DNA of 64,000 bases from a virus. Taxonomy: Duplodnaviria > Caudoviricetes. The notes beneath the pieces were generated by a model. The model worked only from the letters and a program-made list of their open reading frames with translations, was not told the DNA's origin and did no database searches. Made by a program: the position numbers and the translations under genes. Numbering within the stretch: the first letter of the stretch is position 1; each line of letters opens with the position of its first letter. Of the stretch, positions 1 through 64,000 are shown piece by piece. The stretch lies in the IMG/VR virus record IMGVR_UViG_3300017778_007984, positions 4,594 to 68,593 of that record, one strand, 5' to 3'.

Positions 1-3
1 TCG

Positions 4-76
4 AGCAGAAGACGAGATTCGAACTCGCGACCTATAGCTTGGAAGGCTATAGCTCTACCAACTGAGCTACTTCTGC
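4..76 (-). tRNA. tRNA-Gly (anticodon TCC); CCA not encoded
   Basis: Reverse complement folds as a cloverleaf: acceptor GCAGAAG/CTTCTGC, D arm TAGCTCAGTTGGTAGAGC, anticodon loop CTTCCAA, T arm GCGAG-TTCGAAT-CTCGT, discriminator U. Confidence 0.95.
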
Positions 77-126
77 TTTTGTTAAACAAACAAGACAATA
101 TCACCATGGATATTGTCCCATTCACA

Positions 127-155
127 ATTATACACTTCACATTGAGACTTGTCAA
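127..155 (-). promoter_or_regulatory. Canonical sigma70-type promoter (TTGACA-N17-TATAAT) upstream of tRNA-Gly
   Basis: Minus strand TTGACA (155-150), 17-nt spacer, TATAAT (132-127), about 50 nt upstream of the tRNA 5' end. Confidence 0.7.
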
Positions 156-253
156 TAATTTGACCTGATTGGAAGAGTGCATCGGTTGGGTTAAGAATAT
201 CAGAATTCATAGAAAAGGGGGGGTTAGGTTTAAATATATGAAGATTATGAATT

Positions 254-430
254 CTACTCCGAAATATCCCTCTTATCTAGGTCGTAGAGCAAAATTTCGT
301 TGTTTTTCCAAGCTTTCCAATTATCAAAATCTTTTAGTTCTACTAAAACTTCATTGCGAACCAAGGTATAGCCCTCGGGGGCTACACCATTGTATCGGAT
401 TTTTTTAATATCTTTTTGACTTGGTTTCAT
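254..430 (-). CDS. Small hypothetical protein, 58 aa (MKPSQKDIKKIRYNGVAPEGY...), absent from ORF track
   Basis: ATG at 430 lies 1 nt after the stop of the upstream co-directional gene; open frame to TAG at 254-256. Confidence 0.6.
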   Translation of the reverse strand: MKPSQKDIKKIRYNGVAPEGYTLVRNEVLVELKDFDNWKAWKNNEILLYDLDKRDISE

Positions 431-431
431 T

Positions 432-1064
432 TTAAATCGTAAATTTTTTACATTCTTCTAACGTCAAAATAAATTTTAAATTTGGGATTGTTTTTTTCAA
501 AATTTCAATTTTTTTTATTTGATTTTGATATGCCGCTGGATTTTTTGGGTCCAAGTATAAGTCATAGTCCTTCAGATAAAAATCTGGAAAATAATTGTGT
601 TCAACATTATTTTTGTCTAACCATTTTATTGGTTCTGGTCTAGTCCATTTAATATTTAATTCGTCTAACCTAATTGCTAGAGCTAACTCCCAACTACTAT
701 CTAATAGATACCCTTGATATTCCACAACCCCTTTTCTTAAACGTCGATGATTCGAACTTAACGCTGCTTGTCTCAATTTTTTTTTACTCTCGTCCGTGTG
801 TTTTTTAAAAGGATTTGGATGTTTTTTTCCTTTTAAAGAATGACTTATAGATTCATTATTCAATTTAGCCTTAGTAAATTGATTTGTTGCACCTTTTTTT
901 TGTCGCGCTTTATTCATTAGCTCTACTGAGTTTCTTTTATTCAATTCTGCCAAATATTCTTGTTTTTTTGGATTTAAATCACACCATCTTGTATGATTTG
1001 CAATAAAATTTGTTGGCTTATCGCTAGTATCAAAAATTTGGTCACACCATTTACATTTTTTCAT
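432..1064 (-). CDS. Putative free-standing homing endonuclease (N-terminal CxxC, NUMOD3-like DNA-binding motif, C-terminal PD-(D/E)xK nuclease), 210 aa
   Basis: Start reassigned to MKKCKWCDQ at 1064 because the ORF-track extension runs through tRNA-Arg. Motifs SHSLKGKKHPNPFKKHTDESKKKL and HNYFPDFYLKDYDLYLDPK. Located between two tRNA genes. Confidence 0.65.
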   Translation of the reverse strand: MKKCKWCDQIFDTSDKPTNFIANHTRWCDLNPKKQEYLAELNKRNSVELMNKARQKKGATNQFTKAKLNNESISHSLKGKKHPNPFKKHTDESKKKLRQAALSSNHRRLRKGVVEYQGYLLDSSWELALAIRLDELNIKWTRPEPIKWLDKNNVEHNYFPDFYLKDYDLYLDPKNPAAYQNQIKKIEILKKTIPNLKFILTLEECKKFTI

Positions 1065-1130
1065 ATCGTAAGGTTTATATGAATAAATATAAGCGGATAG
1101 AGCAAAGGTTTTCCCTTCCAGAAAAATTAG

Positions 1131-1202
1131 TAGGCCCACCTGGATTCGAACCAGGAATATCTCATTAGAAGTGAGAGGGTATATCCCTTTACCTATGGGC
1201 CC
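1131..1202 (-). tRNA. tRNA-Arg (anticodon TCT); CCA not encoded
   Basis: Acceptor GGGCCCA/TGGGCCT, anticodon stem-loop TCTCA-CTTCTAA-TGAGA, T arm CCTGG-TTCGAAT-CCAGG. Confidence 0.93.
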
Positions 1203-1230
1203 ATTTTGTCCTACAAATATGAGAAAAAAA

Positions 1231-1632
1231 TTACTTGTCGTCAACAGGATGCAAAACATCAAACAGAAACTGACAATAATATTTTCTACAAATCTGTGGT
1301 CGGATATCATAGATAGAGCAAGAACGCAATGTGGAATTGTAAAATATACAGGGTTTACGTTTTTTTTCCATATCGACCTTCAATGCTGGAAATGAATTAG
1401 GGCTTTGCCAGCAACTTCTTTCGGGAAATAGTTTTGAACCTTCTTCAAATGTATAAAACACTTCTTCAAATTTTACTTTTCTACTAAATCTATCAGACAA
1501 TCTTTCAAGGAAATCTTCCTGGTCAGTGTGAGGTCCAATTATGTAATCCCTATCTTCTAGGTGACAACAACTACCATCGTGGTCTTTTCGGCCATAACAA
1601 TTATGACTACAAATATTTGCGTGTTTACTCAT
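1231..1632 (-). CDS. YkgJ-like cysteine-cluster (putative Fe-S/Zn) protein
   Basis: CSHNC...GSCC N-terminal cluster and PCIFY...CSIYDIRPQICRKYYC C-terminal cluster. Confidence 0.7.
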   Translation of the reverse strand: MSKHANICSHNCYGRKDHDGSCCHLEDRDYIIGPHTDQEDFLERLSDRFSRKVKFEEVFYTFEEGSKLFPERSCWQSPNSFPALKVDMEKKRKPCIFYNSTLRSCSIYDIRPQICRKYYCQFLFDVLHPVDDK

Positions 1633-1660
1633 GATTTAAATATAGAAAATTATTGGTGAT

Positions 1661-1686
1661 AAAAAAAGGGGTCCGAAGACCCCTTT
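1661..1686 (-). terminator. Rho-independent terminator
   Basis: Minus strand AAAGGGGTC-TTCG-GACCCCTTTTTTT: cUUCGg hairpin plus U tract, downstream of the lipoprotein gene. Confidence 0.8.
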
Positions 1687-1706
1687 GCGTCAAAGAGAAA
1701 TTTAAA

Positions 1707-1877
1707 TTACTCTGCGGTAGCTTCTTCGCCTGGAGTTTCAACAACTTCTTCAGTTACAAGGGTATCCTCCTCAGTAACAACGGTTGTGGTGTCAATAACA
1801 GTTTCTTCAACTGTTGATTCTCCTCCACAAGAAGTTAAAACGACAGCAGCAAAAATAGATGCGATGATGTTTTTCAT
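1707..1877 (-). CDS. Small acidic lipoprotein, 56 aa (MKNIIASIFAAVVLTSC-GGESTVEETVIDTTT...), absent from ORF track
   Basis: Basic N-terminus, hydrophobic core, lipobox LTS-C, then an E/T/V-rich tail; has its own promoter and terminator. Confidence 0.8.
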   Translation of the reverse strand: MKNIIASIFAAVVLTSCGGESTVEETVIDTTTVVTEEDTLVTEEVVETPGEEATAE

Positions 1878-1898
1878 TTTGTATAAATTATATTGAAT

Positions 1899-1926
1899 AT
1901 TATAATCGACAATAATTATCTGTCAA
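1899..1926 (-). promoter_or_regulatory. Sigma70-like promoter (TTGACA-N16-TATAAT) upstream of the lipoprotein gene
   Basis: Minus strand TTGACA (1926-1921), 16-nt spacer, TATAAT (1904-1899). Confidence 0.6.
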
Positions 1927-1985
1927 GTGGTAAAAAATAATAAAACTTAACATTAAATTTCAGATAAATCACAAATCTAATTTAT

Positions 1986-2020
1986 AAACAAATGAAAGGG
2001 TCCAATTAAGGACCCTTTCA
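1986..2020 (-). terminator. Terminator hairpin downstream of tmRNA
   Basis: Perfect 11-bp stem TGAAAGGGTCC/GGACCCTTTCA followed by TTTGTTT on the minus strand. Confidence 0.7.
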
Positions 2021-2052
2021 AAATTGTCCAAGGGTGGAGATGGCGGGAATCG

Positions 2053-2275
2053 CAATTGTCACAATTTTTCAATTATGCGTGGACTATATCATCATCTTCT
2101 TCAAGATGTCGGACGCTATTGTGGTATTACGGTAGAAGCGTCTACCACCCACTAGTCTCTGCACCTTCCTGTTCCTACCAGGCTTGGCTCAGGATTGACA
2201 TATCCCTAAGGACTTAGTTTTCCCTGAATTCATCCAATTTTTAATTCAACATCACTGTTGAATGGGTCCGATTTG
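2053..2275 (-). mobile_element. ORF-less group I self-splicing intron, 223 nt, in the tmRNA T-loop
   Basis: P1 exon GGGUU pairs with GACCC with U.G at the splice site; P10 AAUCG pairs with 3' exon CGAUU; P2 8-bp stem with GUGA loop; P3 UUGGAUG/CGUCCGA; P4 UCAGG/CCUGA; P7 GACUA/UAGUC; P8 CAUCUU/AAGAUG; P9 with GAAA loop; terminal G; AAUCCUGAGCC and GUGCAGAGACU core motifs. Confidence 0.93.
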
Positions 2276-2506
2276 AACCCGCGTCTTGCTCAGTTTACCC
2301 ATAAAGGACTACATGCTTAGGACAGGGTTTGTCACACCCTCCGAAATATCTGATTCCTATTTTGCCATCGTCATCAGAAACTGTGGGGTGTTCACTTAAT
2401 CGGTAGAACACCAAACGTTACCTCCATTTCTTTTAAAGATAGAAACCACACCATAAGGACTTCTGTTTCAAGGTATATGTCCCCACCGACCCACGGTTAT
2501 TATAGC

Positions 2507-2572
2507 CTAAGCTACAGTAACTGCTTCAGTTGTAAGAAGACCTACAGCCTGAAGCTTTGCAAAAGTGTTGCC
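2507..2572 (-). other. tmRNA tag reading frame encoding (A)GNTFAKLQAVGLLTTEAVTVA*
   Basis: Resume codon GGC follows TTTAAGT; 21 sense codons to TAG. Resume position inferred by analogy to bacterial tmRNAs. Confidence 0.75.
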
Positions 2573-2684
2573 ACTTAAAAAGCGCTCCCATAGATTAAAG
2601 TGATAGGAAACATCTCACTGCATGCCCCGTATGATTAACTCTGCCAATCAATACCGTTCATCCCCATTATTTCAAAGAACTCTA

Positions 2685-2715
2685 CAAATATAAGTATTTA
2701 TATTGATATGGCAAA
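2685..2715 (-). promoter_or_regulatory. Bacteroidota-type housekeeping promoter (-33 TTTG / -7 TAnnTTTG) for tmRNA
   Basis: Minus strand TTTG (2715-2712), 19-nt spacer, TATATTTG (2692-2685), 20 nt upstream of the tmRNA 5' end. Confidence 0.7.
2695..2701 (+). promoter_or_regulatory. Representative copy of a recurrent TATTTAT motif upstream of genes (putative late promoter)
   Basis: The same motif lies on the sense strand shortly before 16 start codons in the window (listed in findings). Confidence 0.6.
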
Positions 2716-4126
2716 AGGTAAAAATTTATTTTTTTCAGAAAAAGGATATCCTCTAAATGTTGTTAGGTATTCAAATGCTGAGTTATTTTGTGAAGATGCG
2801 CAGGATACAGTATGGTGTCGTGAAGATTTTTTCAATGAGTTTGTTGCTCCATTATTGAAATTTAATGAGGTTTATATTTTGAATTACACCGTTAGTGGGG
2901 ATAAAATGACAAAAATACTAATTGTCCGCTCAACAAATTTTGTAAGAAGGTTTGACGCTAGTGGTATCACACAAACCACCAGTATCCCTACATCCATTCC
3001 TGTTTCAGTTGAGGAGTTATTGGCTAAAAGACCCGATAATCTCACACATAAAATTAAACTATTCATAACTGGTGTTGTTGGTTCGGAAATTTTTGATAAT
3101 ATACTTCACTTTTCAAAATTAATTTACCGTGAGCCTTTGGGTGAATCTATTTTGGTTTTTGATTACGAAGACAATAAAGATATAATTTATGATATGTTCA
3201 GTTACGATGAGGATGATATGAATACTATTGAATGTGCGTTAGAAGATGAAGACCTCGAATGCGAATTGGAAAATGTGGAATATTATATTGATGAAACATT
3301 TTTGGAAGGATATAGCATTTTACCAAATTTTTTTTTAGTTGGAACACAAGCAAAAGAATTGGCAAATAAAATATATCTGGATGTACAGCCTGATTTTCAT
3401 TATGATGATGAAGCGGAGGGTAAAAAAGTAAATAAAATTTTGTACAGTATTGCGCCGGAAGGTATTGAGAATTTTTATAATGCTTGGGTTTATTATTATG
3501 ATAGGAGTAGTTTTGAGGCTATTGCTAGAGGAATTAAGAAGGAGTTAACACAAATAAAAGAGGATACCGGATTTGTGTTGGACCCAGTTAATTTTACCGT
3601 TTCAACCACTTTAGGAAATCTATATTATTACTTATTTTTCAAGAACTTAACCCATCTGCCAATTGAAACTGCTTTATTAAAATTAAGTGATAATTATAAA
3701 TCTGTCAAAAATTTTGGTGGATGGAACGATGCTAAGTATGACCTTGCAACTGACAAGTTTCTTGACAATAATGGGCTCGAGCAAAGAACCCTCCCCATTC
3801 TCAAGGATATTGAGAATAAAATTAATGTAGGGAATATAGATATAATCCGAGATATATTTTTAAAATATGACCTTAGGATAAGTCTTTATAAGAACAACAA
3901 ACACCCCAAGACAGGTAAACCCTTTTGGTTTAAAGATTTGGATGCAAAAGAAGGGATTGTTAAATTATCGGATATGAGTTCTAGTTATAGTAAGACTTGG
4001 GAGATGACCCTCGAAGAATTTATTGATTGGCTCGAAAGTGATGATGCTGTTTTGGAAAGTAAAAATATTTTGTTATCTTTACAGCAAATACTCAAAGATG
4101 ACTCAAGAAAAAATCGACTTACTTAA
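2708..4126 (+). CDS. Hypothetical protein, 472 aa
   Basis: Long open frame preceded by TATTTAT; no motif recognised. Confidence 0.8.
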   Translation: MAKGKNLFFSEKGYPLNVVRYSNAELFCEDAQDTVWCREDFFNEFVAPLLKFNEVYILNYTVSGDKMTKILIVRSTNFVRRFDASGITQTTSIPTSIPVSVEELLAKRPDNLTHKIKLFITGVVGSEIFDNILHFSKLIYREPLGESILVFDYEDNKDIIYDMFSYDEDDMNTIECALEDEDLECELENVEYYIDETFLEGYSILPNFFLVGTQAKELANKIYLDVQPDFHYDDEAEGKKVNKILYSIAPEGIENFYNAWVYYYDRSSFEAIARGIKKELTQIKEDTGFVLDPVNFTVSTTLGNLYYYLFFKNLTHLPIETALLKLSDNYKSVKNFGGWNDAKYDLATDKFLDNNGLEQRTLPILKDIENKINVGNIDIIRDIFLKYDLRISLYKNNKHPKTGKPFWFKDLDAKEGIVKLSDMSSSYSKTWEMTLEEFIDWLESDDAVLESKNILLSLQQILKDDSRKNRLT

Positions 4127-4928
4127 AAAAGTTCTATCCGTACCAACAGCAACTCACCGAGAAGGTATATTGGTTGAATATATTTGCGAATGGCTAAAAG
4201 AAAACAAAATCGAATATTTTATCGATGACATGTTAAACATCTATGCCACAAAGCAAAGTGATGAAAATGTTGAATATTTTCCTTGCGTTATTGCCCATAC
4301 TGACACTGTTCATGGACTAAACGAAATCAACATACAGGAAGAGATGTTAAAAAATGCTCAGGAAGAGGTTAAACTTGCCCTTAAAGCGTATAACGACCAC
4401 GGAATGCCCACTGGTATTGGTGGTGATGATAAAGCCGGTGTATTCGCCTGTATGCAAGTCTTGATGGATTTGCCAAATGTGAAAGCGGCATTTTTTGTTG
4501 CTGAAGAAACTGGTTGCCACGGTTCAAACAAAGCAGATAAAGATTTCTTTTCTAATGTTGGATATGGCATTCAATTCGACGCTCCTGAAAACTGGATGGT
4601 TACCGAACACTGCTGGGGTCAGCGGCTATTTGACAGAGAGTCAGAATTTTTCGAAACTTGCAATAACATCCTCACAGAAGGAATTGGTGAGAGTCTTGAA
4701 TATTTGGTTCACCCTTACACGGACGTTTATTCCCTTCGTGGTAAATTCGATTTTTCCTGTATCAATATTTCAATTGGATATTACGACTACCATACAAAAG
4801 ATGAATATGTTGTAATCGAAGATGTATTTAACGGAATCGAAATGGGAAAAAAAATGATTGTAACTTTAGGAAATCGACTCCACTATCTACAACACGGAAA
4901 AAAATTTACTACTAACTGGTTATATTAA
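4098..4928 (+). CDS. M20/M28-clan Zn-dependent peptidase
   Basis: Metal-ligand motifs AHTDTV, GIGGDDKAG, AEETG, QFDA, YHT; start reassigned to MTQEKID (4098). Confidence 0.8.
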   Translation: MTQEKIDLLKKVLSVPTATHREGILVEYICEWLKENKIEYFIDDMLNIYATKQSDENVEYFPCVIAHTDTVHGLNEINIQEEMLKNAQEEVKLALKAYNDHGMPTGIGGDDKAGVFACMQVLMDLPNVKAAFFVAEETGCHGSNKADKDFFSNVGYGIQFDAPENWMVTEHCWGQRLFDRESEFFETCNNILTEGIGESLEYLVHPYTDVYSLRGKFDFSCINISIGYYDYHTKDEYVVIEDVFNGIEMGKKMIVTLGNRLHYLQHGKKFTTNWLY

Positions 4929-5617
4929 TTTTTTAGGATGTAACTTGGTGGAATAAACTCAAGTGATGTTACATTTACCTGAATTCCAATATTTTTAAGT
5001 TTTTCATCTAAATCGTTGGTAATTGCATCAACCACGGCATTGTGTAAAAATTCATATAAATCTTTTTCGGTTTCGTAATAAACTATTTTGTGGAACGACC
5101 CTTTGTACTCACCCTCATCCCAATCTAGTTCTCCATATCCTCTGTCAGACACATCAACGTAAATGTCTATTTCAGATGAGTATTTGAAATCCATATTGAC
5201 GACATAAATATCAGAAATTTTGTATATGAAATTCAAATCTTGACCACCGCACTTATTGCATCTTAGGACAATATTTTCATCTTTTTTAAAAATTCCCGGG
5301 ATACCTCTGTCATTTAAATAAGTTTCAAGATATGGTTTTACATATTTGATATCTAAAACCTGCATAAGTCGAATAACATTTTTGTAAGATAACCCATTTT
5401 TATCCAAAGATTTTTTAAAAACTCGATAGATATCATCTTTATAATCAGAATCATAATCTTCATTGAGCTTATTTGACTCGTTGTTGTGATTGCACTGGTG
5501 GCAGATATATGGGTCGTGACCTCCTTCAGAGAGCTTCCAGGTCCATCCGCAATTATCGCAAATAACTTTTCCTTTGCCGACTTCTTCTTTTAATACCTTG
5601 AGTATAATGTCCCTCAT
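4925..5617 (-). CDS. Hypothetical protein with Zn-finger-like module and leader MRDIILKVLKEE
   Basis: CDNC...CHQC module; TATTTATA upstream. Confidence 0.75.
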   Translation of the reverse strand: MRDIILKVLKEEVGKGKVICDNCGWTWKLSEGGHDPYICHQCNHNNESNKLNEDYDSDYKDDIYRVFKKSLDKNGLSYKNVIRLMQVLDIKYVKPYLETYLNDRGIPGIFKKDENIVLRCNKCGGQDLNFIYKISDIYVVNMDFKYSSEIDIYVDVSDRGYGELDWDEGEYKGSFHKIVYYETEKDLYEFLHNAVVDAITNDLDEKLKNIGIQVNVTSLEFIPPSYILKN

Positions 5618-5640
5618 ATTCTATAAATACAATTTTGTGT

Positions 5641-5672
5641 AAAAGAAACCCCCCCCTTTTCAGGGAGGGTTT
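5641..5672 (-). terminator. Rho-independent terminator
   Basis: Minus strand AAACCCTCCC-TGAAAA-GGGGGGGGTTT followed by CTTTT. Confidence 0.65.
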
Positions 5673-5693
5673 AAGTGTGTAATGATAAATTTT

Positions 5694-6167
5694 TTAACCC
5701 CTATACGAACTACAGAGAGGTGCTTCCTCCATGCCCCAAATAAGTATCACTAAGATTAATAAGACCGAGAGACCCATGACTACAGCCATAAAATAAGGTG
5801 GTGCATAAAATTGTTCTTGAATGTTTTCAACTTCATTTTCCACATCTGATAACAATGCGTCTAACTCCATTTCAGATTTCGGTTTTTTAAGTGTTGCAAT
5901 TTTCTTTTGAAACTCTGATTTCATTTCTTGAGGAATTGCATTTTTAAACGCTTGGGGACCTTTTTCCAAACCTGTGTTGAAAATTGAGGTAAGCATACCT
6001 CGCAATTTGTTAGGTGCGAGTCTGATAATACGTTCTCCTTTTGCTTTATAGGAATTGCGTTTTTTCGCAAATTTTTGACATTGTTCAGAGTTTACTTGTT
6101 GTTCTTGGATTATCTTTTCGATAAGGTTTACAAGTTTTGATTCAGATAGTCTGATTACTTTTTTCAT
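5694..6167 (-). CDS. Hypothetical protein with MKKxIxLxE leader and C-terminal hydrophobic segment
   Basis: N-terminus MKKVIRLSESKLVNLIEKIIQEQ; FMAVVMGLSVLLILVILIW near the C-terminus. Confidence 0.75.
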   Translation of the reverse strand: MKKVIRLSESKLVNLIEKIIQEQQVNSEQCQKFAKKRNSYKAKGERIIRLAPNKLRGMLTSIFNTGLEKGPQAFKNAIPQEMKSEFQKKIATLKKPKSEMELDALLSDVENEVENIQEQFYAPPYFMAVVMGLSVLLILVILIWGMEEAPLCSSYRG

Positions 6168-6170
6168 AAA

Positions 6171-6518
6171 TTAGTTTCCTCTTAGTTCTTGCACGATTGA
6201 GTAAATCATGGCGATTATGGTTGCGTAGGGGAGAAGTTCTCCTACGACTGTTTTTTTTATGGGGTCATCTCCACGAGTTAGCATCATATAACCGTGTGGG
6301 TCGAATGTTTTTAGGTTTTGTAAAGTTTGTTTGATAAGTTCCGTATCTTTTGATAAAACATCAGCTTGTGATTTGATTTGAGCAACTTTGGCTGGTTCGA
6401 TAACAGATTTTAACTCCTTTGCAGGTAGTTCTATCTTCTCTTGCTCTGATTGCTCTGAAATAACTCTTTCTATAATTCTTGTAAGGTCACTTTCAGTTAA
6501 TTTAACGATTTTTTTCAT
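6171..6518 (-). CDS. Hypothetical protein with MKKxIxLxE leader
   Basis: N-terminus MKKIVKLTESDLTRIIERVISEQ; TATTTATA upstream. Confidence 0.75.
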   Translation of the reverse strand: MKKIVKLTESDLTRIIERVISEQSEQEKIELPAKELKSVIEPAKVAQIKSQADVLSKDTELIKQTLQNLKTFDPHGYMMLTRGDDPIKKTVVGELLPYATIIAMIYSIVQELRGN

Positions 6519-6550
6519 TAAGGCATTTTGTTATAAATACCTTTGAAAAT

Positions 6551-6582
6551 AAAAAAGGGGACTTTCGTCCCCCCCTTTTTTT
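6551..6582. terminator. Bidirectional-looking terminator after clpC
   Basis: A-tract, GGGGAC-TTTC-GTCCCC hairpin, T-tract. Confidence 0.75.
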
Positions 6583-6586
6583 ATTG

Positions 6587-8587
6587 TTAAGAAATTTTCA
6601 CCTGCTCATCGACAATCTTAATGGTATATTTGCGATTTTCTTTGAGTTTACCAATTAGGATTAGCTCAGCGAGGAAGTCCTCAATTTTATCCTGGATAGC
6701 TCGCTTAACTGGACGGGCACCGTATACTGGGTCAAATCCAACTTTTGCGATATACTCTGTAATGGTGGAGTCCATTACAATTTTATATTTCATTTCACCG
6801 ATGCGTTTTGCAAGTTTTTCTAGTTCTAGACCAACGATTTTTTCGATGTTCTCTTTGGTGAGGGTCTCAAAAACGATGGTGTCGTCGATGCGGTTGATAA
6901 ATTCGGGGGAGAAGAAGTTCTTCATCTCTTTCATCAGGATTTGCTTCTTTGCCTCCTCGTTGGAGTACTTATTCGATGAGAAACCAATACCGGCGCCAAA
7001 GTCCTGCAGTTTCTTAACACCAAGGTTGGTGGTCATGATAATCAACGTATTTTTAAAGTTAATCTTGCGTCCCAGGGAATCCGTTGCGTGACCGTCGTCG
7101 AGAATTTGAAGCAGGATGGAGAAGATATCCTTGTGTGCTTTTTCTACCTCATCGAAAAGAATAACCGCATAGGGTTTGTTTTTAACCTGTTCGGTGAGCT
7201 GTCCACCTTCTTCATAACCCACGTATCCCGGAGGCGCGCCCACCAATCTAGAAACAGAGTGTTTTTCTTGATATTCACTCATGTCGACACGAATAAGGGC
7301 GCCTTCAGAGCCAAACATTTCCTTAGCAATTTGTTTTGCCAGGTGGGTCTTTCCAACACCCGTTGAGCCAAGAAAGATAAATGAGCCGATTGGACGATTT
7401 GGGTCTTTGATACCAATACGGTTTCTACGGATTGACTTAACAATCTTTGATACTGCTTCATCCTGACCGATAACATTGCTCATAAGAACCTTGTCCATGT
7501 TTATAAGGGCATTTTTATCGTCGATTGACATTTTGCTAACAGGGATTTTTGTCATGTTTGACACAACATCATATACTTGCTCCACGGAGATGGGAATTCG
7601 AGTGGTGGAGGATGCTTCTTCAAACTTTTTCTTTTCGGAATCGAGTTTCGTTAAAATCTTACGTTCCTTATCGCGAAGCGCTGCGGCTTCTTCATAGTTT
7701 TGTTTTTTAACTACATCCATTTTTTGAATGCGGATTTCTGCGGCTTTTCCCTTGAGTTCCTCAATTATTTCGGGTATTTTTTGTTCGGTTTGACTTCTAG
7801 CTCCCACCTCATCGAGAATGTCAAATGCTTTATCTGGAAACTCCCGGTCGGTGATATAACGGTCAGCAAGCTTTACGCACAGCTCAATGATTTCATCCGA
7901 ATACGATACCTTGTGAAATGCCTCATAACGGTCGCGTACATTGGTAAGAATTTCGATTGTCTCATCAATTGTCGATGGCTCTACGATAACTTTTTGAAAA
8001 CGACGCTCCAAGGCTCCGTCTTTTTCAAATGACTTGCGATATTCATCAAGGGTGGTAGCACCGATACATTGGATTTCTCCACGAGAAAGTGCAGGTTTAA
8101 AGATATTGGAACCATCCAGACTACCCGATGAGTTACCCGAGCCAATTAAGGTGTGGATTTCATCGATAAAGATGATGATATTGGGGTTTTGAGAAAGCTC
8201 CTCAAGAATAACCTTTAAACGTTCTTCAAACTGACCTCGGTATTTGGTACCGGCGACAACAGCCGTTAGGTCAAGGGTAACGATGCGCTTGTCAAGGAGG
8301 TTTTTGGGACAGCTTCCATTTACAATTAACATAGCAAGGCCCTCCACGATTGCAGTTTTGCCGCAACCTGGTTCACCCAATATAATCGGATTGTTTTTCT
8401 TTCTGCGAGAAAGAATCTGTGCGATGCGCACGATTTCTTTTGCCCGACCAATAACGGGGTCAAGCTTCCCTTGCTCGGCAAGTTTATTGAGGTCTCTGGA
8501 AAAATTATCTAGAACAGGTGTTCTAGAATCGGAAGAGGGTTTCTTCCTGCCAAGTGCCTTATCGTCGTCGTCCATTGTTTCGCTCAT
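6587..8587 (-). CDS. clpC: ClpC/ClpA-family Hsp100 AAA+ unfoldase lacking the N-terminal Clp-repeat domain
   Basis: TPVLDNFSRDL, LDPVIGR, Walker A GEPGCGKT and GSTGVGKT, Walker B IFIDEIH and LFDEVEK, UVR-type middle domain (KQNYEEAAALRD), ClpP-docking IGF loop. Probable start MSETMDD at 8587 (ORF track 8611). Confidence 0.92.
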   Translation of the reverse strand: MSETMDDDDKALGRKKPSSDSRTPVLDNFSRDLNKLAEQGKLDPVIGRAKEIVRIAQILSRRKKNNPIILGEPGCGKTAIVEGLAMLIVNGSCPKNLLDKRIVTLDLTAVVAGTKYRGQFEERLKVILEELSQNPNIIIFIDEIHTLIGSGNSSGSLDGSNIFKPALSRGEIQCIGATTLDEYRKSFEKDGALERRFQKVIVEPSTIDETIEILTNVRDRYEAFHKVSYSDEIIELCVKLADRYITDREFPDKAFDILDEVGARSQTEQKIPEIIEELKGKAAEIRIQKMDVVKKQNYEEAAALRDKERKILTKLDSEKKKFEEASSTTRIPISVEQVYDVVSNMTKIPVSKMSIDDKNALINMDKVLMSNVIGQDEAVSKIVKSIRRNRIGIKDPNRPIGSFIFLGSTGVGKTHLAKQIAKEMFGSEGALIRVDMSEYQEKHSVSRLVGAPPGYVGYEEGGQLTEQVKNKPYAVILFDEVEKAHKDIFSILLQILDDGHATDSLGRKINFKNTLIIMTTNLGVKKLQDFGAGIGFSSNKYSNEEAKKQILMKEMKNFFSPEFINRIDDTIVFETLTKENIEKIVGLELEKLAKRIGEMKYKIVMDSTITEYIAKVGFDPVYGARPVKRAIQDKIEDFLAELILIGKLKENRKYTIKIVDEQVKIS

Positions 8588-8666
8588 GTTTTTATAATTT
8601 GATTTAAGCAAAGGTTAGTCAAAAAATGGACATTTCCAAATCCTTGGCATAAAAAAAATTAAAAAG

Positions 8667-8747
8667 GACAAGTTGTCATATTGTCAGGTTATTTATTAGG
8701 GGGTGTATGACAACTTGTCAGTGTTTTGCTTTTGGCATTTGCATTGC
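8667..8747. promoter_or_regulatory. Operator-like 14-bp inverted repeat plus sigma54-like -24/-12 element between divergent clpC and UVR genes
   Basis: GACAAGTTGTCATA (8667-8680) and TATGACAACTTGTC (8706-8719) are perfect reverse complements; TGGCA-N6-TTGC at 8733-8747 has GG and GC separated by 10 nt. Confidence 0.5.
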
Positions 8748-8783
8748 GTATCATAGAAAAATAAAAATTAAAAAAAACAAAAA

Positions 8784-9212
8784 ATGTCAAAAAGAAGAAT
8801 ATTCGAAGATTTGGATTCAATGATAAATTCCTTTTTAAACTCCCAATTTGACCCCTTTGCAATGCGGGACAACAGAAACACTGAAACTGGCAAGGACAAA
8901 CACGGCAACTGGTCAAAAGAAACTTTTACATCAGAGGATGGATTGATTCAATTCACCACCATCTTTAGGGGGGCAAATTCACCCAATCAAAAAGAAAATG
9001 AGTCTGAAATCAACAAGTTAAAAACCCTATTGCAAAAAGCAATTAACGAACAAGAGTTTGAAATGGCTGTTGAGTTTCGAGACCGCATAAAATCCCTGGA
9101 GGAAAACAAAGACAAAATCACCGCTTTGGAAAATGACCTCAAACAAGCAATCAATAAACAAGAGTTTGAAAAAGCAATTGAAATTAGAGATGAACTAAAA
9201 AAACTCAAATAA
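8784..9212 (+). CDS. Tandem UVR (UvrB/UvrC coiled-coil) domain protein, candidate Clp adaptor
   Basis: Two repeats: LQKAINEQEFEMAVEFRDRIK and LKQAINKQEFEKAIEIRDELK. Confidence 0.8.
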   Translation: MSKRRIFEDLDSMINSFLNSQFDPFAMRDNRNTETGKDKHGNWSKETFTSEDGLIQFTTIFRGANSPNQKENESEINKLKTLLQKAINEQEFEMAVEFRDRIKSLEENKDKITALENDLKQAINKQEFEKAIEIRDELKKLK

Positions 9213-9234
9213 CCAATAATACCATGTTTTTTGG

Positions 9235-9261
9235 ACCCCTGGCGAAAGCTGGGGGTTTTTT
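9235..9261 (+). terminator. Rho-independent terminator
   Basis: ACCCCTGGC-GAAA-GCTGGGGGT followed by a T tract. Confidence 0.8.
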
Positions 9262-9274
9262 GTATTTATATGTT

Positions 9275-9952
9275 ATGAACCTACAAGAACAAATATCAAG
9301 AATCAAAGAGGTGATGGTGAAAAATGACATCCACATTACCGTCAAAGAGCAAAAGGTGGACGAGGTTAACTGGGATGATGTTGTTGATATAATTTCAGGG
9401 GTTGCTGATGGAATACCTGGAACAGGTAATTTGGTTTCGTTAGGTTTAGATTTAGGACATACTTTAAGTTATTTTTATCGAAGTTATTATGCAAAGGATG
9501 AATTTGAAAAAATTGAATATGCACTTTTAGGGATAATGACTGCGTGTATGGCTTATGTTCCGGTTGCTGGAAATGCCACTAATATTATATTGAGACAGGG
9601 AATCAGTGGATTACTGAAAAAGACCCCTGACGACATTATCCGTTGGGCAATAAGTAAAGGAATAATAAATTATCGTGTACTTTTTGGTAAAGATAAATTT
9701 AAATATTCTATATTATTGCTCATGGTCAGGCTATTCAAAGATGAAGCTATCGAATATCTTTCAGCCGCAATTAAAAATCTTGGTGCTTTGATGAATGGAT
9801 TGGAAAAATATTCTTATCTGCCCGGAGTTACTGAAGTTATAAAATACATATCAAAAATTGTTAATGTTTTGAAAGACATCAATAATCCAGAACTTATTAA
9901 AATTGCGGAAGAAGTTTTGAAAAAATCAAATAATTTGACAAACTTTGATTAA
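9275..9952 (+). CDS. Hypothetical protein with MNLQEQI leader
   Basis: Start reassigned to MNLQEQISRIKEVM (9275), after the terminator and TATTTATA at 9263-9270. Confidence 0.75.
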   Translation: MNLQEQISRIKEVMVKNDIHITVKEQKVDEVNWDDVVDIISGVADGIPGTGNLVSLGLDLGHTLSYFYRSYYAKDEFEKIEYALLGIMTACMAYVPVAGNATNIILRQGISGLLKKTPDDIIRWAISKGIINYRVLFGKDKFKYSILLLMVRLFKDEAIEYLSAAIKNLGALMNGLEKYSYLPGVTEVIKYISKIVNVLKDINNPELIKIAEEVLKKSNNLTNFD

Positions 9953-9957
9953 GTAAT

Positions 9958-10290
9958 ATGAACCTGCAGGAACAAATCTCAAGAATTCAATCAATGATGG
10001 GAATTATCAATGAGACAAATTTTTTTTTCATAAGAAGAGCAACTCCAGCAGAAATAGCCAGTTATTTCGATGTGTTCGATGACAAAACTTTTGACGAAAC
10101 AGATAACTACGTGGATTATAAATATAATTTGGTGTTGGCTTCGTTGGAACACGTTTTATGGGTTAAATTTGAGTTGGGTTGGGAACAATTACCCGAAAAA
10201 GAAGAAATAGCCTATATTAATCTCGTATCAGAAATTTACGACAATGAAATAAGAAAATTGTATAATAAACATCCAATAAGGCGATTATGA
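9958..10290 (+). CDS. Hypothetical protein with MNLQEQI leader
   Basis: N-terminus MNLQEQISRIQSMMGIINE. Confidence 0.75.
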   Translation: MNLQEQISRIQSMMGIINETNFFFIRRATPAEIASYFDVFDDKTFDETDNYVDYKYNLVLASLEHVLWVKFELGWEQLPEKEEIAYINLVSEIYDNEIRKLYNKHPIRRL

Positions 10291-11186
10291 ATCTACAAGA
10301 ACAAATATTGAGAATACAAGAGGTGATGGGAATAAAACCCACTAAAAAGGTTTATGATTATGAAAAAGGTAGAAATACCGTTCCTGAAAGACTACCATTC
10401 GATGTTGATAAGTTGGTTGACCTTGGAGTTGTTTTTGTTACACCGGCAATTGATGGTGACCCGAAATCAAAAACATATAACGAATGGTTAGACAAACCTT
10501 ATTCACACCTAATTACTTTGATGAATATAAATAAATCGAATAAGGATTCTTGGGTACATAAAGCCATTACTAAAAAAGCATCAACCCAAAAATGGAAAGA
10601 TAATTTTGTTGATAAATTATATGATGGGAAGTACAACCAAATACTATGGAGTTTGGAAAAACTTGGTATAGACCCTATGAGTGTGTTGATTGATGACGAA
10701 TCCGAAGAAGTAAAAGAAGGACTACACGACACATCTTGGGAAAATGAAAAGGGTGATAAGATTACTCTTATTGATTTATTGAATGCCACAGAAGAAATCC
10801 CCGTTCAGAAAATATCTGTTGAGGAATTGAAACCTTATTTATTATCTTGGGATAACGACCCCGAAGAAATTGAAAAAATAGAGAAAGCCGATTTACAATA
10901 CCCCATTTTGATTTTTGTTACATCTAACGGAGAATTCATATCCATTATTGATGGACACCATAGAGCTCAAAAAGCAGCAAGAAAAGGGTTGGAAACAATC
11001 AAGGCAAAGATTATCAATATCGATTGTTTACCAAAACATATCAGAAAAGTCTTTTCTCGTCTTGGTAATCAACAAGAAATGAGTGAAGCTGAAATAACAG
11101 AAAGATGCTGGAAAGGCTACACTCAGAAAGGAATGAAAACTATGTTTGGTAAACGATACCCTAACTGCGTTAAAAAAACAAAATAA
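10287..11186 (+). CDS. ParB/Srx-like domain protein with MNLQEQI leader and C-terminal CWKGY...PNCV module
   Basis: YPILIF...IIDGHHRAQKA is a ParB-N-like motif; ATGA overlap with the upstream gene. Confidence 0.7.
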   Translation: MNLQEQILRIQEVMGIKPTKKVYDYEKGRNTVPERLPFDVDKLVDLGVVFVTPAIDGDPKSKTYNEWLDKPYSHLITLMNINKSNKDSWVHKAITKKASTQKWKDNFVDKLYDGKYNQILWSLEKLGIDPMSVLIDDESEEVKEGLHDTSWENEKGDKITLIDLLNATEEIPVQKISVEELKPYLLSWDNDPEEIEKIEKADLQYPILIFVTSNGEFISIIDGHHRAQKAARKGLETIKAKIINIDCLPKHIRKVFSRLGNQQEMSEAEITERCWKGYTQKGMKTMFGKRYPNCVKKTK

Positions 11187-11187
11187 A

Positions 11188-11430
11188 ATGGGAATAAAAA
11201 GAGAAGAAATCAAAGGAACCATTATCCTTAACGAAATTGAATCCGGAACCATTGTTCGTAGCCAATACGATACGGAAAAGAAAGACATGATTGTGGAATT
11301 TAAAAATGGAACTCGATATCAATACAACGAAGTCCCCCACGCAATCTATACCAAATTTAGAATGGCAGAATCCCAGGGTAAATATTTTTCCGGGGAAATT
11401 GCCAGGACATTTAAATACAATAAACTCTAA
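11188..11430 (+). CDS. KTSC domain protein
   Basis: YDTEKKDMIVEFKNGTRYQYNEVPHAIYTKFRMAESQGKYF matches the KTSC pattern; start reassigned to MGIKREE. Confidence 0.85.
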   Translation: MGIKREEIKGTIILNEIESGTIVRSQYDTEKKDMIVEFKNGTRYQYNEVPHAIYTKFRMAESQGKYFSGEIARTFKYNKL

Positions 11431-11450
11431 CGTTTGCGTATTTATAGAAG

Positions 11451-12203
11451 ATGGCTCAAATATCTACAATTTTAAAAAGTTTTGCTGTTCGTGATACCCT
11501 AAATCCAAAGGTATGGGAAAACCCAGACGACCCCAAAAAAGCAACCCTTAAACCAAAGGTCAAAGAAGCCCTTACAAAAATTGCAAATGACTTCGAAGAA
11601 ACCCTAGCAGAGGAGGTCAAAGTAGATGATGTTGTATTAACTGGAAGCCTATCGAATTATAACTGGTCAGAATATTCAGATTTTGACCTGCACCTTATAA
11701 TTGATTATAAAAAATTTGGAAAACAAATTGTACTTTATAAAGATTTGTTTAACCTAAAGAAGCAACTTTATAATCAAAAACACGATTTTAAAATCTATGG
11801 ATATCCTGTGGAATTATACCCCCAGGATGCCGAAGAAGCACATTTTGCTTCGGGGGTATATTCCATTAAAAATGGCGAGTGGATTAGCAAACCATCAAAA
11901 GAAAAACCACAACTCGAAAGTTTGGTGCTCACCAAAAAAATAGACTCCTGGGTAGATAAAATCGAGAGTCTTATTACCAATATCAAAAAAGAAGGGCTCT
12001 CTCCTAATGAAAAAAATGTGGAAAAACTTAAAGAAAAACTTAAAGATTATCGCAAATCAGGACTAGAAAAAGAGGGGGAATATTCCTACGAAAATCTTGT
12101 TTTTAAATACTTGCGTAGGTCCGGACTTTTGGAGAAATTATACGATACTGTCAACCGACAAACCGATAAAGAGTTGTCTGTTGAGGTAAAAATGTTGGAT
12201 TAA
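11451..12203 (+). CDS. Pol-beta superfamily nucleotidyltransferase
   Basis: VVLTGSLSNYNWSEYSDFDLHL (GS...DxD) and a third acidic residue in YPVELY. Confidence 0.75.
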   Translation: MAQISTILKSFAVRDTLNPKVWENPDDPKKATLKPKVKEALTKIANDFEETLAEEVKVDDVVLTGSLSNYNWSEYSDFDLHLIIDYKKFGKQIVLYKDLFNLKKQLYNQKHDFKIYGYPVELYPQDAEEAHFASGVYSIKNGEWISKPSKEKPQLESLVLTKKIDSWVDKIESLITNIKKEGLSPNEKNVEKLKEKLKDYRKSGLEKEGEYSYENLVFKYLRRSGLLEKLYDTVNRQTDKELSVEVKMLD

Positions 12204-12270
12204 TCTTTTGTTTGATATTTATTTATTAAGTTAATTATAAAACGAGCAATATTTATAGAAAAAAAAGTCC

Positions 12271-13122
12271 ATGGCGTTGAATTATTTTATTGGAATTTCT
12301 TGTACGGGGCAACCCTTCAGATATTTAGCTACTCAAGATACTATTGTTTCGGGTAAAATTTATGAATTATTAGCAGGGTCAACAAACATTGGTTGTTGGA
12401 CCCTAACTTCTTTTGATGAAACTCCACTAGCCCAAGTTGTTACTGTATTTAATGGCCCATGGGAAAACTGTGTTGATTGTCTTGGGGACTTGACACCAAC
12501 GCCAACGGAATCACCTACCTCCACACCCACACTAACACCAACAAATACCCCCACAAAAACGGTAACACCAACAAATACCGCAACTCAAACTCAAACTCCA
12601 ACCCCAAGTATAACATCATCTGCAACTGCAACTCCAACAAATACTCAAACACCAACACCAAGTGTTACTAATACTCAAACACCAACACCAAGTGTTACTA
12701 ATACTCAAACACCAAGTTCGACCCAAACACCAACACCAAGTGTTACTAATACTCAAACACCAACACCAAATGTTACTAATACTCGAACACCAACACAAAC
12801 TCCAACAGTTACAAATACTCAAACTATTACACCGACTAATACAACAACACCTACCAATACACCAACCCCTAGTATAACTGCTAGTCCTACTACAACAGGA
12901 ACTGCAACTCCTACTCCAACATCAACAAGTTTTGGGGTATTTGATGTAAACGTACAATATGAAGCCGAGGCTTGTGTAGATTGTCCAGACACATCACCAA
13001 CAGTTGTTCCATACCCGCACCCAGCCGACTGGGTTCCAGTTGGGCCTGATGGTGGGAAACAAGGAACTGTAATCGATTTGAGTGCGGTACAACTTGGTGG
13101 AATGCACGGCCTTAACAATTAA
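12271..13122 (+). CDS. Thr/Pro-rich repeat protein with Cys-containing terminal domains, probable virion protein
   Basis: About 150-aa TP-rich core between CWTL...CVDCL and CVDCP ends; TATTTATA upstream. Confidence 0.75.
   Translation: MALNYFIGISCTGQPFRYLATQDTIVSGKIYELLAGSTNIGCWTLTSFDETPLAQVVTVFNGPWENCVDCLGDLTPTPTESPTSTPTLTPTNTPTKTVTPTNTATQTQTPTPSITSSATATPTNTQTPTPSVTNTQTPTPSVTNTQTPSSTQTPTPSVTNTQTPTPNVTNTRTPTQTPTVTNTQTITPTNTTTPTNTPTPSITASPTTTGTATPTPTSTSFGVFDVNVQYEAEACVDCPDTSPTVVPYPHPADWVPVGPDGGKQGTVIDLSAVQLGGMHGLNN
12640..12790 (+). repeat. Coding 30-bp tandem repeat (AATACTCAAACACCAACACCAAGTGTTACT) encoding NTQTPTPSVT
   Basis: Two adjacent exact copies at 12640-12699 plus partial and variant copies; in frame; no spacers. 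Confidence 0.85.
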
Positions 13123-13142
13123 AAATTAATAAACAAAAAAAC

Positions 13143-14321
13143 ATGGCAAAATTAAAAGCAATCGGCAGCGAAAAACTCGAAGGAGCCGATAAACTAAAAA
13201 GAATTATGGAAATTGCCACCTATCGGATGCCTTTAACCAGCATCAACGAAAAGGCATCTGAATATTCCATAAACCTATCCGATGGGATGGATTATCACAT
13301 TGTAAAAGAAAAACAAGGTTACATTCTAAAAAAAGGTATTAATGAATCAACTCTTGATTACATGGAACCAATGAAGAATAGAAAGTATTTTTCTTCATAC
13401 GCACAAGCTCTTAGAAAGTTAAACTTGATTATCAAAGAGAACAATGAACTTAACGGACAAAGTGAGGAACTTAAATTGTTTGGAGAACAAAAAAAGTTTG
13501 TTCTTAAAACACCAACCCCTCCAGCACCTGTAGCTGAGTTACCGGCAGTTCCTGCTGAACCAGCAGTGCTTCCTGAACCAGAATTACCCTCGGTAGATGG
13601 TGAAACTGATGATATGGGTATGGATTTGGGGATGGATGTTGATATGAACGCAGACACCTCCATGGAAGAACCTGTTGGTATGGAACAAGATATGGAAGAG
13701 AAAGTTTCTTTTAAACTTATTCAAAAATTGACAGGTAAGCTAACTCAAAAAATGAGAGCTTTGGAGTCTCAGGATGGTATGAGTTCTGAGGACATTAAAT
13801 ATGTTGTTAATATGGTGCTTTCTGCTGTCGATTTGACTAAACTTGAACCAGAAGATATGGAAGATATAATGGCTAAGTTTGAAGATGTTGAGGCTGATGT
13901 TGATATGGACTCTGATATGGGAATGGATTCGGATATGGAGATGGATTTAGACTTTGATGCTGAAACTAGTTTAGAAGAACCAATGGAAGGTATGGGTTCT
14001 GAAGATTATGATTTTGAGATGTCAATGAACGAAAGTAAAATTGATAAAGTATTAAGCAAATATTTTGAAGTTAGTTCTTCTGAAATCGAACATTCAAAAA
14101 AATTGTTTGAAGAAAGACAAGGAGTTTCTACAACTAAATTTAGCTTTACAATTAATAAAGTTGAAAATTTATCAGAAACACTCGAACAGGAACTTGCTAG
14201 TAAAAAATTCTTGGAAGAAAATAAAGGATTTGAATTCGTTGGTAGAACCAATAAAAAAAATCTTATATTCGAAAGTAAAAATAAACAAGTAAAAATTACT
14301 ACCGAAGGAATTGTTCAATGA
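13143..14321 (+). CDS. Acidic hypothetical protein, probable prohead core component
   Basis: D/E/M-rich segments, many I/L-x-E motifs, upstream of terminase and portal. Confidence 0.6.
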   Translation: MAKLKAIGSEKLEGADKLKRIMEIATYRMPLTSINEKASEYSINLSDGMDYHIVKEKQGYILKKGINESTLDYMEPMKNRKYFSSYAQALRKLNLIIKENNELNGQSEELKLFGEQKKFVLKTPTPPAPVAELPAVPAEPAVLPEPELPSVDGETDDMGMDLGMDVDMNADTSMEEPVGMEQDMEEKVSFKLIQKLTGKLTQKMRALESQDGMSSEDIKYVVNMVLSAVDLTKLEPEDMEDIMAKFEDVEADVDMDSDMGMDSDMEMDLDFDAETSLEEPMEGMGSEDYDFEMSMNESKIDKVLSKYFEVSSSEIEHSKKLFEERQGVSTTKFSFTINKVENLSETLEQELASKKFLEENKGFEFVGRTNKKNLIFESKNKQVKITTEGIVQ

Positions 14322-14713
14322 GATATCTAACTTTTATTAATGGGCTAGGTCCTGATTATAAGGGTGACAATCTCTATGAATTTATTTTTTCAGAAAATTT
14401 AGATGTTTGGGGCGATACTTGGGAAGCAGCTCCCGCAAATGGGTACCCATCACCTCCAAACATAGACAACATTCAAAAAGTTGGTGTGTTGCGGAAATCA
14501 AATATTAAATTAGAATTAGCACAAAATTCCGATTACTTCAGTATGTCCGATGCCATGGACGGAGTTGTCGCTTTAGGTTGGGAAATTGGTGAATATGAAG
14601 AAAATAATAGATTGGTTTTCCGTTTTGGACAAGAAGAAGATTCAGTAAAAGATAAATTATACGAGAAAGATTTGATTCTCGAATTTGAAAAAAATGTTGT
14701 GTATGAAAACTAA
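14318..14713 (+). CDS. Hypothetical protein (head module)
   Basis: ATGA overlap with the upstream gene. Confidence 0.75.
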   Translation: MRYLTFINGLGPDYKGDNLYEFIFSENLDVWGDTWEAAPANGYPSPPNIDNIQKVGVLRKSNIKLELAQNSDYFSMSDAMDGVVALGWEIGEYEENNRLVFRFGQEEDSVKDKLYEKDLILEFEKNVVYEN

Positions 14714-15581
14714 AGATAAAATTATTCAATTAGTTGAATTAGGGCTATCCCCCGAAACAATTTATAAGTTAAACGAAAATCAAATTGATGTTTTACTCAA
14801 GAAAATTTTTTTAACTGAACAGGGTGCTGTTATGATTTCTGCCGATAAAGCATCAAGTGACCCTCAAAAATTAAAAGACTTAACCTCAAGAGGAATTAAT
14901 GTTCGAATTGAAGGTGAAGTTGCTGAGGATAATGTTGATGTCATGGGTTCAGCCATGGGTGGTGCAACAACACAAGCTCCACACCAAATAATGTCTCCAG
15001 ATGGAATGAGTGATGATAGCGATGCTCAGATTGACAAATATGAAGATATGACTGAAGCTGAGAATAAGGATGAAAACAATCCTTGGGCTATCTGTCATTC
15101 TCAGCTTGGTCCAAAAAAAACCGCAAAATTTGAACGATGTGTTAAAGCCGTTAAAAAAAGTTTAAAAGAAGGAACCTCTCCCATGGATTTTTTCTTTGAG
15201 GAAAAAATCGTATCTTTGGTTGAGAATTATTTAGAACCCAAGATGACAAAAGAAGAATTTCTAGAAACCGTTGCCGAACAAGGTGTTATACGTCGCTCCG
15301 TTTATAAACCTAAATCAAAAAAAGGGAAATCTGCAAGAGTGAGTAGACCAATTGCTGATTTAGGGATGTTGCAGTCAATGAAAGAAGCTGACACTGAAAC
15401 AACTCCAGTTAAGCCAACAACTAAGCCTAACACCAAACCTACTATTAGACCTGCCCACCCTGGTAAAAAACCTTTTGAGGGTCCAAATCCAGGTCCTAAG
15501 GCCTCAAAAAAAGAAATCGAACAAGCTAAAAATGACGTATTGAAATTAATACAGGGAATCCTTCGTGATGGCAAAAAATAG
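14703..15581 (+). CDS. Hypothetical protein with small Cys module (NPWAIC...KFERCV)
   Basis: Probable start MKTKDKII at 14703; operon-like overlaps. Confidence 0.7.
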   Translation: MKTKDKIIQLVELGLSPETIYKLNENQIDVLLKKIFLTEQGAVMISADKASSDPQKLKDLTSRGINVRIEGEVAEDNVDVMGSAMGGATTQAPHQIMSPDGMSDDSDAQIDKYEDMTEAENKDENNPWAICHSQLGPKKTAKFERCVKAVKKSLKEGTSPMDFFFEEKIVSLVENYLEPKMTKEEFLETVAEQGVIRRSVYKPKSKKGKSARVSRPIADLGMLQSMKEADTETTPVKPTTKPNTKPTIRPAHPGKKPFEGPNPGPKASKKEIEQAKNDVLKLIQGILRDGKK

Positions 15582-16857
15582 GAAAATACAAGAACAGATT
15601 GATTATGGGGATTATCCTGAAAGGATGGACCCTAGTTTGGAACGAAAACTTCGTGACCCAGAAAATCCATTTGCTAAAAACCCCGCTTTTCAAGATGGGT
15701 TAGAGGAAATTCAAAGACTTGCAACCAAGCGTTTCAAACAGGTAGTTGATAAGGTAAGGGAAGTGACCGGAAGGCAATCTATTAATTCTCCAATGGTTGC
15801 AAAAATGTTAATTTCTGAAGTGTATCAGAAAATTCCTCAAATAATTTATATTGAGTCTCGTCATAAAGATGCTTTGGAAAATTTATCAATCGAAGCTTCC
15901 ATTGATGAAGCCCAAATTCCTAAAGATTGGTTTGTAATTGAATCCTATTTAAATCGAGAACCTATTGACGTTAGTAACTTTAGACTTGAAGCTAAAGAAC
16001 TTCAAGAAGAAAATGAAGAGGAGGCAAAAGAGTTAATGATTCAAGCTGGTTTTAATATTGATGAACTAACACCTAAAGAAAAATTAGAGTTAGAAAAAGA
16101 CAAACGTAATATTATAAATGCAATTATCCAAGGCACAGCAAAAAAAGGACATTTTCTTTTTCAAAAACCTGAAGTAAAAGCTAAATTAGATGCAATTGAC
16201 CCTAGATTGTATCAAATGTACCTTGAAGTAATGGCACTCAATGATTTTATGTATTTTACCATGGATGACCTTATCGATATGTTGTCCTCAACGGGTCAAG
16301 GAGTCGCCGCAATGGTTGAACTGGATGATATAGATGGTGAAGATAGTGGTGCAGAAGAAGGGCCTGAAGAATCTGCTGATACTGTAATACGTGCTTATGG
16401 ATTAATTTTTCCAATGCTTTGTCACGAAATTATCAAAGGTATTGAAGAGGCTAAAGGTCGATACGGTCTACCTGAAGACCCAGATTTAAGAGATAAGGTT
16501 ATGGGTCAAACCGACACTCTCCCAATGGAAGCGTGGTCTCTTAGATTGGGTCCACAAATTGTTGAAAAAATTCGTTTTGCTTTGCCAGACGAGATGTATG
16601 ATGATGAAAATAAAGGTCTCATCAACTGGTTCCAAATGGAACTTTATAAACTCCCTGCTGAGCAATTCCTAGAAATAATCGGTAACGCAATTTCCGATGA
16701 CTCAGACAAAAATTCTAAAGCAACCGGTCAGTTTAACGAATTGATTGTAATTGCTAAAAAGAATATGGAAGAATATGATAGTTTTGAATCTAGTGAAGAT
16801 TCTGAAGATGACGAACTAGATTTCTTAGCGGGTTTGGGAATTTCCCGTCCTGACTAA
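15568..16857 (+). CDS. Hypothetical protein immediately upstream of terminase
   Basis: Long acidic ORF translationally coupled to its neighbours. Confidence 0.75.
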   Translation: MAKNRKIQEQIDYGDYPERMDPSLERKLRDPENPFAKNPAFQDGLEEIQRLATKRFKQVVDKVREVTGRQSINSPMVAKMLISEVYQKIPQIIYIESRHKDALENLSIEASIDEAQIPKDWFVIESYLNREPIDVSNFRLEAKELQEENEEEAKELMIQAGFNIDELTPKEKLELEKDKRNIINAIIQGTAKKGHFLFQKPEVKAKLDAIDPRLYQMYLEVMALNDFMYFTMDDLIDMLSSTGQGVAAMVELDDIDGEDSGAEEGPEESADTVIRAYGLIFPMLCHEIIKGIEEAKGRYGLPEDPDLRDKVMGQTDTLPMEAWSLRLGPQIVEKIRFALPDEMYDDENKGLINWFQMELYKLPAEQFLEIIGNAISDDSDKNSKATGQFNELIVIAKKNMEEYDSFESSEDSEDDELDFLAGLGISRPD

Positions 16858-16863
16858 GATTTT

Positions 16864-18624
16864 ATGACAAAAGAACAAGTAATAATAGAGTATAAAAAGT
16901 GCATGAAAAGCACTCCTTATGCTTTAAAAACATATTTACAAACATATGACAATACCGTATCTAGGTATGTCCCTCTAGAACTTTTTCAAGACCAAGTTCA
17001 ATTGGTTGAAGATTACGAAGAGTATAATGAAAATATTGCTTTAAAGTATCGTCAGGCTGGAGTTTCTACTGTGACTGCTGCATGGGCCAGTAAAAGGTTG
17101 GCTTTTGCTAGAAAGGAAAAACCAGAAAAAGTTTTGATTATTGCCAACAAGCTTGATACTTCAGTTGAGTTTGCTAATAAAATTAGAAGTTTTACTGAAC
17201 AATGGCCTGCATGGGTAGGGATTGGTTTTTCTCCCGAAAAAAATTCTGCACGACATTTTAAACTATCTAACGGTTGCGAGGTAAAAGCTGTTGCAACTTC
17301 CAAAGACGCACTTAGAGGGTACACACCCACCACCCTTATTTTTGACGAAGCAGCTTTTATTGAGGCCGATAGCGATTTTTGGGCAGCTTGTATGGCATCA
17401 CTTTCTACTGGGGGTAAAGTAATTGTTATTTCAACACCAAACGGTTATGACGCAATTTATTACGAAATTTACGACCAGGCTTTACGTAATATGAACGATT
17501 TCAAAATAACTGAGATGTATTGGTATAGAGACCCTCGTTATACGAAAGATTTATACATGGTTAAAACTAATGATATAGTTCATTATTTTCTCAATAAAGA
17601 AGAATATCCCAAAGATGCAATTATAGATTTATCTGCAGAAAATAGAAAAGAAAGACAATTAATTACTCTACACAAATTTATTGAGGACGGCTACAAACCT
17701 TGTTCATCATGGTTTGAAAGTATGGTAAAAAAGTTAAAGTATGAGCGAAGAAAAGTAGCTCAGGAATTAGAGTGTAATTTCTTGGGCTCTGGTGATAACG
17801 TTTTTGACGCACAAATACTCCAGAAAATTGTTAAAAATGATGTTAAAGAACCTGAAGCAAAATTAGTTGCTGGCCAACTTTGGATTTGGAAAGAACCAGA
17901 AAATGGACACAAATATGTTATGGGTGTTGATGTTTCACGGGGAGACTCCGAGGATTTTTCATGTATAGAAATTATTGATTTTGACAGTAAGGAACAAGTA
18001 TTAGAATTTGTTGGTAAATTACCCCCTGACACATTAGCTGAAATTGCTTATAAATGGGGTATTATGTATAGTGCTTTATGTGTTACTGACCTCACGGGTG
18101 GTATGGGTGTAGCGACCTCTAGAAAACTGCAGGAATTAGGATACGAAAATTTCTACTATGATGGTGTTGATATGAGTAACAAGTGGAAATACGACCCAAA
18201 AATTAAAGAAAAAATTCCTGGAATTAATTTTAACAACAAAAGAGTTCAAATTATTGCGTCTCTTGAGGAGGCTATTCGCCATGATTTTAAAATCAGGTCA
18301 AATCGATTAATTAACGAAATGGGTACCTTTGTGTATATCCATGGAAGACCTGACCACCAGAGGGGTCACCATGATGATTGTATAATGGCAATTTCAATAG
18401 CTCTGTATGTTGCTGAAGCAGCTTTTCCTTCTTTGGTTAAAGTAGTAAATCATACAAAAGCCATGCTTAACTCATGGAGTACGGTAATTAATGAAAATAA
18501 AGAAAAATCAGAATTTTTCAATCCATCGGTCCCTCAATTTTCTCAACCAGGAATGTATAACCAAAAAAATTACTCGGCGTCAAGGGCTGACTATGAAAAA
18601 TATGGTTGGTTATTTGGTAGGTAA
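16864..18624 (+). CDS. terL: Terminase large subunit (T4 gp17-like)
   Basis: ALKYRQAGVST (Walker A), LIFDEAAF (Walker B), VISTPNG (motif III), YVMGVDVSRG and HHDDCIMA nuclease motifs. Confidence 0.95.
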   Translation: MTKEQVIIEYKKCMKSTPYALKTYLQTYDNTVSRYVPLELFQDQVQLVEDYEEYNENIALKYRQAGVSTVTAAWASKRLAFARKEKPEKVLIIANKLDTSVEFANKIRSFTEQWPAWVGIGFSPEKNSARHFKLSNGCEVKAVATSKDALRGYTPTTLIFDEAAFIEADSDFWAACMASLSTGGKVIVISTPNGYDAIYYEIYDQALRNMNDFKITEMYWYRDPRYTKDLYMVKTNDIVHYFLNKEEYPKDAIIDLSAENRKERQLITLHKFIEDGYKPCSSWFESMVKKLKYERRKVAQELECNFLGSGDNVFDAQILQKIVKNDVKEPEAKLVAGQLWIWKEPENGHKYVMGVDVSRGDSEDFSCIEIIDFDSKEQVLEFVGKLPPDTLAEIAYKWGIMYSALCVTDLTGGMGVATSRKLQELGYENFYYDGVDMSNKWKYDPKIKEKIPGINFNNKRVQIIASLEEAIRHDFKIRSNRLINEMGTFVYIHGRPDHQRGHHDDCIMAISIALYVAEAAFPSLVKVVNHTKAMLNSWSTVINENKEKSEFFNPSVPQFSQPGMYNQKNYSASRADYEKYGWLFGR

Positions 18625-18664
18625 AACTATTTATATTAAACTCACATAGTTTAAGTTTAGGACA

Positions 18665-20533
18665 ATGGAAAATAGAAATTTTACGGTTTGGCAAAGATTA
18701 AGTAGGGCTTTGGGTCCTGATGCTTTGATGAATCAAGATTTTCCTGTTTACAAATTGGATAAGAAAGAACTTCTTAGAACAACTGATAAGGCAGAATATG
18801 AAAGAGAAAAACTTCAAGCCAAACAATCATTTTATTTAGCCAATCAATTTGCTAAGGTTGAAAATAACCTTTACACCCAAGCAATCTATTATGAGCCAAA
18901 CAGATTAGCGTCCTACTACGATTACGAATCTATGGAGTACACTCCGGAAATTTCTGCTGCGTTGGACATTTATGCTGAGGAATCTACCACACCTAATGAG
19001 GATGGTTTAATTCTTCAGGTTTATTCAGAGTCAAAAAGGATTAAGTCTGTATTGACTGATTTATTCAATAACTCGCTAGATATTAATACCAACCTTGCAA
19101 TGTGGACAAGAAACACCTGTAAATATGGTGACAATTTTGTTTACATTAGATTGGACCCTGAAAAAGGTGTCATAGGTTGCCAGCAATTACCTAATATAGA
19201 AGTTGAAAGATTTGAACAAGGATTAGCCACAAGAAATGCATCAGTTGGTGTTTCTCAAAATACCGAGGACAAAGGTTTAAAGTTCACCTGGAAAGCACAA
19301 GCCATGGAATTTCAGCCATGGGAGATTGCCCACTTTAGACTTTTAGGCGATGATAGAAAACTTCCTTATGGCACCTCAATGCTTGAGAAATCAAGAAGAA
19401 TTTGGAAACAACTTCTTTTGTCGGAGGATGCGATGTTGATTTATCGTACTTCACGTGCTCCGGAGAGAAGAATATTCAAAGTTTTTGTTGGCAATATGGC
19501 CGACGAAGACGTCGAAGCTTATGTACAACGTGTTGCCAATAAGTTCAAAAGAGAACAAATTGTTGATGCTAAAAGTGGTAATGTTGATATGCGTTTTAAT
19601 CAAATGGCTGTTGACCAAGATTACTTCATTCCGGTACGTGACCCAGCACAACCAAGTCCTATTGACACGCTTCCTGGAGCAACAAACCTATCAGAGATTG
19701 CGGATATTGAATACATCCAGAAAAAACTTGTAACAGCTCTTCGTATTCCAAAAGCATTTCTTGGATTTGAAGAAGTTGTTGGTGATGGTAAAAGCCTTGC
19801 CTTGCAAGATATTCGTTTTGCCCGTACTATCAATAGAATTCAAAAATCCATGATTCAGGAGCTTAACAAGATTGCTATTGTTCACTTGTTTTTGCTTGGA
19901 TTTGAAGAAGAGATTTCTAACTTTACTCTCGGTCTTACTAACCCATCAACTCAAGCTGATTTGCTTAAAGTTGACATTTGGAAAGAAAAAGTATTGCTTT
20001 ATCGTGATTTGGTTTCAGACCCAGGAAATGGTATTCAACCGTCATCATCAACATGGGCTAAAAAACATATTTTCAATTGGTCTGATGACGATATTAGAAC
20101 TGACCTTCTACAGCAAAGAATGGAAAGAGCAATTGGAGAGGAGCTCAAAAACACCCCAGCAACTATTTCCAAAACAGGAATTTTCGACCAGCTCGATGCT
20201 TTATATGGTAACAAGCCAGGTGAAGGTGGTGCACCAACAGCTCCTCCTGGCGAAGTTAGTGAACCAGCAGCAGCTTCATTTGGTGGTGGATTTCAAGATT
20301 TAGGGGGTGCTTTAGGTGGCGAAGACTTCGGTGGAGCATCTGACACTGGTGGAGCGCCAGAAACCCCAGCAGCTGGAGAAGAAGCTGAAATTACTCCAGA
20401 ATCTATTATTGATAAGGATATGAATTTGTTGATTGAAACTAACTTATATGGTAGCAAATATTTAAATTTGGGTATTGCACAACAAAGTTTAGGTAAAATT
20501 GAAGAAGAATTAGACAAGTTGTTAAATTCCTAA
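18665..20533 (+). CDS. Portal protein (T4 gp20-like)
   Basis: YESMEYTPEISAALDIYAEE, LIYRTSRAPERRIFKVFVGNM, EDYF-like DQDYFIP, TLPGATNL...DIEYIQKKL..ALRIP; follows terminase. Confidence 0.93.
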   Translation: MENRNFTVWQRLSRALGPDALMNQDFPVYKLDKKELLRTTDKAEYEREKLQAKQSFYLANQFAKVENNLYTQAIYYEPNRLASYYDYESMEYTPEISAALDIYAEESTTPNEDGLILQVYSESKRIKSVLTDLFNNSLDINTNLAMWTRNTCKYGDNFVYIRLDPEKGVIGCQQLPNIEVERFEQGLATRNASVGVSQNTEDKGLKFTWKAQAMEFQPWEIAHFRLLGDDRKLPYGTSMLEKSRRIWKQLLLSEDAMLIYRTSRAPERRIFKVFVGNMADEDVEAYVQRVANKFKREQIVDAKSGNVDMRFNQMAVDQDYFIPVRDPAQPSPIDTLPGATNLSEIADIEYIQKKLVTALRIPKAFLGFEEVVGDGKSLALQDIRFARTINRIQKSMIQELNKIAIVHLFLLGFEEEISNFTLGLTNPSTQADLLKVDIWKEKVLLYRDLVSDPGNGIQPSSSTWAKKHIFNWSDDDIRTDLLQQRMERAIGEELKNTPATISKTGIFDQLDALYGNKPGEGGAPTAPPGEVSEPAAASFGGGFQDLGGALGGEDFGGASDTGGAPETPAAGEEAEITPESIIDKDMNLLIETNLYGSKYLNLGIAQQSLGKIEEELDKLLNS

Positions 20534-20560
20534 TATTTATTAGTGAATAATTACAACCTC

Positions 20561-21268
20561 ATGACTTTCGGACAAATCAAATCTATCATCGAAAAAAACC
20601 TAGTAGAATCTTTCAAGGACACATCGTCCTTTAAACAAACCCTGAAAGAATTCAAACATAATGTTTTAACCAACAAATCTTTTTCAAAGATTTATTCCAT
20701 TTATGATGACCTTTCATCGCCACAAGGATTAAGTGAGAGTGACGCCAAAGAATTTTTGGATGAGGCGGTTATTGTTATAAGACATCTTTTGGAAAAAACC
20801 TCTTTACCGAAAAACGGAGAAAAGTCCGAAAATCTTTATGAGAATATTGATAATGTTATTTATTTTAACAAGGTAGATATAAAAGAACGTTTAAATTCCA
20901 AAAAGACAATTCTTTCCAAATTAGTGGAAAGTAAGATTCAGGTAAAAGATATCCCAAAAATTCCTATTAAGTCGATGGTTTTGATAGCTAATCAGACTTT
21001 ATCGAGATACGTTGCAGGTTTAGATGAGTCATCAAGAAAAGAAATTTTTCATATATTAGCAAAAAGTGATTCTGACCTAGAAACAGAATTCACAAATTTA
21101 AAAGAATCCGCAGTTAACAAATTAAAAGTTCTTACAAGCAAAGAAAAAGATGTTGATTTGAAAACAAAAATTTTCGAAACTATTGGTAAAATAGAACTAG
21201 AAAAATATGACCAAATTAACTATGTCAGACTCAAGAAACTAGAAGAATCTATTCTTCTCGACTCTTAA
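20561..21268 (+). CDS. Hypothetical protein (head module)
   Basis: Open frame after portal with TATTTAT at 20534-20540; probable start MTFGQIK. Confidence 0.7.
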   Translation: MTFGQIKSIIEKNLVESFKDTSSFKQTLKEFKHNVLTNKSFSKIYSIYDDLSSPQGLSESDAKEFLDEAVIVIRHLLEKTSLPKNGEKSENLYENIDNVIYFNKVDIKERLNSKKTILSKLVESKIQVKDIPKIPIKSMVLIANQTLSRYVAGLDESSRKEIFHILAKSDSDLETEFTNLKESAVNKLKVLTSKEKDVDLKTKIFETIGKIELEKYDQINYVRLKKLEESILLDS

Positions 21269-21434
21269 GCTGTTCAACATATTGAGCTTTGATTTTTTGA
21301 GTTCGTTTTTGCTCCGAATTTTTTACAAATTCTTTTTTAGAATTTAACTTTTGATTTTGTTTGGTTTTAATAACCTTTGACTTTAAACGCTTAAGGGCTT
21401 TTTCTATATTATGATTTACTTCAACAATTAGCAT
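21249..21434 (-). CDS. rpsU: Phage-encoded ribosomal protein bS21
   Basis: 61-aa basic protein MLIVEV..NIEKALKRLKSKV..TK...KKEFVKNSEQKR...KAQY fits the bS21 pattern (IEKALKRFK, EFxKPS); antisense within the head module as reported for bS21 phages. Confidence 0.85.
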   Translation of the reverse strand: MLIVEVNHNIEKALKRLKSKVIKTKQNQKLNSKKEFVKNSEQKRTQKIKAQYVEQLKSREE

Positions 21435-21511
21435 ATAATAGAAATATTTGGATGTTATTGAAAAGTTTCGTATTTTTTATTAAAATAAATCATATTTGAA
21501 TAACAATATTA

Positions 21512-21964
21512 ATGAAAAAAGGTAAGACGGTTAAATTAAACCAATACGAATCCTTGAAAACATCATACGGCACCGTAGATTCTAAAAACTTGAAGTCCAT
21601 GTACATAAACTTACAAACTTGGGTATGTCCAGTAAAAGAGGCCGATAACTGGGAAAGAGTTGTTGGCAATTTATCACGCAATATAAAACACTCTGTATTT
21701 CAGAGTATTAATAAAGAACTTTTTGCTGAAAAATTTATAGTTGATTTGGATTTAAGAACTAGCGGTATAGCAATTAATAAAAAATCATTTATGAACCTCG
21801 AAATTAACTTATTCACTATTCAAGAAATGGATTTTAAAGGCTCACAATTAAAAGATGCTATTAAAAAAATTATTAAAGAAATTTACCGAGATTGTGTTAT
21901 AAGAAACGAATATTTTACATTCGCTCCCACTAAAGAAAAAAATATAATAAAAACTATCAACTAG
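21512..21964 (+). CDS. Hypothetical protein
   Basis: Clean ORF between rpsU and the prohead protease. Confidence 0.75.
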   Translation: MKKGKTVKLNQYESLKTSYGTVDSKNLKSMYINLQTWVCPVKEADNWERVVGNLSRNIKHSVFQSINKELFAEKFIVDLDLRTSGIAINKKSFMNLEINLFTIQEMDFKGSQLKDAIKKIIKEIYRDCVIRNEYFTFAPTKEKNIIKTIN

Positions 21965-21990
21965 TATTATATTTATCTTTAAAAGATATA

Positions 21991-22707
21991 ATGAAAGATT
22001 TACGTATATTAGGTCCCAGAGAAATTGGTAAAGGCATCCTTATTGAAATGGATGCGGGATATATTTCACCTAAAGACCCATTAAATGAGGTTTTACTTTC
22101 TGAGAAAAAAGACATGGATTACCGAAATCCTTTTGAATTTTATGCTGTTCTACAAAAATATGGTGTACCCAATCGCAATGGTCGTGTTTACCCAGAAAAA
22201 ATTTTAAAACGTGAAGCTGATAGATATAAAATAGCCATTCAAAAAGGTTTGTCGACATCTGAGCTTAACCACCCTGAATCATCTTTAATTGACCTAGATA
22301 GAGTAGCGCATATAATCACAGACATATGGTGGGATGGCCATATCTTAATGGGTAAACTTAAACTCCTTACATCTCCTGGGTTCCATGAGAGTGGTATTGT
22401 ATCAACCAAGGGAGATATAGCAGCAAACCTCATGAGACAAGGCGTTACAATGGGTGTTTCATCTCGTGGTGTGGGTTCATTGGCGAAAAGGGGAGAACAA
22501 AATGAAGTTCAAGATGATTTTGAGCTAATTTGTTTCGACCTAGTTTCTTCCCCATCAACCCCTGGAGCATATTTGTTTAGTAACCCCGAAGAAAGAAATA
22601 ACTATGAAGAAAATCTAGAGGAAGAACGTCAACTGAAAAATTCTGAAACAAAAATGGGTAAGTCAGTTGACTTAATGAAAAAATTATCCGATTATTTAAG
22701 TCGTTAA
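21991..22707 (+). CDS. Prohead protease (T4 gp21-like)
   Basis: NRNGRVYP, SELNHP (catalytic His), GVSSRGVGSL (catalytic Ser), FDLVSSPSTPGA. Confidence 0.93.
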   Translation: MKDLRILGPREIGKGILIEMDAGYISPKDPLNEVLLSEKKDMDYRNPFEFYAVLQKYGVPNRNGRVYPEKILKREADRYKIAIQKGLSTSELNHPESSLIDLDRVAHIITDIWWDGHILMGKLKLLTSPGFHESGIVSTKGDIAANLMRQGVTMGVSSRGVGSLAKRGEQNEVQDDFELICFDLVSSPSTPGAYLFSNPEERNNYEENLEEERQLKNSETKMGKSVDLMKKLSDYLSR

Positions 22708-22723
22708 TTTAATACACTTTATT

Positions 22724-22933
22724 ATGGATGAAAAATTCTTTATTGCTAAAATTGTTTATGACTTACCAGATGAGAACTCTGGTCGCCTAAAAAAAATCAG
22801 AGAAGAGAAACTTGTAAATGGTTTCTCAGTCACTGATGTAGAAGCCAAGGTCACAGTAAAATATCAAGGCTTTCAACACGACTGGCGAATTATCTCGGTG
22901 GTGGAAAGTAAAATCGATGAGGTAATCAACTAA
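22724..22933 (+). CDS. Small hypothetical protein (DUF4494-like by eye)
   Basis: KKIREEKLVNGFSVTDVEAKV resembles a small Bacteroidota family; assignment from memory. Confidence 0.55.
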   Translation: MDEKFFIAKIVYDLPDENSGRLKKIREEKLVNGFSVTDVEAKVTVKYQGFQHDWRIISVVESKIDEVIN

Positions 22934-22937
22934 CAAT

Positions 22938-23015
22938 AAAAGGTGGGGAAACCCACCTTTTTTCATTTCCGTTTATACCTTTTTTAATTAAGGGGGGGTA
23001 TAAACGGTTTTTTTT
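22938..23015 (+). terminator. Two tandem terminator hairpins before the scaffold gene
   Basis: AGGTGGG-GAAA-CCCACCT plus T tract; CCGTTTATACC...GGTATAAACGG (11-bp stem) plus T tract. Confidence 0.75.
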
Positions 23016-23049
23016 ATTTTCTTAACTATTTATTAGGAAAACAATTTAC

Positions 23050-24594
23050 ATGCAAGAAACTAAAAATTTAGTTGAAGAGGCACTCATTCAAATGAAAAAT
23101 GTTGAAGAGGTAATTGCCGAAAACGCAAAAGGAATACTTGCTTCTACTATGAAGGAAGAAATCAGTCAGTTAGTAAAGGAATCTCTTTCTGAACAAGAAG
23201 AAGATGAGGTTGAATTTGATACCAAGTTGGATATGTCATTAGACATGGACGATGAAGTTGAGGATATGGAAGACTCTGATGAATTAGGAATGGGTGATAT
23301 GGATATGAACTTCGAAGATTCGGAGGAAACTATCGATATGACTAGCATGTCTGATGAAGAAGTAATCAAAGCTTTTAAAGCAATGGGTCCAGAAGATGGT
23401 ATCGTTGTGGTAAAGAATGATGATGGAATTCATTTGACCGACGAAAATGAAGACGTAGAATACATTGTAAAACTTACAGAATCTGATATGGATGACGAAG
23501 ATGATATGATGGAAGAAGACGACGAAATGATGGAAGGTGAAGACATGATGGAAGAAAATATGGATTTCACAGAACTAGATATGCAAGAAGATGCTGACCT
23601 AGATGCTGTGCTTTCAGCTTTGTACCCAAAAAGTTCATCATCAGAAGATGACGAAATCATGTACGAAATAGAAATGGATGGGGAAGAAGAACTCGACGAA
23701 ATGATGGATGATGAAGATTCAGACATGATGGGTGAGGACTACGACTTAACCGAAGCTAAAATGACTGTAAAACCAAAAGGCGTTGGAATGGGTAACCCTA
23801 AGTTTAAGTACGATAGTACTTTACCTAAGAAAGGGTTTGATGACCACAAAAAGGCTGGGCCTACAACTATGGGAACTGGTAAAGCAAAATTTGAGTTCAA
23901 AGAAGGTGAAATGGAAGACGATTCTAAGAAACACGAATACAGACGTAAGAAAGTAGACGGTGTTGAAAAGAAAGCTGGTGAGGGTAAAGATGGACACTTT
24001 AAAGACTACGAAGGAAAAGTTGGTGGTAACAAAGGTGATAAATCTAAGACCCATCCTGGTAAAAAAGACTATGAAACCAAGGAAGAAACAAAGGAAGCTG
24101 CTAGAACTTATGGTATGGGTTCTAAAGAAGGTAGAGGATTAAGAAAAGGTATCACAAATAACAGAAATTATGTTTATGGTGATAATGGTGTTAAGGTAGA
24201 ATCAATCGATGCTGAGTTAAAAATGCTTAGAGAAAAGAATGAAGAATACAGAAAAGCTTTGAATGTATTCAGAGAAAAACTCAATGAAGTTGCTGTATTC
24301 AATTCTAATCTCGCATACGCAACTAGATTGTTCACTGAACATTCCACTACTAAAAAAGAAAAAATTAACATCCTGAGAAGATTTGATTCGGTAGAATCTC
24401 TAAAAGAATCAAAACAACTCTACAAAACTCTTAGAGAGGAGCTTGCGCACGTTGAAACAAAGAATATTTCGGAAAGCGTAGATAGACAGTTGAATTCAAC
24501 GAAAACTTCTGGCTCTGCTGCAAATCTCATTGAGTCTAAGACATATGAAAATCCGCAATTCATGAGAATTAAAGATTTGATGTCAAAATTGTAA
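23050..24594 (+). CDS. Prohead scaffolding protein (T4 gp22-like)
   Basis: Highly acidic coiled-coil protein between protease and capsid genes; many hydrophobic-x-E sites. Confidence 0.8.
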   Translation: MQETKNLVEEALIQMKNVEEVIAENAKGILASTMKEEISQLVKESLSEQEEDEVEFDTKLDMSLDMDDEVEDMEDSDELGMGDMDMNFEDSEETIDMTSMSDEEVIKAFKAMGPEDGIVVVKNDDGIHLTDENEDVEYIVKLTESDMDDEDDMMEEDDEMMEGEDMMEENMDFTELDMQEDADLDAVLSALYPKSSSSEDDEIMYEIEMDGEEELDEMMDDEDSDMMGEDYDLTEAKMTVKPKGVGMGNPKFKYDSTLPKKGFDDHKKAGPTTMGTGKAKFEFKEGEMEDDSKKHEYRRKKVDGVEKKAGEGKDGHFKDYEGKVGGNKGDKSKTHPGKKDYETKEETKEAARTYGMGSKEGRGLRKGITNNRNYVYGDNGVKVESIDAELKMLREKNEEYRKALNVFREKLNEVAVFNSNLAYATRLFTEHSTTKKEKINILRRFDSVESLKESKQLYKTLREELAHVETKNISESVDRQLNSTKTSGSAANLIESKTYENPQFMRIKDLMSKL

Positions 24595-24627
24595 AAAAAA
24601 ATAAAAATCCTTAAAAAAAACAAAAAA

Positions 24628-26463
24628 ATGGGAGCATTATTAGAAAGTGGTCTAGTTGGTAATATCGGTCTTAAGCACCTTAAAGTTATCAAAGAAGACA
24701 CAATTAACAAATGGGACAAGTTAGGTTTCCTTGACGGGCTTAACGGACACCTAAAAGAAAATATCGCGCAGTTGTATGAAAACCAAGCGTCATATTTGAT
24801 TAACGAAGCAGCTTCAACTGCAGATACCGGTTCATTCGAAACTGTTGTATTCCCAATTGTACGAAGAGTATTCTCTAAGCTTTTGGCTAACGACATCGTT
24901 TCAGTACAAGCAATGAATCTTCCTATCGGTAAGTTGTTCTACTTTGTACCAAACATTCAGTCTTATCAATCAGGAAATTTAAATCAGCACTTTGCACCTT
25001 TTGGGGCACCCAATGCAAATGCGGACCAAACTCCAAGTTCTGGTTACGACTATAACACACAAAAAGACCTTTACGATAGATTCTACGAAGGTAATGAACC
25101 CGCTTTAGACCCTCCAGGTCTTTACGACTACTCTAAAGGTTCATTTTCTGCTTTAACTCCAGGTTTTACTACTAGTTCAGACGGTGTTAACCCAATCGCT
25201 GGTGGTGTTAAAACTGTAGTTTGGGTTGCTGACCAATTAACGGTTTCTGGTTATGGTCTTAGTAACTACAGAAAAGTTCTAATTGAATTGAATGGCTTTG
25301 CATCTGCTGGTGCTGGTCAATTGATTGGTCCAAACGGTCAACCAATGGATACTGAAGAATTCTTAACTGACCTTCAAGTTCGTGGTGCTTCTGGAAACAC
25401 AACAACTTCAGCTAACATAGCTAACAATTACTTGTTCAGAGTTGTAACTCAAAAATACGGTAAGGGTATTGTACAATATGGTGAAAATGAAACTTTAGCT
25501 TTTCCTCAAAGTAGGACTGGTGGCGGTGGATACTACGATACTTGTACTGCAGATGGTAAAATTTACCTTGAAGTTGATTTACAAGTTCCTGTATGTATTT
25601 CTTGTGGAGATTCTTCACTTGATGGATATACGGGCTCAACATTCTCTTCTTCAACCGCTAACAACAACGCATTCTTGGCAACTTATAGAATCTATAAGAG
25701 TCTTGAATTTGAAGATAAAATTGGTGAAGTTTCATTTGACCTTCAGTCTGTGACTGTTTCGGTTACTGAAAGAAAACTTAGAGCTCAATGGTCTCCAGAA
25801 ATGGCGCAAGACGTTGCAGCATTCCACAACATTGACGCTGAAGCTGAATTGACAGCTTTGTTGTCTGAGCAAGTGGCTGCTGAAATCGACCGCGAAATCT
25901 TAAGGGACTTGAGAAAAGCTGCATCTTGGAACCTTCGTTGGGACTACAACGGATGGAAGAGATTTAACGCTGGTACAACTCCTTACACTCAGAAGGACTG
26001 GAACCAAACTCTTATCACTGCAATCAACCAAATTTCAGCTCAAATCCACAAGTCTACTCTTAGAGGAGGCGCAAACTGGATTGTTGTATCTTCTGAGGTT
26101 TCTGCAATCTTTGATGACTTGGAGTACTTCCACGTATCAAACGCAGCTCCTGAGCAAGACCAATATAACATGGGTATTGAGAGAGTTGGAACATTAGCTG
26201 GTAGATACCAGGTTTACCGTGACCCTTACTTCCCTGCAAACCAGGTGTTGTTAGGACACAAAGGTACTTCATTATTGGATACCGGATACATCTACGCTCC
26301 ATATGTACCTTTACAACTCACTCCAACAATGTACAACCCATTCAACTTTACACCTATCAAGGGTATCATGACCAGATACGCTAAGAAAGTTGTAAATAAC
26401 AGGTTCTATGGTAGAATTACAGTTGATGGTGTTAGAACATTCGACTTGAGAGAATTGAGATAA
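24628..26463 (+). CDS. Major capsid protein (T4 gp23 family)
   Basis: IVSVQAMNLPIGKLFY, RKLRAQWSPEMAQD..AFHNIDAEAEL..LLSEQVAAEIDREIL, GYIYAPYVPL, FTPIKGIMTRY. Confidence 0.96.
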   Translation: MGALLESGLVGNIGLKHLKVIKEDTINKWDKLGFLDGLNGHLKENIAQLYENQASYLINEAASTADTGSFETVVFPIVRRVFSKLLANDIVSVQAMNLPIGKLFYFVPNIQSYQSGNLNQHFAPFGAPNANADQTPSSGYDYNTQKDLYDRFYEGNEPALDPPGLYDYSKGSFSALTPGFTTSSDGVNPIAGGVKTVVWVADQLTVSGYGLSNYRKVLIELNGFASAGAGQLIGPNGQPMDTEEFLTDLQVRGASGNTTTSANIANNYLFRVVTQKYGKGIVQYGENETLAFPQSRTGGGGYYDTCTADGKIYLEVDLQVPVCISCGDSSLDGYTGSTFSSSTANNNAFLATYRIYKSLEFEDKIGEVSFDLQSVTVSVTERKLRAQWSPEMAQDVAAFHNIDAEAELTALLSEQVAAEIDREILRDLRKAASWNLRWDYNGWKRFNAGTTPYTQKDWNQTLITAINQISAQIHKSTLRGGANWIVVSSEVSAIFDDLEYFHVSNAAPEQDQYNMGIERVGTLAGRYQVYRDPYFPANQVLLGHKGTSLLDTGYIYAPYVPLQLTPTMYNPFNFTPIKGIMTRYAKKVVNNRFYGRITVDGVRTFDLRELR

Positions 26464-26483
26464 TATCTCGAATTTCAAAAAAG

Positions 26484-26509
26484 AAAGGGGACTTCGGTCC
26501 CCTTTTTTT
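26484..26509 (+). terminator. Major capsid protein terminator
   Basis: AAAGGGGAC-TTCG-GTCCCCTTT plus T tract. Confidence 0.85.
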
Positions 26510-26561
26510 ATTTCTATAAAAAACAATCGACATTTTGGACCAATCTTAAATATTTATTGAT

Positions 26562-27245
26562 ATGAAAAAATACAATCCTGATGAATCAACTGTTTTATTA
26601 ATTACCAAACTTTATGTTACCGAAAAAATGAGTTCTATTGCAATTTCGGAAAAATTAAAATTAAGTAAGCAGGTAATTCTTAGAATATTGAGAGAAAATA
26701 ATGTAAAGATTAACAAATCTGGGAGAAAATTTTTGGGTGGTAAAAAAATAGCCTCTAAAAAATATGAACAAAAAAAAGAAACAAAAATTAAAAGAAAATT
26801 ATATTATGAATATTGGTATGAAGAAAATAAAAGTTATCGAAAAAAATATTTGAAAGAATACCAAGAAAAAAATCTTGACAAAATCAAAATTTTAAGACGA
26901 AATTATGAACGAGATAAGAGAAGAATTGACCCAATATATCGTATGATGCATAATTTTAGAACCGCAATGTATCAAGTTTTGAAAGAAAAAAATGTAGAAA
27001 AAAATAAAAGATATTTTCAAGTGCTCAATTATAGTCCAGAAGAGTTAATTCTACATTTAGAGAAATTATTTAAGGAAAGCATGACTTGGGAAAACTATGG
27101 AAAATGGCATATTGACCATATAAAACCTATATCTGCTCACAATATCTGTGAAATGGAGGACGAAGAATTTATGAAATGTTGGTCTTTAAAAAATTTACAA
27201 CCTTTGTGGGCTCAAGAAAATCTATCAAAATCTAACAAACTATAA
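26562..27245 (+). CDS. Free-standing HNH homing endonuclease with N-terminal HTH
   Basis: GKWHIDHIKP...CWSLKNLQPLWAQENLSKSNK; HTH-like SIAISEKLKLSKQVILRIL. Confidence 0.85.
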   Translation: MKKYNPDESTVLLITKLYVTEKMSSIAISEKLKLSKQVILRILRENNVKINKSGRKFLGGKKIASKKYEQKKETKIKRKLYYEYWYEENKSYRKKYLKEYQEKNLDKIKILRRNYERDKRRIDPIYRMMHNFRTAMYQVLKEKNVEKNKRYFQVLNYSPEELILHLEKLFKESMTWENYGKWHIDHIKPISAHNICEMEDEEFMKCWSLKNLQPLWAQENLSKSNKL

Positions 27246-27441
27246 TTTTTTATACCTTGGATTGCAATATTTGGGATTGTTTCCGTAATATAAACATCTA
27301 AGTTTACAAACTTTTGTTCTTATGTTTTCGTATTCATCACCATAGAATGGCTTGTGACCATTTCTTACGGCTTCTGTTAGTTTATATTCACCCTCAACAA
27401 TCCTTTTACTTATTTCTTACAGAAGCATCCTTAAAATGGAT

Positions 27442-27654
27442 TTATTTATCTTTAATAATTTTTAATCTGAGAGCTTTGGATAAAATTTCAGATTCACTTA
27501 AACTAAATATGCCGGAAGAGTAAGCTTTCTCGAGCGCAATTTGAATTATAAAGGTTGCTTGGTCTAAATTTAATTCATCTACTAATTTTTCATAATCTTC
27601 TGAACTTTGGATATTAATTCTGTCAAATAAAGGAAAGGGTACAAACTCTTGCAT
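27442..27654 (-). CDS. Small hypothetical protein
   Basis: Clean ORF divergent from 27687. Confidence 0.7.
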   Translation of the reverse strand: MQEFVPFPLFDRINIQSSEDYEKLVDELNLDQATFIIQIALEKAYSSGIFSLSESEILSKALRLKIIKDK

Positions 27655-27686
27655 AAAAATCTAAATATTTATTAAAATATAGGATT

Positions 27687-28319
27687 ATGAAAATAAAAAT
27701 CAACGAAAGTACCACATCATCGAGTGATGGTGTTTTTAAAGGTAAGTTAAATATTACTCCACGAGTTTGGAAGGATAAACAACTAATACCTTATACCGTT
27801 AAAGTTTCGGGTTATGTCAATAATGGAACTGCGTTTGATTCGTATGATGGTGAAATAAAGAAAACAAAACAAGAAATTACCAAAGATGAAAAACAAACAA
27901 AAACAAATGTTAAGAAAGTTGAAAATATGACAAGAAAAATTTTTAAAGAAGAAATTTTAAAAGAAGATTTAGCAGTTTGGTTTGGCACCAAGAAAAAACA
28001 TAAAGGTAGTAAACAACCTTCTGGTCCTTGGGTAAATATTTGCCGAAAAAAAGAAGGTGGCGGACATCCACCGTGTGGAAGGGCTGAAGGAGAATCAAAA
28101 GCATATCCAAAATGTAGAGCAGCTGGTGTTGCTGCAAAAATGACTGATGCTCAAAAAAAATCTGCTTGTGCGCAAAAAAGAGCAGCAGAAAAAAAGAATC
28201 CCAAGATAGGTAAGGGTAACAAACCTACCATGGTATCTTATAAGACAAAAAAGAAAAATGAAAGTCTTAGAGACCTAATAACACAAGTTCTTAGAGAATC
28301 TATTGTGAAGAATCTCTAG
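27687..28319 (+). CDS. Basic hypothetical protein with Cys module (WVNIC...PCGR...YPKCR)
   Basis: Leader MKIKINE; TATTTAT upstream. Confidence 0.75.
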   Translation: MKIKINESTTSSSDGVFKGKLNITPRVWKDKQLIPYTVKVSGYVNNGTAFDSYDGEIKKTKQEITKDEKQTKTNVKKVENMTRKIFKEEILKEDLAVWFGTKKKHKGSKQPSGPWVNICRKKEGGGHPPCGRAEGESKAYPKCRAAGVAAKMTDAQKKSACAQKRAAEKKNPKIGKGNKPTMVSYKTKKKNESLRDLITQVLRESIVKNL

Positions 28320-28635
28320 GCACCATATTAATAGTTATACTGTCATTTCCAGTTCTAATGGTATCAGGTTTTGCTTGTTCAGTGATTTTAATAACTTCTT
28401 TTTTTAATTTTGGAGTTTCAATAGCAAAAACTTTTTCAGTAGTTGTCTTTTTGGGGGTTATATTATCCAAAACAAATTCATTAGTATCTTTAATATATGG
28501 TATTGGATTTGATTCCCCTCCCACAAATATAACTGATAAGTTTTGTAGGTTTATTACAAATAATCCGATTATTAATCCAAAAGAAAGTAATATAACAAGA
28601 CCGGTATAGTATAGGAAGTGAAATGGATTTTTCAT
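28300..28635 (-). CDS. Membrane-anchored hypothetical protein
   Basis: N-terminal hydrophobic helix FLYYTGLVILLSFGLIIGLFVINL. Confidence 0.65.
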   Translation of the reverse strand: MKNPFHFLYYTGLVILLSFGLIIGLFVINLQNLSVIFVGGESNPIPYIKDTNEFVLDNITPKKTTTEKVFAIETPKLKKEVIKITEQAKPDTIRTGNDSITINMVPRDSSQ

Positions 28636-29036
28636 AGTTTATCTTTAACAATTTTTTGTAGGGAGGACTTAATGTTGGAAGTAATTTGATTTTCAAATTC
28701 TTCTCTACGTTTTTCAACTTCGTTATCGAACAATGAAATAATTTGATTCCAGGATTTATCATTCATGTGAACGTCGTAAGCGTAGACGTGATTGATAATT
28801 TTTACACGATGTGAATCTAGAATGATAAAAATTTCATTTTTTTCACTCCTAATATAGCGTTTACCACTAATGGGTGTTAAAAGCATAATCGAATCTGATT
28901 GATTAATAAACTTCTTGCATACGGCAATACAATCGCGTTCATAAACGGATTTTTCCTGTTCGGTGTTTAAATATCGAAAAAATTTTATCATCTGTTTCTG
29001 TATGAAACGACGAAAAGTGTGATTTGAGTTTTTCAT
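28632..29036 (-). CDS. Hypothetical protein
   Basis: Clean ORF; TATATTTG (-7-like) upstream. Confidence 0.7.
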   Translation of the reverse strand: MKNSNHTFRRFIQKQMIKFFRYLNTEQEKSVYERDCIAVCKKFINQSDSIMLLTPISGKRYIRSEKNEIFIILDSHRVKIINHVYAYDVHMNDKSWNQIISLFDNEVEKRREEFENQITSNIKSSLQKIVKDKL

Positions 29037-29078
29037 TACCTTTGTTTAAGGTAACAAATATACGTAAAATATTTTAAT

Positions 29079-29558
29079 CTAGCGATATGCTCCTGACGCA
29101 TATTTTTTCCCATCAAGTCCAGCTTTTGTTCCCTTGCAAACTTGAACAGCAAAACCATTCGCATACGCACTTGGAAATACGTCGTACCTCGCCTTAGCGG
29201 CAGCTTTACCCCTAGCACATAGTTTTGTACCAGTTTTTTTTCTACCTTCCATCACAGTAATATCATCCATCATCATGTCTTCATCGTCTTCCCCGTTAAT
29301 TTCATTCATCATGAAATCAAATACTTGGTCAAGATTTTCTTTGGCAACGGTAATATGGTCATCAGCCCAATCATGTCCATCATCCAAAATAGAATGGATT
29401 TGGTCATAGTCTAAGTCCAAAAGTAACTCTGCTTGTCTTTTCATTTGTTCTAAATTGCTAAAAAACATGTAACGATTATGTTCATGTTCAGCTTCTTTAA
29501 GAGCTTTAAGAACAATATTTTTTAAGTCTGCTTCTGATAGTTTGATTACTTTTTTCAT
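29079..29558 (-). CDS. Hypothetical protein with MKKxIxLxE leader and C-terminal Cys module
   Basis: MKKVIKLSEADLKNIVLKALKEAE; KLCARGKAAAKARYDVFPSAYANGFAVQVCKG. Confidence 0.75.
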   Translation of the reverse strand: MKKVIKLSEADLKNIVLKALKEAEHEHNRYMFFSNLEQMKRQAELLLDLDYDQIHSILDDGHDWADDHITVAKENLDQVFDFMMNEINGEDDEDMMMDDITVMEGRKKTGTKLCARGKAAAKARYDVFPSAYANGFAVQVCKGTKAGLDGKKYASGAYR

Positions 29559-31069
29559 TTTTTGTTGACGATTTGAAATCTTAATGTGTCTTTATAAATA
29601 TCTTTCTCACCACTTGTGTTCACTTTTATATCAACATAATATTCATTAGGAATCTTGTCTCTCATGTCAAACATAAAATAATACTCATTCGGTGTACGAT
29701 TGACAGATGTCCAATCTTGTACTTGAACTTCGGTGGTACCTTCCGTCACATAAACGCGATAGTAAACATCGACGTTTTCTAGTTGGTGTTGAGAAGTCCA
29801 TTCTTTTTTGACCACAACCCCCACTTTACGAATTTCTGTATTAAGAATTTTTTCATTTTGGAGAATACCATAAAAGCTAAATCCATATTTACTAGGTTCT
29901 TTAGATAGGCTTCCGATTTGTATTCCTGCGGAATAGTTCTGCAGAACGAATTGGTTTGTTGCGTTAGGAATTGATTGACCATTTATTGTAAGTCCTGTCC
30001 ACACATCGAAAAATAGACAAGGAACTGGTTGAGTGGTAAAAATATTTGGAACGGTCACCTCATATACCCCCCTTGTAACTTGGCAAGTTGTTAGGCCTGA
30101 CCCACCGGGGACAACGTCACCATTTTGGTCTTCGATGTTAACACCAGGTAGGTTGTCTAGATTTACAAAGTCCCCATTTTGATATACATAAAGGTAGAGT
30201 TTGTTAGTTTGGTTTTTCAAAAATACATTCCTGTCATCCTGAATAAGGTCGTTGTAATCGGTAAGCAGGTATGGCTGATAGAAGGTTTGGGTATATTTGC
30301 CAAAGAATCCTACGGAATATGCATCTGTTAGACCACTCAAATTTTCAATATCTGGTTTGTAAGCAATTCCGTATCCTGTGACACCGGTTATTGTTCCGTT
30401 AAGAACACCTGTTATTTCGTTGGTCATATCGAATTGAATATCTTCATTACCCAACTCAAAATGTTGTTCATCAATAATTGTAATTGACGAGTAGTTAAGA
30501 CCTGTTAGCCCTGTAAGGGTATTTTTGTTATCATATATGCCAGGCTGAGACCAGTTTGCTACTGTTGTTGTTTGGTACCAATTGGATGGTCGTAGTGAAA
30601 AACTCTTGTTATTGTATTGTTCGATAGCTGATAGGGACCCTGAAACCCCATTTACAGTTGTTCCAAAGTCATTATAATCATATCCAACACCTTCATCCCA
30701 TATTTGGGGAATACCTGTTTGCCCTGAGAACTTTGGTATCCTAAATAGTATAAGGTCAAAAGAGGTTGCTCTTTTTCTTCCGTTGTTCATATTGGTGTTT
30801 AGCAGGTCATCGTCAAATGATGATGTGTTTGTCATCATAAGAGTATGGGTAATGGCTGTGGTGCATCCTGTTGAGATGTATTTGTCCAAATACATTTCTC
30901 TTAAACCTTCTAGGTCTAACTCAAAGATAAAACGTGTGAATCCGAAATTTGGGGTGATAAGGTCAGAGCTACCAAAGTTAAGTTCCACCACTGGGTTTCT
31001 AGCGGTGTTGGTGTATAAATTTGAAAGAAGTGTATTGTTTCTATTGAAATACGACCGGTAAATTGACAT
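29555..31069 (-). CDS. Probable virion structural protein (beta-rich)
   Basis: T/G/N-rich composition, TATTTATA upstream, next to the gp5-like gene. Confidence 0.55.
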   Translation of the reverse strand: MSIYRSYFNRNNTLLSNLYTNTARNPVVELNFGSSDLITPNFGFTRFIFELDLEGLREMYLDKYISTGCTTAITHTLMMTNTSSFDDDLLNTNMNNGRKRATSFDLILFRIPKFSGQTGIPQIWDEGVGYDYNDFGTTVNGVSGSLSAIEQYNNKSFSLRPSNWYQTTTVANWSQPGIYDNKNTLTGLTGLNYSSITIIDEQHFELGNEDIQFDMTNEITGVLNGTITGVTGYGIAYKPDIENLSGLTDAYSVGFFGKYTQTFYQPYLLTDYNDLIQDDRNVFLKNQTNKLYLYVYQNGDFVNLDNLPGVNIEDQNGDVVPGGSGLTTCQVTRGVYEVTVPNIFTTQPVPCLFFDVWTGLTINGQSIPNATNQFVLQNYSAGIQIGSLSKEPSKYGFSFYGILQNEKILNTEIRKVGVVVKKEWTSQHQLENVDVYYRVYVTEGTTEVQVQDWTSVNRTPNEYYFMFDMRDKIPNEYYVDIKVNTSGEKDIYKDTLRFQIVNKK

Positions 31070-31090
31070 TATACTTTTTATTTATAAATA

Positions 31091-32590
31091 TCAATTCAAT
31101 CGAATATATTGATTCAACACCTTACTATAAGCATCATTTAGCTGTTGAATAAGGTTATCTACGCTTGAACCATCTTCTGTAATTGGAATTGGAGCTTCTC
31201 CGGGAAAGCCGTGAGTATGTGAAACAAGAAAACGAACAATCACATTTAGTAACTCTAGTAGTTCCTCTCCCCTTACAGCACTTGATGTATTTGGTTCTAT
31301 CTTCAGGGCAAAAGTCTGTTCATCTATCCCGTAAAGTGAATTACTGAAGTTTATTTTATTTTTACCTGGAATTTGTGAAAGCTGAGAAAGAAGATATATG
31401 TGCTGACCACCAAGTGCTGCATATGTTTCTGGTAGCGCGTTTGTTTCAACTTTCCTAAAACTTTTTGGTGTAATTTTAATTGGGTCACCAACTAACCCCT
31501 GTTGGTAAATTAATCCATAACCCCCAATTTTATCCGTTGCGTTGAGTTTAACCTTTGAGAACACACCCGTTAACGTTTGACGAACTTGATTAATTGATGT
31601 TGTTTGCATCAACTGATATGAATTATTGGATGGTCTGAAAAAGATTGGAAACCTTTCATCCAACACACTAAAGAGAACTGTGCCAGTTTTTGTTTTAAGC
31701 TCTGAGTTACAAGCTTGAATAAAGTTATTGATGTAAGCAATTGCATCTTGTAAACTCAACATAGAAAATGTCTGTGAAGCACGAATAAACTTATATTGCT
31801 CAACGTTTGAATCAACTTTTAAATTTTGTGAAGTTGTCAATGCATTGGGAAGTAATTTGAATAATCTCACACCTCCGTTAAACAAATTAAAACTATTTTC
31901 CGGATTACTTATCTCGTATTCCACCAAATAATTGACCTGCAGATTTTGTATTTTTAAATCGGCTTGTTTGATTGTGTCACCAATTGTGGTTTTGTTTTGG
32001 AACTTACTTAGCTGAATAAAAGCTCTATTTTTATTTCCTACCGGGTCTCTGTCGGATACTAACTCCCCATTATATTTTCCTGCACGAATGAGTGTCGTAT
32101 CTTGTTTTAATATTATGTCAGTGCTACCTCTTCCCATAACCGCAACATCCCCTGGGTCAGGAAACACACCATCAGGGTCGGGGTTCTTATAGGTTCCGTT
32201 GGGGTTCCGTAAATTTTTTGAACCAATAATCTGTACCCCCGAAATGTCGGTGTATTTTTGTGATTCGTTATAGTTTTCCTGAACAATATTTTGAATCCTA
32301 TTGAATGGCCCTTGGATATAATACGCATTAAGAAATTGCGTATTATTGGGCTCGTGATAATATATTTGAACAAGCTCATCGATTTTTGGAACAGACCAGA
32401 TATACAGGGGTAATAAAGAATTAAAAACAAATGGGTCTTTTTCTGTCCAATAATCTTGTGGACCAAATCCTTCATAACTTTTTTTTATTGCCCCAATATC
32501 ATCCGTAAGTAGATGAATTCTAACCCTACCCAAGTTTAGTGGGTCTTGGTTATCAACAACAACACCATAAAACCAAATCCTACCTTCCAT
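31091..32590 (-). CDS. Baseplate hub/spike protein with gp5-like N-terminal OB fold
   Basis: FYGVVVDNQDPLNLGRVRI...VPKIDELVQIYY pattern; SHTH near the C-terminus. Confidence 0.7.
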   Translation of the reverse strand: MEGRIWFYGVVVDNQDPLNLGRVRIHLLTDDIGAIKKSYEGFGPQDYWTEKDPFVFNSLLPLYIWSVPKIDELVQIYYHEPNNTQFLNAYYIQGPFNRIQNIVQENYNESQKYTDISGVQIIGSKNLRNPNGTYKNPDPDGVFPDPGDVAVMGRGSTDIILKQDTTLIRAGKYNGELVSDRDPVGNKNRAFIQLSKFQNKTTIGDTIKQADLKIQNLQVNYLVEYEISNPENSFNLFNGGVRLFKLLPNALTTSQNLKVDSNVEQYKFIRASQTFSMLSLQDAIAYINNFIQACNSELKTKTGTVLFSVLDERFPIFFRPSNNSYQLMQTTSINQVRQTLTGVFSKVKLNATDKIGGYGLIYQQGLVGDPIKITPKSFRKVETNALPETYAALGGQHIYLLSQLSQIPGKNKINFSNSLYGIDEQTFALKIEPNTSSAVRGEELLELLNVIVRFLVSHTHGFPGEAPIPITEDGSSVDNLIQQLNDAYSKVLNQYIRLN

Positions 32591-32807
32591 TTCTGTTTTG
32601 ATATTCTTTTAAAATTGTGTTATACAATTCTTCTACTTTATCTAGATATACTGTTAATCCCAAAATATTTTGTTTTGTGTTTTCAAACTCTTCTGCTAGT
32701 TTGTCCATGGTCTGTTCCAAACGATTATTTGGCACATTGGCAGCATCTTTAGCAACTTCCATAAAAACTTTAAATTCCTCTTGTGTCATATCATTTTCCT
32801 TTTGCAA
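32580..32807 (-). CDS. Small coiled-coil hypothetical protein
   Basis: Overlapping operon-like ORF. Confidence 0.65.
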   Translation of the reverse strand: MQKENDMTQEEFKVFMEVAKDAANVPNNRLEQTMDKLAEEFENTKQNILGLTVYLDKVEELYNTILKEYQNRNGR

Positions 32808-34977
32808 ATACTTTTAACACCCCCCCTGCCAATGGTGGAACAAATACGGTTCCTTCTACTTTTCCATTTTGTACAAATTCATCATAACCACCCTTTTGCA
32901 AGGCTGTTGTAAATGCAACCATGCGATTTGGACTACCATCTGGGTTTGGGCCAGTTTTTAGACCATAAGCCTGCATATATTCGATTATGTTAAGAACACC
33001 TCTTTCTGGTGAAATTCCAGGAAGGAATTCCGATAAGACAAGAAGTGCATTTGGCAGTGGTGAGGGGGGGGTTCTTACTTCTCCTCTAATCAACTCCAGT
33101 ATTCTTTGAATCTGTTTAATCAACGACTTACACTCTCGGTAATTTAAAAAACCTTGGACAAGTGGTTCAGCATAATTCAATATGGCATTAATAGCCTTAA
33201 GTTTAGCATTTTTACTGGTTCGTGCAATGTCCCTAATTATTTCCCTGAGTAATTTTAAAATATTTTTTTTGAGCATTATAAATAAAAGCTCTAGAAATTT
33301 ATTCATAATACGACCAATAACTCTGAATACAAATTTTCTAAATTTCTTTGTAAAATCAACTCCATCAGCGATGAATGTCGAGGACAAAGCATTTATTGTA
33401 TTAGCAGAATTAATTAAGGTGTTGGCGGATGTTAGAATAGAATTTCCAGAAACTATTAATTGGTTTGCAAATCCGACAACTTGATTTTGTAGATATTCTT
33501 TAAAAATTAATATAGGTAATAATACTTTTGGTGAGAGAATGCCTGAAATTAAGGCTAGTGGAATTTTTTTTATTAAATCTTGATTGAATGGGTTTTCAAA
33601 ATCAAACGCAATACCACCAAATCCTTCCTGTGTCCAAGTTTGGGGAATTGAATCCAACAATCTTTCAATTTCAGCAACTTGGTCTTCAACGGGTAATGAA
33701 TCTATTGTATTAGATAAATTGTCGGCTTGTTGAAGTAATATGTCATTATTAACGGGTAAATCTACGTTGTTACAATCAACATACTGAACAATGCCTCTTT
33801 TTTGATTACTAGAAACTTGATTAATATCGTTTAATTCTGTTTCGGTAAAGGTAAAAAAATTGTCATCTAGATTATCTAATTCAGATATTTTTGCAACTCC
33901 CGATACATCTATTTCTGACGAACCAGGTTCACATATTCCCATAATTCTAAATAAAATTGTGGTAAATTTGTTCTGTGACTCGATTTGTTGAATCGATAGT
34001 CCACCGACTAATGCCCCCGTTGCTAGGTTTAAAAGATTGCCTAAAAAAGCATTTGGTTCAAAAATCTCAATTGATTGATAGTAATCACCAATTGCGTTGA
34101 CAATTGTGTTGGCAGAAAATTGAAGTGTTGCTTGATTTTGACTCGTAGTTACTGGTGAGCCTTCTCTATCGAGTAAAAATACCCTAAAATAATCTCCTGA
34201 AGCCCCAACCCCATTTTGAGTTGTGTATTCAATATCGAAAATTCCTTGACGACTTATTCCGTTGTAATTTACGCCATACTCATCTTTAAAAGTTTGACCC
34301 TCATTAATTAGCCTCTCATGTAACTCAAAATTCATTGGAAATGGTTTTTTCTCAGCTTTCTTTGGGGGAGGTGGTGTAGGTGGATTCCCAGGATAGTTTT
34401 TGTATTGAGATAGTGTTGTAATATCGGTGGTTTCATAATATAATTTACCAATTCGACTATTAGCATCTAAAACTAAAGATTTATTCCAATCAATATCGCC
34501 AACTCTTACATAAATTCCTTCCTGTTCTGGTAAAAGAGATAAAGATGAATTTTGTGTCTGTCCTGATGATAACCCTTGATATGTTTGTTCCTGAGCACAG
34601 TTAAGTACCCTAAATGCTTCCTCTTGAACAATTTTTTTTATCTCACCCTTCAATTGAAAAACAAGTTGTAGCAAATTTTTTCTAATTTCCTTTTCAGTGT
34701 TAGGAAATTTTGAGTCAGGATTCGATTTATTAATTAGTTGAATTAATTTATCAAAACTTGTAGGTTGGTTTCTTTTATCTCTGCTTTGATTTGCTTCGAC
34801 CGATGATTTTTGCCCTGCCAGTGCTTGAATAGATTGTGCTAGACTTTCACCTCTTTTTTTATCACTTTCTTGAGTTAACTGTCTAGATTCGTTGTAAGAT
34901 TGAAGTGCCGAAATTCTATTGGAAATTGCCTCGTAACCCCCACCTAAATCTAAAGATTGATTGCTGAATATTGGCAT
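32791..34977 (-). CDS. Large hypothetical protein, 728 aa, possibly structural
   Basis: Long ORF in the late operon; no motif recognised. Confidence 0.75.
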   Translation of the reverse strand: MPIFSNQSLDLGGGYEAISNRISALQSYNESRQLTQESDKKRGESLAQSIQALAGQKSSVEANQSRDKRNQPTSFDKLIQLINKSNPDSKFPNTEKEIRKNLLQLVFQLKGEIKKIVQEEAFRVLNCAQEQTYQGLSSGQTQNSSLSLLPEQEGIYVRVGDIDWNKSLVLDANSRIGKLYYETTDITTLSQYKNYPGNPPTPPPPKKAEKKPFPMNFELHERLINEGQTFKDEYGVNYNGISRQGIFDIEYTTQNGVGASGDYFRVFLLDREGSPVTTSQNQATLQFSANTIVNAIGDYYQSIEIFEPNAFLGNLLNLATGALVGGLSIQQIESQNKFTTILFRIMGICEPGSSEIDVSGVAKISELDNLDDNFFTFTETELNDINQVSSNQKRGIVQYVDCNNVDLPVNNDILLQQADNLSNTIDSLPVEDQVAEIERLLDSIPQTWTQEGFGGIAFDFENPFNQDLIKKIPLALISGILSPKVLLPILIFKEYLQNQVVGFANQLIVSGNSILTSANTLINSANTINALSSTFIADGVDFTKKFRKFVFRVIGRIMNKFLELLFIMLKKNILKLLREIIRDIARTSKNAKLKAINAILNYAEPLVQGFLNYRECKSLIKQIQRILELIRGEVRTPPSPLPNALLVLSEFLPGISPERGVLNIIEYMQAYGLKTGPNPDGSPNRMVAFTTALQKGGYDEFVQNGKVEGTVFVPPLAGGVLKVFAKGK

Positions 34978-34982
34978 AAAAT

Positions 34983-35348
34983 TTACATTCTGTAGTTAGT
35001 ATTGTCCGTAACTTCAGAGTCTTTGTCCATGAGTTTTTCCATTAAGTCTTCATCCATGTCAGATAAAGTAAAACTCTCTTGTGTATTTGTAGTTTTTTCC
35101 CAAATGGAGCTTTGAAGTCTCGATAAACTCAATTTTTTATCAACGCAATCATTAATAATTTTTTGTTGTTTTTCAAGCACCGGACCAATGTCTTTCATGT
35201 CTTCGGCCTCTTTCATCATTGCAATCATTTTATTTTGAATTCTTAGAGCAGTGTTTCTTTGCTCTACAAGTTCATTGTAAATTTCCTGCATGAGAGAAAG
35301 AATAGACTCTTTGCTAAAATTGATTTCTTTACGTTGTGGACGTGGCAT
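34983..35348 (-). CDS. Coiled-coil hypothetical protein
   Basis: TATTTATA immediately upstream. Confidence 0.75.
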   Translation of the reverse strand: MPRPQRKEINFSKESILSLMQEIYNELVEQRNTALRIQNKMIAMMKEAEDMKDIGPVLEKQQKIINDCVDKKLSLSRLQSSIWEKTTNTQESFTLSDMDEDLMEKLMDKDSEVTDNTNYRM

Positions 35349-35395
35349 ATTTATAAATACCTAAAATTTTATTATCGATAAAATTGATAAAAAAG

Positions 35396-36142
35396 TTAAT
35401 ATTTCATTTTTAATTGAACTATTGCGTATAACTTTTTAAATTTTTTCATTGAATTTCTTATTTCTTTAGTCGTGAGATTTGTCATTTCACGCAGTGAAAG
35501 AAGAATTATGTTTTTATTGAATTTGTTGTTGTCAGCCCCGCTAAAAATTGTCTCATAATTTTCAAATAAATCAATTAAAGCGTATCCTAACTTAGTCTCA
35601 TTTTCTGAGAGTGTTTCGTTATTAACAAAATCTTTTAATTCCTGAAGATATTTTTTAATTACAACCTCCATTTCTATTACATCAGAGTCGATTGTGTACA
35701 TCATATCGGGTCTTTGTTCTAAAGATGTTGATATGTCTTCATAAGAAACTTTTCTATTTAAATCCTTTTGTTCTTTAATTATTTGACCCATTAAATAATT
35801 TTTACAGATAGTCCCAAAATAAGAATAGGCTTTTTTGTTTTTATCTGGTTTAAACTTATCAACCTTGGTCATTAAAAATGAGTGAGTGTCCACGTGTGTT
35901 TCCCTAAAATCCATGTCTTTACGATAAAGCCTATATCTTCGGATAATTGATGAAATCATTTTTTCCAAAGGAGCTCGTAGAAACTCGTTATAGATTTTAT
36001 TTTTTTCCTCGTATGTCTCCGCAATAAGGAATGCTCTTACAGCATCCTCCTCACGAACATCAAAATAATTAGTGGTTGTTGCTTTACGTCCCCTTTTTTT
36101 TGATGAAACATCCTCGGTAGTAGCTGTTAATGTTTCTAACAT
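35396..36142 (-). CDS. T4 gp55-like late-transcription sigma factor
   Basis: NYF...KFKPDKNKKAYSYFGTICKNYLMGQIIKEQK parallels the gp55 region-2 pattern (F..K.KN..AY.T..C.N...Q.I.KE.K) as recalled. Confidence 0.65.
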   Translation of the reverse strand: MLETLTATTEDVSSKKRGRKATTTNYFDVREEDAVRAFLIAETYEEKNKIYNEFLRAPLEKMISSIIRRYRLYRKDMDFRETHVDTHSFLMTKVDKFKPDKNKKAYSYFGTICKNYLMGQIIKEQKDLNRKVSYEDISTSLEQRPDMMYTIDSDVIEMEVVIKKYLQELKDFVNNETLSENETKLGYALIDLFENYETIFSGADNNKFNKNIILLSLREMTNLTTKEIRNSMKKFKKLYAIVQLKMKY

Positions 36143-36948
36143 TAATCATTTTGTAATTGATACTTTATGGTTCTGTTTTCTTTAAAGAAATATTCTTTTT
36201 TTGCCGTCTGTACCCAAAACTTAACTTCCTCATCAACCATTTTATCTCCACTAAACTTGTAGTTCCAGAATATAGAACCTTCACGCATATTAGTGTGCTT
36301 GTAACCAATTCTTGGAATGGTCATAATTGAAGTTGAGTTGTAGGTAAGTCTAAGAAGAAATTCATATACAAATGTCAATTTTAGTGATGCTTTAAACCCA
36401 CCAAAATCTTCAATAACATCTTTACGAATTACCATTCCAGAAGTTTGGAAATTTTGATAATCTTGAAGAATGTCATTTGTTAAAAATCCAACTTCCTGTG
36501 CAAAATTAGCAGCAAATACTGCTTCATTTGTAAATCCAGCAAAAGCACCTTTCTCATCCGTGTCAACAACAACGGGCAAAAAAGCTTGTACCATAGGATA
36601 ATATCCCATGTACTTTTTAACGTTATCAAACCAAATGTTTGCATACTCATCATCAAACTCAAAAAAAGAAACCCACTTTGAGGATGCATTTTCAACTCCA
36701 AAATTTACCTGTGAGGAAAAACTTGGCTCCTTATCCCAGATAATTTTTCTGTGGTTTAAATCACCAAAATCGTATGAATCAATATGTGCGTTTAATTTTT
36801 CTTCTTGAGTTGCGACAATTAAAAGTTCTTTTACTTTTACTTTTTGATTTTTTACAGATTGTACTGCTTTATCAAAATATTCCTCGAAATCCTTAACAAC
36901 AGCGGATTTAATAGGAAGTATAATTGTGATATCTAAAATGTTTTCCAT
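36142..36948 (-). CDS. Glycosyltransferase, GT2-like
   Basis: DITIILPI N-terminus, FFEFDDEY (DxD-like), YEFLLRL. Confidence 0.8.
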   Translation of the reverse strand: MENILDITIILPIKSAVVKDFEEYFDKAVQSVKNQKVKVKELLIVATQEEKLNAHIDSYDFGDLNHRKIIWDKEPSFSSQVNFGVENASSKWVSFFEFDDEYANIWFDNVKKYMGYYPMVQAFLPVVVDTDEKGAFAGFTNEAVFAANFAQEVGFLTNDILQDYQNFQTSGMVIRKDVIEDFGGFKASLKLTFVYEFLLRLTYNSTSIMTIPRIGYKHTNMREGSIFWNYKFSGDKMVDEEVKFWVQTAKKEYFFKENRTIKYQLQND

Positions 36949-36950
36949 GA

Positions 36951-38006
36951 TTACTCTGCGAATTTTGAAATTTGTTCATCCATTGACTGTGCTCTTAAAT
37001 CAAGATATTGAGCAAATAGTTCAACGGTTTTATTGTCGAATGATTCTTGTGATGGTAACTTACTTACAGTTTCTTCCATGCTAGCATAAATTTCTGGGGA
37101 GATATTATCCTCCAACCAATTTTGTGTCCAATCCGCAATAATGTCGGGAAGTAAAAGTTGGTCTTTTATCCAAATACCATTTGTTTCATTCATCCACTCT
37201 GGAATCATATTGGGTGTCAAACCAATAACGGGCACTCCGACTTTCATTGACTCCAATGGGAATGTACCATATGCGCTTTCTCTGTCCATCCAAATCGATA
37301 CAAAACACTCAGAAATTGCGTTTGCAAACTCCTCCTGGGATAGACCCCTCAAATCTCGGAAGGTAAACCATCGGTACTGAGGGAATCTAAGGTAGAAAGT
37401 TTTGATTAAATTGATTGTGTCAGATTGCTCACGGGTATGAACACCAATAATTGGGAATGGAGGTAGTTCTCTTTTAACGAAAGCTTCTGAAATGACAGGT
37501 TCTAGAATATCATAACTTTGACCTCTCATTACTTTAGCTATCTGTTCTTTTTGAATTTCAGATGTTGTAATAGTTTTTAGAAACCCATATTGATTCCAAG
37601 TTTGTCCTGGTTGAAGAGTTTCAAGCATGTATGCATATGTCTGAGTTAATACGATTTTACCGCAAGGAAGATTTTTTACCTGGTCCATCATAAATCCGAA
37701 GATTTCAGGCACAACAAGAAAATCTTCAGGTGCAATTTCTAAATTTTGACCATCGATGGTTTGATGGGGTAAATCAGACATATATTTGTCTCCCAGCCAC
37801 GAGGCTACACCGGTGTAATCCGGTTTTTCATGCAAAATGATTGCGTTGAATCCTTTATTTTTAAGAGCTAGTGCCAAATCATAAATGTATTTGATTGAAG
37901 CTTTAGCGTTTCCCTTTGTGTCATGCACAAAGAAGTAAATCTTAGATTTTCTATCTCTAAGATTTTGGATGGAAAGTTTTACTTTTTCTATTTGTGTTTG
38001 TTCCAT
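36951..38006 (-). CDS. Glycosyltransferase, GT-B/GT4-like
   Basis: ESAYGTFPLESMKVGVPVIG matches the E-x7-E GT4 signature. Confidence 0.75.
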   Translation of the reverse strand: MEQTQIEKVKLSIQNLRDRKSKIYFFVHDTKGNAKASIKYIYDLALALKNKGFNAIILHEKPDYTGVASWLGDKYMSDLPHQTIDGQNLEIAPEDFLVVPEIFGFMMDQVKNLPCGKIVLTQTYAYMLETLQPGQTWNQYGFLKTITTSEIQKEQIAKVMRGQSYDILEPVISEAFVKRELPPFPIIGVHTREQSDTINLIKTFYLRFPQYRWFTFRDLRGLSQEEFANAISECFVSIWMDRESAYGTFPLESMKVGVPVIGLTPNMIPEWMNETNGIWIKDQLLLPDIIADWTQNWLEDNISPEIYASMEETVSKLPSQESFDNKTVELFAQYLDLRAQSMDEQISKFAE

Positions 38007-38007
38007 T

Positions 38008-38286
38008 TTAATAACTTGATATAATTTTTTTATTTAACAAAGAGTTAAAGGCTAACCTAAAAGGGATTGAAATTTCAGCATGTTTGATTCCAAGTTTTTC
38101 ATCAGACTCGGAATGCTCACTCATAATTACTTCTAACATCATTTTCACCATTTCATATTTTACCACATTAATTTTGTGGTCATTAGTGTCCCCACTAAGT
38201 TCATTGTTTATTACATTTGATAAATCGATAAATTCTTCGATTCTATCCAAATCAATGTAATAATTTTCATCCCAAATTGGTATCAT
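38008..38286 (-). CDS. Small hypothetical protein
   Basis: Operon-like spacing. Confidence 0.7.
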   Translation of the reverse strand: MIPIWDENYYIDLDRIEEFIDLSNVINNELSGDTNDHKINVVKYEMVKMMLEVIMSEHSESDEKLGIKHAEISIPFRLAFNSLLNKKIISSY

Positions 38287-38865
38287 TCAAATAAAGTTTT
38301 TAAGTTCTTTTAGTGTGTTTATACTTGATAAATTTTCTATTTCTGTATTATAGTTTGTATTATACTTAATAATTTTTTTTCCCTCAGGATAGTTCAATAA
38401 TAAATCAGGATTAGCCGTAAGTAAAAGGTCAATTTCATTCCAAAGAGAATTTAAAGTAATTTGATTGTAAAAATTAATTTTTTCTATCTGGCACCCGAAC
38501 TTCGAAAGGAAAAAAAGTGTTGCTGGTTTTGATTTTCCTATTTCATCGGACACTAGTAAAATATCGTGATTATCCCTGTGGTCAACATAAAAATCATTTA
38601 AGTCTATAAAACTATTGTATTCTGCCGATGCGGCATGACCGAATATTTCCATGCAGTGTTCGGTGTACAAAAAATCATAAAGTTCATCATTATCTTTAAA
38701 TTTCAAATGGTCTTGAAGTTTTAAAGATGTAATATCGGAAATTTTAGAATATTCAAAATCTCTTTTTTCATTGAGCATATTTTCTATGTAAAATTTCTCA
38801 TATACTTGTTCAATTTTTTTTACGGTATCTCGTAAAACCCCGTTAATCTCAATAGCTATTTTCAT
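38287..38865 (-). CDS. HAD-fold 5'(3')-nucleotidase-like protein with atypical motif I
   Basis: MKIAIEINGVLRD resembles HAD motif I (IxIDxDGVLxD) with substitutions. Confidence 0.5.
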   Translation of the reverse strand: MKIAIEINGVLRDTVKKIEQVYEKFYIENMLNEKRDFEYSKISDITSLKLQDHLKFKDNDELYDFLYTEHCMEIFGHAASAEYNSFIDLNDFYVDHRDNHDILLVSDEIGKSKPATLFFLSKFGCQIEKINFYNQITLNSLWNEIDLLLTANPDLLLNYPEGKKIIKYNTNYNTEIENLSSINTLKELKNFI

Positions 38866-39587
38866 TCTTCGTACTTTTCTAAGATTTTTGTTATTAGAGA
38901 ATTACGTACTACATCGCCTTGAGAAAATTCATGACACATAATTTGTTTTACGTTATTGAATCTGTTAATTGCATCATAAAGACCTGACTGAGTTTTATCT
39001 TTGTATCGGTCAGTTTGTTCAAGGTCTCCTGAAATGAAAAACTTGGAATTAAAACCAATTCTTGTAAGAAGAAGTTTCATCTGATTTGGCGTAGAATTTT
39101 GAGCTTCTTCAAAAATTAAAATTGAATTATCAATGTTCATACCTCGCATGTAAGCTAACGCAAATACTTCAATAATTTCCAACTCTTTTAGTTTTTCTCT
39201 AGTGTCTTTACCAATAATTTTGTTTAACAAATAGTAAGTAGGAAAAATGTAGGGGTCTAGTTTTTCTTCAACATTTCCAGGCAAAGAACCTAGTTTTTCT
39301 TCTGCTTCAACAGCAGGTCTAACAATAATAATTTTTTCATATGGTGTTGTTGGGTCAACTAATAAATCAACAGCAGCTTTCATTGCAATATAACTTTTTC
39401 CAACACCTGCTGGCCCAGCACATATAGTAATTTGAGCTTCATTAAGTTTTCTATAATACTCTTTTTGGCTTTCAGTCAAAAACTTTTCTTTAGTTTTTTT
39501 CTTTATAATTGAACCAATAATTTCTTTTTTAGTTTTGTTGGTTTCCTGTACCACATATGAAGGTGTTGGAGATGGTTTTTTTCTCAT
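38862..39587 (-). CDS. phoH: PhoH-family ATPase
   Basis: GPAGVGKS, RPAVEAEEKLGSLPG, AYMRG, EEAQN, GDLEQTD. Confidence 0.92.
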   Translation of the reverse strand: MRKKPSPTPSYVVQETNKTKKEIIGSIIKKKTKEKFLTESQKEYYRKLNEAQITICAGPAGVGKSYIAMKAAVDLLVDPTTPYEKIIIVRPAVEAEEKLGSLPGNVEEKLDPYIFPTYYLLNKIIGKDTREKLKELEIIEVFALAYMRGMNIDNSILIFEEAQNSTPNQMKLLLTRIGFNSKFFISGDLEQTDRYKDKTQSGLYDAINRFNNVKQIMCHEFSQGDVVRNSLITKILEKYEE

Positions 39588-39590
39588 ATA

Positions 39591-39977
39591 TTAATTTTTG
39601 TAATCTTCGTAACTTTTTTGTTCTTGTATTTCTGATTTAGAAATAGCGTTTATTTTATTTTTTATTTCAAAACGTTCATCATTTGTGTAATAAACTGCTC
39701 TGGCTAATTCAATAAATTCCTGGTTGAATAACTTTTGTTTTTCAAAAATTCTTAACTTATCTTCGATTTCCCAAAGATTTGAATTTGTTTCAATTAAATC
39801 ATCATATAAATTAAAAAATTCTTTTATACCTAAAAAAGGTTCAGAAATTTTATACAATAATTCGTATTCAATTTTTACTTTTTCAACCTTATCGGAATCT
39901 TGTATTTTATCTTTTTTGATATGGAGAATTGAAAGCTTATCTAGTAGTTCGCCAACACTTATTGGTATTGATATCAT
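39591..39977 (-). CDS. Conserved hypothetical protein (DUF6165-like by eye)
   Basis: IPISVGELLDKLSIL.IK...N..LWEIED...AR.VY..ND.R..IK..IN. Confidence 0.65.
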   Translation of the reverse strand: MISIPISVGELLDKLSILHIKKDKIQDSDKVEKVKIEYELLYKISEPFLGIKEFFNLYDDLIETNSNLWEIEDKLRIFEKQKLFNQEFIELARAVYYTNDERFEIKNKINAISKSEIQEQKSYEDYKN

Positions 39978-40022
39978 ATAGGGTTTTTTTTAAAATAGTT
40001 GTTTTCGGCGAAAAAAAAACAT

Positions 40023-41387
40023 TTATCTTCTTAAATAATTTGTCAAATCTTCTGGTGTACCTAGTCCCCACATTTTTGATATTTCGAAGGTTCTAATTTC
40101 CTTACCATTTTGAATTGCTTCGTTAAATACAGGACACACATAAAATTCATTGTTGACTCTTATATTTTTATTAATCATTTGTTCGGTGTATTTAACATAA
40201 TCAGAGCCTTTTTTCCAATAATAGACTCCCACTGTTGCTATGTCTGATATCGGATTTTTCTCAGCAACCTCTGTAACTAAACCATTTTCATTGACCTTAG
40301 CAAATGACCACTTTGGGTGGGTTGATTTAAAGGTTACAATTCCCCCATCACAATTAGTCTCTGACATCTTGTACATAAACTCATTTGAATCCCACTCTAT
40401 AAATTGGTCTGAGTTTGCCATAACAAGTGGACTGTCGTTGTCAATAAGCTCTTTCGCTAAAAGAGTTGTACATGCCGCACCTTCTGTTAAGCCATCAACT
40501 TCAACAATTTTACAATTTGGTGATACCAAATTTAACAAGGTATCCAAGTTATATTTTTCTCTATGGGATTTTTGAACGATAAATATGTAATTTGCTTTGA
40601 TGTTAAGATTTTCAGTAACTACTTTAATCATTGGGTCTCCTTCAACATCAATTAAAGGTTTGGGGAATGTATAACCAGCTTTTTCGAATCTTGAGCCAGC
40701 ACCAGCCATTGGGATTAATACATTTAATTTTTCATCATTCCATTTTGGTTTTTTCATTTTAAAATTAGAGTTTAATTCTTTTAGTTTAGAATAAATGTTG
40801 GCAATAGTAACATCTTGTGGTGATTTTACTCTTAGGATTGGAGCATGTGTTCTAGCTGCGGCTAACAGACCGTATGGGGAGTCTTCTACAATCAATGTCT
40901 CATCAGCAATTACCCCCATTTCAGAGATGACCTTCCAGTAAATTTCCGGGTGTGGTTTGCTATTTTTCACATCTTCATTGGATAGTATTTGGTCAAAATA
41001 TTCTATGATGTCTAACTTTGATAGAACCGTTAAGACGGTCTTCCGTATTGAATTACTGCAGCAAGCTATTTTGAAACCATCTTCAGATAATTTTTCTAAA
41101 AGTTGGGACAAGTTTGAATTGGGGGTGATATTTTTCAATTTCTCGTTTGTAATTCTTTGTTTTTCCTCCCAAACCAAATTATGAAGATTTGTGTTTAATC
41201 CTTTTTCTTTGGTTAGCATATCGAGTTTCTGTTTTGTTTTCAACCCATCATACTTCGAAAGATGCTCGTTCCATGATATTAAACAATTTTTTGCGTGAAG
41301 ATTTAAAGCATCATTTAAAGCCTCATAGTGTAGATGTTTAGCCTCAATTAAAACGCCATCCAAATCAAAAATAATAAGTTTTATCAT
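40023..41387 (-). CDS. HAD phosphatase / sugar-phosphate nucleotidyltransferase fusion
   Basis: IFDLDGVL, SKPHPEIY, VEDS.YG (HAD) then IPMAGAGSRF..PKPLI and MWGLGTPEDL (NTP transferase); start reassigned to MIKLIIFD. Confidence 0.85.
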   Translation of the reverse strand: MIKLIIFDLDGVLIEAKHLHYEALNDALNLHAKNCLISWNEHLSKYDGLKTKQKLDMLTKEKGLNTNLHNLVWEEKQRITNEKLKNITPNSNLSQLLEKLSEDGFKIACCSNSIRKTVLTVLSKLDIIEYFDQILSNEDVKNSKPHPEIYWKVISEMGVIADETLIVEDSPYGLLAAARTHAPILRVKSPQDVTIANIYSKLKELNSNFKMKKPKWNDEKLNVLIPMAGAGSRFEKAGYTFPKPLIDVEGDPMIKVVTENLNIKANYIFIVQKSHREKYNLDTLLNLVSPNCKIVEVDGLTEGAACTTLLAKELIDNDSPLVMANSDQFIEWDSNEFMYKMSETNCDGGIVTFKSTHPKWSFAKVNENGLVTEVAEKNPISDIATVGVYYWKKGSDYVKYTEQMINKNIRVNNEFYVCPVFNEAIQNGKEIRTFEISKMWGLGTPEDLTNYLRR

Positions 41388-41824
41388 TTGTACAAAGAGA
41401 TATTGTCTGAGCAAATACCAAGACAATTTAGTTTAATGTATTTGTATGTGGTCTTTTCAGGTAAAACCCAAATGGAATTTTCAAAAACCTTTTTACCAGG
41501 ATATACCCAAGGAACCCCTTTTGAAGTTAAGGTGTAATCATCTTCTTGATGCCAAAAAGAATGTACATTTGAATTTTGTAGCATTCTAAAAAATGCTTCA
41601 TCATTTTTAGCGTGGCACCAAAGGTTAGGGTTTTCAAGGAATGATTCCTCAATCAAATAATAAGGTTCGTTGTGACCCAAATAAAATGAGCCATCAACGA
41701 ACCATACATCAATTTCTACTTCGAAACCTTTGCTTAGAGCAAGAGAAATATATTCTGGAGAATTTTCTGCGTTAGGTATTCTCCCGTCTATATTACCTCG
41801 ATGTGAAATATAGTGTTTTATCAC
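41384..41824 (-). CDS. Glycerophosphodiester phosphodiesterase-like protein
   Basis: ISHRGN..G...ENS, FEVEIDVW, LGHNEP, GICSD. Confidence 0.7.
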   Translation of the reverse strand: MIKHYISHRGNIDGRIPNAENSPEYISLALSKGFEVEIDVWFVDGSFYLGHNEPYYLIEESFLENPNLWCHAKNDEAFFRMLQNSNVHSFWHQEDDYTLTSKGVPWVYPGKKVFENSIWVLPEKTTYKYIKLNCLGICSDNISLYK

Positions 41825-42912
41825 ACTTGTTCTCTTTCTGAGTGGGGATTACCAAATTCTCTGCGGTAAATGGTTTTACCACCATCAGGACTTTCATAGA
41901 TATAAACCATTTCTGATTTTTTCTTTTCTACCTGCTCAGCAATCCAAGCATACGTTTTTTCCATTCCAACCCTCAGAGGTTGTGAAACTTCCCAACCGAT
42001 TTTTTCTCTAAACATTTTGTTGTCTGAGTTTCTTCCACGAACACCAACTGGGCAATTAAACCCGTATTTTTCTTTGAATTCCTGACCTTCAATATTTTTT
42101 ACAGTAATTTCTTTTTTTGCTATATCAATTGCCATTTCAGCTAATTGGTTAATAGTTACCATTTCTTCTGAACCTATATTGACGGGACCTTTAAAATCCG
42201 ATTCCATCATTTTCAAAACAGCTTCAACACATTCGTCAACATAAAGAAACGAACGGGTTTGTTGTCCATCACCCCAAACTTCAATTTCTGATTCTCTTTC
42301 AGCAACTTTTCTACACATTGCCGCAGGTGCTTTTTCTTTACCACCAGTCCATGTTCCCATTGGTCCAAAGATATTATGGAAACGAGCGACTCTTACGTCG
42401 AGTCCGTAGTTTCTATTAAAAGCTAAAAACAATCTTTCAGAAAAAAGTTTTTCCCACCCGTATTCAGAGTCCGGATTTGCTGGGTAGGCTGTGGATTCTT
42501 CACAGTTTGGATTATTGGGGTCCAATTGATTGTGTTCGGGGTACATACACGCTGATGATGAGTAGAAAACTTTACCAATCTTTTTCTTAACACATTCATG
42601 TACTACATTCAAATTTATTAACGCAGAATTGTGCATTACATTAGCATCATTATCACCGGTAAAAATGTAACCAGCACCACCCATGTCCGCAGCAAGTTGA
42701 TAAACCTCATCGATTGTATCATCAATAACCAAAGAAACCACTTCTGGATTTCTCAAATCACCAACAATAAACTCATGACAAATATCTTTATTGTCCCAAT
42801 ATTCATGTCTTTTTATATCACAGATGCGTACCCAGTGTCCATCTTTTTTTAATTTGTGTGCGAGGTGTCCTCCAATAAAACCACCCCCACCAAGAACAAC
42901 TATTTTTTTCAT
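41821..42912 (-). CDS. NAD-dependent epimerase, GDP-mannose 3,5-epimerase-like
   Basis: GGGGFIG, LAADMGGAGYI, SSACMYPE, YGWEK, RFHNIFGP, EKAPAAMCRK. Confidence 0.85.
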   Translation of the reverse strand: MKKIVVLGGGGFIGGHLAHKLKKDGHWVRICDIKRHEYWDNKDICHEFIVGDLRNPEVVSLVIDDTIDEVYQLAADMGGAGYIFTGDNDANVMHNSALINLNVVHECVKKKIGKVFYSSSACMYPEHNQLDPNNPNCEESTAYPANPDSEYGWEKLFSERLFLAFNRNYGLDVRVARFHNIFGPMGTWTGGKEKAPAAMCRKVAERESEIEVWGDGQQTRSFLYVDECVEAVLKMMESDFKGPVNIGSEEMVTINQLAEMAIDIAKKEITVKNIEGQEFKEKYGFNCPVGVRGRNSDNKMFREKIGWEVSQPLRVGMEKTYAWIAEQVEKKKSEMVYIYESPDGGKTIYRREFGNPHSEREQV

Positions 42913-42941
42913 TCTAATCTATTTTTACAAAGCATAAGTTT

Positions 42942-43568
42942 TTATTTTTTGAAGTAAATCATACCCCATAAGGCTTTTCTACTCGAGTCCATAGTGTCAA
43001 TCAATTTGAAATTATCAAAATCTGACCAATTTAATTGTTCATCAAATAATACAGGGTCACTCTCCGTATACGCAAAATTTTTGTAACCTAAACCATTTAT
43101 GTGTTCCAAGGTTTTAGCAATTTTTTCTTTTTGTTCTTCTGCCCATTCAAAAGCAAATAAGGTATCGGGTAAAAAATCATGAAAATTAGTTAATATTTCA
43201 TATTCATACCCTTCAGTATCAATTTTAATGTAATCTGGAATTCCGTATTCCGCAATTGCATCGGCCAATGTTATTGTCTCAACCATAATTGAGTTATCCC
43301 AGCTGTACTCACCTGTGAATCTCGAGTTTTCAACCCAGTCAGTTGATAACGTAGAAATCGTATCAACATTTGCAAGTTTGAATTCTTGTGTTCCTTTTGC
43401 GTGAGAAATTGCACGATTGTCAATGTGAAGTTTTGGATTAGAAAAAAGATGTTTCAGATAATTAACCAAACCAGGATTTGGTTCAAAACTGATAACTTTG
43501 TCTGCATGACGTAAAAAAATTTCTGCGGTGCGTCCTCTATTAGCACCAATATCAAATATAAGATTCAT
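42942..43568 (-). CDS. FkbM-family methyltransferase
   Basis: FDIGANRG, ISFEPNP, YIKIDTEGYE. Confidence 0.88.
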   Translation of the reverse strand: MNLIFDIGANRGRTAEIFLRHADKVISFEPNPGLVNYLKHLFSNPKLHIDNRAISHAKGTQEFKLANVDTISTLSTDWVENSRFTGEYSWDNSIMVETITLADAIAEYGIPDYIKIDTEGYEYEILTNFHDFLPDTLFAFEWAEEQKEKIAKTLEHINGLGYKNFAYTESDPVLFDEQLNWSDFDNFKLIDTMDSSRKALWGMIYFKK

Positions 43569-43615
43569 TTTTTTTTGTAATTTTATTTTTTATTTAGTCA
43601 AAGAATAACTTAAAG

Positions 43616-44032
43616 TTATTTTCCTTTTTCATGTTCAATTATTTTTGTTGAAGAATATTGTTCTAATCTGTCGAAAAATATAATTTCTTTTGCGATTTTT
43701 TTTCCGAAAATTTTTGAGTTTTTGTGGTCTGAACCAATTATAATATATTCTGGGTTCCACAATTTGATTTGATTTTCTAATTCTTCATCGTTAGAAAAAG
43801 TTACAACACTCTCAACTGCTTTGATGTTCTTGAGAAGATACATTCTATCCTCTAAGTTGTTGACCGGTCTCTTTGGTCCTTTGAGTTTTTTTACTCTATC
43901 ATCAGTATCAACACCTACTCGGACAATCCCAAGCTTCCCGGCAAAGTTCAATAATTCGACATGACCTCTGTGTAAAACATCAAAAGTTCCATTCACCCAA
44001 ACTCTTATTTTTGTTGACTGTCCCCTCTCCAT
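43616..44032 (-). CDS. Cytidylyltransferase-like protein (HldE/RfaE adenylyltransferase domain)
   Basis: NGTFDVLHRGH (HIGH-type), VGVDTD..VKKLKG..RPVN, YSSTKII. Confidence 0.88.
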   Translation of the reverse strand: MERGQSTKIRVWVNGTFDVLHRGHVELLNFAGKLGIVRVGVDTDDRVKKLKGPKRPVNNLEDRMYLLKNIKAVESVVTFSNDEELENQIKLWNPEYIIIGSDHKNSKIFGKKIAKEIIFFDRLEQYSSTKIIEHEKGK

Positions 44033-44394
44033 ACTCTATAAGAATCTGTATTATAATGTGTTGTAGAAACCTCATATATTGTTCCGTCACTGACCGCTTC
44101 AAGTTGGTGCGGTTGTCCAGGATACTGCCTTACAGAATCTCCTTTAATAAGTAATTGTTCAATTACTTCTGCCGTTTCGGTGTCAATCCATCGATAAATA
44201 AATTCACCTTCTTGCACAAACCAAGTTTCATCTTTAATCATATGGTAGTGCATAGAGAATTTGGCCCCTTTTTTAAAAACTAATAATTTACCACAATAAA
44301 GTTCATTGTTTTCAAAAATAATTTCATGACCCCATCCTTTAGCAATGTGACAACTTTCACATTCAATGGTATTTTTTACACTTGGTTTTTGCAT
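44005..44394 (-). CDS. Cupin-fold sugar isomerase-like protein
   Basis: KGWGHE, SMHYHMIKDETW, HQLEA, YEVST. Confidence 0.8.
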   Translation of the reverse strand: MQKPSVKNTIECESCHIAKGWGHEIIFENNELYCGKLLVFKKGAKFSMHYHMIKDETWFVQEGEFIYRWIDTETAEVIEQLLIKGDSVRQYPGQPHQLEAVSDGTIYEVSTTHYNTDSYRVWRGDSQQK

Positions 44395-44397
44395 TTT

Positions 44398-45141
44398 TTA
44401 ATTTGGGACTGAAACTCCCTTTTTTGAGACAACTATTGATGCCATTTTATTTGCGAAATCGATTGATTCCTCAACATTTTTATTTTGATTAAATTTTAAA
44501 ATAAAAGATGCTGTGAATGTGTCCCCAGCCCCACTTACGTCGATTGTTTCTCTTGGTTTTTGAACTGGATAAACTTTATTTTTAAATTTTGTCCCATTAG
44601 CACCAAGAGTAATTATTACATTTGATAAATCCTTGATATGTTTATTATTATCATATTCTTTTTCATTTAGTTTTATAAATGAAAATGCTTTTACAATTTT
44701 GTTATTAATTGTACGTTTTGTATCTAAAATAGATAATTTGGAATTTTTACCAATTTCAAATAAATCTTCGAATTTGATAAACCCTTTATTATAATCACTA
44801 ACAATTACAATATCATAGTCTGATAAAGAGTTTTTCTTTTCTCTAGTAAAATTAAAGGTTTCTATGTTTTTATCACCATCGTCAACTCTTATAAACATAT
44901 GATTACTTTTTTTATCAACATACCTTATTTTTTGAACAATACTTTTTTGCGTCCAGTGGTCAATCTGTAAAGTTTCATTTAATGAAATTAAGTTTCTGAC
45001 AACATTTCCAGACATTCCTGGATTTTCAACAATTGTAACAGGATTAATAATTGGAACTGGGGCTTCCGGAGATAATCTATCCGAGTGGCAATAAATAAAT
45101 TTGTCATAACAACTTTCACCAATGACTAAAACTCTAACCAT
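44398..45141 (-). CDS. PfkB-family kinase (HldE/RfaE heptose kinase domain)
   Basis: RLSPEAPVP, GMSGNV..N, SDYNKG, DVSGAGDTF. Confidence 0.88.
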   Translation of the reverse strand: MVRVLVIGESCYDKFIYCHSDRLSPEAPVPIINPVTIVENPGMSGNVVRNLISLNETLQIDHWTQKSIVQKIRYVDKKSNHMFIRVDDGDKNIETFNFTREKKNSLSDYDIVIVSDYNKGFIKFEDLFEIGKNSKLSILDTKRTINNKIVKAFSFIKLNEKEYDNNKHIKDLSNVIITLGANGTKFKNKVYPVQKPRETIDVSGAGDTFTASFILKFNQNKNVEESIDFANKMASIVVSKKGVSVPN

Positions 45142-45143
45142 GT

Positions 45144-45956
45144 TTATATCAAATTAGCATACCTATTAATTCCTGCTTCTAAATCAAATTTAGGAGTCCA
45201 ACCTGTCATCCATTTTTTCTTGTTACTACAAGTGTAAAATTGGTATCCGTCTGGAATTTGATTTTCATCATAATAATGATAATTAATCCCCAGAATTTCA
45301 AGTATTTTTTCAAAAGGTTCTGCGTTTCCAGAACCAACATCATAAAAATCACCTTTTAACTTTTTGTAATTTTTGAAAGCATAAATGTTAGCGTTTACGA
45401 CATCATCTACATACACAAAATCCCTCAATGGTTTTTTTGGAAAAAGTTTAAAGTATTCTGTTGAAGTTTTTTTATGAGTAATGGTCTGATAAATTACAGA
45501 AGACATTCTTCCTTTATGTTGCTCTTTTGGGCCATAAACATTAAAATATCTCAAGGATATTCCACCATTAGAATTAACATAACACTCAGCCGTGTATTTT
45601 GACCACGCATACAAATTTGACGGTAATTTACCCTCAGAACCATAATTTGCTGCGGAAGATGAATAAATAATTGGCACCTTATTTTGAACACACCAATCTA
45701 CAAGACATTTCGTGAACTCAAAATTTGTTGTCATCATGTACTGAACATTTGTTTCTAAAGTATCAGAGCAAGCACCAACGTGGAAAATTACCTTGGGTGC
45801 AAATTTGTTGAGCTTATTGATAAGCTTGGTTTGCCAGTTTTCTAAACCCAAAAAATCTTCATTGATTTTTAAAAAAGAGTTTTTTTCTTTTTTTTGGAGT
45901 TCCGTAAGTAAATTTGAACCGATAAAACCTTTAGTTCCTGTAATTAATATTTTCAT
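45144..45956 (-). CDS. hldD: ADP-L-glycero-D-manno-heptose 6-epimerase-like protein
   Basis: TGTKGFIGS, FHVGACSDT, YSSSAANYG, YAWSK, LRYFNVYGP.E.HKGRMSSV. Confidence 0.85.
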   Translation of the reverse strand: MKILITGTKGFIGSNLLTELQKKEKNSFLKINEDFLGLENWQTKLINKLNKFAPKVIFHVGACSDTLETNVQYMMTTNFEFTKCLVDWCVQNKVPIIYSSSAANYGSEGKLPSNLYAWSKYTAECYVNSNGGISLRYFNVYGPKEQHKGRMSSVIYQTITHKKTSTEYFKLFPKKPLRDFVYVDDVVNANIYAFKNYKKLKGDFYDVGSGNAEPFEKILEILGINYHYYDENQIPDGYQFYTCSNKKKWMTGWTPKFDLEAGINRYANLI

Positions 45957-45962
45957 AATTTA

Positions 45963-46802
45963 TTATTTACCAATATAATTTCTGTAAAAAGTGCTTATTT
46001 CTTGAGGAGAGTAAGGCAAAAAAAATCTTTGCAACCATGTATTTGTCATAACCTCTGATTGTATATTTGCGTTGTGAGATTTGACATATAAATTTTCAGG
46101 TTTAAGAACTTTAGAACTCAAAATTGATACAAACGAATCGCAACCAGCATATATTTTTGCGTTTTTACAAAGCCCTACAATTGTTTTGATTTTAGGCCTA
46201 TGTAGTATTACACCGTTGTCAAATTTATAGTCAAAATCCGAATCTGTTATTACCACCACTTTTAATTTATTATCATTTGATAATGAATTAATAAAGTTCC
46301 AATCCTCGTTAGATATTGAGGCAATATCACTTCTGGGCCTAGTTGAGGTCGGGTAATGAAATAAAATGTAATTATTTGGTTCAACCCCAATTTCATTCCA
46401 ATTAACATCATTGTCTTTAGCATCATCTAAAAAAGATGAGTTTGTAAATTTTCTATTTTCATCTAAGAAGATAGCTGCCGCATCGATTGCATTTACTTCA
46501 TCTTTTCTGAGATTAAATAGTGAAAGTCCAACTTCAAAATTTCTGTTAAAGTCGGGTCTAAAATGCCAGAAGTTTTTTGCTCCAGAATCTAGTGAGTTCA
46601 TATTTTCTATTCCTACATCGTCCGGTATAATGTGTTGTTTTATTAAGTTAGGATAATAAGAATTGTTTTCCAACAAAGGTATTAAATCCCTTCCAAACCT
46701 GCATGCCCAATAAATTTCAGTTATATTATCACGTTCTTTTTGTGTTAAAACAGAGTCTAAACACATCATATCACCGATACCAACAGAAAAATAAGTTTTC
46801 AC
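45963..46802 (-). CDS. Hypothetical protein, possibly GT9-like
   Basis: GIGDMMC N-terminus and YAGCDSFVSILS resemble GT9 heptosyltransferase motifs; adjacent to heptose genes. Confidence 0.45.
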   Translation of the reverse strand: MKTYFSVGIGDMMCLDSVLTQKERDNITEIYWACRFGRDLIPLLENNSYYPNLIKQHIIPDDVGIENMNSLDSGAKNFWHFRPDFNRNFEVGLSLFNLRKDEVNAIDAAAIFLDENRKFTNSSFLDDAKDNDVNWNEIGVEPNNYILFHYPTSTRPRSDIASISNEDWNFINSLSNDNKLKVVVITDSDFDYKFDNGVILHRPKIKTIVGLCKNAKIYAGCDSFVSILSSKVLKPENLYVKSHNANIQSEVMTNTWLQRFFLPYSPQEISTFYRNYIGK

Positions 46803-48005
46803 TTAGTACCTAGATTTCCGTTCAATAATTATTGCTGGTCTACCACTTTCTTTGGCGCCACGGAAAGCTTTCAAAACATCCACACCAGTTACTGGGTCTA
46901 AAACTGGAAAATTAACAAGTGTCTTTAAAACTTCAGTAAAATCTTGATGGTGTGTTGGACCAGAATAAAATGGACCACCAAAAGCTTCAACTGCTCTTAT
47001 AATAATAGGTACTTTATATTCACCATGAGAAATACGTTCAATTTTATCAATATGATTACCAATAGCATCCATAGCAACCAACATAAAATCGTGTCTTTCA
47101 TAATATAAAACTGGTTTAAACCCTTCAAAAGACATACCTATCGCAAGTCCTGCCATTAAGTTTTCGGCGACTGGAGTTTCCAACTTTTGTTCTATTGGAA
47201 CCGTTTTCAAGGTGCCCATAGCATCACCTTTTGCAACATTATACCCAATGAAAATCATACCATCTTCACCAAATTCAGTCATGACTTGATTTACCGCTTC
47301 TTTGTAGGTAATATCAAGACCATCCAATTCTTCATATTTTGGATATTCGAAAGGAATTAGTGATGGAAAATATTCTTCATCACTTTTGACTTGTGTTTTT
47401 GTTAAATCAATCATTCCTGGTTTTCTAGCATGAGGATAAGTAACGTCATAATAATATTTTATCACTGATGAAGAACTCCAAATGTAATCAGCTGTTTTAC
47501 CCCATCTTTCTTCGTTAGTTGATTCAACAGAACGGTTATTATTTTCAATAACAAATGTACAAGGCAAATCAAAACCATCTACATATCTGACAGCTTCGTA
47601 AGTGTGGCCAGAATCTTCAGTACCATCACCAATGAAACACCAAACTCTTTGGTCCGACCCTTTACGTTTTAATGCCCATGCTATGCCTGCAGCAATGGCT
47701 GGAGTACCTCCAATTATTGCTGAACAAAAGAAATTCTTTTCTCTATCATAAATAAACATACTTCTACCGTTTAAAATACGGTCTTCAACTACCTCTGGTT
47801 CTATTCCGTGTAATAAGGCATGATAGTGACTTCTGTGGTTAGAAATAACATAATCACCTTCCTTAATATTCTTGAATATATCAATCAATGCATCTTCATT
47901 TCCTCCCGAAAGGTGAAACAAGAATGGCAGTTTATTATCTAAATACAAATCACCTATTCTATTTTCAAAGGCAATTAACTCCTGTTTAGTCCAATTTTTT
48001 TTCAT
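46803..48005 (-). CDS. Fused TPP-dependent enzyme (E1-alpha-like plus E1-beta/transketolase pyrimidine-binding domain)
   Basis: HLSGGNE, HRSHYH, GDG...ENN TPP motif, then ETPVAEN...GLAIG...GFKPV. Confidence 0.82.
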   Translation of the reverse strand: MKKNWTKQELIAFENRIGDLYLDNKLPFLFHLSGGNEDALIDIFKNIKEGDYVISNHRSHYHALLHGIEPEVVEDRILNGRSMFIYDREKNFFCSAIIGGTPAIAAGIAWALKRKGSDQRVWCFIGDGTEDSGHTYEAVRYVDGFDLPCTFVIENNNRSVESTNEERWGKTADYIWSSSSVIKYYYDVTYPHARKPGMIDLTKTQVKSDEEYFPSLIPFEYPKYEELDGLDITYKEAVNQVMTEFGEDGMIFIGYNVAKGDAMGTLKTVPIEQKLETPVAENLMAGLAIGMSFEGFKPVLYYERHDFMLVAMDAIGNHIDKIERISHGEYKVPIIIRAVEAFGGPFYSGPTHHQDFTEVLKTLVNFPVLDPVTGVDVLKAFRGAKESGRPAIIIERKSRY

Positions 48006-48020
48006 TTTTTATTTACTTAT

Positions 48021-49052
48021 TTATTTATTTTTTATCATTATTCGACCAGCAGTTCCACTTTTAAGTAGTTCAAATGCCTCATTTATTTGCTCGAGTTCAA
48101 AGTAGTGTGTTATTAATTTATCAACACTTAGTTTTCCTGATTTTTGTAAATTTACATATCTTGGAATGTCCTCAGTAGGATTTGTTTTTCCGCCTTGAGT
48201 TGCTTTAATAATCTTACCATTTCCATCAAACAAAGAATATGCATTTGGTATTACAATTTTTTCCCCAGGGCTAGGTTGTCCCACCAAAATAAATCTACCC
48301 TTGTTTGAAAGGTAGTTTAAACTTTCCTCAATAACCGCAACATTACCCGTGGTATCAATAATCACGTCTACTTTTTCCTTCAAAAGAATATCGGACATTT
48401 TTTCAACATTCGTATTTATGTATCTTGTTGCTCCCAAGGAAATTGCTAACTCTTTTTTATTTTCCGTTCTATCCACTGCGTAAATAGGATATGTGTTAGC
48501 TAATGATGCGCCTTGTATCAAATTTAATCCAACACCACCAGTTCCGATAATCATAACACTTTCACCAAATTTTAGGTCAGCTTCGTTATTGATTACACCT
48601 AGGGCTGTTGTTAAACCACAGCCAAGAAGTGCACACAGCTCCTCTGGAGTATCATTAGGGACAGTGGTAATTCTGTTTTCAGAAACTACCGAATATTCAC
48701 TTATTGTTGTAACTTTGCCACTTGACATTTTTTTATTTTCGTAAATGTATGTTGGAAAGTCTGATTCTATTCCATCACCTTTTCTCCAGTGCATTACTAC
48801 CTTATCACCCACTTTAACAGTGGTGACACCTGGACCAATTTCCTCTACAATTCCACAGCCTTCATGCCCTAGTAAATGGGGTACAAATTTAGAATTACCT
48901 TTTAATCCTGCTAATTCTTGGAGCTGAGCACCACAAAGTCCGCTCATTAAAATTTTTATTAATACTTGACCGACCTTTAATTCTGTCGTTTCTATTTCAG
49001 AAACTACCAAAGGTTTTCCTATTTCTGTTAAAATAGCTGCTTTAAATTTCAT
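48021..49052 (-). CDS. Zn-binding alcohol dehydrogenase (MDR family)
   Basis: GLCG, GHEGCG, LLGCGLTTA, IGTGGVGL. Confidence 0.88.
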   Translation of the reverse strand: MKFKAAILTEIGKPLVVSEIETTELKVGQVLIKILMSGLCGAQLQELAGLKGNSKFVPHLLGHEGCGIVEEIGPGVTTVKVGDKVVMHWRKGDGIESDFPTYIYENKKMSSGKVTTISEYSVVSENRITTVPNDTPEELCALLGCGLTTALGVINNEADLKFGESVMIIGTGGVGLNLIQGASLANTYPIYAVDRTENKKELAISLGATRYINTNVEKMSDILLKEKVDVIIDTTGNVAVIEESLNYLSNKGRFILVGQPSPGEKIVIPNAYSLFDGNGKIIKATQGGKTNPTEDIPRYVNLQKSGKLSVDKLITHYFELEQINEAFELLKSGTAGRIMIKNK

Positions 49053-49081
49053 CTTTTTTTTTAAAAATATAAAAAAAGTTA

Positions 49082-49900
49082 TTATAAGATAAATTGATTA
49101 TGAAAAAAATTAATTAATTCTTGTGTACTTCCTTTTATTGTTTCTACATTAAATTCTAATTCGTAGGTACAAATATCCTGGGTAATGTTTAGAAATTTAG
49201 TTTCGTTAATTATCGCAAACTTATTGAGGGTAATCCAAAACGGGGAAGTTGGTACACCAATAACTTTTATAGCTTTTTTTGATAACTGTCCAATTTCAAC
49301 TATAGACAAATTTTTATCTAAAGTACAAGGATAATCACCAAGTTTTTTTGTTGTAATAAACGACTTACCGGTTTGTTTAATTTTATCAATTATATTAGAA
49401 AAAATTTCATCTTGTTCTTTTATGGTAAAACTGACTTGACCACTTTTACAATCACTATTTATTATTAGATAGTCAAAGTAACCTATTTTTGATTCTTCAC
49501 CCAACACATCTTCATCAAATAATACGTCATATTTGTTTTTGAAGGGAAATATCAAATTTAATTCGTCAGAAATTAACTTATAACTTTCATAAACCATTCT
49601 TAAAACATCTTCTAGTTCTGGATAATTTAAACAAAAAAAGGGATAATTTTCCCCTTCCAAAGCTTTAACTCTGTGTAAAATTTCACCACACCAAAGATTA
49701 GTACCCTTTGAACTTTCTTTAGGAAATAATTTTATTCTGTGGTTCAAATTTATTAATTCTTTCAGTGTATTATGGTGTTCTATGTTACAATGAAAATTAA
49801 TGTCAAGATTATTTTTCTCAGACAATTTATTAAGAAAATGTATTGACACGAGACAATCTCCTAAATGAAATTCATTATAAAATTCTAGTTCGCGGTACAT
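49082..49900 (-). CDS. Hypothetical protein in glycan island
   Basis: HLGDC N-terminal motif similar to neighbouring GT-like genes. Confidence 0.65.
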   Translation of the reverse strand: MYRELEFYNEFHLGDCLVSIHFLNKLSEKNNLDINFHCNIEHHNTLKELINLNHRIKLFPKESSKGTNLWCGEILHRVKALEGENYPFFCLNYPELEDVLRMVYESYKLISDELNLIFPFKNKYDVLFDEDVLGEESKIGYFDYLIINSDCKSGQVSFTIKEQDEIFSNIIDKIKQTGKSFITTKKLGDYPCTLDKNLSIVEIGQLSKKAIKVIGVPTSPFWITLNKFAIINETKFLNITQDICTYELEFNVETIKGSTQELINFFHNQFIL

Positions 49901-49907
49901 TTATTAA

Positions 49908-50531
49908 TTACATTTTTGGTGTCATTATTAAATACCCTTGATGACGAAAATCCTTTTCAAAATTATGAGTAACAGAAAAAAGTTCAAAAATAAATTCTGA
50001 TTCTGTTTTAATATTCAACTCTTGTTGAAGCCATTCGTATTGCCAAACCTGACCGTGTTTAATAGATTCATAATTTTTGTCTTTGTCGTATAAAACAAAA
50101 TCATCAATAATAAAAACATCCCTAGAAATATCTCTCAATGACTTAATAATTCTTAATTCACTTTCTAAAGGAAACGCTTCTTCTCTGTATTGTCTTATAG
50201 ATTCTTCATAGGTTGTTTTATGAAAATCGGCCCCAGGAAAATGAGCATCCAAGAAAAAAAGGGTTGGTTGGTCTTTTTCCAGTTTTGGAACAAACTCTTC
50301 TAGGGCTTTTGTTGAATAGTTATTTATTAGAATTACTTCTTGTTTGTCTTGGAATCTATTAAGAGCTGATTTGTATAAATCTTCATCTAAGTCCACACTG
50401 TAAAATTTTTCAAAATTAAATTTTGTGGCATAGTCAAGACTTACACATTCTCCAGTTCCGGTCTCAAAATAAATTTTTGTATGAAATTTATCTATGAAAT
50501 CTTCTAAATTGAATGTTGTTATTTGTCCCAT
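49908..50531 (-). CDS. Methyltransferase-like hypothetical protein
   Basis: YFETGTG.G-like, FFLDAH, IIDD motifs. Confidence 0.55.
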   Translation of the reverse strand: MGQITTFNLEDFIDKFHTKIYFETGTGECVSLDYATKFNFEKFYSVDLDEDLYKSALNRFQDKQEVILINNYSTKALEEFVPKLEKDQPTLFFLDAHFPGADFHKTTYEESIRQYREEAFPLESELRIIKSLRDISRDVFIIDDFVLYDKDKNYESIKHGQVWQYEWLQQELNIKTESEFIFELFSVTHNFEKDFRHQGYLIMTPKM

Positions 50532-50532
50532 T

Positions 50533-51189
50533 TTATTTTCTGTATATTGAAATGTCTGTGTTTATTGTTTTGTAATCCTCCATAATGTGAGAATATATTT
50601 TGTGTGCAACTTCGTTAGGTTCAGCTAATTCTGTATAATTATTTCTTTGTTTTGTCATTTTTGATTTGAAAGCACCTAATGTAACATTCACAATTCTAAT
50701 ATTTTTTTGGGAATCAAACTCCTTAATTAATGAATCTGTAAAGCCCTTTAATCCAAATTTTGATGCGCAATATATGGATTCGTACTTTGAACCATTCAAA
50801 CCAGCAACTGAATTTATATTATAAATCATTCCTCCATTTTTACTAACCAAATAATTCAGCAAGTTTTTTGTAATCAACATTGTTGCTATTAGATTTACAT
50901 TTATAAGATTGATGATTTCATCATCGCTAATTTTTAAAATTGGTTTGTGTAAATACAAACCAACATTGTTGATTAAAACGTTTGAATCGGTTGCGATGAA
51001 TTGTTGTTCTATTTGGTTTTGGACTTCTTTGAATGAAATATCTCCAAATACGTTGTTGGGGTTTTTAACATCCTGCTGTTTGTGAAAATGCCCATTTGTA
51101 ATTATATTATTTTTTTTAAAAACATTAACTAATTCCGTTCCTAAACTTCCGTTAGCTCCAGTAATAAAAACTTTTCTTTGACTAAACAA
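50533..51189 (-). CDS. Short-chain dehydrogenase/reductase
   Basis: TGANGSLG, INNVG, NINS, YCASK. Confidence 0.88.
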   Translation of the reverse strand: MFSQRKVFITGANGSLGTELVNVFKKNNIITNGHFHKQQDVKNPNNVFGDISFKEVQNQIEQQFIATDSNVLINNVGLYLHKPILKISDDEIINLINVNLIATMLITKNLLNYLVSKNGGMIYNINSVAGLNGSKYESIYCASKFGLKGFTDSLIKEFDSQKNIRIVNVTLGAFKSKMTKQRNNYTELAEPNEVAHKIYSHIMEDYKTINTDISIYRK

Positions 51190-51907
51190 AATTCCAATTT
51201 TTACTGCAGTGAGATTTCATATATTCATAGTCGTCTTTCTGACCATATTGAGATGTGTATTTTGAGTATATGTATACGTTTTCTTCAATGCCAAGTTTTT
51301 CAAGAATATAATAGAGTGATGTTTCCATGGTATGAATCTCTCTGGCTTTTTCGATTACCCTTATCCAGTCAAAAATATTAAATCCAGGAACAATATCCAT
51401 GTAGATATTTTTCAAACCATTTAAAGGGTTTATGTGGTCATTCGTTTTGAAGTTGGGCGGCGTACCAAAATTACGATTAATTAAATTAAAAGGTTCGTTG
51501 TCTTCTAATTTTAAAAACTCTATGAGTTTAGATTCTTTTTCGAGATTTCTCTTCAAAGAAAAATAATTCTTCCAATCGTGATAATCTGTATTAAAAAAAA
51601 ATTTGTATTTGATGTGACCATGAGCCCGCATATCTGTATGACTTGTGACAATATCTGATGTAACAAGTGGTATGTATAAAAGCTCCTCGGTATTTATAAT
51701 ACTTTTTCCTAGATTTGTTTCCTGAGTTTTTGGTTCAAAAAAAACGTTAGGTTGTGAAATGTATTCGTGCAAATAATTGTATACTTCAGATACGGGCCAA
51801 ACAACCTTATCACAACCAAATTCTTGTAAAGCAACGTGAGCAATTTTTTGACAAAACAAAATGTCCCCTAGGCCTGCTGGTTGATTTATAATACAAATTT
51901 TAGACAT
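51182..51907 (-). CDS. Hypothetical protein, possibly glycosyltransferase
   Basis: QPAGLGDILF N-terminal motif. Confidence 0.55.
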   Translation of the reverse strand: MSKICIINQPAGLGDILFCQKIAHVALQEFGCDKVVWPVSEVYNYLHEYISQPNVFFEPKTQETNLGKSIINTEELLYIPLVTSDIVTSHTDMRAHGHIKYKFFFNTDYHDWKNYFSLKRNLEKESKLIEFLKLEDNEPFNLINRNFGTPPNFKTNDHINPLNGLKNIYMDIVPGFNIFDWIRVIEKAREIHTMETSLYYILEKLGIEENVYIYSKYTSQYGQKDDYEYMKSHCSKNWNFV

Positions 51908-52706
51908 ACTCTTTTAAATAATTCTCAAAAATCCAATCATCTAAATTGTCTAATTTTTTTGAAAGTTCAAAGTTTTCTTTTATTGCATCAAGTTTACTGT
52001 AATATAACTCTGAAGTCAAATCAGATATATTGGTATCATCTAAAAAAATGATACCATCAGAATTAAAATGTTCGATTATTCTTCTTGTACCTTTGTAGAT
52101 AGGAATGGTACCTGTCGCAAAACAATCTATTATTTTTTCAGTAAAATAAGTATCATAAGTGTCGTTTTCTATAGCCACCGAAAACATATAATCTTTTAGA
52201 CCCTCTTCTTTTTTTGATATTTCCTTGAAACCTCTTCCAAACAAATCCAAATTGTTACGGTTTTCGTTTGCGAAATTGTATCTGAACTGATGTTGAGGAG
52301 TAGCTTGCTTATCTGAGGTAATCATCGATAAACGTTTAGTTTTTTCATAGATTGCATACTCCTCAATGTAAGAACCATATGCTGGTGTCCATTTGAACTT
52401 TGGGTGTAAATTAACTAATTCGTCTGAATGAGTCCATATTTGTTCGTAAGTATCAAGAACTTGTTCTAAATGTGATTTTACTTGTTGGGAAGTTCCACCA
52501 TCATATTGCTGACTTTCAAGTATCCAAAGGAATTTTTTCTTACCATCATTTTTATCTCCAAAGCCAGCAAACATCCCACCATCAACGTAAACTGATATAG
52601 GATTTTCTTTACTGTAAAAATCCCACTTAAGGTTTTTTGGTGTTTTCCACCAGGTTGAGCAGTGTGCATGAGCGAAGTTTCCACTAAGCATGTTCAAATG
52701 TGTCAT
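51900..52706 (-). CDS. GT10 (alpha-1,3-fucosyltransferase)-like protein
   Basis: FSVAIEND...YFTEKIIDCFATGTIPIYKG. Confidence 0.78.
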   Translation of the reverse strand: MTHLNMLSGNFAHAHCSTWWKTPKNLKWDFYSKENPISVYVDGGMFAGFGDKNDGKKKFLWILESQQYDGGTSQQVKSHLEQVLDTYEQIWTHSDELVNLHPKFKWTPAYGSYIEEYAIYEKTKRLSMITSDKQATPQHQFRYNFANENRNNLDLFGRGFKEISKKEEGLKDYMFSVAIENDTYDTYFTEKIIDCFATGTIPIYKGTRRIIEHFNSDGIIFLDDTNISDLTSELYYSKLDAIKENFELSKKLDNLDDWIFENYLKEYV

Positions 52707-53323
52707 AACAATTGTTTTTTAATAAATAATCCATCTCCCCAAGTTCCACCGGCCCAAGTTTCCTCTACAAATTCAAAACCATACGGCTTCAAAAATTCAA
52801 TCAATTCTTCAATTTTAGCGCAATTTTCATAAACTTCATCTCTATTTATTTCTGACATTATAAAATCAATTTTTTCCAAAGTTTTAGCCGCACCTTTAAA
52901 AACTTCTAATTCATATCCTTGCACATCTATGTTTATGAAATTGTATTTTTCAAACTCGAGGTCTAAATCATCTAATCGTCGCATTTGAACTTTTTCTGTC
53001 GATTCAAATTTAATATGAGGATATTGTGTCAAATGGAGAATGGGTTTCAAAATAGAGCTTGATTGCCCCATATTTGCAGTTTCTACGTTCATTTCAACTG
53101 TTTTATTTTCGTTACCCAAAGCTAATTGATGTAACAAAAAACTTTCACCAATATTTTGTTTTAAGGTTTCAAAATTTTTTGATAGGGGTTCGAAAAAAAT
53201 TCTGTTTTGAATATTGAGGTGATTATAAACATTATTTTCTTCACCAAAATGTGCCCCAATATGGAGTACACCTTTAATATTCATATTATATTTTATAACA
53301 AGGTTTTGTAAGTCAAGCAACAT
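52703..53323 (-). CDS. FkbM-family methyltransferase
   Basis: LHIGAHFGEE, FFEP, INIDVQGYELEVFKGA. Confidence 0.88.
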   Translation of the reverse strand: MLLDLQNLVIKYNMNIKGVLHIGAHFGEENNVYNHLNIQNRIFFEPLSKNFETLKQNIGESFLLHQLALGNENKTVEMNVETANMGQSSSILKPILHLTQYPHIKFESTEKVQMRRLDDLDLEFEKYNFINIDVQGYELEVFKGAAKTLEKIDFIMSEINRDEVYENCAKIEELIEFLKPYGFEFVEETWAGGTWGDGLFIKKQLL

Positions 53324-54134
53324 ATTCTAAGATTCCATTTTTTGATTCAACATTTATAACTTCCCATGATGGATAATAAATGTCTTTAAAATTTTGCGGT
53401 CCTCTTTGACCAAACCAAATTGAAGGAGCGCAAACTTTTTTATTTTTATTTTTATTTAAAAAACTACCCCACCAGGAGAATGTTGAGTTAGAAATTATAT
53501 TATTTTCACATAAAGACATCAACCACATATCCAAGTAATCTTTTTCTTCATCCACAATAGTCATGTTCTTATATTTTAAATTTTGTATTATCCATTCTTT
53601 GTCGTCACTAAAAATAAAAATATGAGAGTATTCGCCAATTGTTTCTAAACTTTTTTCTATGTATGATAACCCAACTGTTGGGTGAATATCTGGATTTTGA
53701 AGGTAATCTCCTTTTCTTATGTGGATTGAAATTGTTTTTGATTTGGTGATTTCTGGATATTTTTGTTCCAAATATTGTTTAGTTTCATCATCTATTGAAA
53801 ATAAATTCATCACTTCTTCTTCGTAACTAAGAAAATTCTTATGACTTTGAAAGTACCCTTCAAATATTGTACTTTCCTCAAACGGTTTTACTTCACTATA
53901 TTCCCAAGGACCCTCACCTATTGTTTTAAAATCCTCTAAATTTTCAGTAAACGTAAAATTTTTAAATATATTATCAACATATTCGTTTGTTTGCTTACCT
54001 TGCATTGGAGTCCATGAATGAGGTCTCAAAAAAACGGGTCTATTATGTTTAAGCCCCTGACAAAAAACATGAGCCGCTTGAAACATTTGATTTCCAAGTC
54101 CACCCATCAAATTACAAGATAAATAATTATTCAT
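53313..54134 (-). CDS. GT11 (alpha-1,2-fucosyltransferase)-like protein
   Basis: GGLGNQMFQ, HIRKGDY, IFSDD, NSTFSWWGSFL. Confidence 0.88.
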   Translation of the reverse strand: MNNYLSCNLMGGLGNQMFQAAHVFCQGLKHNRPVFLRPHSWTPMQGKQTNEYVDNIFKNFTFTENLEDFKTIGEGPWEYSEVKPFEESTIFEGYFQSHKNFLSYEEEVMNLFSIDDETKQYLEQKYPEITKSKTISIHIRKGDYLQNPDIHPTVGLSYIEKSLETIGEYSHIFIFSDDKEWIIQNLKYKNMTIVDEEKDYLDMWLMSLCENNIISNSTFSWWGSFLNKNKNKKVCAPSIWFGQRGPQNFKDIYYPSWEVINVESKNGILEYVA

Positions 54135-54179
54135 TATGTTTTTTTAAAAATAGTTGATAAGTTTAATTATTATAGTGTT

Positions 54180-54905
54180 TTACTTTATTAATTTTTTTAA
54201 AGGTTGCTTATTTCTAATTATGTTAGCAACTCGTAATTGTTCAGATAAACCTCCGCAAGCACTACCCTCTTTGTGGTCGTTTAAGGGGGAATCTCCGTTG
54301 TACACATAGAATACGTTTGGTAAGAACTTATAATTTGCTTCACCAGCCAACTCTAATAAAGGAAAGGTATATGCAACGTCAGCACCTGATTTGAAATATT
54401 CTCCGTTGGTTTCTTTGAAATTTTCAATTGGAATATTCTTCCATAGAAATGATTTCCAAGTTCTCAGGTGTGAAAATCGGAAAGCGTCTTTTCTTATGGT
54501 CAAAGGGTCACATTTTGTAGAAAATCCTCTGGAACCATTTGAATACATAAAAGAACCATTGGTAATCCAAACTGATGAGTCTTGATAAGTTTTGTTAATA
54601 TCCTCTAGTACGGTTGGTAAATATAACCAATCGTCTCCATCGAGTTCAATAACAATGTCATCGTCATCGAAAGACCGTATGAGTTCATCTAAGTTTCTAA
54701 GTTTAAATTTTTTTTCTTGATTTATAATCAAATCAAATCGTACGTCACCATCTACTAGTTTTTCTATTTTGGAAACTGAATTGTCCGTAGACATGTCATC
54801 TATAAGGTAAACTTTGAAGTCCTTAAACTTTTGCATTTGCAACGATTCAATACATTTTCCAATGTATTTTTCAGCATTCCAAAAACAGCTTACAACCTTA
54901 ATCAT
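54180..54905 (-). CDS. Glycosyltransferase, GT2
   Basis: IDDMSTDNS, ELDGDDWL. Confidence 0.88.
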   Translation of the reverse strand: MIKVVSCFWNAEKYIGKCIESLQMQKFKDFKVYLIDDMSTDNSVSKIEKLVDGDVRFDLIINQEKKFKLRNLDELIRSFDDDDIVIELDGDDWLYLPTVLEDINKTYQDSSVWITNGSFMYSNGSRGFSTKCDPLTIRKDAFRFSHLRTWKSFLWKNIPIENFKETNGEYFKSGADVAYTFPLLELAGEANYKFLPNVFYVYNGDSPLNDHKEGSACGGLSEQLRVANIIRNKQPLKKLIK

Positions 54906-56536
54906 GACAAAATCTTGATATATTGTTCTTTTATTTGTTTTGCAACATTATCAGCGTAAAACTTTTCGATATCCTCTGGCGGTGAAGTTTTTTCTTTGGA
55001 TAAAATATCACCATTCTCATTCACTTTGTAAATCCAACTATCTTTTCCACTCATCCAACTTTCTATTGTTGTTCTACCTAATTGAATACCTGCGGTTTCA
55101 TAAGCACCTTCGATAAATGGTTTAAGATTCCATGTGGAAGGAAAATGTTTAATTGCTGGATGCTCTAAGTAACTTTTTAAATAAATTGATTTGTCTTCAC
55201 CAACTAACCATAGTTCTTTTCCCAAGGATATTGCGTATTCTCCAGCATCTTTAATTGCTAACTCTCTTAGATAATCTACAGTTCCAACAAACAAAATATA
55301 TCCTTTTTTGTTTTTTGGTAACGTAGAAAATCTGTTTTTGTCAATAGGATTATAAATCACAGAAATCTTCTCTTCCGAAATACCAAACTTTTCAACAATA
55401 TGGCTTTTGATTTCAGGACGTATTGCAATGTAATGCTTAATCGAATCGTGGATTACTGGGTCTTCAAGTTCTATAACTTCTGAATGTATTGAAGCAATTT
55501 TATCAATATTTGGATAAAGATTGACTATTCTTTCAGCAACTGGTTTGTGTTGAATATGAATAATGTCAAAATCAACTTCAGCGACTTTGTATAATGTTGT
55601 TGGGTTTGAAACTTGAGGTTTACCATCAGGGCCCGTCACCAACCATTTACCATCACCCATTTTGAATCCGGGGGCTTCTTCAAATGATAGGCATTTTATG
55701 CCTTCTTTTTTTGCTAAATCAGTAAGAGGTCCGCCAATTTGGGAAAGAACTGTAACCTGACAATTTTGTTTTTGAAGTGCTTTAGCAAGTTCATAAACGT
55801 AAACTTCCGAGCCAGTAAAGGTTCTAAAAAACATGCTAGAAAGCAAAACCTTTATTGGAGTTTTATCATTGTATGGTATTTTAACAGGCAAGTGTTCGGC
55901 ATATTTCTCAGCAAACAATTGACGATTATCTTCCCACTGTTGGTTCGTTTGTCCAATTGATTTGTGAGTAATTCTAATGTTTGTACAAAGTCCAACTTTT
56001 ACTCCTTTGAGATGATTTTCCAAACAAAATGGTAAGTCATAAAAATGAAATCCTTTAAAGTCTTCAACAAAATTCTTTTTAATACGATTTTTATGAATTA
56101 CAATGAAAACTCCATCAACGATAGCAACTTCTTTTATTTCGTTGCCGAGACTGCTGGAATATTTAGACTCCCATTTGCGGCCCTCGGCTTCGTGATTAAC
56201 GATACCGAACATTTTTCTTCTGTTTTCCCACCATCTTCCACTTTCGGGAACGTGAGTTGTTCCAGCAAGACCGATGATACCAAAATCATTTTTTTCAAAG
56301 TTTTTTTGAATTTTTGAATACCAAGCATTAGTATCAAAATAAATGTCATCGTGACATAGAATTACAATATCACTGTTTGCTTCTGCAAGAATTTCATTGT
56401 AAACTTGTGAAAGAGATTTTTCACCGTTGTTTATCTTTTCAATAACTTCAACGTATTTGGGGTTTCCAGATGATTTTTTGAAATATTCAATTAATTCTGG
56501 GTTATGATTTCTTGTTGAGTATCCAATTGTTATCAT
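54902..56536 (-). CDS. Two-domain glycosyltransferase (GT-A plus GT-B-like)
   Basis: YNE...LCHDDIYF and FHFYD in the N-terminal half; TGSEVYVYELAKAL in the C-terminal half. Confidence 0.78.
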   Translation of the reverse strand: MITIGYSTRNHNPELIEYFKKSSGNPKYVEVIEKINNGEKSLSQVYNEILAEANSDIVILCHDDIYFDTNAWYSKIQKNFEKNDFGIIGLAGTTHVPESGRWWENRRKMFGIVNHEAEGRKWESKYSSSLGNEIKEVAIVDGVFIVIHKNRIKKNFVEDFKGFHFYDLPFCLENHLKGVKVGLCTNIRITHKSIGQTNQQWEDNRQLFAEKYAEHLPVKIPYNDKTPIKVLLSSMFFRTFTGSEVYVYELAKALQKQNCQVTVLSQIGGPLTDLAKKEGIKCLSFEEAPGFKMGDGKWLVTGPDGKPQVSNPTTLYKVAEVDFDIIHIQHKPVAERIVNLYPNIDKIASIHSEVIELEDPVIHDSIKHYIAIRPEIKSHIVEKFGISEEKISVIYNPIDKNRFSTLPKNKKGYILFVGTVDYLRELAIKDAGEYAISLGKELWLVGEDKSIYLKSYLEHPAIKHFPSTWNLKPFIEGAYETAGIQLGRTTIESWMSGKDSWIYKVNENGDILSKEKTSPPEDIEKFYADNVAKQIKEQYIKILS

Positions 56537-56661
56537 TATTCAAAAACTTCTATATTTAACTTTTTCTTTGTTATTTTGGTTCATATTCAGTTATGGTTCC
56601 ATCAATATTAATAAGATTGTTTTTCAACCCATCAAGTAATACCGGGTTAATTGCATTACCA

Positions 56662-57276
56662 TTAAATTCCTGTTGACCCAAATCCATTTTCTCCTCTATC
56701 TGATTTACCTAAATTATTTTTTTCAACCAATTTTACTTTTTTTCCATTAAACACTGGACACAAAACCCCTTGTGCAACCTTTTGATTTTTTTTAATTACA
56801 ACAGGATGATTATTCATGTTCATTACAATTACTTTGATTTCACCATGATAACCGCAGTCAACTGTTCCAGGGCTATTTAACACCATTAACCCTTGATTGA
56901 TAGCAAGCCCGCTTTTACTACGTACTTGTAGTTCGGTGCCATCTGGAACCTCAAAAGCTAAACCTGTAGGAACTAAGACTCGTCCAAGAGGCGGAATGTC
57001 AATTTCTCCAACACTGTAAAAATCAAAGCCTGAATCTAAATTATATGCATATGTTGGAACAATAGCATCAGGATGGAGTTTTTTGAAATCTAGCTGGACT
57101 TTAAGTAATTCTTGATTCATGTAATCATCAAGTTCCGACAAGCTTTTGTTGACTTCCTCAGATTCAATATCTTGGTCATCAATATCTTCCGGATTAAAAT
57201 TCAAATTCTCGATTACTTCGAATAACTTGTTTAACTCGGCATCTAGCTCTTTATTGATATCAAAATTTTCGCTCAT
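56662..57276 (-). CDS. dut: Trimeric dUTPase with acidic N-terminal extension
   Basis: SGFDF, RSKSG, NSPGTVDCGYHGE, VAQGV, RGENGFGSTG. Confidence 0.92.
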   Translation of the reverse strand: MSENFDINKELDAELNKLFEVIENLNFNPEDIDDQDIESEEVNKSLSELDDYMNQELLKVQLDFKKLHPDAIVPTYAYNLDSGFDFYSVGEIDIPPLGRVLVPTGLAFEVPDGTELQVRSKSGLAINQGLMVLNSPGTVDCGYHGEIKVIVMNMNNHPVVIKKNQKVAQGVLCPVFNGKKVKLVEKNNLGKSDRGENGFGSTGI

Positions 57277-57983
57277 TTTAATGATTTTAATTTTAAGATT
57301 ACATCCACCAAAACTTGAACATCACGTTCACAATATTCTGCAATTTCCTTAAGCATACCCTTGTTCCAGTAGGCATCGTGGACTTTTGAACCAACTACTT
57401 CTCCTTCTTTTGGAGACGGAACGTCCATTGAAGCACACAATAAGTCAAGTGAACCTATTGAGGTGTAAGCCCCGAATTGCCATACTTCTTTAGTGTCTAT
57501 TGCTCTAATCTCCCATGGTTTTGTGTTGAAAGCGGGAAGAATTGAAGGTGGTAAAATGTTCTGAATAAGCATGCGTTTTGCCATCATAGGAATATCAAAG
57601 TTTTTTAAGTTGTGACCACACAACCAAAAATCTAATTTACCTGTTCTATCCAACAATACCTGGACCTCGCGAAGCAATTTATGTTCATCATCATCGGCAA
57701 AAGTTTGGCGTTTGATGCTACCTCCATCGGTAACAAAAGCAACACTAACACACACAATTTTTGCAAACTCAGGAACTAAAGCAGCTCTTGTTGCAAACAC
57801 AACGTTTTTTTGGTCAACTTCAATTTCTTTGTCCTCAGGAAAACGTTTTAAAAACCAATCAAAATATTTATCAAATTGGTCAGAAATACGTGGATGTTTT
57901 GATACTAAGTCATCGTAATTTTTTTCTAACCCAACGGTTTCAATGTCAAGGAAAAGAATTTTTGGGGTTGGGATGGTAATCAT
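57273..57983 (-). CDS. PolB-related 3'-5' exonuclease (DnaQ/DEDD)
   Basis: FLDIETV, GHNLKNFDIP, YCERDV. Confidence 0.85.
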   Translation of the reverse strand: MITIPTPKILFLDIETVGLEKNYDDLVSKHPRISDQFDKYFDWFLKRFPEDKEIEVDQKNVVFATRAALVPEFAKIVCVSVAFVTDGGSIKRQTFADDDEHKLLREVQVLLDRTGKLDFWLCGHNLKNFDIPMMAKRMLIQNILPPSILPAFNTKPWEIRAIDTKEVWQFGAYTSIGSLDLLCASMDVPSPKEGEVVGSKVHDAYWNKGMLKEIAEYCERDVQVLVDVILKLKSLK

Positions 57984-57992
57984 GATTTTTAT

Positions 57993-59207
57993 TTATTTGA
58001 TTAAACTTTTATAAAATTCCCCACGGTCAACAGTAACAATATTTAAATCGTATTTTTTACTTACGGTTTCATATAGTCGTTCACCCATATCAGTAACAAG
58101 ATTGGGATTTTTAAGTAATTTTACAATATACTTAGCCCAATCACTTTGATTTCTGGATTCTTCCACTAAAAGAGCATTACCATCAGTGAACTCACCATTT
58201 TTTAAACAATGTTTTAAATCAATGGTATATGGTCCTAAATCACTAGCAATCAAGGCTTTTTTGTAAAATCCTGCTTCGATTACTTTAAGTTGTGACTTCA
58301 TTTTGTTGAACATGTGGTTTTTAATTGGTGCCAAAGATACATCAAGTTTAGCGTAATTCCTAGCATATGATGTAACCGGTAGTGTCCAAACTCGACGGTA
58401 CGATTCATTTGCAAACTCTGGATATTCCTCCTGTGCGTATTTTTTTAAAACTTTTTCATACTCAGGGCTGACGTATTTATAATTTTTAGTAAAAATTTCC
58501 TCGTATCTAGCCCAAACAGTTTCTTCGGGTTTAATTGGTCTTTTTTTGTGTTCTCCAGTTTGGCCATTGATTTCCGTGATAGTACCCCTTGTGTCAAATC
58601 CACAAATAACGAATTGCAAATCTTTGTAATGTGAATTTAGTTTAGCAAATGAATTGTCCAATAATTGAAGGTCTGCAAGGTGCGAAGAACCCCCTAGCCA
58701 GCCAACACGAAGTTTTTCATGTGGTATTGTTGGTTCTTTAAATTGTGGCTCATCGGGATTGATTGCGTTGGGTAGCACAAACACGTTTTTATTATATTTG
58801 CGAATTTCTTCAGCAAATAGTGGGGTTGTTGTGGTAACATAATCTGCTTGTTTAATACTGTTAACAATTTTCTCGTTAATTTTATTAAACATAATAATGT
58901 CATGGATTGGGTGGTCCTTAGTTGGATTCCAATAATCATCCATGTCGCAAATAGTTACAATCCCTTCTGCTTTAAGTTTGTTTACTAATTCATAAGATTT
59001 TTCGAAGTCATTGGTAATACTCCGGTGGTACACAACAATTTGAAATTGTTTGAAAAAATTCAAATCTCCGATAGGGGGGTCTAAATCAATTTCTATATGA
59101 AAGTCTTCTGGAAACTTATTTTGTAGAAAAATATGAGGTTCAATTGAGCGAAACTTCCCAACACCAAATCTATCTGAGGGAACTACTAGTACATTAATTT
59201 TTGACAT
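57993..59207 (-). CDS. Glycosyltransferase, GT-B/GT4-like
   Basis: DMDDYW, VGWLGGSSH..DL, DVSLAP...FNKMKSQLKVIEAG. Confidence 0.8.
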   Translation of the reverse strand: MSKINVLVVPSDRFGVGKFRSIEPHIFLQNKFPEDFHIEIDLDPPIGDLNFFKQFQIVVYHRSITNDFEKSYELVNKLKAEGIVTICDMDDYWNPTKDHPIHDIIMFNKINEKIVNSIKQADYVTTTTPLFAEEIRKYNKNVFVLPNAINPDEPQFKEPTIPHEKLRVGWLGGSSHLADLQLLDNSFAKLNSHYKDLQFVICGFDTRGTITEINGQTGEHKKRPIKPEETVWARYEEIFTKNYKYVSPEYEKVLKKYAQEEYPEFANESYRRVWTLPVTSYARNYAKLDVSLAPIKNHMFNKMKSQLKVIEAGFYKKALIASDLGPYTIDLKHCLKNGEFTDGNALLVEESRNQSDWAKYIVKLLKNPNLVTDMGERLYETVSKKYDLNIVTVDRGEFYKSLIK

Positions 59208-59262
59208 TTGTCTTTTTTTTGTTCTATAAAATATAAGAACCTAAAAAGCAAATGAAAAGCTA

Positions 59263-59847
59263 CTATGATAACTTTTTAATTTTTGTTAACTTACCTTCAA
59301 AAACGTGTTTTCCGACTTGGAATCTAAAATTGTCGTTTGACTTTTCAACATTTTCAACAATTAAACCATTCTCGGACAAAACTTCTTTGACAACTTCTTT
59401 AAGAACACTTCTTAAATTTTCAGAGTTATACTGTGGAACTGCTTGTTCTACAATTGGTTTTTTGTTTTGACCCATAAGTCTTGATGCACGTTCTATTAAA
59501 TCATCTGATAATGTGACTGAACCGCCCATAGATGATGGCTGTTCGATTGGGTGTTCCATCATCAGCTTTTTAATTGCATCTGGCAATTTAGAATTTTTGA
59601 TTGCATCTGATGATGCTACGGGATAGGGTTTGTTCATAAACTGGCTTGATGGTGCATCAGATTGCTGCACAAATTGTGAACCTCTTGGATTTTCAGCCAA
59701 CAAATCCTCAGGGATATTATATTTGATATTTGGAGAATCAAAATTTTCCATTACTGGATTGTTTTTTATTTTAGACGTTGTGCCTTTATCCATTTGATTG
59801 TGTCTATCCATAATGGCTTTTGACATCATAATTTTTTCTAAGTCCAT
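59263..59847 (-). CDS. Hypothetical protein
   Basis: Clean ORF in operon. Confidence 0.75.
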   Translation of the reverse strand: MDLEKIMMSKAIMDRHNQMDKGTTSKIKNNPVMENFDSPNIKYNIPEDLLAENPRGSQFVQQSDAPSSQFMNKPYPVASSDAIKNSKLPDAIKKLMMEHPIEQPSSMGGSVTLSDDLIERASRLMGQNKKPIVEQAVPQYNSENLRSVLKEVVKEVLSENGLIVENVEKSNDNFRFQVGKHVFEGKLTKIKKLS

Positions 59848-59850
59848 ATT

Positions 59851-60231
59851 CTAGAATTTTGCTATAATAATAATGCTTGTCATGTCTTTGTCACCAGTTG
59901 GGTTAAAATTTGGTCTTGGTGTGTCGAAATTATCTCCCGTTGGTTTGTACGATACTATTTTATCCAATTTAAATAATCTCCATCCTGGCATAGGTCTTGT
60001 CCCGAGAAACCCACGGTGAGAAGCCCCTTCTTCGTCCCAAGCACGAACAACTAAATTATTTTTCTTACTTCGGCCAAGTGCTACTGGTTCGATAAGCCTT
60101 AAGCCCTTACCTCCTGGTTCGTCACCGTCATAATACATTATAATTTTTTGTTTATCTTCAATAGATTTTCTAACAGAATCCACTGATGCGATTTCTGTAA
60201 TTAAATTTTTAAAGACTTCAAAAAGTTTCAT
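59851..60231 (-). CDS. Stand-alone WYL-domain-like protein
   Basis: IMYY...RLIEPVALG...VVRAW...GWRLFKLDKI fits the WYL SH3-like pattern; no HTH. Confidence 0.7.
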   Translation of the reverse strand: MKLFEVFKNLITEIASVDSVRKSIEDKQKIIMYYDGDEPGGKGLRLIEPVALGRSKKNNLVVRAWDEEGASHRGFLGTRPMPGWRLFKLDKIVSYKPTGDNFDTPRPNFNPTGDKDMTSIIIIAKF

Positions 60232-60536
60232 TAGAAGTTTGGGTAAGTTTTAAACCTATTATATTTGTTAATTTTGATTTCGTCTTTTCTTTCTGCAATA
60301 TCTCGATTAGTTCCTGCGGTATCATTGTATACGTCCAAGAAAACACCCGTTCCTCTACCCATATCATCACCATCAGCAAGAGCTTGTGAATTGGTAACCC
60401 CATATTCATCGGCTCCTTGTTGAAAATCGTTTCTTGTTATTAATCTTTTTCTTTCAGCATCTGCAATTGCTGTTAAATTATTTTGTTCACTTTGTGCTAA
60501 ATCTAGCGGTTCGAAAACTTTTGGATTGTTTGCCAT
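60231..60536 (-). CDS. Hypothetical protein
   Basis: TAATG-type coupling to the WYL gene. Confidence 0.7.
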   Translation of the reverse strand: MANNPKVFEPLDLAQSEQNNLTAIADAERKRLITRNDFQQGADEYGVTNSQALADGDDMGRGTGVFLDVYNDTAGTNRDIAERKDEIKINKYNRFKTYPNF

Positions 60537-60537
60537 T

Positions 60538-61026
60538 TTAAATTTTTGAAATTAATTCATTTATTCTTTTCAGACTTTCAACAACTGTTTGTTCGTAAGT
60601 TGCTGAGGCATGTTTTTGAGTGGTTCGTTTGTGTTCTTTGGAGGGTCTCACCAAATCTTTTACATTATTTTTTAAGTCATTTGAATTGACTTTCGGGTCC
60701 TCGGGTTTTGTGTCTTGTTGGTTATTATGAGTATTATTTCTCATGTTATTTAAGGAATTGTTAACCCAATTTTTTACCAAAGCACCACCGTTTAAAATAA
60801 ACGAAACCTCAGTTGGCTCCCCCTCAAAATTATCAAAAAAGTTTTTTATCCTTTTAAGTTGCTTGTAGGTGATTTTTTCTTGCGATTGGAGTTCTTGGTT
60901 TCTTCTGAATCCTTCCGTGTTTTGGTCCGCGCCTTGTGCTTGAGCAAAAGAATTCCTGAGATGTTGTTTAATATCTTTTGGAATTACCATCTCACCTACA
61001 CTAGTGTCGTATAATTTACTGTTCAC
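60538..61026 (-). CDS. Hypothetical protein
   Basis: Operon-like ORF. Confidence 0.7.
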   Translation of the reverse strand: MNSKLYDTSVGEMVIPKDIKQHLRNSFAQAQGADQNTEGFRRNQELQSQEKITYKQLKRIKNFFDNFEGEPTEVSFILNGGALVKNWVNNSLNNMRNNTHNNQQDTKPEDPKVNSNDLKNNVKDLVRPSKEHKRTTQKHASATYEQTVVESLKRINELISKI

Positions 61027-61777
61027 CTTTTAATTTTATTAAATCCATAATTTCACCTTTAGTCAAAACCTCGTGTTCAATTTTTTTATTCACAATATCT
61101 TTTTTCTTTTTTTTGCCAACAAGAATGTCTTCAATAATTTTTGCCATTTGTTCTTTTTGCAATTTTTTTAAAATTTCTTTCTCTTGCAAACGAATTCTCA
61201 TGTCGCTACCTTTCTTTTTTTTCTTTTGAGAAATACGTGGGTCTTTACCAAACTCGATTGCTCTTTCAACCGAATTATCCACACCCATATCTTCTAACTT
61301 TGCGATAGTTTCCTCCGGAGGTAAATCTTTAGTTTCCTCATAACCGAATGCTGCAGATAAATCTTCCTCTTTCACTTCTGATTCTAAATAATAAACTCCT
61401 CCTCCGGCATATGTCCTAGCTAGATAATTTCCTGGTTGCGTAACGGCTTGAACTGTTTGGTCCATCGTTTTACGTGGTGTGACATTTGGGTCGAGAATTG
61501 GAACATTTGAATTAGATAATGTTCCATCAGAGTTCACAATCTCCTCAACTTCACCTTTAACTTCTTTGCTGGTTTTTTTCTTTTTTGATTTGACAATTTT
61601 TTCAAGATGATTCTTCAACGCTTCTATTTTTTCTTTAGGAATTTTGATATATTCATCATTTTTTCTGGCCTCACTGATGGTTTCAGCAACAGAAAACCAT
61701 AAGTGTCCCCCATCCTTTTTTTCTCTTAAAAGGAAGTAGTAATTAGAACCGAAATATTCCTCGTTAAATTTCAGCAT
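61016..61777 (-). CDS. Hypothetical protein
   Basis: Start reassigned to MLKFNEE (61777), downstream of TATTTATA at 61796-61789. Confidence 0.7.
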   Translation of the reverse strand: MLKFNEEYFGSNYYFLLREKKDGGHLWFSVAETISEARKNDEYIKIPKEKIEALKNHLEKIVKSKKKKTSKEVKGEVEEIVNSDGTLSNSNVPILDPNVTPRKTMDQTVQAVTQPGNYLARTYAGGGVYYLESEVKEEDLSAAFGYEETKDLPPEETIAKLEDMGVDNSVERAIEFGKDPRISQKKKKKGSDMRIRLQEKEILKKLQKEQMAKIIEDILVGKKKKKDIVNKKIEHEVLTKGEIMDLIKLKGEQ

Positions 61778-61825
61778 ACTTTTTTTACTATAAATACTCA
61801 AAAGAAAGGTATTTATCTATAAGTT

Positions 61826-64000
61826 ATGGCATACCAAAATATCAATCAATACAATTATAGAAAAATTGGTCTAAAACCTGTTAACGAAATCTTAGATTTT
61901 TGTTTGGCAGATGATGCAAAAGATTTTAACCAAGAGGTGATTTTTTCACCTTTACTGATTGCTGAGGATGATGGTAATAGAATGCCATTCAAATTTGATT
62001 TTAACTCAACTGGTACTACAATATCACCAATTTTTAATGATTTTCTATACGATACTATTGTATCTGAAAACTTTTATAACCCCGATAATATTGACCCTAA
62101 TTTTTGCCCCGTTACAACAGAAATTTGCGATATTGGATTAACAGGTATTGACAACGGACTCACAACAGAAATGTCAGGTATAACCATGACAGCATTCACC
62201 GGATTGTACACAACAACAGCTCAAACATACAACAGATATATCTATGACCGTAGATTTAAAATGCATCCAATATCCGGAAACACAACAACAGAAAACAGAT
62301 TATGGAACGATAATTCATACTCTTATGGGTTGTCTTATGAAAATGTTGGGGGAGATATCGGAACTGTTGCCAAATTAAATGGGGGATTTTATCAAGGTTT
62401 TTATAAACTTCAGGGTTATGACTACGAGGTGTTTCCAACAAGGGTAAGTGAGGGTTGGTCCGTGGAAATATTGTTAAAATATCAATTCTCGGGAGATACA
62501 AATATCGGACTCAACGCTCGTTATCCTGAAAACAAAGGTACTTTCTTTTTTATGGGAAGTAGGGCCGAAAACAAATTTTATCACTATGCTGATGGTAGTC
62601 CATCCTCTGATACCGGTTACACGCGAGTGACTTCAGGACTTACCTGCATGCACACTTGTACTTGTTCTATAACGGGGGGTACAGGTTCGGATTGTATTCC
62701 CGTATATCAACCATCGGGTGTAACATCCTCGAATTGTACTTGTGGTTGTCCCTGTGGTTGTTCCACCGAAGCGTCTATAAAAGAATTAGACCCACTCTAT
62801 GATGGTGTGTCAAATGCCATGTCCATTAGGTTTAGCGGTGATACAGGAAATCCCAGAGTCTGCGTCAAGGAATATTTGATTACGGGAAGTTGTATTTCTT
62901 CGGGAGTTTGTTTGACAGGTGTAAGTTATGTTACTGGGGTAACCACAGTTGAATGGTGTTCTACAAAAGGGATATTCGATGATTGTTTATTTACGCAATA
63001 CCCCTTATTTGAACACTGGGTTCAAATCGATGCGGTGTTTGAAAGGGCTGTATATTTTGATTGTAAAGATTTAGATTATCTGGGGGGACTCGGACAAATC
63101 GAAAAACAGGTTTTTACCGCTTCATCAGCAAACAATAGTGTGAGTTTGGTTATGCCCCCAATTACCCATGAGGAAGGGTACTCCGGTTATACTCCAGCAA
63201 AAACAACAGAAGTAAAAATCACAGACCTGTGGCTCGAACAAAAAGAATATAGAAGAGGAACTCTAAAGATTTTTGTTAATGGCAAACTCTTTATGGTTTG
63301 TGAAGATTTCGAGGAAATTATACCTCGACCCTTAAACACTTTTAAAGAACGACAAGTTGGTGTGCCCTTTAATATTTCAGTGGGGGGTGGCACTCAGGGA
63401 TTGAAAGACAACTTAACTTTCTCGGGAACTTGTCCTGCGGAATTATCCGGAATGACTTATCAACAAGACCCCGAGTGTTTAACTACTGATGATTTAGATA
63501 ATACAATATATTCGGGTTTGACTACCAATATTTTCTTAGAAGAAATTTTTGGAGGAAGTTTTATTGGTCAAATAAGCACATTTACAATGTATGTGGAACC
63601 GCTTGATGCTTCAGAAGTCAAACACAATTTTAGGATTTTAAAAAACAAGTACGATTTGTTGGACCCTGATTGCCCTGATTGTTTTGTGTTTATAGCACCA
63701 ACGCCTTCACCAACAGCAACTGTAACTCAAACTCCATCTAAGACACCAACAAACACTCCAACTGCGACTCCAACGAAAACACCAACAAACACACCGACAG
63801 GGACACCCACAAATACACCAACTAACACACCAACACAAACACCAACACCAACAAATACTCAAACCCAAACTGGAACAAACACACCAACACCTACCAACAC
63901 CCCATCAGAAACTCCAACCAACACTCCAAGTGTTACACCAACAAATACTCAAACCGAAACTGGAACTAACACACCAACACCAACTAATACGGAAACACCA
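61826..64000 (+). CDS. Large probable virion protein (partial, >725 aa) with Cys-rich beta domain and Thr/Pro repeat tail; absent from ORF track
   Basis: ATG at 61826 ([13 protein letters not shown]); frame read by eye stays open to the window end; CTCGCPCGC segment, LamG-like ending ([15 protein letters not shown]), then PTNTPT repeats from about 63700. Confidence 0.8.

Follow-up and report, generated by a model that had tools for sequence, protein, structure and literature searches.

How can a phage obtain a working tmRNA from a gene whose T-loop is interrupted in the DNA, and is the interruption of any use to it? This question is raised by a 64,000-nt stretch of DNA (hereafter the window), which comprises bases 4594-68593 of the IMG/VR virus record IMGVR_UViG_3300017778_007984. 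The record is 68.6 kb long, is rated 22% complete by CheckV and derives from an uncultured freshwater (lake) phage. An initial annotation, made from the letters of the window, had proposed that a phage tmRNA is split here in its T-loop by a complete, ORF-less group I intron. The analysis described below makes it very probable that a large freshwater phage here has a tmRNA gene that looks functional, forms its own promoter-to-terminator unit and carries a mobile IA-like intron.

Results

A tmRNA gene hidden from standard finders

The gene lies on the minus strand, from 2665 to 2033, with a length of 633 nt including the intron; the coordinates given in the initial annotation are right throughout. 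Its parts are the following (window positions).

2276..2665, minus strand: tmRNA exon 1, 390 nt, ending in ...GACGCGGGTT (ARAGORN on the spliced sequence)
2053..2275, minus strand: group I intron, 223 nt, starting with CAAATCGGACCC and ending in ...CAATTG (RF00028)
2033..2052, minus strand: tmRNA exon 2, 20 nt, CGATTCCCGCCATCTCCACC (compensatory changes relative to sister alleles)
2507..2572, minus strand: tag reading frame within exon 1, 21 codons and stop, GNTFAKLQAVGLLTTEAVTVA followed by the stop (ARAGORN on the spliced sequence)

In the unspliced window ARAGORN finds no tmRNA; once exactly 2053-2275 is removed it calls a tmRNA of 410 nt. Likewise, the tmRNA model RF00023 yields no match in the unspliced window even at E 10. 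It matches five of five scanned intron-less sister alleles over the full length as opposed to none of five intron-bearing ones, the window included, and intron-less alleles that are 82-86% identical to the window score 69-89 bits (threshold 47). The ARAGORN call on the spliced sequence and the RF00023 matches of the sister alleles thus confirm the proposed tmRNA identity, and the expectation that standard tools would overlook the gene was correct, both ARAGORN and RF00023 being blind to the genomic form. A spliced form that scores no better on the tmRNA model than the unspliced one had been named as evidence against the proposal; the difference between the two groups of alleles is the opposite of that. 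The identity of the gene and its boundaries can be regarded as practically certain.

Exon 1, which shares 82-96% identity with the sister alleles, contains the 5' acceptor strand GGGGAUG, the tag frame, a pseudoknot-rich body, the 5' strand of the T-stem and T-loop nucleotides 1-2, and exon 2 supplies the remaining five nucleotides of the T-loop and the 3' strands of both the T-stem and the acceptor stem (CAUCUCC), followed by the discriminator A and CC. As read from the sequence, the acceptor stem comprises 7 bp (GGGGAUG/CAUCUCC) with a G3.U wobble and is followed by the discriminator A; the CCA end is partly encoded (A-C-C then C). Removal of the intron restores the canonical T arm that had been predicted, GCGGG-UUCGAUU-CCCGC, with a loop of 7 nt. 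Across the 12 full-length alleles compensatory double changes are found at 10 predicted tmRNA pairs, among them acceptor pair 5-407 (A5-U in the window, G5-C elsewhere) and T-stem pairs 389-403 and 392-400. The tag frame begins at GGC, and its frame, its length and its ...ExVTVA-stop ending are kept in all 12 alleles, even with many synonymous codon changes and with both TAG and TAA as stops. The compensatory pairs together with the synonymously conserved tag frame indicate that the tmRNA is under selection for structure and for coding.

The tag itself is long (21 amino acids) and atypical, with the consensus G[END]TF[AE][KT]L[EQ]A[VL]GL[LI]xxE[AEG]VTVA and stop. It ends in VTVA, where ...LAA is usual, which suggests that the standard ClpXP/SspB route may not be the one that reads it; ARAGORN gives 'tag not identified' for it. 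ARAGORN (version 1.2.41) detects two of 12 tmRNAs with the intron removed or absent (window, L003-L009, L021, L025-L027).

Two further elements flank the gene.

2687..2714, minus strand: promoter-like site, TTGCCA, 16 nt, TATATT (10 of 12 consensus matches; assigned by consensus match alone)
1993..2020, minus strand: intrinsic-terminator-like hairpin followed by a T run (11-bp stem, 6 G-C pairs)

The terminator-like hairpin lies 13 nt past the tmRNA 3' end and is the sole such site in 1900-2800. The promoter-like site overlaps a TAnnTTTG motif at 2692..2685 (minus strand), and an upstream motif TTAT(A/C)TTTGTAG is kept in eight of the 12 alleles. In eight of the 12 alleles, the window (2685-2692) included, TA(TA/TC)TTTG is found about 20 nt 5' of the mature end, and in nearly all 12 GTTCTTTGAA(A/T)(A)TA(A)T comes directly before it, with one allele reading GTTCTTTGAAAATAAT. 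We take these motifs to resemble the TAnnTTTG -7 box of Bacteroidota promoters.

The insert is a group I intron without an endonuclease gene

A search with the group I intron model, which had been suggested as a check, leaves little doubt about the nature of the insert: RF00028 (Intron_gpI) matches 2286..2060 on the minus strand along its full length (model positions 1-253 of 253) with 88.6 bits, as compared to a gathering score of 50, and with an E value of 2.8e-21 for the 64-kb window, far beyond chance. The sister introns reach 67-77 bits. The longest ORF on the intron's strand has 26 amino acids, and the intron is therefore without a homing endonuclease gene. The description of the insert as a complete, ORF-less group I intron in the T-loop with these boundaries consequently stands.

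The structural elements that had been listed can all be read from the sequence. P1 is formed by GGGUU at the end of exon 1 and the guide GACCC (2268..2264), with a U.G wobble at the nucleotide before the splice site, P10 pairs AAUCG (intron nucleotides 3-7, 2273..2269) with CGAUU of exon 2 in a perfect 5-bp helix, and the intron ends with a terminal G at 2053. P2 is a hairpin of 6-7 bp, P3-P8 are all there, the P3/P7 pseudoknot among them, and P9 has a stem of 7 bp that is capped by a GAAA loop. In addition, a two-tier hairpin of 32 nt, paired throughout (alignment columns 135-166), separates P7 from the 3' strand of P3. This is the place where introns of subgroup IA have P7.1/P7.2, and the extra hairpin suggests an IA-like intron.

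In an alignment of six intron alleles the hand-drawn helices P1, P3-P8, P7.1 and P10 consist of standard pairs to 98.1%, as compared to 35-46% in a control in which the partners were slid by 1-3 columns. The sole non-standard pair drawn in the core (P3-P8) is found in P8 of L026, and in P10 22 of 24 cells are paired, four of the five columns being counted. There is one double change in the intron fold, from U-A to C-G in P8, along with several wobble-compatible single changes. Since the catalytic core barely varies, covariation offers weak evidence and the fold is supported mainly by the model score. The insertion point lies after T-loop nucleotide 2, that is, between loop nucleotides 2 and 3; that 'after loop nucleotide 2' equals subsite 3 of the published nomenclature is based on the Figure 2 legend of PMC11915505.

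Empty, subsite-2 and subsite-3 alleles in one phage tmRNA lineage

Relatives of the locus were retrieved by a conserved 31-35-mer of exon 1, which gave nine viral and 11 metagenome contigs, three of the latter duplicating viral ones. The 18 exon-pattern alleles are evenly divided, with nine carrying the intron (the window included) and nine lacking it (L003, L005, L007, L008, L009, L020, L021, L027 and L028). A survey for intron-less alleles had been proposed, and the nine found read GG(G/A)TTC(G/A)A(T/A)(T/A)..., the very sequence predicted for the ligated exons, and thereby define both intron boundaries. L028 is without the intron, yet shares 97% identity with the window in the 3' flank and 93% in the exon; its T-loop is the variant UUCAAAU.

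The closest full-length relatives of the window are L004 and L010, with exons 95-96% identical and a support of 100/100. Their intron is 194 nt long and has a P3-P7' core nearly identical to that of the window intron, and it differs from the latter in P1, P2, the P5 extension and the 3' end. In these two alleles a U.G at position -1 together with a terminal G is obtained only if the intron is placed after loop nucleotide 1 (GGGU^U...GUG^UCGAAU, subsite 2), whereas in the window the same combination requires placement after loop nucleotide 2. Accordingly, the P1 wobble falls in columns 10-19 in both subsite-3 alleles and in columns 9-20 in the four subsite-2 alleles of the alignment, the shift being brought about by a GA/AG swap in the guide sequence. 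A single phage tmRNA lineage is thus found in the empty, the subsite-2 and the subsite-3 state. The subsite-2 introns are 94-97% identical to one another, and therefore more alike than their exons (84-91%), and lie in unrelated flanks, which fits horizontal spread. The intron state is scattered on the exon tree, a poorly resolved tree whose starred branches require no more than 1-2 state changes. A scan with the intron core returned 15 viral contigs, in all of which (15 of 15) the core is located in a tmRNA T-loop, and added at least eight contigs with the subsite-3 type of the window.

One viral contig is of mixed type. In the last ~330 bases of L031 (IMGVR_UViG_3300044695_007133, minus strand) the intron has the 5' half of a subsite-2 intron (P1, P2, short P5) and the 3' half of a subsite-3 intron (P8, P9, end), and the canonical choice of splice sites would leave a T-loop of 6 nt. 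L031 arose either by natural recombination or by chimeric assembly across the identical core, and it indicates that assemblies can be chimeric in this region.

Bacterial genomes were searched with a pattern made of the T-arm context and P3/P4. Five of the six matches were chance matches inside coding sequence and one was real (L015, about 1340-1640; JAKSUE010000180.1, a contig of 3.6 kb from a MAG of horse faeces that is labelled archaeon). It has a tmRNA-like 3' end, AAGCATGTAAG...GACGCGGGTT, and its T-loop intron, at subsite 3, belongs to the same general family and scores below the Rfam gathering threshold; its acceptor 3' strand AUAGUCC would give no G3.U pair. The contig may be of phage origin or mis-binned.

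Genomic setting

The following features of the window bear on the origin of the locus and on its neighbourhood.

3-76: tRNA-Gly
432-1310, minus strand: NUMOD3-bearing endonuclease-like ORF
1130-1202: tRNA-Arg
4023-4928, plus strand, and 6587-8611, minus strand: the two ORFs for a Clp/Hsp100-type ATPase and an M20-peptidase-like protein
16864-18624: large terminase
18665-20533: portal protein
24628-26463: major head protein

The proposed phage origin is borne out by the large terminase, portal and major head protein genes of the window and by its source in an IMG/VR virus record. Two tRNA genes adjoin the tmRNA locus. Sister contigs reach 172 kb and contain tRNA arrays, and from the 57% completeness of the 172-kb contig and the 22% completeness of the source record we estimate a genome of roughly 300 kb for the source phage. 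Might the junction of intron and tmRNA, or the assignment to a phage, then be a product of assembly or binning, and the contig in truth be bacterial? The window does come from an uncultured metagenomic record of low completeness, and L031 looks chimeric across the identical intron core. However, the subsite-3 layout is seen again on at least nine further, independent contigs (L024, L030, L032, L033, L035-L039), phage hallmark genes lie on the same contig 15-25 kb from the tmRNA, and the long sister contigs have tRNA arrays as well, so that the chance of such an artefact is close to negligible.

Less than 6 kb from the tmRNA the window encodes a Clp/Hsp100-type ATPase with two AAA domains (AAA_2, AAA_lid_9, ClpB_D2-small, UVR motif), and a weak M20-peptidase-like ORF is found within the same distance. 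This suggests a phage-encoded protein-quality-control neighbourhood. The NUMOD3 ORF likely has its true start downstream of the tRNA and fills the spacer between tRNA-Arg and tRNA-Gly. As this spacer differs in length between loci and the body of the ORF is present in no other locus examined, the ORF is an insertion of a free-standing mobile endonuclease that is specific to the window.

RNA data

Parts of the stretch are contained in 24 metatranscriptome runs from freshwater, river and lake samples. Contigs from RNA libraries of four runs, belonging to four studies, cover 2292-2652 of exon 1 with 99-100% identity, although such libraries may contain DNA, and two contigs from two studies stop at 2292 without a loose end. 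Over the examined region 1950-2750 no contig of the four runs crosses the GGGTT^CGATT junction, and the intron, exon 2 and the flanks are uncovered. As absent contig cover proves nothing, the four-run result neither shows nor refutes splicing.

Discussion

Is the gene alive? An intron that no longer splices, or a tmRNA that is a decaying captured host gene, would make the locus a pseudogene, and some of our observations could be read in this way: there is no junction RNA among the contigs of the four runs, the tag is atypical, ARAGORN misses most alleles even where the intron is absent, and no SmpB gene was found in six related phage records, all of them fragments (13-57% complete). However, the intron core is complete and high-scoring, and both intron types retain U.G at -1, the terminal G and P10 in spite of their different P1 and 3' ends. 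Nor would decay readily explain the 10 compensatory tmRNA pairs or a tag frame that stays open with synonymous changes in 12 alleles, and contigs with exon 1 were recovered from RNA libraries of four studies. We therefore consider a dead gene extremely unlikely. Since SmpB was not found in the fragmentary phage records, the tmRNA would have to use SmpB of the host; it presumably acts in trans-translation.

How would the mature RNA be made? After transcription of the precursor the intron would fold and P1 would pair the exon end GGGUU with the guide GACCC, presenting the U.G wobble at the cleavage site. Free guanosine would then cut after this U, the last nucleotide of exon 1, P10 (AAUCG with CGAUU) would position exon 2, and the 3'-OH of exon 1 would attack just past the terminal G, so that the exons are ligated and the T arm is rebuilt. 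The window intron is predicted to be self-splicing, and we think it highly probable that it splices in vivo. Because end processing, charging with alanine and binding of SmpB and EF-Tu all need a tRNA-like domain, which only the ligated RNA has, splicing would be obligatory in the window allele.

But does an obligatory splicing step also regulate the tmRNA? The initial annotation had combined two functional proposals, that splicing is required to make the RNA and that it could time trans-translation during infection. The first holds on anatomical grounds; the second does not fit the alleles, half of which, including L028, lack the intron. Splicing could in principle be rate-limiting or condition-dependent, as the T arm exists only after splicing and group I splicing depends on guanosine and Mg2+. 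Then again, in the exon-pattern sample nine alleles have the intron and nine do without it, L028 lacks it in a 97%-identical background, and close relatives use two different subsites. Frequent intron-less alleles and two subsites are the signature of a dispensable mobile element rather than of a regulator, and a timing device is accordingly very unlikely. Most likely the intron is a selfish passenger that moves between co-infecting relatives, and we regard a passenger rather than a regulator as the probable reading. It might spread by recombination in cells infected by two relatives, with the invariant exon sequence on its flanks as the shared stretch, or with the help of an endonuclease acting in trans.

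The second of these routes leads to another role that an intron may have, namely to protect its carrier by disrupting, as T-loop variants might also do, the target of a free-standing homing endonuclease that cuts the DNA of the tmRNA T arm; it would then be retained for the immunity it gives and would spread by collaborative homing. The intron has no endonuclease gene of its own and yet is clearly mobile, the NUMOD3-bearing ORF lies about 1 kb away and is itself an insertion (the distance from tRNA-Arg to tRNA-Gly is 1053 nt here and 362 nt in L004), and intron-less L028 has a variant T-loop. However, the body of the endonuclease is without a homologue in the flanks of the other loci, and no co-occurrence of intron and endonuclease is seen in this small sample: in L004/L010 and L028 the match is confined to the first ~60 codons, a part that overlaps tRNA-Arg and the adjacent ORF, and none is found in L024, L025 and L026. 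The nearby NUMOD3 protein is thus not supported as the agent, and protection seems unlikely as the explanation of the intron; the selfish passenger is the reading that we prefer.

The finding has to be seen against a rich bacterial background. A recent catalogue lists 883 unique intron-form tmRNAs in 21 phyla, all interrupted in the T-psi-C loop at subsites 2, 3, 7 or 8, and an endonuclease gene is absent in 847 of them (96%) (PMC11915505). Subsite 3 is confined to the class Bacteroidia (nine instances) and subsite 2 to Anaerolineae and one member of the Myxococcota, and the four subsites were read as separate founding invasions (PMC11915505). The first intron-form tmRNA was that of Clostridium botulinum (reference 11 of PMC11915505); the initial annotation named this case rightly and overrated the novelty of the window gene, the 883 catalogued cases including subsite 3 (PMC11915505). 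As in the bacterial genes, the window intron sits in the T-psi-C loop, has a U at -1 that pairs with a G in P1, ends in a terminal G and leaves a rebuilt loop (PMC11915505). It differs from the catalogue, whose table lists bacterial and archaeal phyla only, in that its carrier is a phage, and it is shorter (223 nt, as compared to a mean of 293 nt); moreover, unlike the separate invasions proposed there, the phage introns at subsites 2 and 3 share a nearly identical core (PMC11915505). Our pattern search of bacterial genomes with the T-arm context and P3/P4 did not retrieve the Bacteroidia subsite-3 introns of the catalogue. The motifs upstream of the phage genes would fit a Bacteroidota host, in line with the catalogued hosts of subsite-3 introns. 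Full-text literature searches returned no paper on an intron-form tmRNA in a phage; T-loop introns in tmRNA are hence well known in bacteria and their location in a phage seems to be unpublished.

Phage tmRNAs as such are not new. They have been found in huge phages with ARAGORN or Rfam, which are blind to intron forms (PMC7162821; megaphages, PMC8172020), and like these the window gene has tRNA genes as neighbours and belongs to a genome that measures several hundred kb. Different from them, it is invisible to both tools, and the huge-phage surveys mention no intron (PMC7162821, PMC8172020). A blastn search of GenBank phages revealed no tmRNA body similar to that of the window among cultured phages and matched the intron core alone, with ~74% identity over ~180 nt. 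These relatives of the core are located in the large-terminase gene of Vibrio phage R16F, in a tRNA cluster of Klebsiella jumbo phages and in psbA of Synechococcus phage S-CBWM1. Phage introns of the IA type with an extra hairpin between P7 and P3' are familiar from td, nrdB and nrdD of T4. The window intron has the same order of core helices but, unlike these introns, resides in a stable-RNA gene, in a T-loop, and is without an endonuclease ORF.

It also resembles the introns of bacterial tRNA genes in being of the self-splicing type, in interrupting a loop of a tRNA-like domain and in being mapped through the regularity of the exons (bioRxiv 10.1101/2020.01.27.920355). Those introns are found in the anticodon loop, whereas the window intron lies in the T-loop of a tmRNA, which has no anticodon loop. 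A phage counterpart of the tRNA introns was noticed in Klebsiella phage Muenster (L011, ~1146-1456; MT708547.1, ~302826-303136), in which an unannotated tRNA(CAU) has its anticodon loop split by a group I intron with an RF00028 score of 104 bits and ~74% identity to the window intron core. This split tRNA is located between the annotated tRNA-Ser and tRNA-Asn genes, and a gene for an HNH endonuclease follows just downstream.

Conclusions

Our understanding of how tmRNA or group I introns work is not changed by this locus. It does bear on how tmRNAs are counted: with ARAGORN and Rfam missing the window gene, and ARAGORN missing 10 of 12 alleles, surveys of translation genes in large phages undercount tmRNAs. 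We further put forward, as a tentative and rather doubtful proposal, that a single intron lineage circulates in the tmRNA genes of freshwater jumbo phages and has been shifted between T-loop subsites 2 and 3 by a two-nucleotide swap in the guide (GA to AG) and a new 3' end, its core being left nearly unchanged. If this were true, the four subsites of bacterial tmRNAs need not be separate founding invasions, and phages could have seeded the rare subsite-3 introns of Bacteroidia, or some of the MAG entries may be mis-binned phage contigs. What the finding adds is that the empty, the subsite-2 and the subsite-3 state occur in nature as alleles whose backgrounds are nearly identical, with subsites one nucleotide apart and a shared core, and this series would offer a convenient system for studying the spread of an endonuclease-less group I intron and the shift of a splice site by one nucleotide.

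Follow-up and report, generated by a model that had tools for sequence, protein, structure and literature searches.

A Phage tmRNA With Its Own Tag Lies in a Conserved Cluster With an N-Domain-Less ClpC and a Zinc Exopeptidase

Introduction

The closest described relative of the locus presented here is bacterial trans-translation with its Clp proteases (tmRNA-SmpB; ClpXP/ClpAP, SspB). Shared by both are a tRNA-like domain with a G3:U70 pair, a resume codon, a short tag frame ending in small hydrophobic residues and alanine, and, nearby in the phage, an unfoldase with a ClpP-docking loop. Unlike the bacterial system, the phage has a tag of 21-22 residues with a conserved internal Lys and Gly-Leu, its cluster is without SmpB and ClpX, the unfoldase is of the ClpC type, and the tmRNA is phage-borne and split by an intron.

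With the ClpC-ClpP protease of Firmicutes (MecA, McsA/McsB) the phage protein shares the D1-M-D2 arrangement, an aromatic residue and an Arg at the tip of the M-domain and the ClpP loop, and the UVR motif known from McsA is also present in a phage partner protein. In contrast, the phage ClpC is naturally without the N-domain required by MecA, McsB and phospho-arginine substrates, and the partner has two UVR motifs and zero zinc fingers, unlike McsA. In Hsp20-ClpG/ClpK heat-resistance loci a small heat-shock protein gene is paired with an Hsp100 gene, as is found here; ClpG and ClpK, however, are without the ClpP loop and carry extended N-domains, unlike the phage ClpC. Similar to the phage protein are also the engineered M-domain mutants of S. 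aureus ΔN-ClpC, which have no N-domain and degrade an SsrA-tagged substrate once the M-domain is released (PMC5699869). Indeed, N-domain-less ClpC degrades SsrA-tagged GFP efficiently after relief of M-domain repression, the S. aureus ΔN-ClpC with a weakened M-domain tip being as fast as MecA-activated ClpC, and this degradation depends on the terminal Ala-Ala (PMC5699869).

Reports on jumbo and huge phages, including Bacillus phage G, list tmRNA, ClpP and Clp ATPases separately, as scattered auxiliary genes (PMC7162821, PMC7824862, PMC12484599). The same kinds of genes are found here, but in difference to these reports ClpC, peptidase and tmRNA are always clustered, a partner slot belongs to the cluster, the tag is clade-specific and the T-loop of the tmRNA contains an intron. 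In bacterial intron-form tmRNA genes a group I intron likewise interrupts the T-loop, with U as the preceding and G as the final nucleotide, and insertions between T-loop nucleotides 2 and 3 have been reported only from the class Bacteroidia (PMC11915505). Here, unlike in bacteria, such a gene is phage-borne, and the intron is patchy among the sister phages.

Materials and Methods

The window is the whole 64-kb stretch of DNA that was analyzed, part of a 68.6-kb viral record, and all coordinates refer to it. The comparison set comprised 80 related viral contigs. Co-occurrence was counted in the loci with enough flank, which for linkage to the tmRNA meant 3.1 kb or more (n = 65). Three relatives (G006-G008) are 98-100% complete and are called near-complete genomes. 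Members of the tandem-UVR family in the related loci were collected by tblastn and jackhmmer.

Results

Source Phage and Features of the Locus

The source is a tailed phage from a lake with a genome of roughly 300 kb, which probably infects Bacteroidota. The 68.6-kb record represents only about 22% of this genome (CheckV). Two relatives (L007 and L008) are 95.7% identical to the window in exon 1 of the tmRNA. Cultured phages are not close, the ClpC identity staying below 60% across the whole GenBank phage set; many of the GenBank "phage" ClpC matches are host-like fragments. The features are collected in Table 1.

Table 1. Features of the phage locus (positions in the window)
Feature	Position	Strand	Basis
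tmRNA gene, intron form	2033..2665	minus	ARAGORN after in-silico splicing
tmRNA exon 1	2276..2665	minus	
tmRNA exon 2	2033..2052	minus	
ORF-less group I intron in tmRNA T-loop	2053..2275	minus	RF00028
Tag reading frame, 21 codons + TAG	2507..2572	minus	ARAGORN and comparison with relatives' tags
472-aa protein, fast-evolving	2708..4126	plus	Family in 67 loci by transitive clustering
Clan-MH (M20/M42-like) zinc exopeptidase, catalytic domain only	4098..4928	plus	phrog_4191, ligands, AF2
Three variable small genes between ClpC and peptidase	4925..6518	minus	Outside conserved core
N-domain-less ClpC-type AAA+ unfoldase, 674 aa	6587..8611	minus	Pfam, structure-relative alignment
TGACA-N3-TGTCA palindrome pair, candidate operator	8666..8720	.	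ClpC/UVR divergent promoter region
Tandem-UVR protein, 142 aa	8784..9212	plus	Two UVR motifs, E 3.5e-16 (Pfam)

The tmRNA Is Split by a Group I Intron and Encodes a Clade-Specific Tag

In the raw window no tmRNA was called by ARAGORN or Rfam, as the T-loop is interrupted by a group I intron of 223 nt. The intron matches RF00028 with 88.6 bits (E 2.8e-21, 2286..2060 minus; Rfam gathering score 50). When the 223 nt (2275..2053) between GACGCGGGTT and CGATTCCCGCC were excised in silico, the T arm was restored and ARAGORN called a standard tmRNA of 410 nt, in which resume codon, short tag frame and stop were recognized and which encodes a tag of 21 residues, GNTFAKLQAVGLLTTEAVTVA. The tmRNA with a non-standard tag of its own, as proposed in the original prediction, is therefore real, and the intron-less alleles of three relatives (L010, L012, and L015) agree, as they are 410 nt long and have a junction identical to the predicted ligation. 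With RF00023, for which the gathering score is 47, the tmRNAs of intron-less relatives reach 63-82 bits. In the acceptor stem the 5' GGGGATG pairs with CATCTCC, and as G3 stands opposite T the G3:U70 alanine identity pair is present; the encoded 3' end reads ACCC, so CCA is only partly encoded. Apart from being intron-split, the tmRNA is standard.

Loop nucleotides 2 and 3 of the T-loop flank the insertion site of the intron. The nucleotide ahead of the intron is a U, paired to a G in P1, the last nucleotide of the intron is G, and splicing is predicted. Among the 60 complete tmRNA genes of the relatives 13 carry a homologous intron, and on the ClpC tree at least nine gains or losses are counted. 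It was also considered that the gene is a tmRNA fragment marking an integration site, which was rejected as the gene is full length and purifying selection acts on its tag. Downstream of the tmRNA, on the same strand, tRNA genes follow, the tmRNA being the first gene of this cluster. No SmpB gene was found in the 68.6-kb record nor in 10 related records, which include three that are 98-100% complete, and the phage tmRNA would depend on the SmpB of the host.

Throughout the phage clade the tag has 21-22 residues, and the positions G1, K6, G11, and A21 are invariant in the relatives' tags. Among 39 distinct tags of relatives the entropy of codon positions 1/2/3 is 0.84/0.49/1.20 and the synonymous fraction is 0.61 vs. 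0.26 expected. The tag is clade-specific, and its evolution is that of a coding region, with selection acting on the peptide. A search of 185,579 species genomes with the back-translated tag core gave no match; the native tag of Bacteroides is GETNYALAA (bioRxiv 10.1101/2025.03.18.644028).

ClpC Is Without the N-Domain and Keeps the ClpP-Docking Loop

Translation of clpC probably starts at the ATG at 8587. No more than about 25 residues lie ahead of D1, and the 172 bp upstream are intergenic. Pfam finds AAA, AAA_lid_9, UVR, AAA_2, and ClpB_D2-small and no Clp_N domain. Among solved structures S. aureus ClpC is the closest (E 3.8e-223, query 24-665 vs. 153-795; about 58% identity), and at the position of its ClpP loop the phage protein has GIGF. 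Both sets of Walker A/B motifs and the pore loops KYR and GYVG are present. The M-domain has the tip QNYEEAAALRD and a UVR match at residues 292-319 (Pfam), and it is of the single-hairpin UVR type, as one continuous alignment is obtained to ClpC and two separate stretches to ClpB. All 78 ClpC sequences of the clade retain an [IVLM]-G-F ClpP-docking loop, and also Tyr and Arg at the positions of F436 and R443. The nearest bacterial homologs are from Bacteroidota (54-59% identity) and all have an N-domain of 150-200 aa. These comparisons show a phage ClpC that, as judged from its sequence, has lost the N-domain and kept the ATPase motifs, the M-domain tip and the ClpP-docking loop, and the early description of a headless ClpC with an IGF loop and a UVR middle domain stands.

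A Tandem-UVR Protein and an Hsp20 Protein Alternate Beside ClpC

On the other side of the intergenic region a divergent gene encodes a protein with two UVR motifs, as had been described before. An N-terminal helix and a three-strand region are followed by the two UVR hairpins, whose motifs QEFExAxExRD copy the tip of the ClpC M-domain. The best NCBIfam match is the UVR region of McsA; in the McsA model NF053706 this region alone is matched, with 39.9 bits vs. a cut-off of 210, and as the 142-aa sequence has zero Cys, McsA-type CxxC zinc fingers are absent. The AF2 model is of low confidence (pLDDT 65).

In the 75 loci in which the partner slot could be scored it is occupied by the UVR protein in 36 and by an Hsp20 protein in 27, and it is empty in 12, with at least eight switches of the partner type on the ClpC tree. 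Distant UVR homologs are encoded ahead of phage DnaK, in neighborhoods that have neither ClpC nor tmRNA. The UVR protein, taken before as a fixed part of the module, is an optional and not a fixed member of the cluster. A common origin of the UVR and Hsp20 families is not claimed, as the profile comparison gave a 17-residue N-terminal match with 15% probability. The C-terminus of the tag tends to follow the partner: in phages with the UVR protein it reads xVA in 26/28 cases, and in those with Hsp20 it reads VAA or VGA in 18/19, an association that comprises only four phylogenetically independent contrasts (p 0.125-0.25).

The TGACA-N3-TGTCA palindrome of the divergent promoter region has one chance-level match only elsewhere in the 64-kb window, and in the relatives the region upstream of ClpC has 5.9 sites per kb vs. 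0.037 per kb elsewhere. It is present upstream of ClpC in 35/35 UVR-type and 26/27 Hsp20-type loci. These counts show one palindromic candidate operator common to both types of partner slot, which spans ClpC and its partner only and excludes tmRNA and peptidase.

The Peptidase and the Other Genes of the Block

The gene at 4098..4928 is most likely the peptidase of the cluster. It had been assigned to M20/M28, and it indeed encodes a zinc peptidase with the catalytic domain of clan MH, whereas the match to Pfam Peptidase_M20 (PF01546) is sub-threshold (21.4 bits vs. 24.6, E 2.5e-4). The protein matches phrog_4191 "peptidase" at 2.3e-33. The co-catalytic metal ligands (His, Asp, Glu, Asp/Glu, His) and the catalytic Asp and Glu of the clan are all present, and H67, D69, D110, E136, E137, D161, and H232 are invariant in 32 homologs. 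With the AF2 model (pLDDT 91.9) Foldseek found PepT, TET/M42 and the catalytic domain of DapE (E 1e-9 to 1e-13); with 276 aa the protein is without an inserted lid/dimerization domain.

Always placed between peptidase and tmRNA is the 472-aa protein, whose family has a mean column identity of 19% and zero invariant columns and for which no match was found in Pfam, PHROG or NCBIfam. The three small genes, which encode a 230-aa zinc-ribbon protein and proteins of 157 aa and 115 aa with a common N-terminal leader, are present in only 9-28 of the loci.

ClpC, Peptidase and tmRNA Are Linked in All Scorable Loci

The tmRNA lies 2-6 kb downstream of ClpC on the same strand in all 65 loci, and the peptidase is present in 75 of 75 loci with enough flank (75/80 overall, the five misses all being flank-limited). 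The order ClpC-peptidase-tmRNA persists despite 0-4 inserted genes and has zero exceptions in the 65 loci, which diverge to 68% ClpC identity with many indels; the near-complete genomes have the cluster as well. Thus, of the four genes expected to co-occur, tmRNA and peptidase do so with ClpC in every scorable locus, whereas the UVR protein does so in 36/75. Synteny in the clade extends over the whole block of about 16 kb (2708..18624), which borders on the terminase, portal and capsid genes; adjacency alone is therefore no proof of a circuit and may reflect inheritance instead of selection. Outside the clade, the huge phages LR745206 and LR756502 have an N-less ClpC and ClpP without a tmRNA, and in LR756508 N-less ClpC/ClpP and tmRNA are both present about 360 kb apart.

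Sister Phages Encode a Full-Length ClpP

As in the window, for which the lack of clpP and smpB had been pointed out, no ClpP is found in the 68.6-kb record. However, a gene for a bona fide ClpP lies 13-28 kb downstream of clpC in relatives, among them the three near-complete genomes and the L007 and L008 contigs; the evidence for a phage ClpP comprises 143 viral contigs. The sister-phage proteins are full length with the Ser-His-Asp triad; that of L081 matches PF00574 (E 1.3e-57) and can be aligned over the full length to S. pneumoniae ClpP, with all three triad residues (S, H, and D) matching. The gene is surrounded by carbamoyltransferase genes, away from the head genes. The best PHROG match, "head maturation protease," would make it a prohead protease, which was rejected due to the full-length similarity to cellular ClpP and the non-head context. 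The record is about 22% complete, a ClpP gene at this distance would fall off its left end, and clpP is expected in the complete genome of the source phage.

Discussion

A phage-run tag-and-degrade route is plausible. The reading we prefer, which we hold tentatively and give a little less than an even chance, is that the island is a conserved protein-quality-control cluster in which phage tmRNA, tag, ClpC-ClpP, UVR modulator and exopeptidase act together. The phage tmRNA with host SmpB would rescue ribosomes stalled in infection and append the phage tag. The headless ClpC, stacked on the phage ClpP, would unfold and degrade tagged and damaged proteins, possibly because C-terminal degrons gain access to the pore once the N-domain is gone. 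The tandem-UVR protein, putatively stress-regulated and a mimic of the M-domain tip, may bind the middle domain of ClpC and shift it out of the M-domain-mediated resting state, and would thus be an optional modulator and not a tag reader, while the exopeptidase would trim the ClpP products to amino acids for reuse. Against a joint mechanism stand the position of ClpP outside the cluster, the operator that omits tmRNA and peptidase and the place of the tmRNA at the head of a tRNA cluster. In a stricter form, which appears unlikely to us, the tag would be a private degron that host proteases read poorly and only the headless phage ClpC-ClpP well, the UVR protein would switch ClpC on as a natural decoy of the M-domain tip, and the Hsp20 phages would have co-adapted the end of the tag.

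The genes could also be neighbors by descent only, the tmRNA adding rescue capacity as part of the phage's tRNA/translation block while host proteases handle its tag, ClpC-ClpP, together with Hsp20 or the UVR protein, serving as a separate protease for stress or host takeover and the peptidase being an unrelated auxiliary. This is possible, and we consider it rather doubtful: the synteny of the 16-kb block beside the head genes, the tRNA genes behind the tmRNA, an operator limited to ClpC and its partner, huge phages with N-less ClpC and ClpP and without tmRNA, and tandem-UVR homologs beside DnaK would all fit, whereas the co-occurrence of ClpC, peptidase and tmRNA is unbroken through considerable divergence and many indels, the end of the tag tends to change with the ClpC partner, and a tag that is long, clade-specific and internally conserved implies a dedicated reader. 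If ClpC worked without ClpP, it could be a stand-alone disaggregase or an assembly chaperone for a very large virion, together with Hsp20 or the UVR protein and similar to Hsp20-ClpG/ClpK. Hsp20 in the partner slot of 27 loci and the position of the cluster, with the terminase, portal and major head genes about 8 kb away, point in this direction, and a role in virion assembly has been proposed for the Clp ATPases of jumbo phages (PMC7824862); we regard it as quite improbable, as the ClpP-docking loop is kept in every ClpC sequence of the clade and the near-complete genomes encode a full-length ClpP with an intact triad, among carbamoyltransferase and not head genes. The original prediction, finally, had a phage without its own ClpP, in which ClpC binds to the ClpP of the host and the phage tag is read by the UVR protein, an obligatory adaptor. 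The IGF loop and the lack of clpP in window and record suggested it; given how little of the genome the record covers, the ClpP genes downstream in the relatives, L007 and L008 included, and the absence of the UVR protein from about half of the clade, it has become very improbable, and as the relatives encode their own ClpP a hijack of host ClpP is needless.

If the parts act separately, the alternation of Hsp20 and tandem-UVR proteins under one operator, the UVR family before phage DnaK and the mobile intron at the Bacteroidia-type site of the tmRNA are still testable. If the tag were indeed a private degron, the phages would hold a natural orthogonal tag-protease pair and a new class of ClpC activator. 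If the link of our preferred reading holds, this would be the first virus-encoded tagging-and-degradation pathway, with tag, unfoldase, protease and peptide-recycling enzyme in one phage, and it would offer Bacteroidota genetics an orthogonal degron-protease pair that is ready to use, as well as a natural experiment on the control of ClpC without the N-domain.

Conservation of the cluster in related phages

Conservation of the cluster was assessed in the best 80 of 320 viral contigs encoding ClpC relatives (68-93% identity). In all 65 loci whose flank measures 3.1 kb or more, a tmRNA follows 2-6 kb downstream on the strand of ClpC, and the 15 loci without a tmRNA all end within 3.03 kb. The peptidase is present in 75 of the best 80 loci, the five misses being flank-limited. 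The peptidase, the 472-aa family and the tmRNA always follow each other in this order, with a variable number of extra genes (0-4) between ClpC and the peptidase. The co-occurrence implied by the original prediction of a four-part module is thus borne out for tmRNA and peptidase, but the tandem-UVR gene is found in only 36 of 75 scorable loci. As the block 2708-18624 is syntenic in most loci and continues into the head module, conserved adjacency alone is no proof of coupling. In the literature no description of a ClpC-peptidase-tmRNA cluster was found; huge-phage tmRNAs and SmpB (PMC7162821), jumbo-phage ClpP, ClpS, ClpA and ClpX (PMC7824862) and the tmRNA and ClpXP of phage G (PMC12484599) were reported as separate items.

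Features of the window
Feature	Position	Strand	Remark
tRNA-Gly	3-76		
NUMOD3-motif ORF	432-1310	-	endonuclease-like; between the two tRNA genes
tRNA-Arg	1130-1202		
Group I intron	2286-2060	-	Rfam, 88.6 bits
TATATTTG	2682-2689	-	about 17-24 nt upstream of mature tmRNA 5' end
Small proteins	5694-6518	-	common N-terminal leaders
TGACA-N3-TGTCA	8666-8720		pair; only sites in window apart from one chance-level hit
Small proteins	9224-11186	+	common N-terminal leaders
KTSC-domain and 250-aa proteins	11146-12203	+	KTSC, E 4e-16; weak Pol-beta-type nucleotidyltransferase match
283-aa protein	12271-13122	+	long Thr/Pro-rich repeat core (PTPS/TNTQT units), Cys-containing ends
Large terminase	16864-18624		
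Portal	18665-20533		
Major head protein	24628-26463		

The otherwise unrelated small proteins share leaders of two types: two start with MKK-[IV]-[VI]-[KR]-L-[ST]-E-S, for which tblastn gave short-stretch matches in relatives, and three contain MNLQEQI-x-RI.

An intron-split tmRNA with a conserved tag

Neither ARAGORN nor Rfam detected a tmRNA in the raw window sequence. On the minus strand, the tmRNA 5' end is at 2665, the acceptor 3' strand ends at 2033, and a group I intron lies in between. Excision of the 223 nt (2275..2053) lying between the U of a U-G pair and CGATT restored the 7-nt T-loop, and ARAGORN recognized the gene spliced in silico as a standard tmRNA of 410 nt with a 21-residue tag. 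The predicted tmRNA is therefore present, albeit split. Uninterrupted 410-nt genes with exactly the predicted junction occur in three relatives (L010, L012 and L015), and intron-less relatives score 63-82 bits with RF00023. The intron is found in 14 of 61 complete tmRNA genes, the window counted, and on the ClpC tree it is gained or lost at least nine times, in keeping with a mobile element.

In the closely related locus L007 (L007:15140-15360) the intron measures 194 nt; its splice site, judged by the U-G pair and terminal G, lies one nucleotide earlier in the T-loop than in the window, and the ligated sequence is the same. The NUMOD3-motif ORF lies about 1 kb away from the ORF-less tmRNA intron. 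The motif TATATTTG fits TAnnTTTG, the -7 promoter consensus of Bacteroidota. The tmRNA 3' end reads ACCC. Since CCA is not fully encoded, a putative role of the KTSC-domain and 250-aa proteins, kept beside the ClpC partner slot (the place of the tandem-UVR gene) in 68 and 75 loci, respectively, in adding or repairing 3' ends is conceivable.

Tags from 58 relatives and the window comprise 39 distinct 21-codon sequences and 32 distinct peptides, in which G1, K6, G11 and A21 are invariant and L12 and V18 are each kept in 31. Third codon positions are the most variable (entropy 1.20, against 0.84 for first and 0.49 for second positions) and synonymous changes make up 61% of the single-base differences between codons, compared to 26% expected, indicating that the frame is translated and that the peptide matters. 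The back-translated tag-core pattern had no match in 185,579 prokaryote species (one genome each).

A natural ClpC without N-domain

Residues 24-665 of the 674-aa ClpC align with residues 153-795 of S. aureus ClpC (E 3.8e-223), with intact Walker motifs and pore loops and GIGF at the ClpP-loop position. As the original prediction had stated, the Clp_N domain is missing, and the upstream intergenic DNA comprises only 172 bp. All nearest bacterial homologues carry an N-domain of 150-200 aa, so the loss in the phage is derived. The [IVLM]-G-F loop and the M-domain tip, with Tyr at the S. aureus F436 position and Arg at R443, are kept in 78/78 clade ClpCs. In one sister genome, rated 99% complete, clpC (G007:C1:226125-228131) contains a single in-frame TAG, which may reflect a sequencing error, a pseudogene or reassignment of the stop codon.

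The phage protein thus resembles S. aureus DeltaN-ClpC with an intact tip. That variant still forms the M-domain-mediated resting state and with ClpP is inactive on GFP-SsrA, whereas with F436A or R443A in the tip it degrades GFP-SsrA as fast as MecA-activated ClpC, depending on the terminal Ala-Ala (Carroni et al., PMC5699869).

Alternative putative partners of ClpC

When present, the tandem-UVR gene always lies directly upstream of ClpC and is divergent. The slot is occupied by an Hsp20 small heat-shock protein in 27 loci (PF00011, E about 1e-13) and empty in 12; both partners never occur together, and the slot changes state at least eight times on the ClpC tree. Hsp20 is absent from whole UVR-type near-complete genomes, and Hsp20-type contigs contain no UVR motif except that of ClpC itself. 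Common to both types are two TGACA-N3-TGTCA palindromes between ClpC and its divergent neighbour (35/35 UVR-type and 26/27 Hsp20-type loci; 5.9 per kb versus 0.037 per kb in the remaining 1.28 Mb). The same palindrome precedes, by about 77 nt, a 130-aa tandem-UVR protein encoded immediately before phage DnaK in a distant viral group, where no ClpC, peptidase or tmRNA was found within 5 kb.

Taken together, the alternation, the shared palindrome and the DnaK linkage argue that the UVR family is an optional accessory associated with chaperones, probably under stress regulation, and not the fixed tag adaptor proposed originally. Each UVR motif of the protein repeats the ClpC tip motif Q-E-F-E-x-A-x-E-x-R-D; its structural model is of low confidence (pLDDT 65). 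By mimicking the tip, the protein might bind the ClpC middle domain and move ClpC out of its resting state. In the distant contigs L265-L269 the UVR gene lies 5 bp upstream of DnaK/Hsp70, and a glutamine-synthetase-like protein and a thioesterase are additionally encoded. Upstream of Bacteroidota clpC the palindrome (at most one mismatch) was found in 5/31 regions (L186, L187, L188, L200 and L208), 124-362 nt before the start, with about 0.5 expected and 1/26 in other phyla. Judged by this motif, a stress regulator of the host may also act on the phage operator.

The tag ends in x-V-A in 26/28 UVR-type and 9/9 empty-slot loci, and in V-A-A or V-G-A in 18/19 Hsp20-type loci. This association hints at coupling, although the phylogeny yields only four independent contrasts, of which three or four agree (p 0.125-0.25), leaving it underpowered.

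ClpP and the peptidase

Neither ClpP nor SmpB was found in the window, as noted originally, or in the 68.6-kb record, and a search of ten related records, three of them near-complete genomes, gave no SmpB. The proposed reliance on host ClpP is not supported, since sister contigs encode a 225-aa ClpP 13-28 kb downstream of ClpC, which here would fall past the left end of the record. Over its full length this ClpP can be aligned with that of S. pneumoniae, the Ser, His and Asp residues being conserved, and its gene has carbamoyltransferase genes as neighbours instead of head genes. Its relatives occur on 143 viral contigs. Among these are the contigs of L007 and L008, which share 95.7% identity with the window in tmRNA exon 1.

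The huge phages LR745206, LR756502 and LR756508 encode N-less ClpC (47-57% identity), and in the 12 kb around it there is neither a tmRNA nor a UVR protein or peptidase. LR745206 and LR756502 carry two or three ClpP genes but lack a genuine tmRNA, which shows that ClpC-ClpP needs no phage tmRNA; in LR756508 a tmRNA lies about 360 kb away from ClpC.

The peptidase probably starts at the ATG at 4098. Its Pfam M20 match is sub-threshold, and it matches the PHROG 'peptidase' family (2.3e-33). Clan-MH metal ligands and catalytic residues are all invariant in 32 homologues, and the confident model (pLDDT 91.9) resembles tripeptidase PepT, the aminopeptidases TET/M42 and the catalytic domain of DapE, so that the protein is predicted to be a lone clan-MH exopeptidase domain. 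Because PepT, TET/M42 and DapE-like enzymes have short peptides as substrates, the phage peptidase could plausibly act after ClpP.

Host and biological role

CheckV rates the 68.6-kb IMG/VR record, 64 kb of which make up the window, as about 22% complete, implying a genome near 300 kb, and sister contigs reach 295-326 kb (98-100% complete). The host is probably a member of the Bacteroidota: the closest cellular ClpC homologues all belong to this phylum (54-59% identity), the first residue of the tag is Gly, as in GETNYALAA, the native tag of Bacteroides (bioRxiv 10.1101/2025.03.18.644028), and the intron occupies a T-loop site so far reported only in class Bacteroidia (PMC11915505).

Overall, the four parts noted originally are confirmed, with the amendment that an intron splits the tmRNA, and the original interpretation finds partial support. 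The cluster forms a phage proteostasis island whose conservation is strict and whose ClpP is encoded at a separate site of the phage genome, and delivery of the tag to phage ClpC would be an attractive link between its parts.
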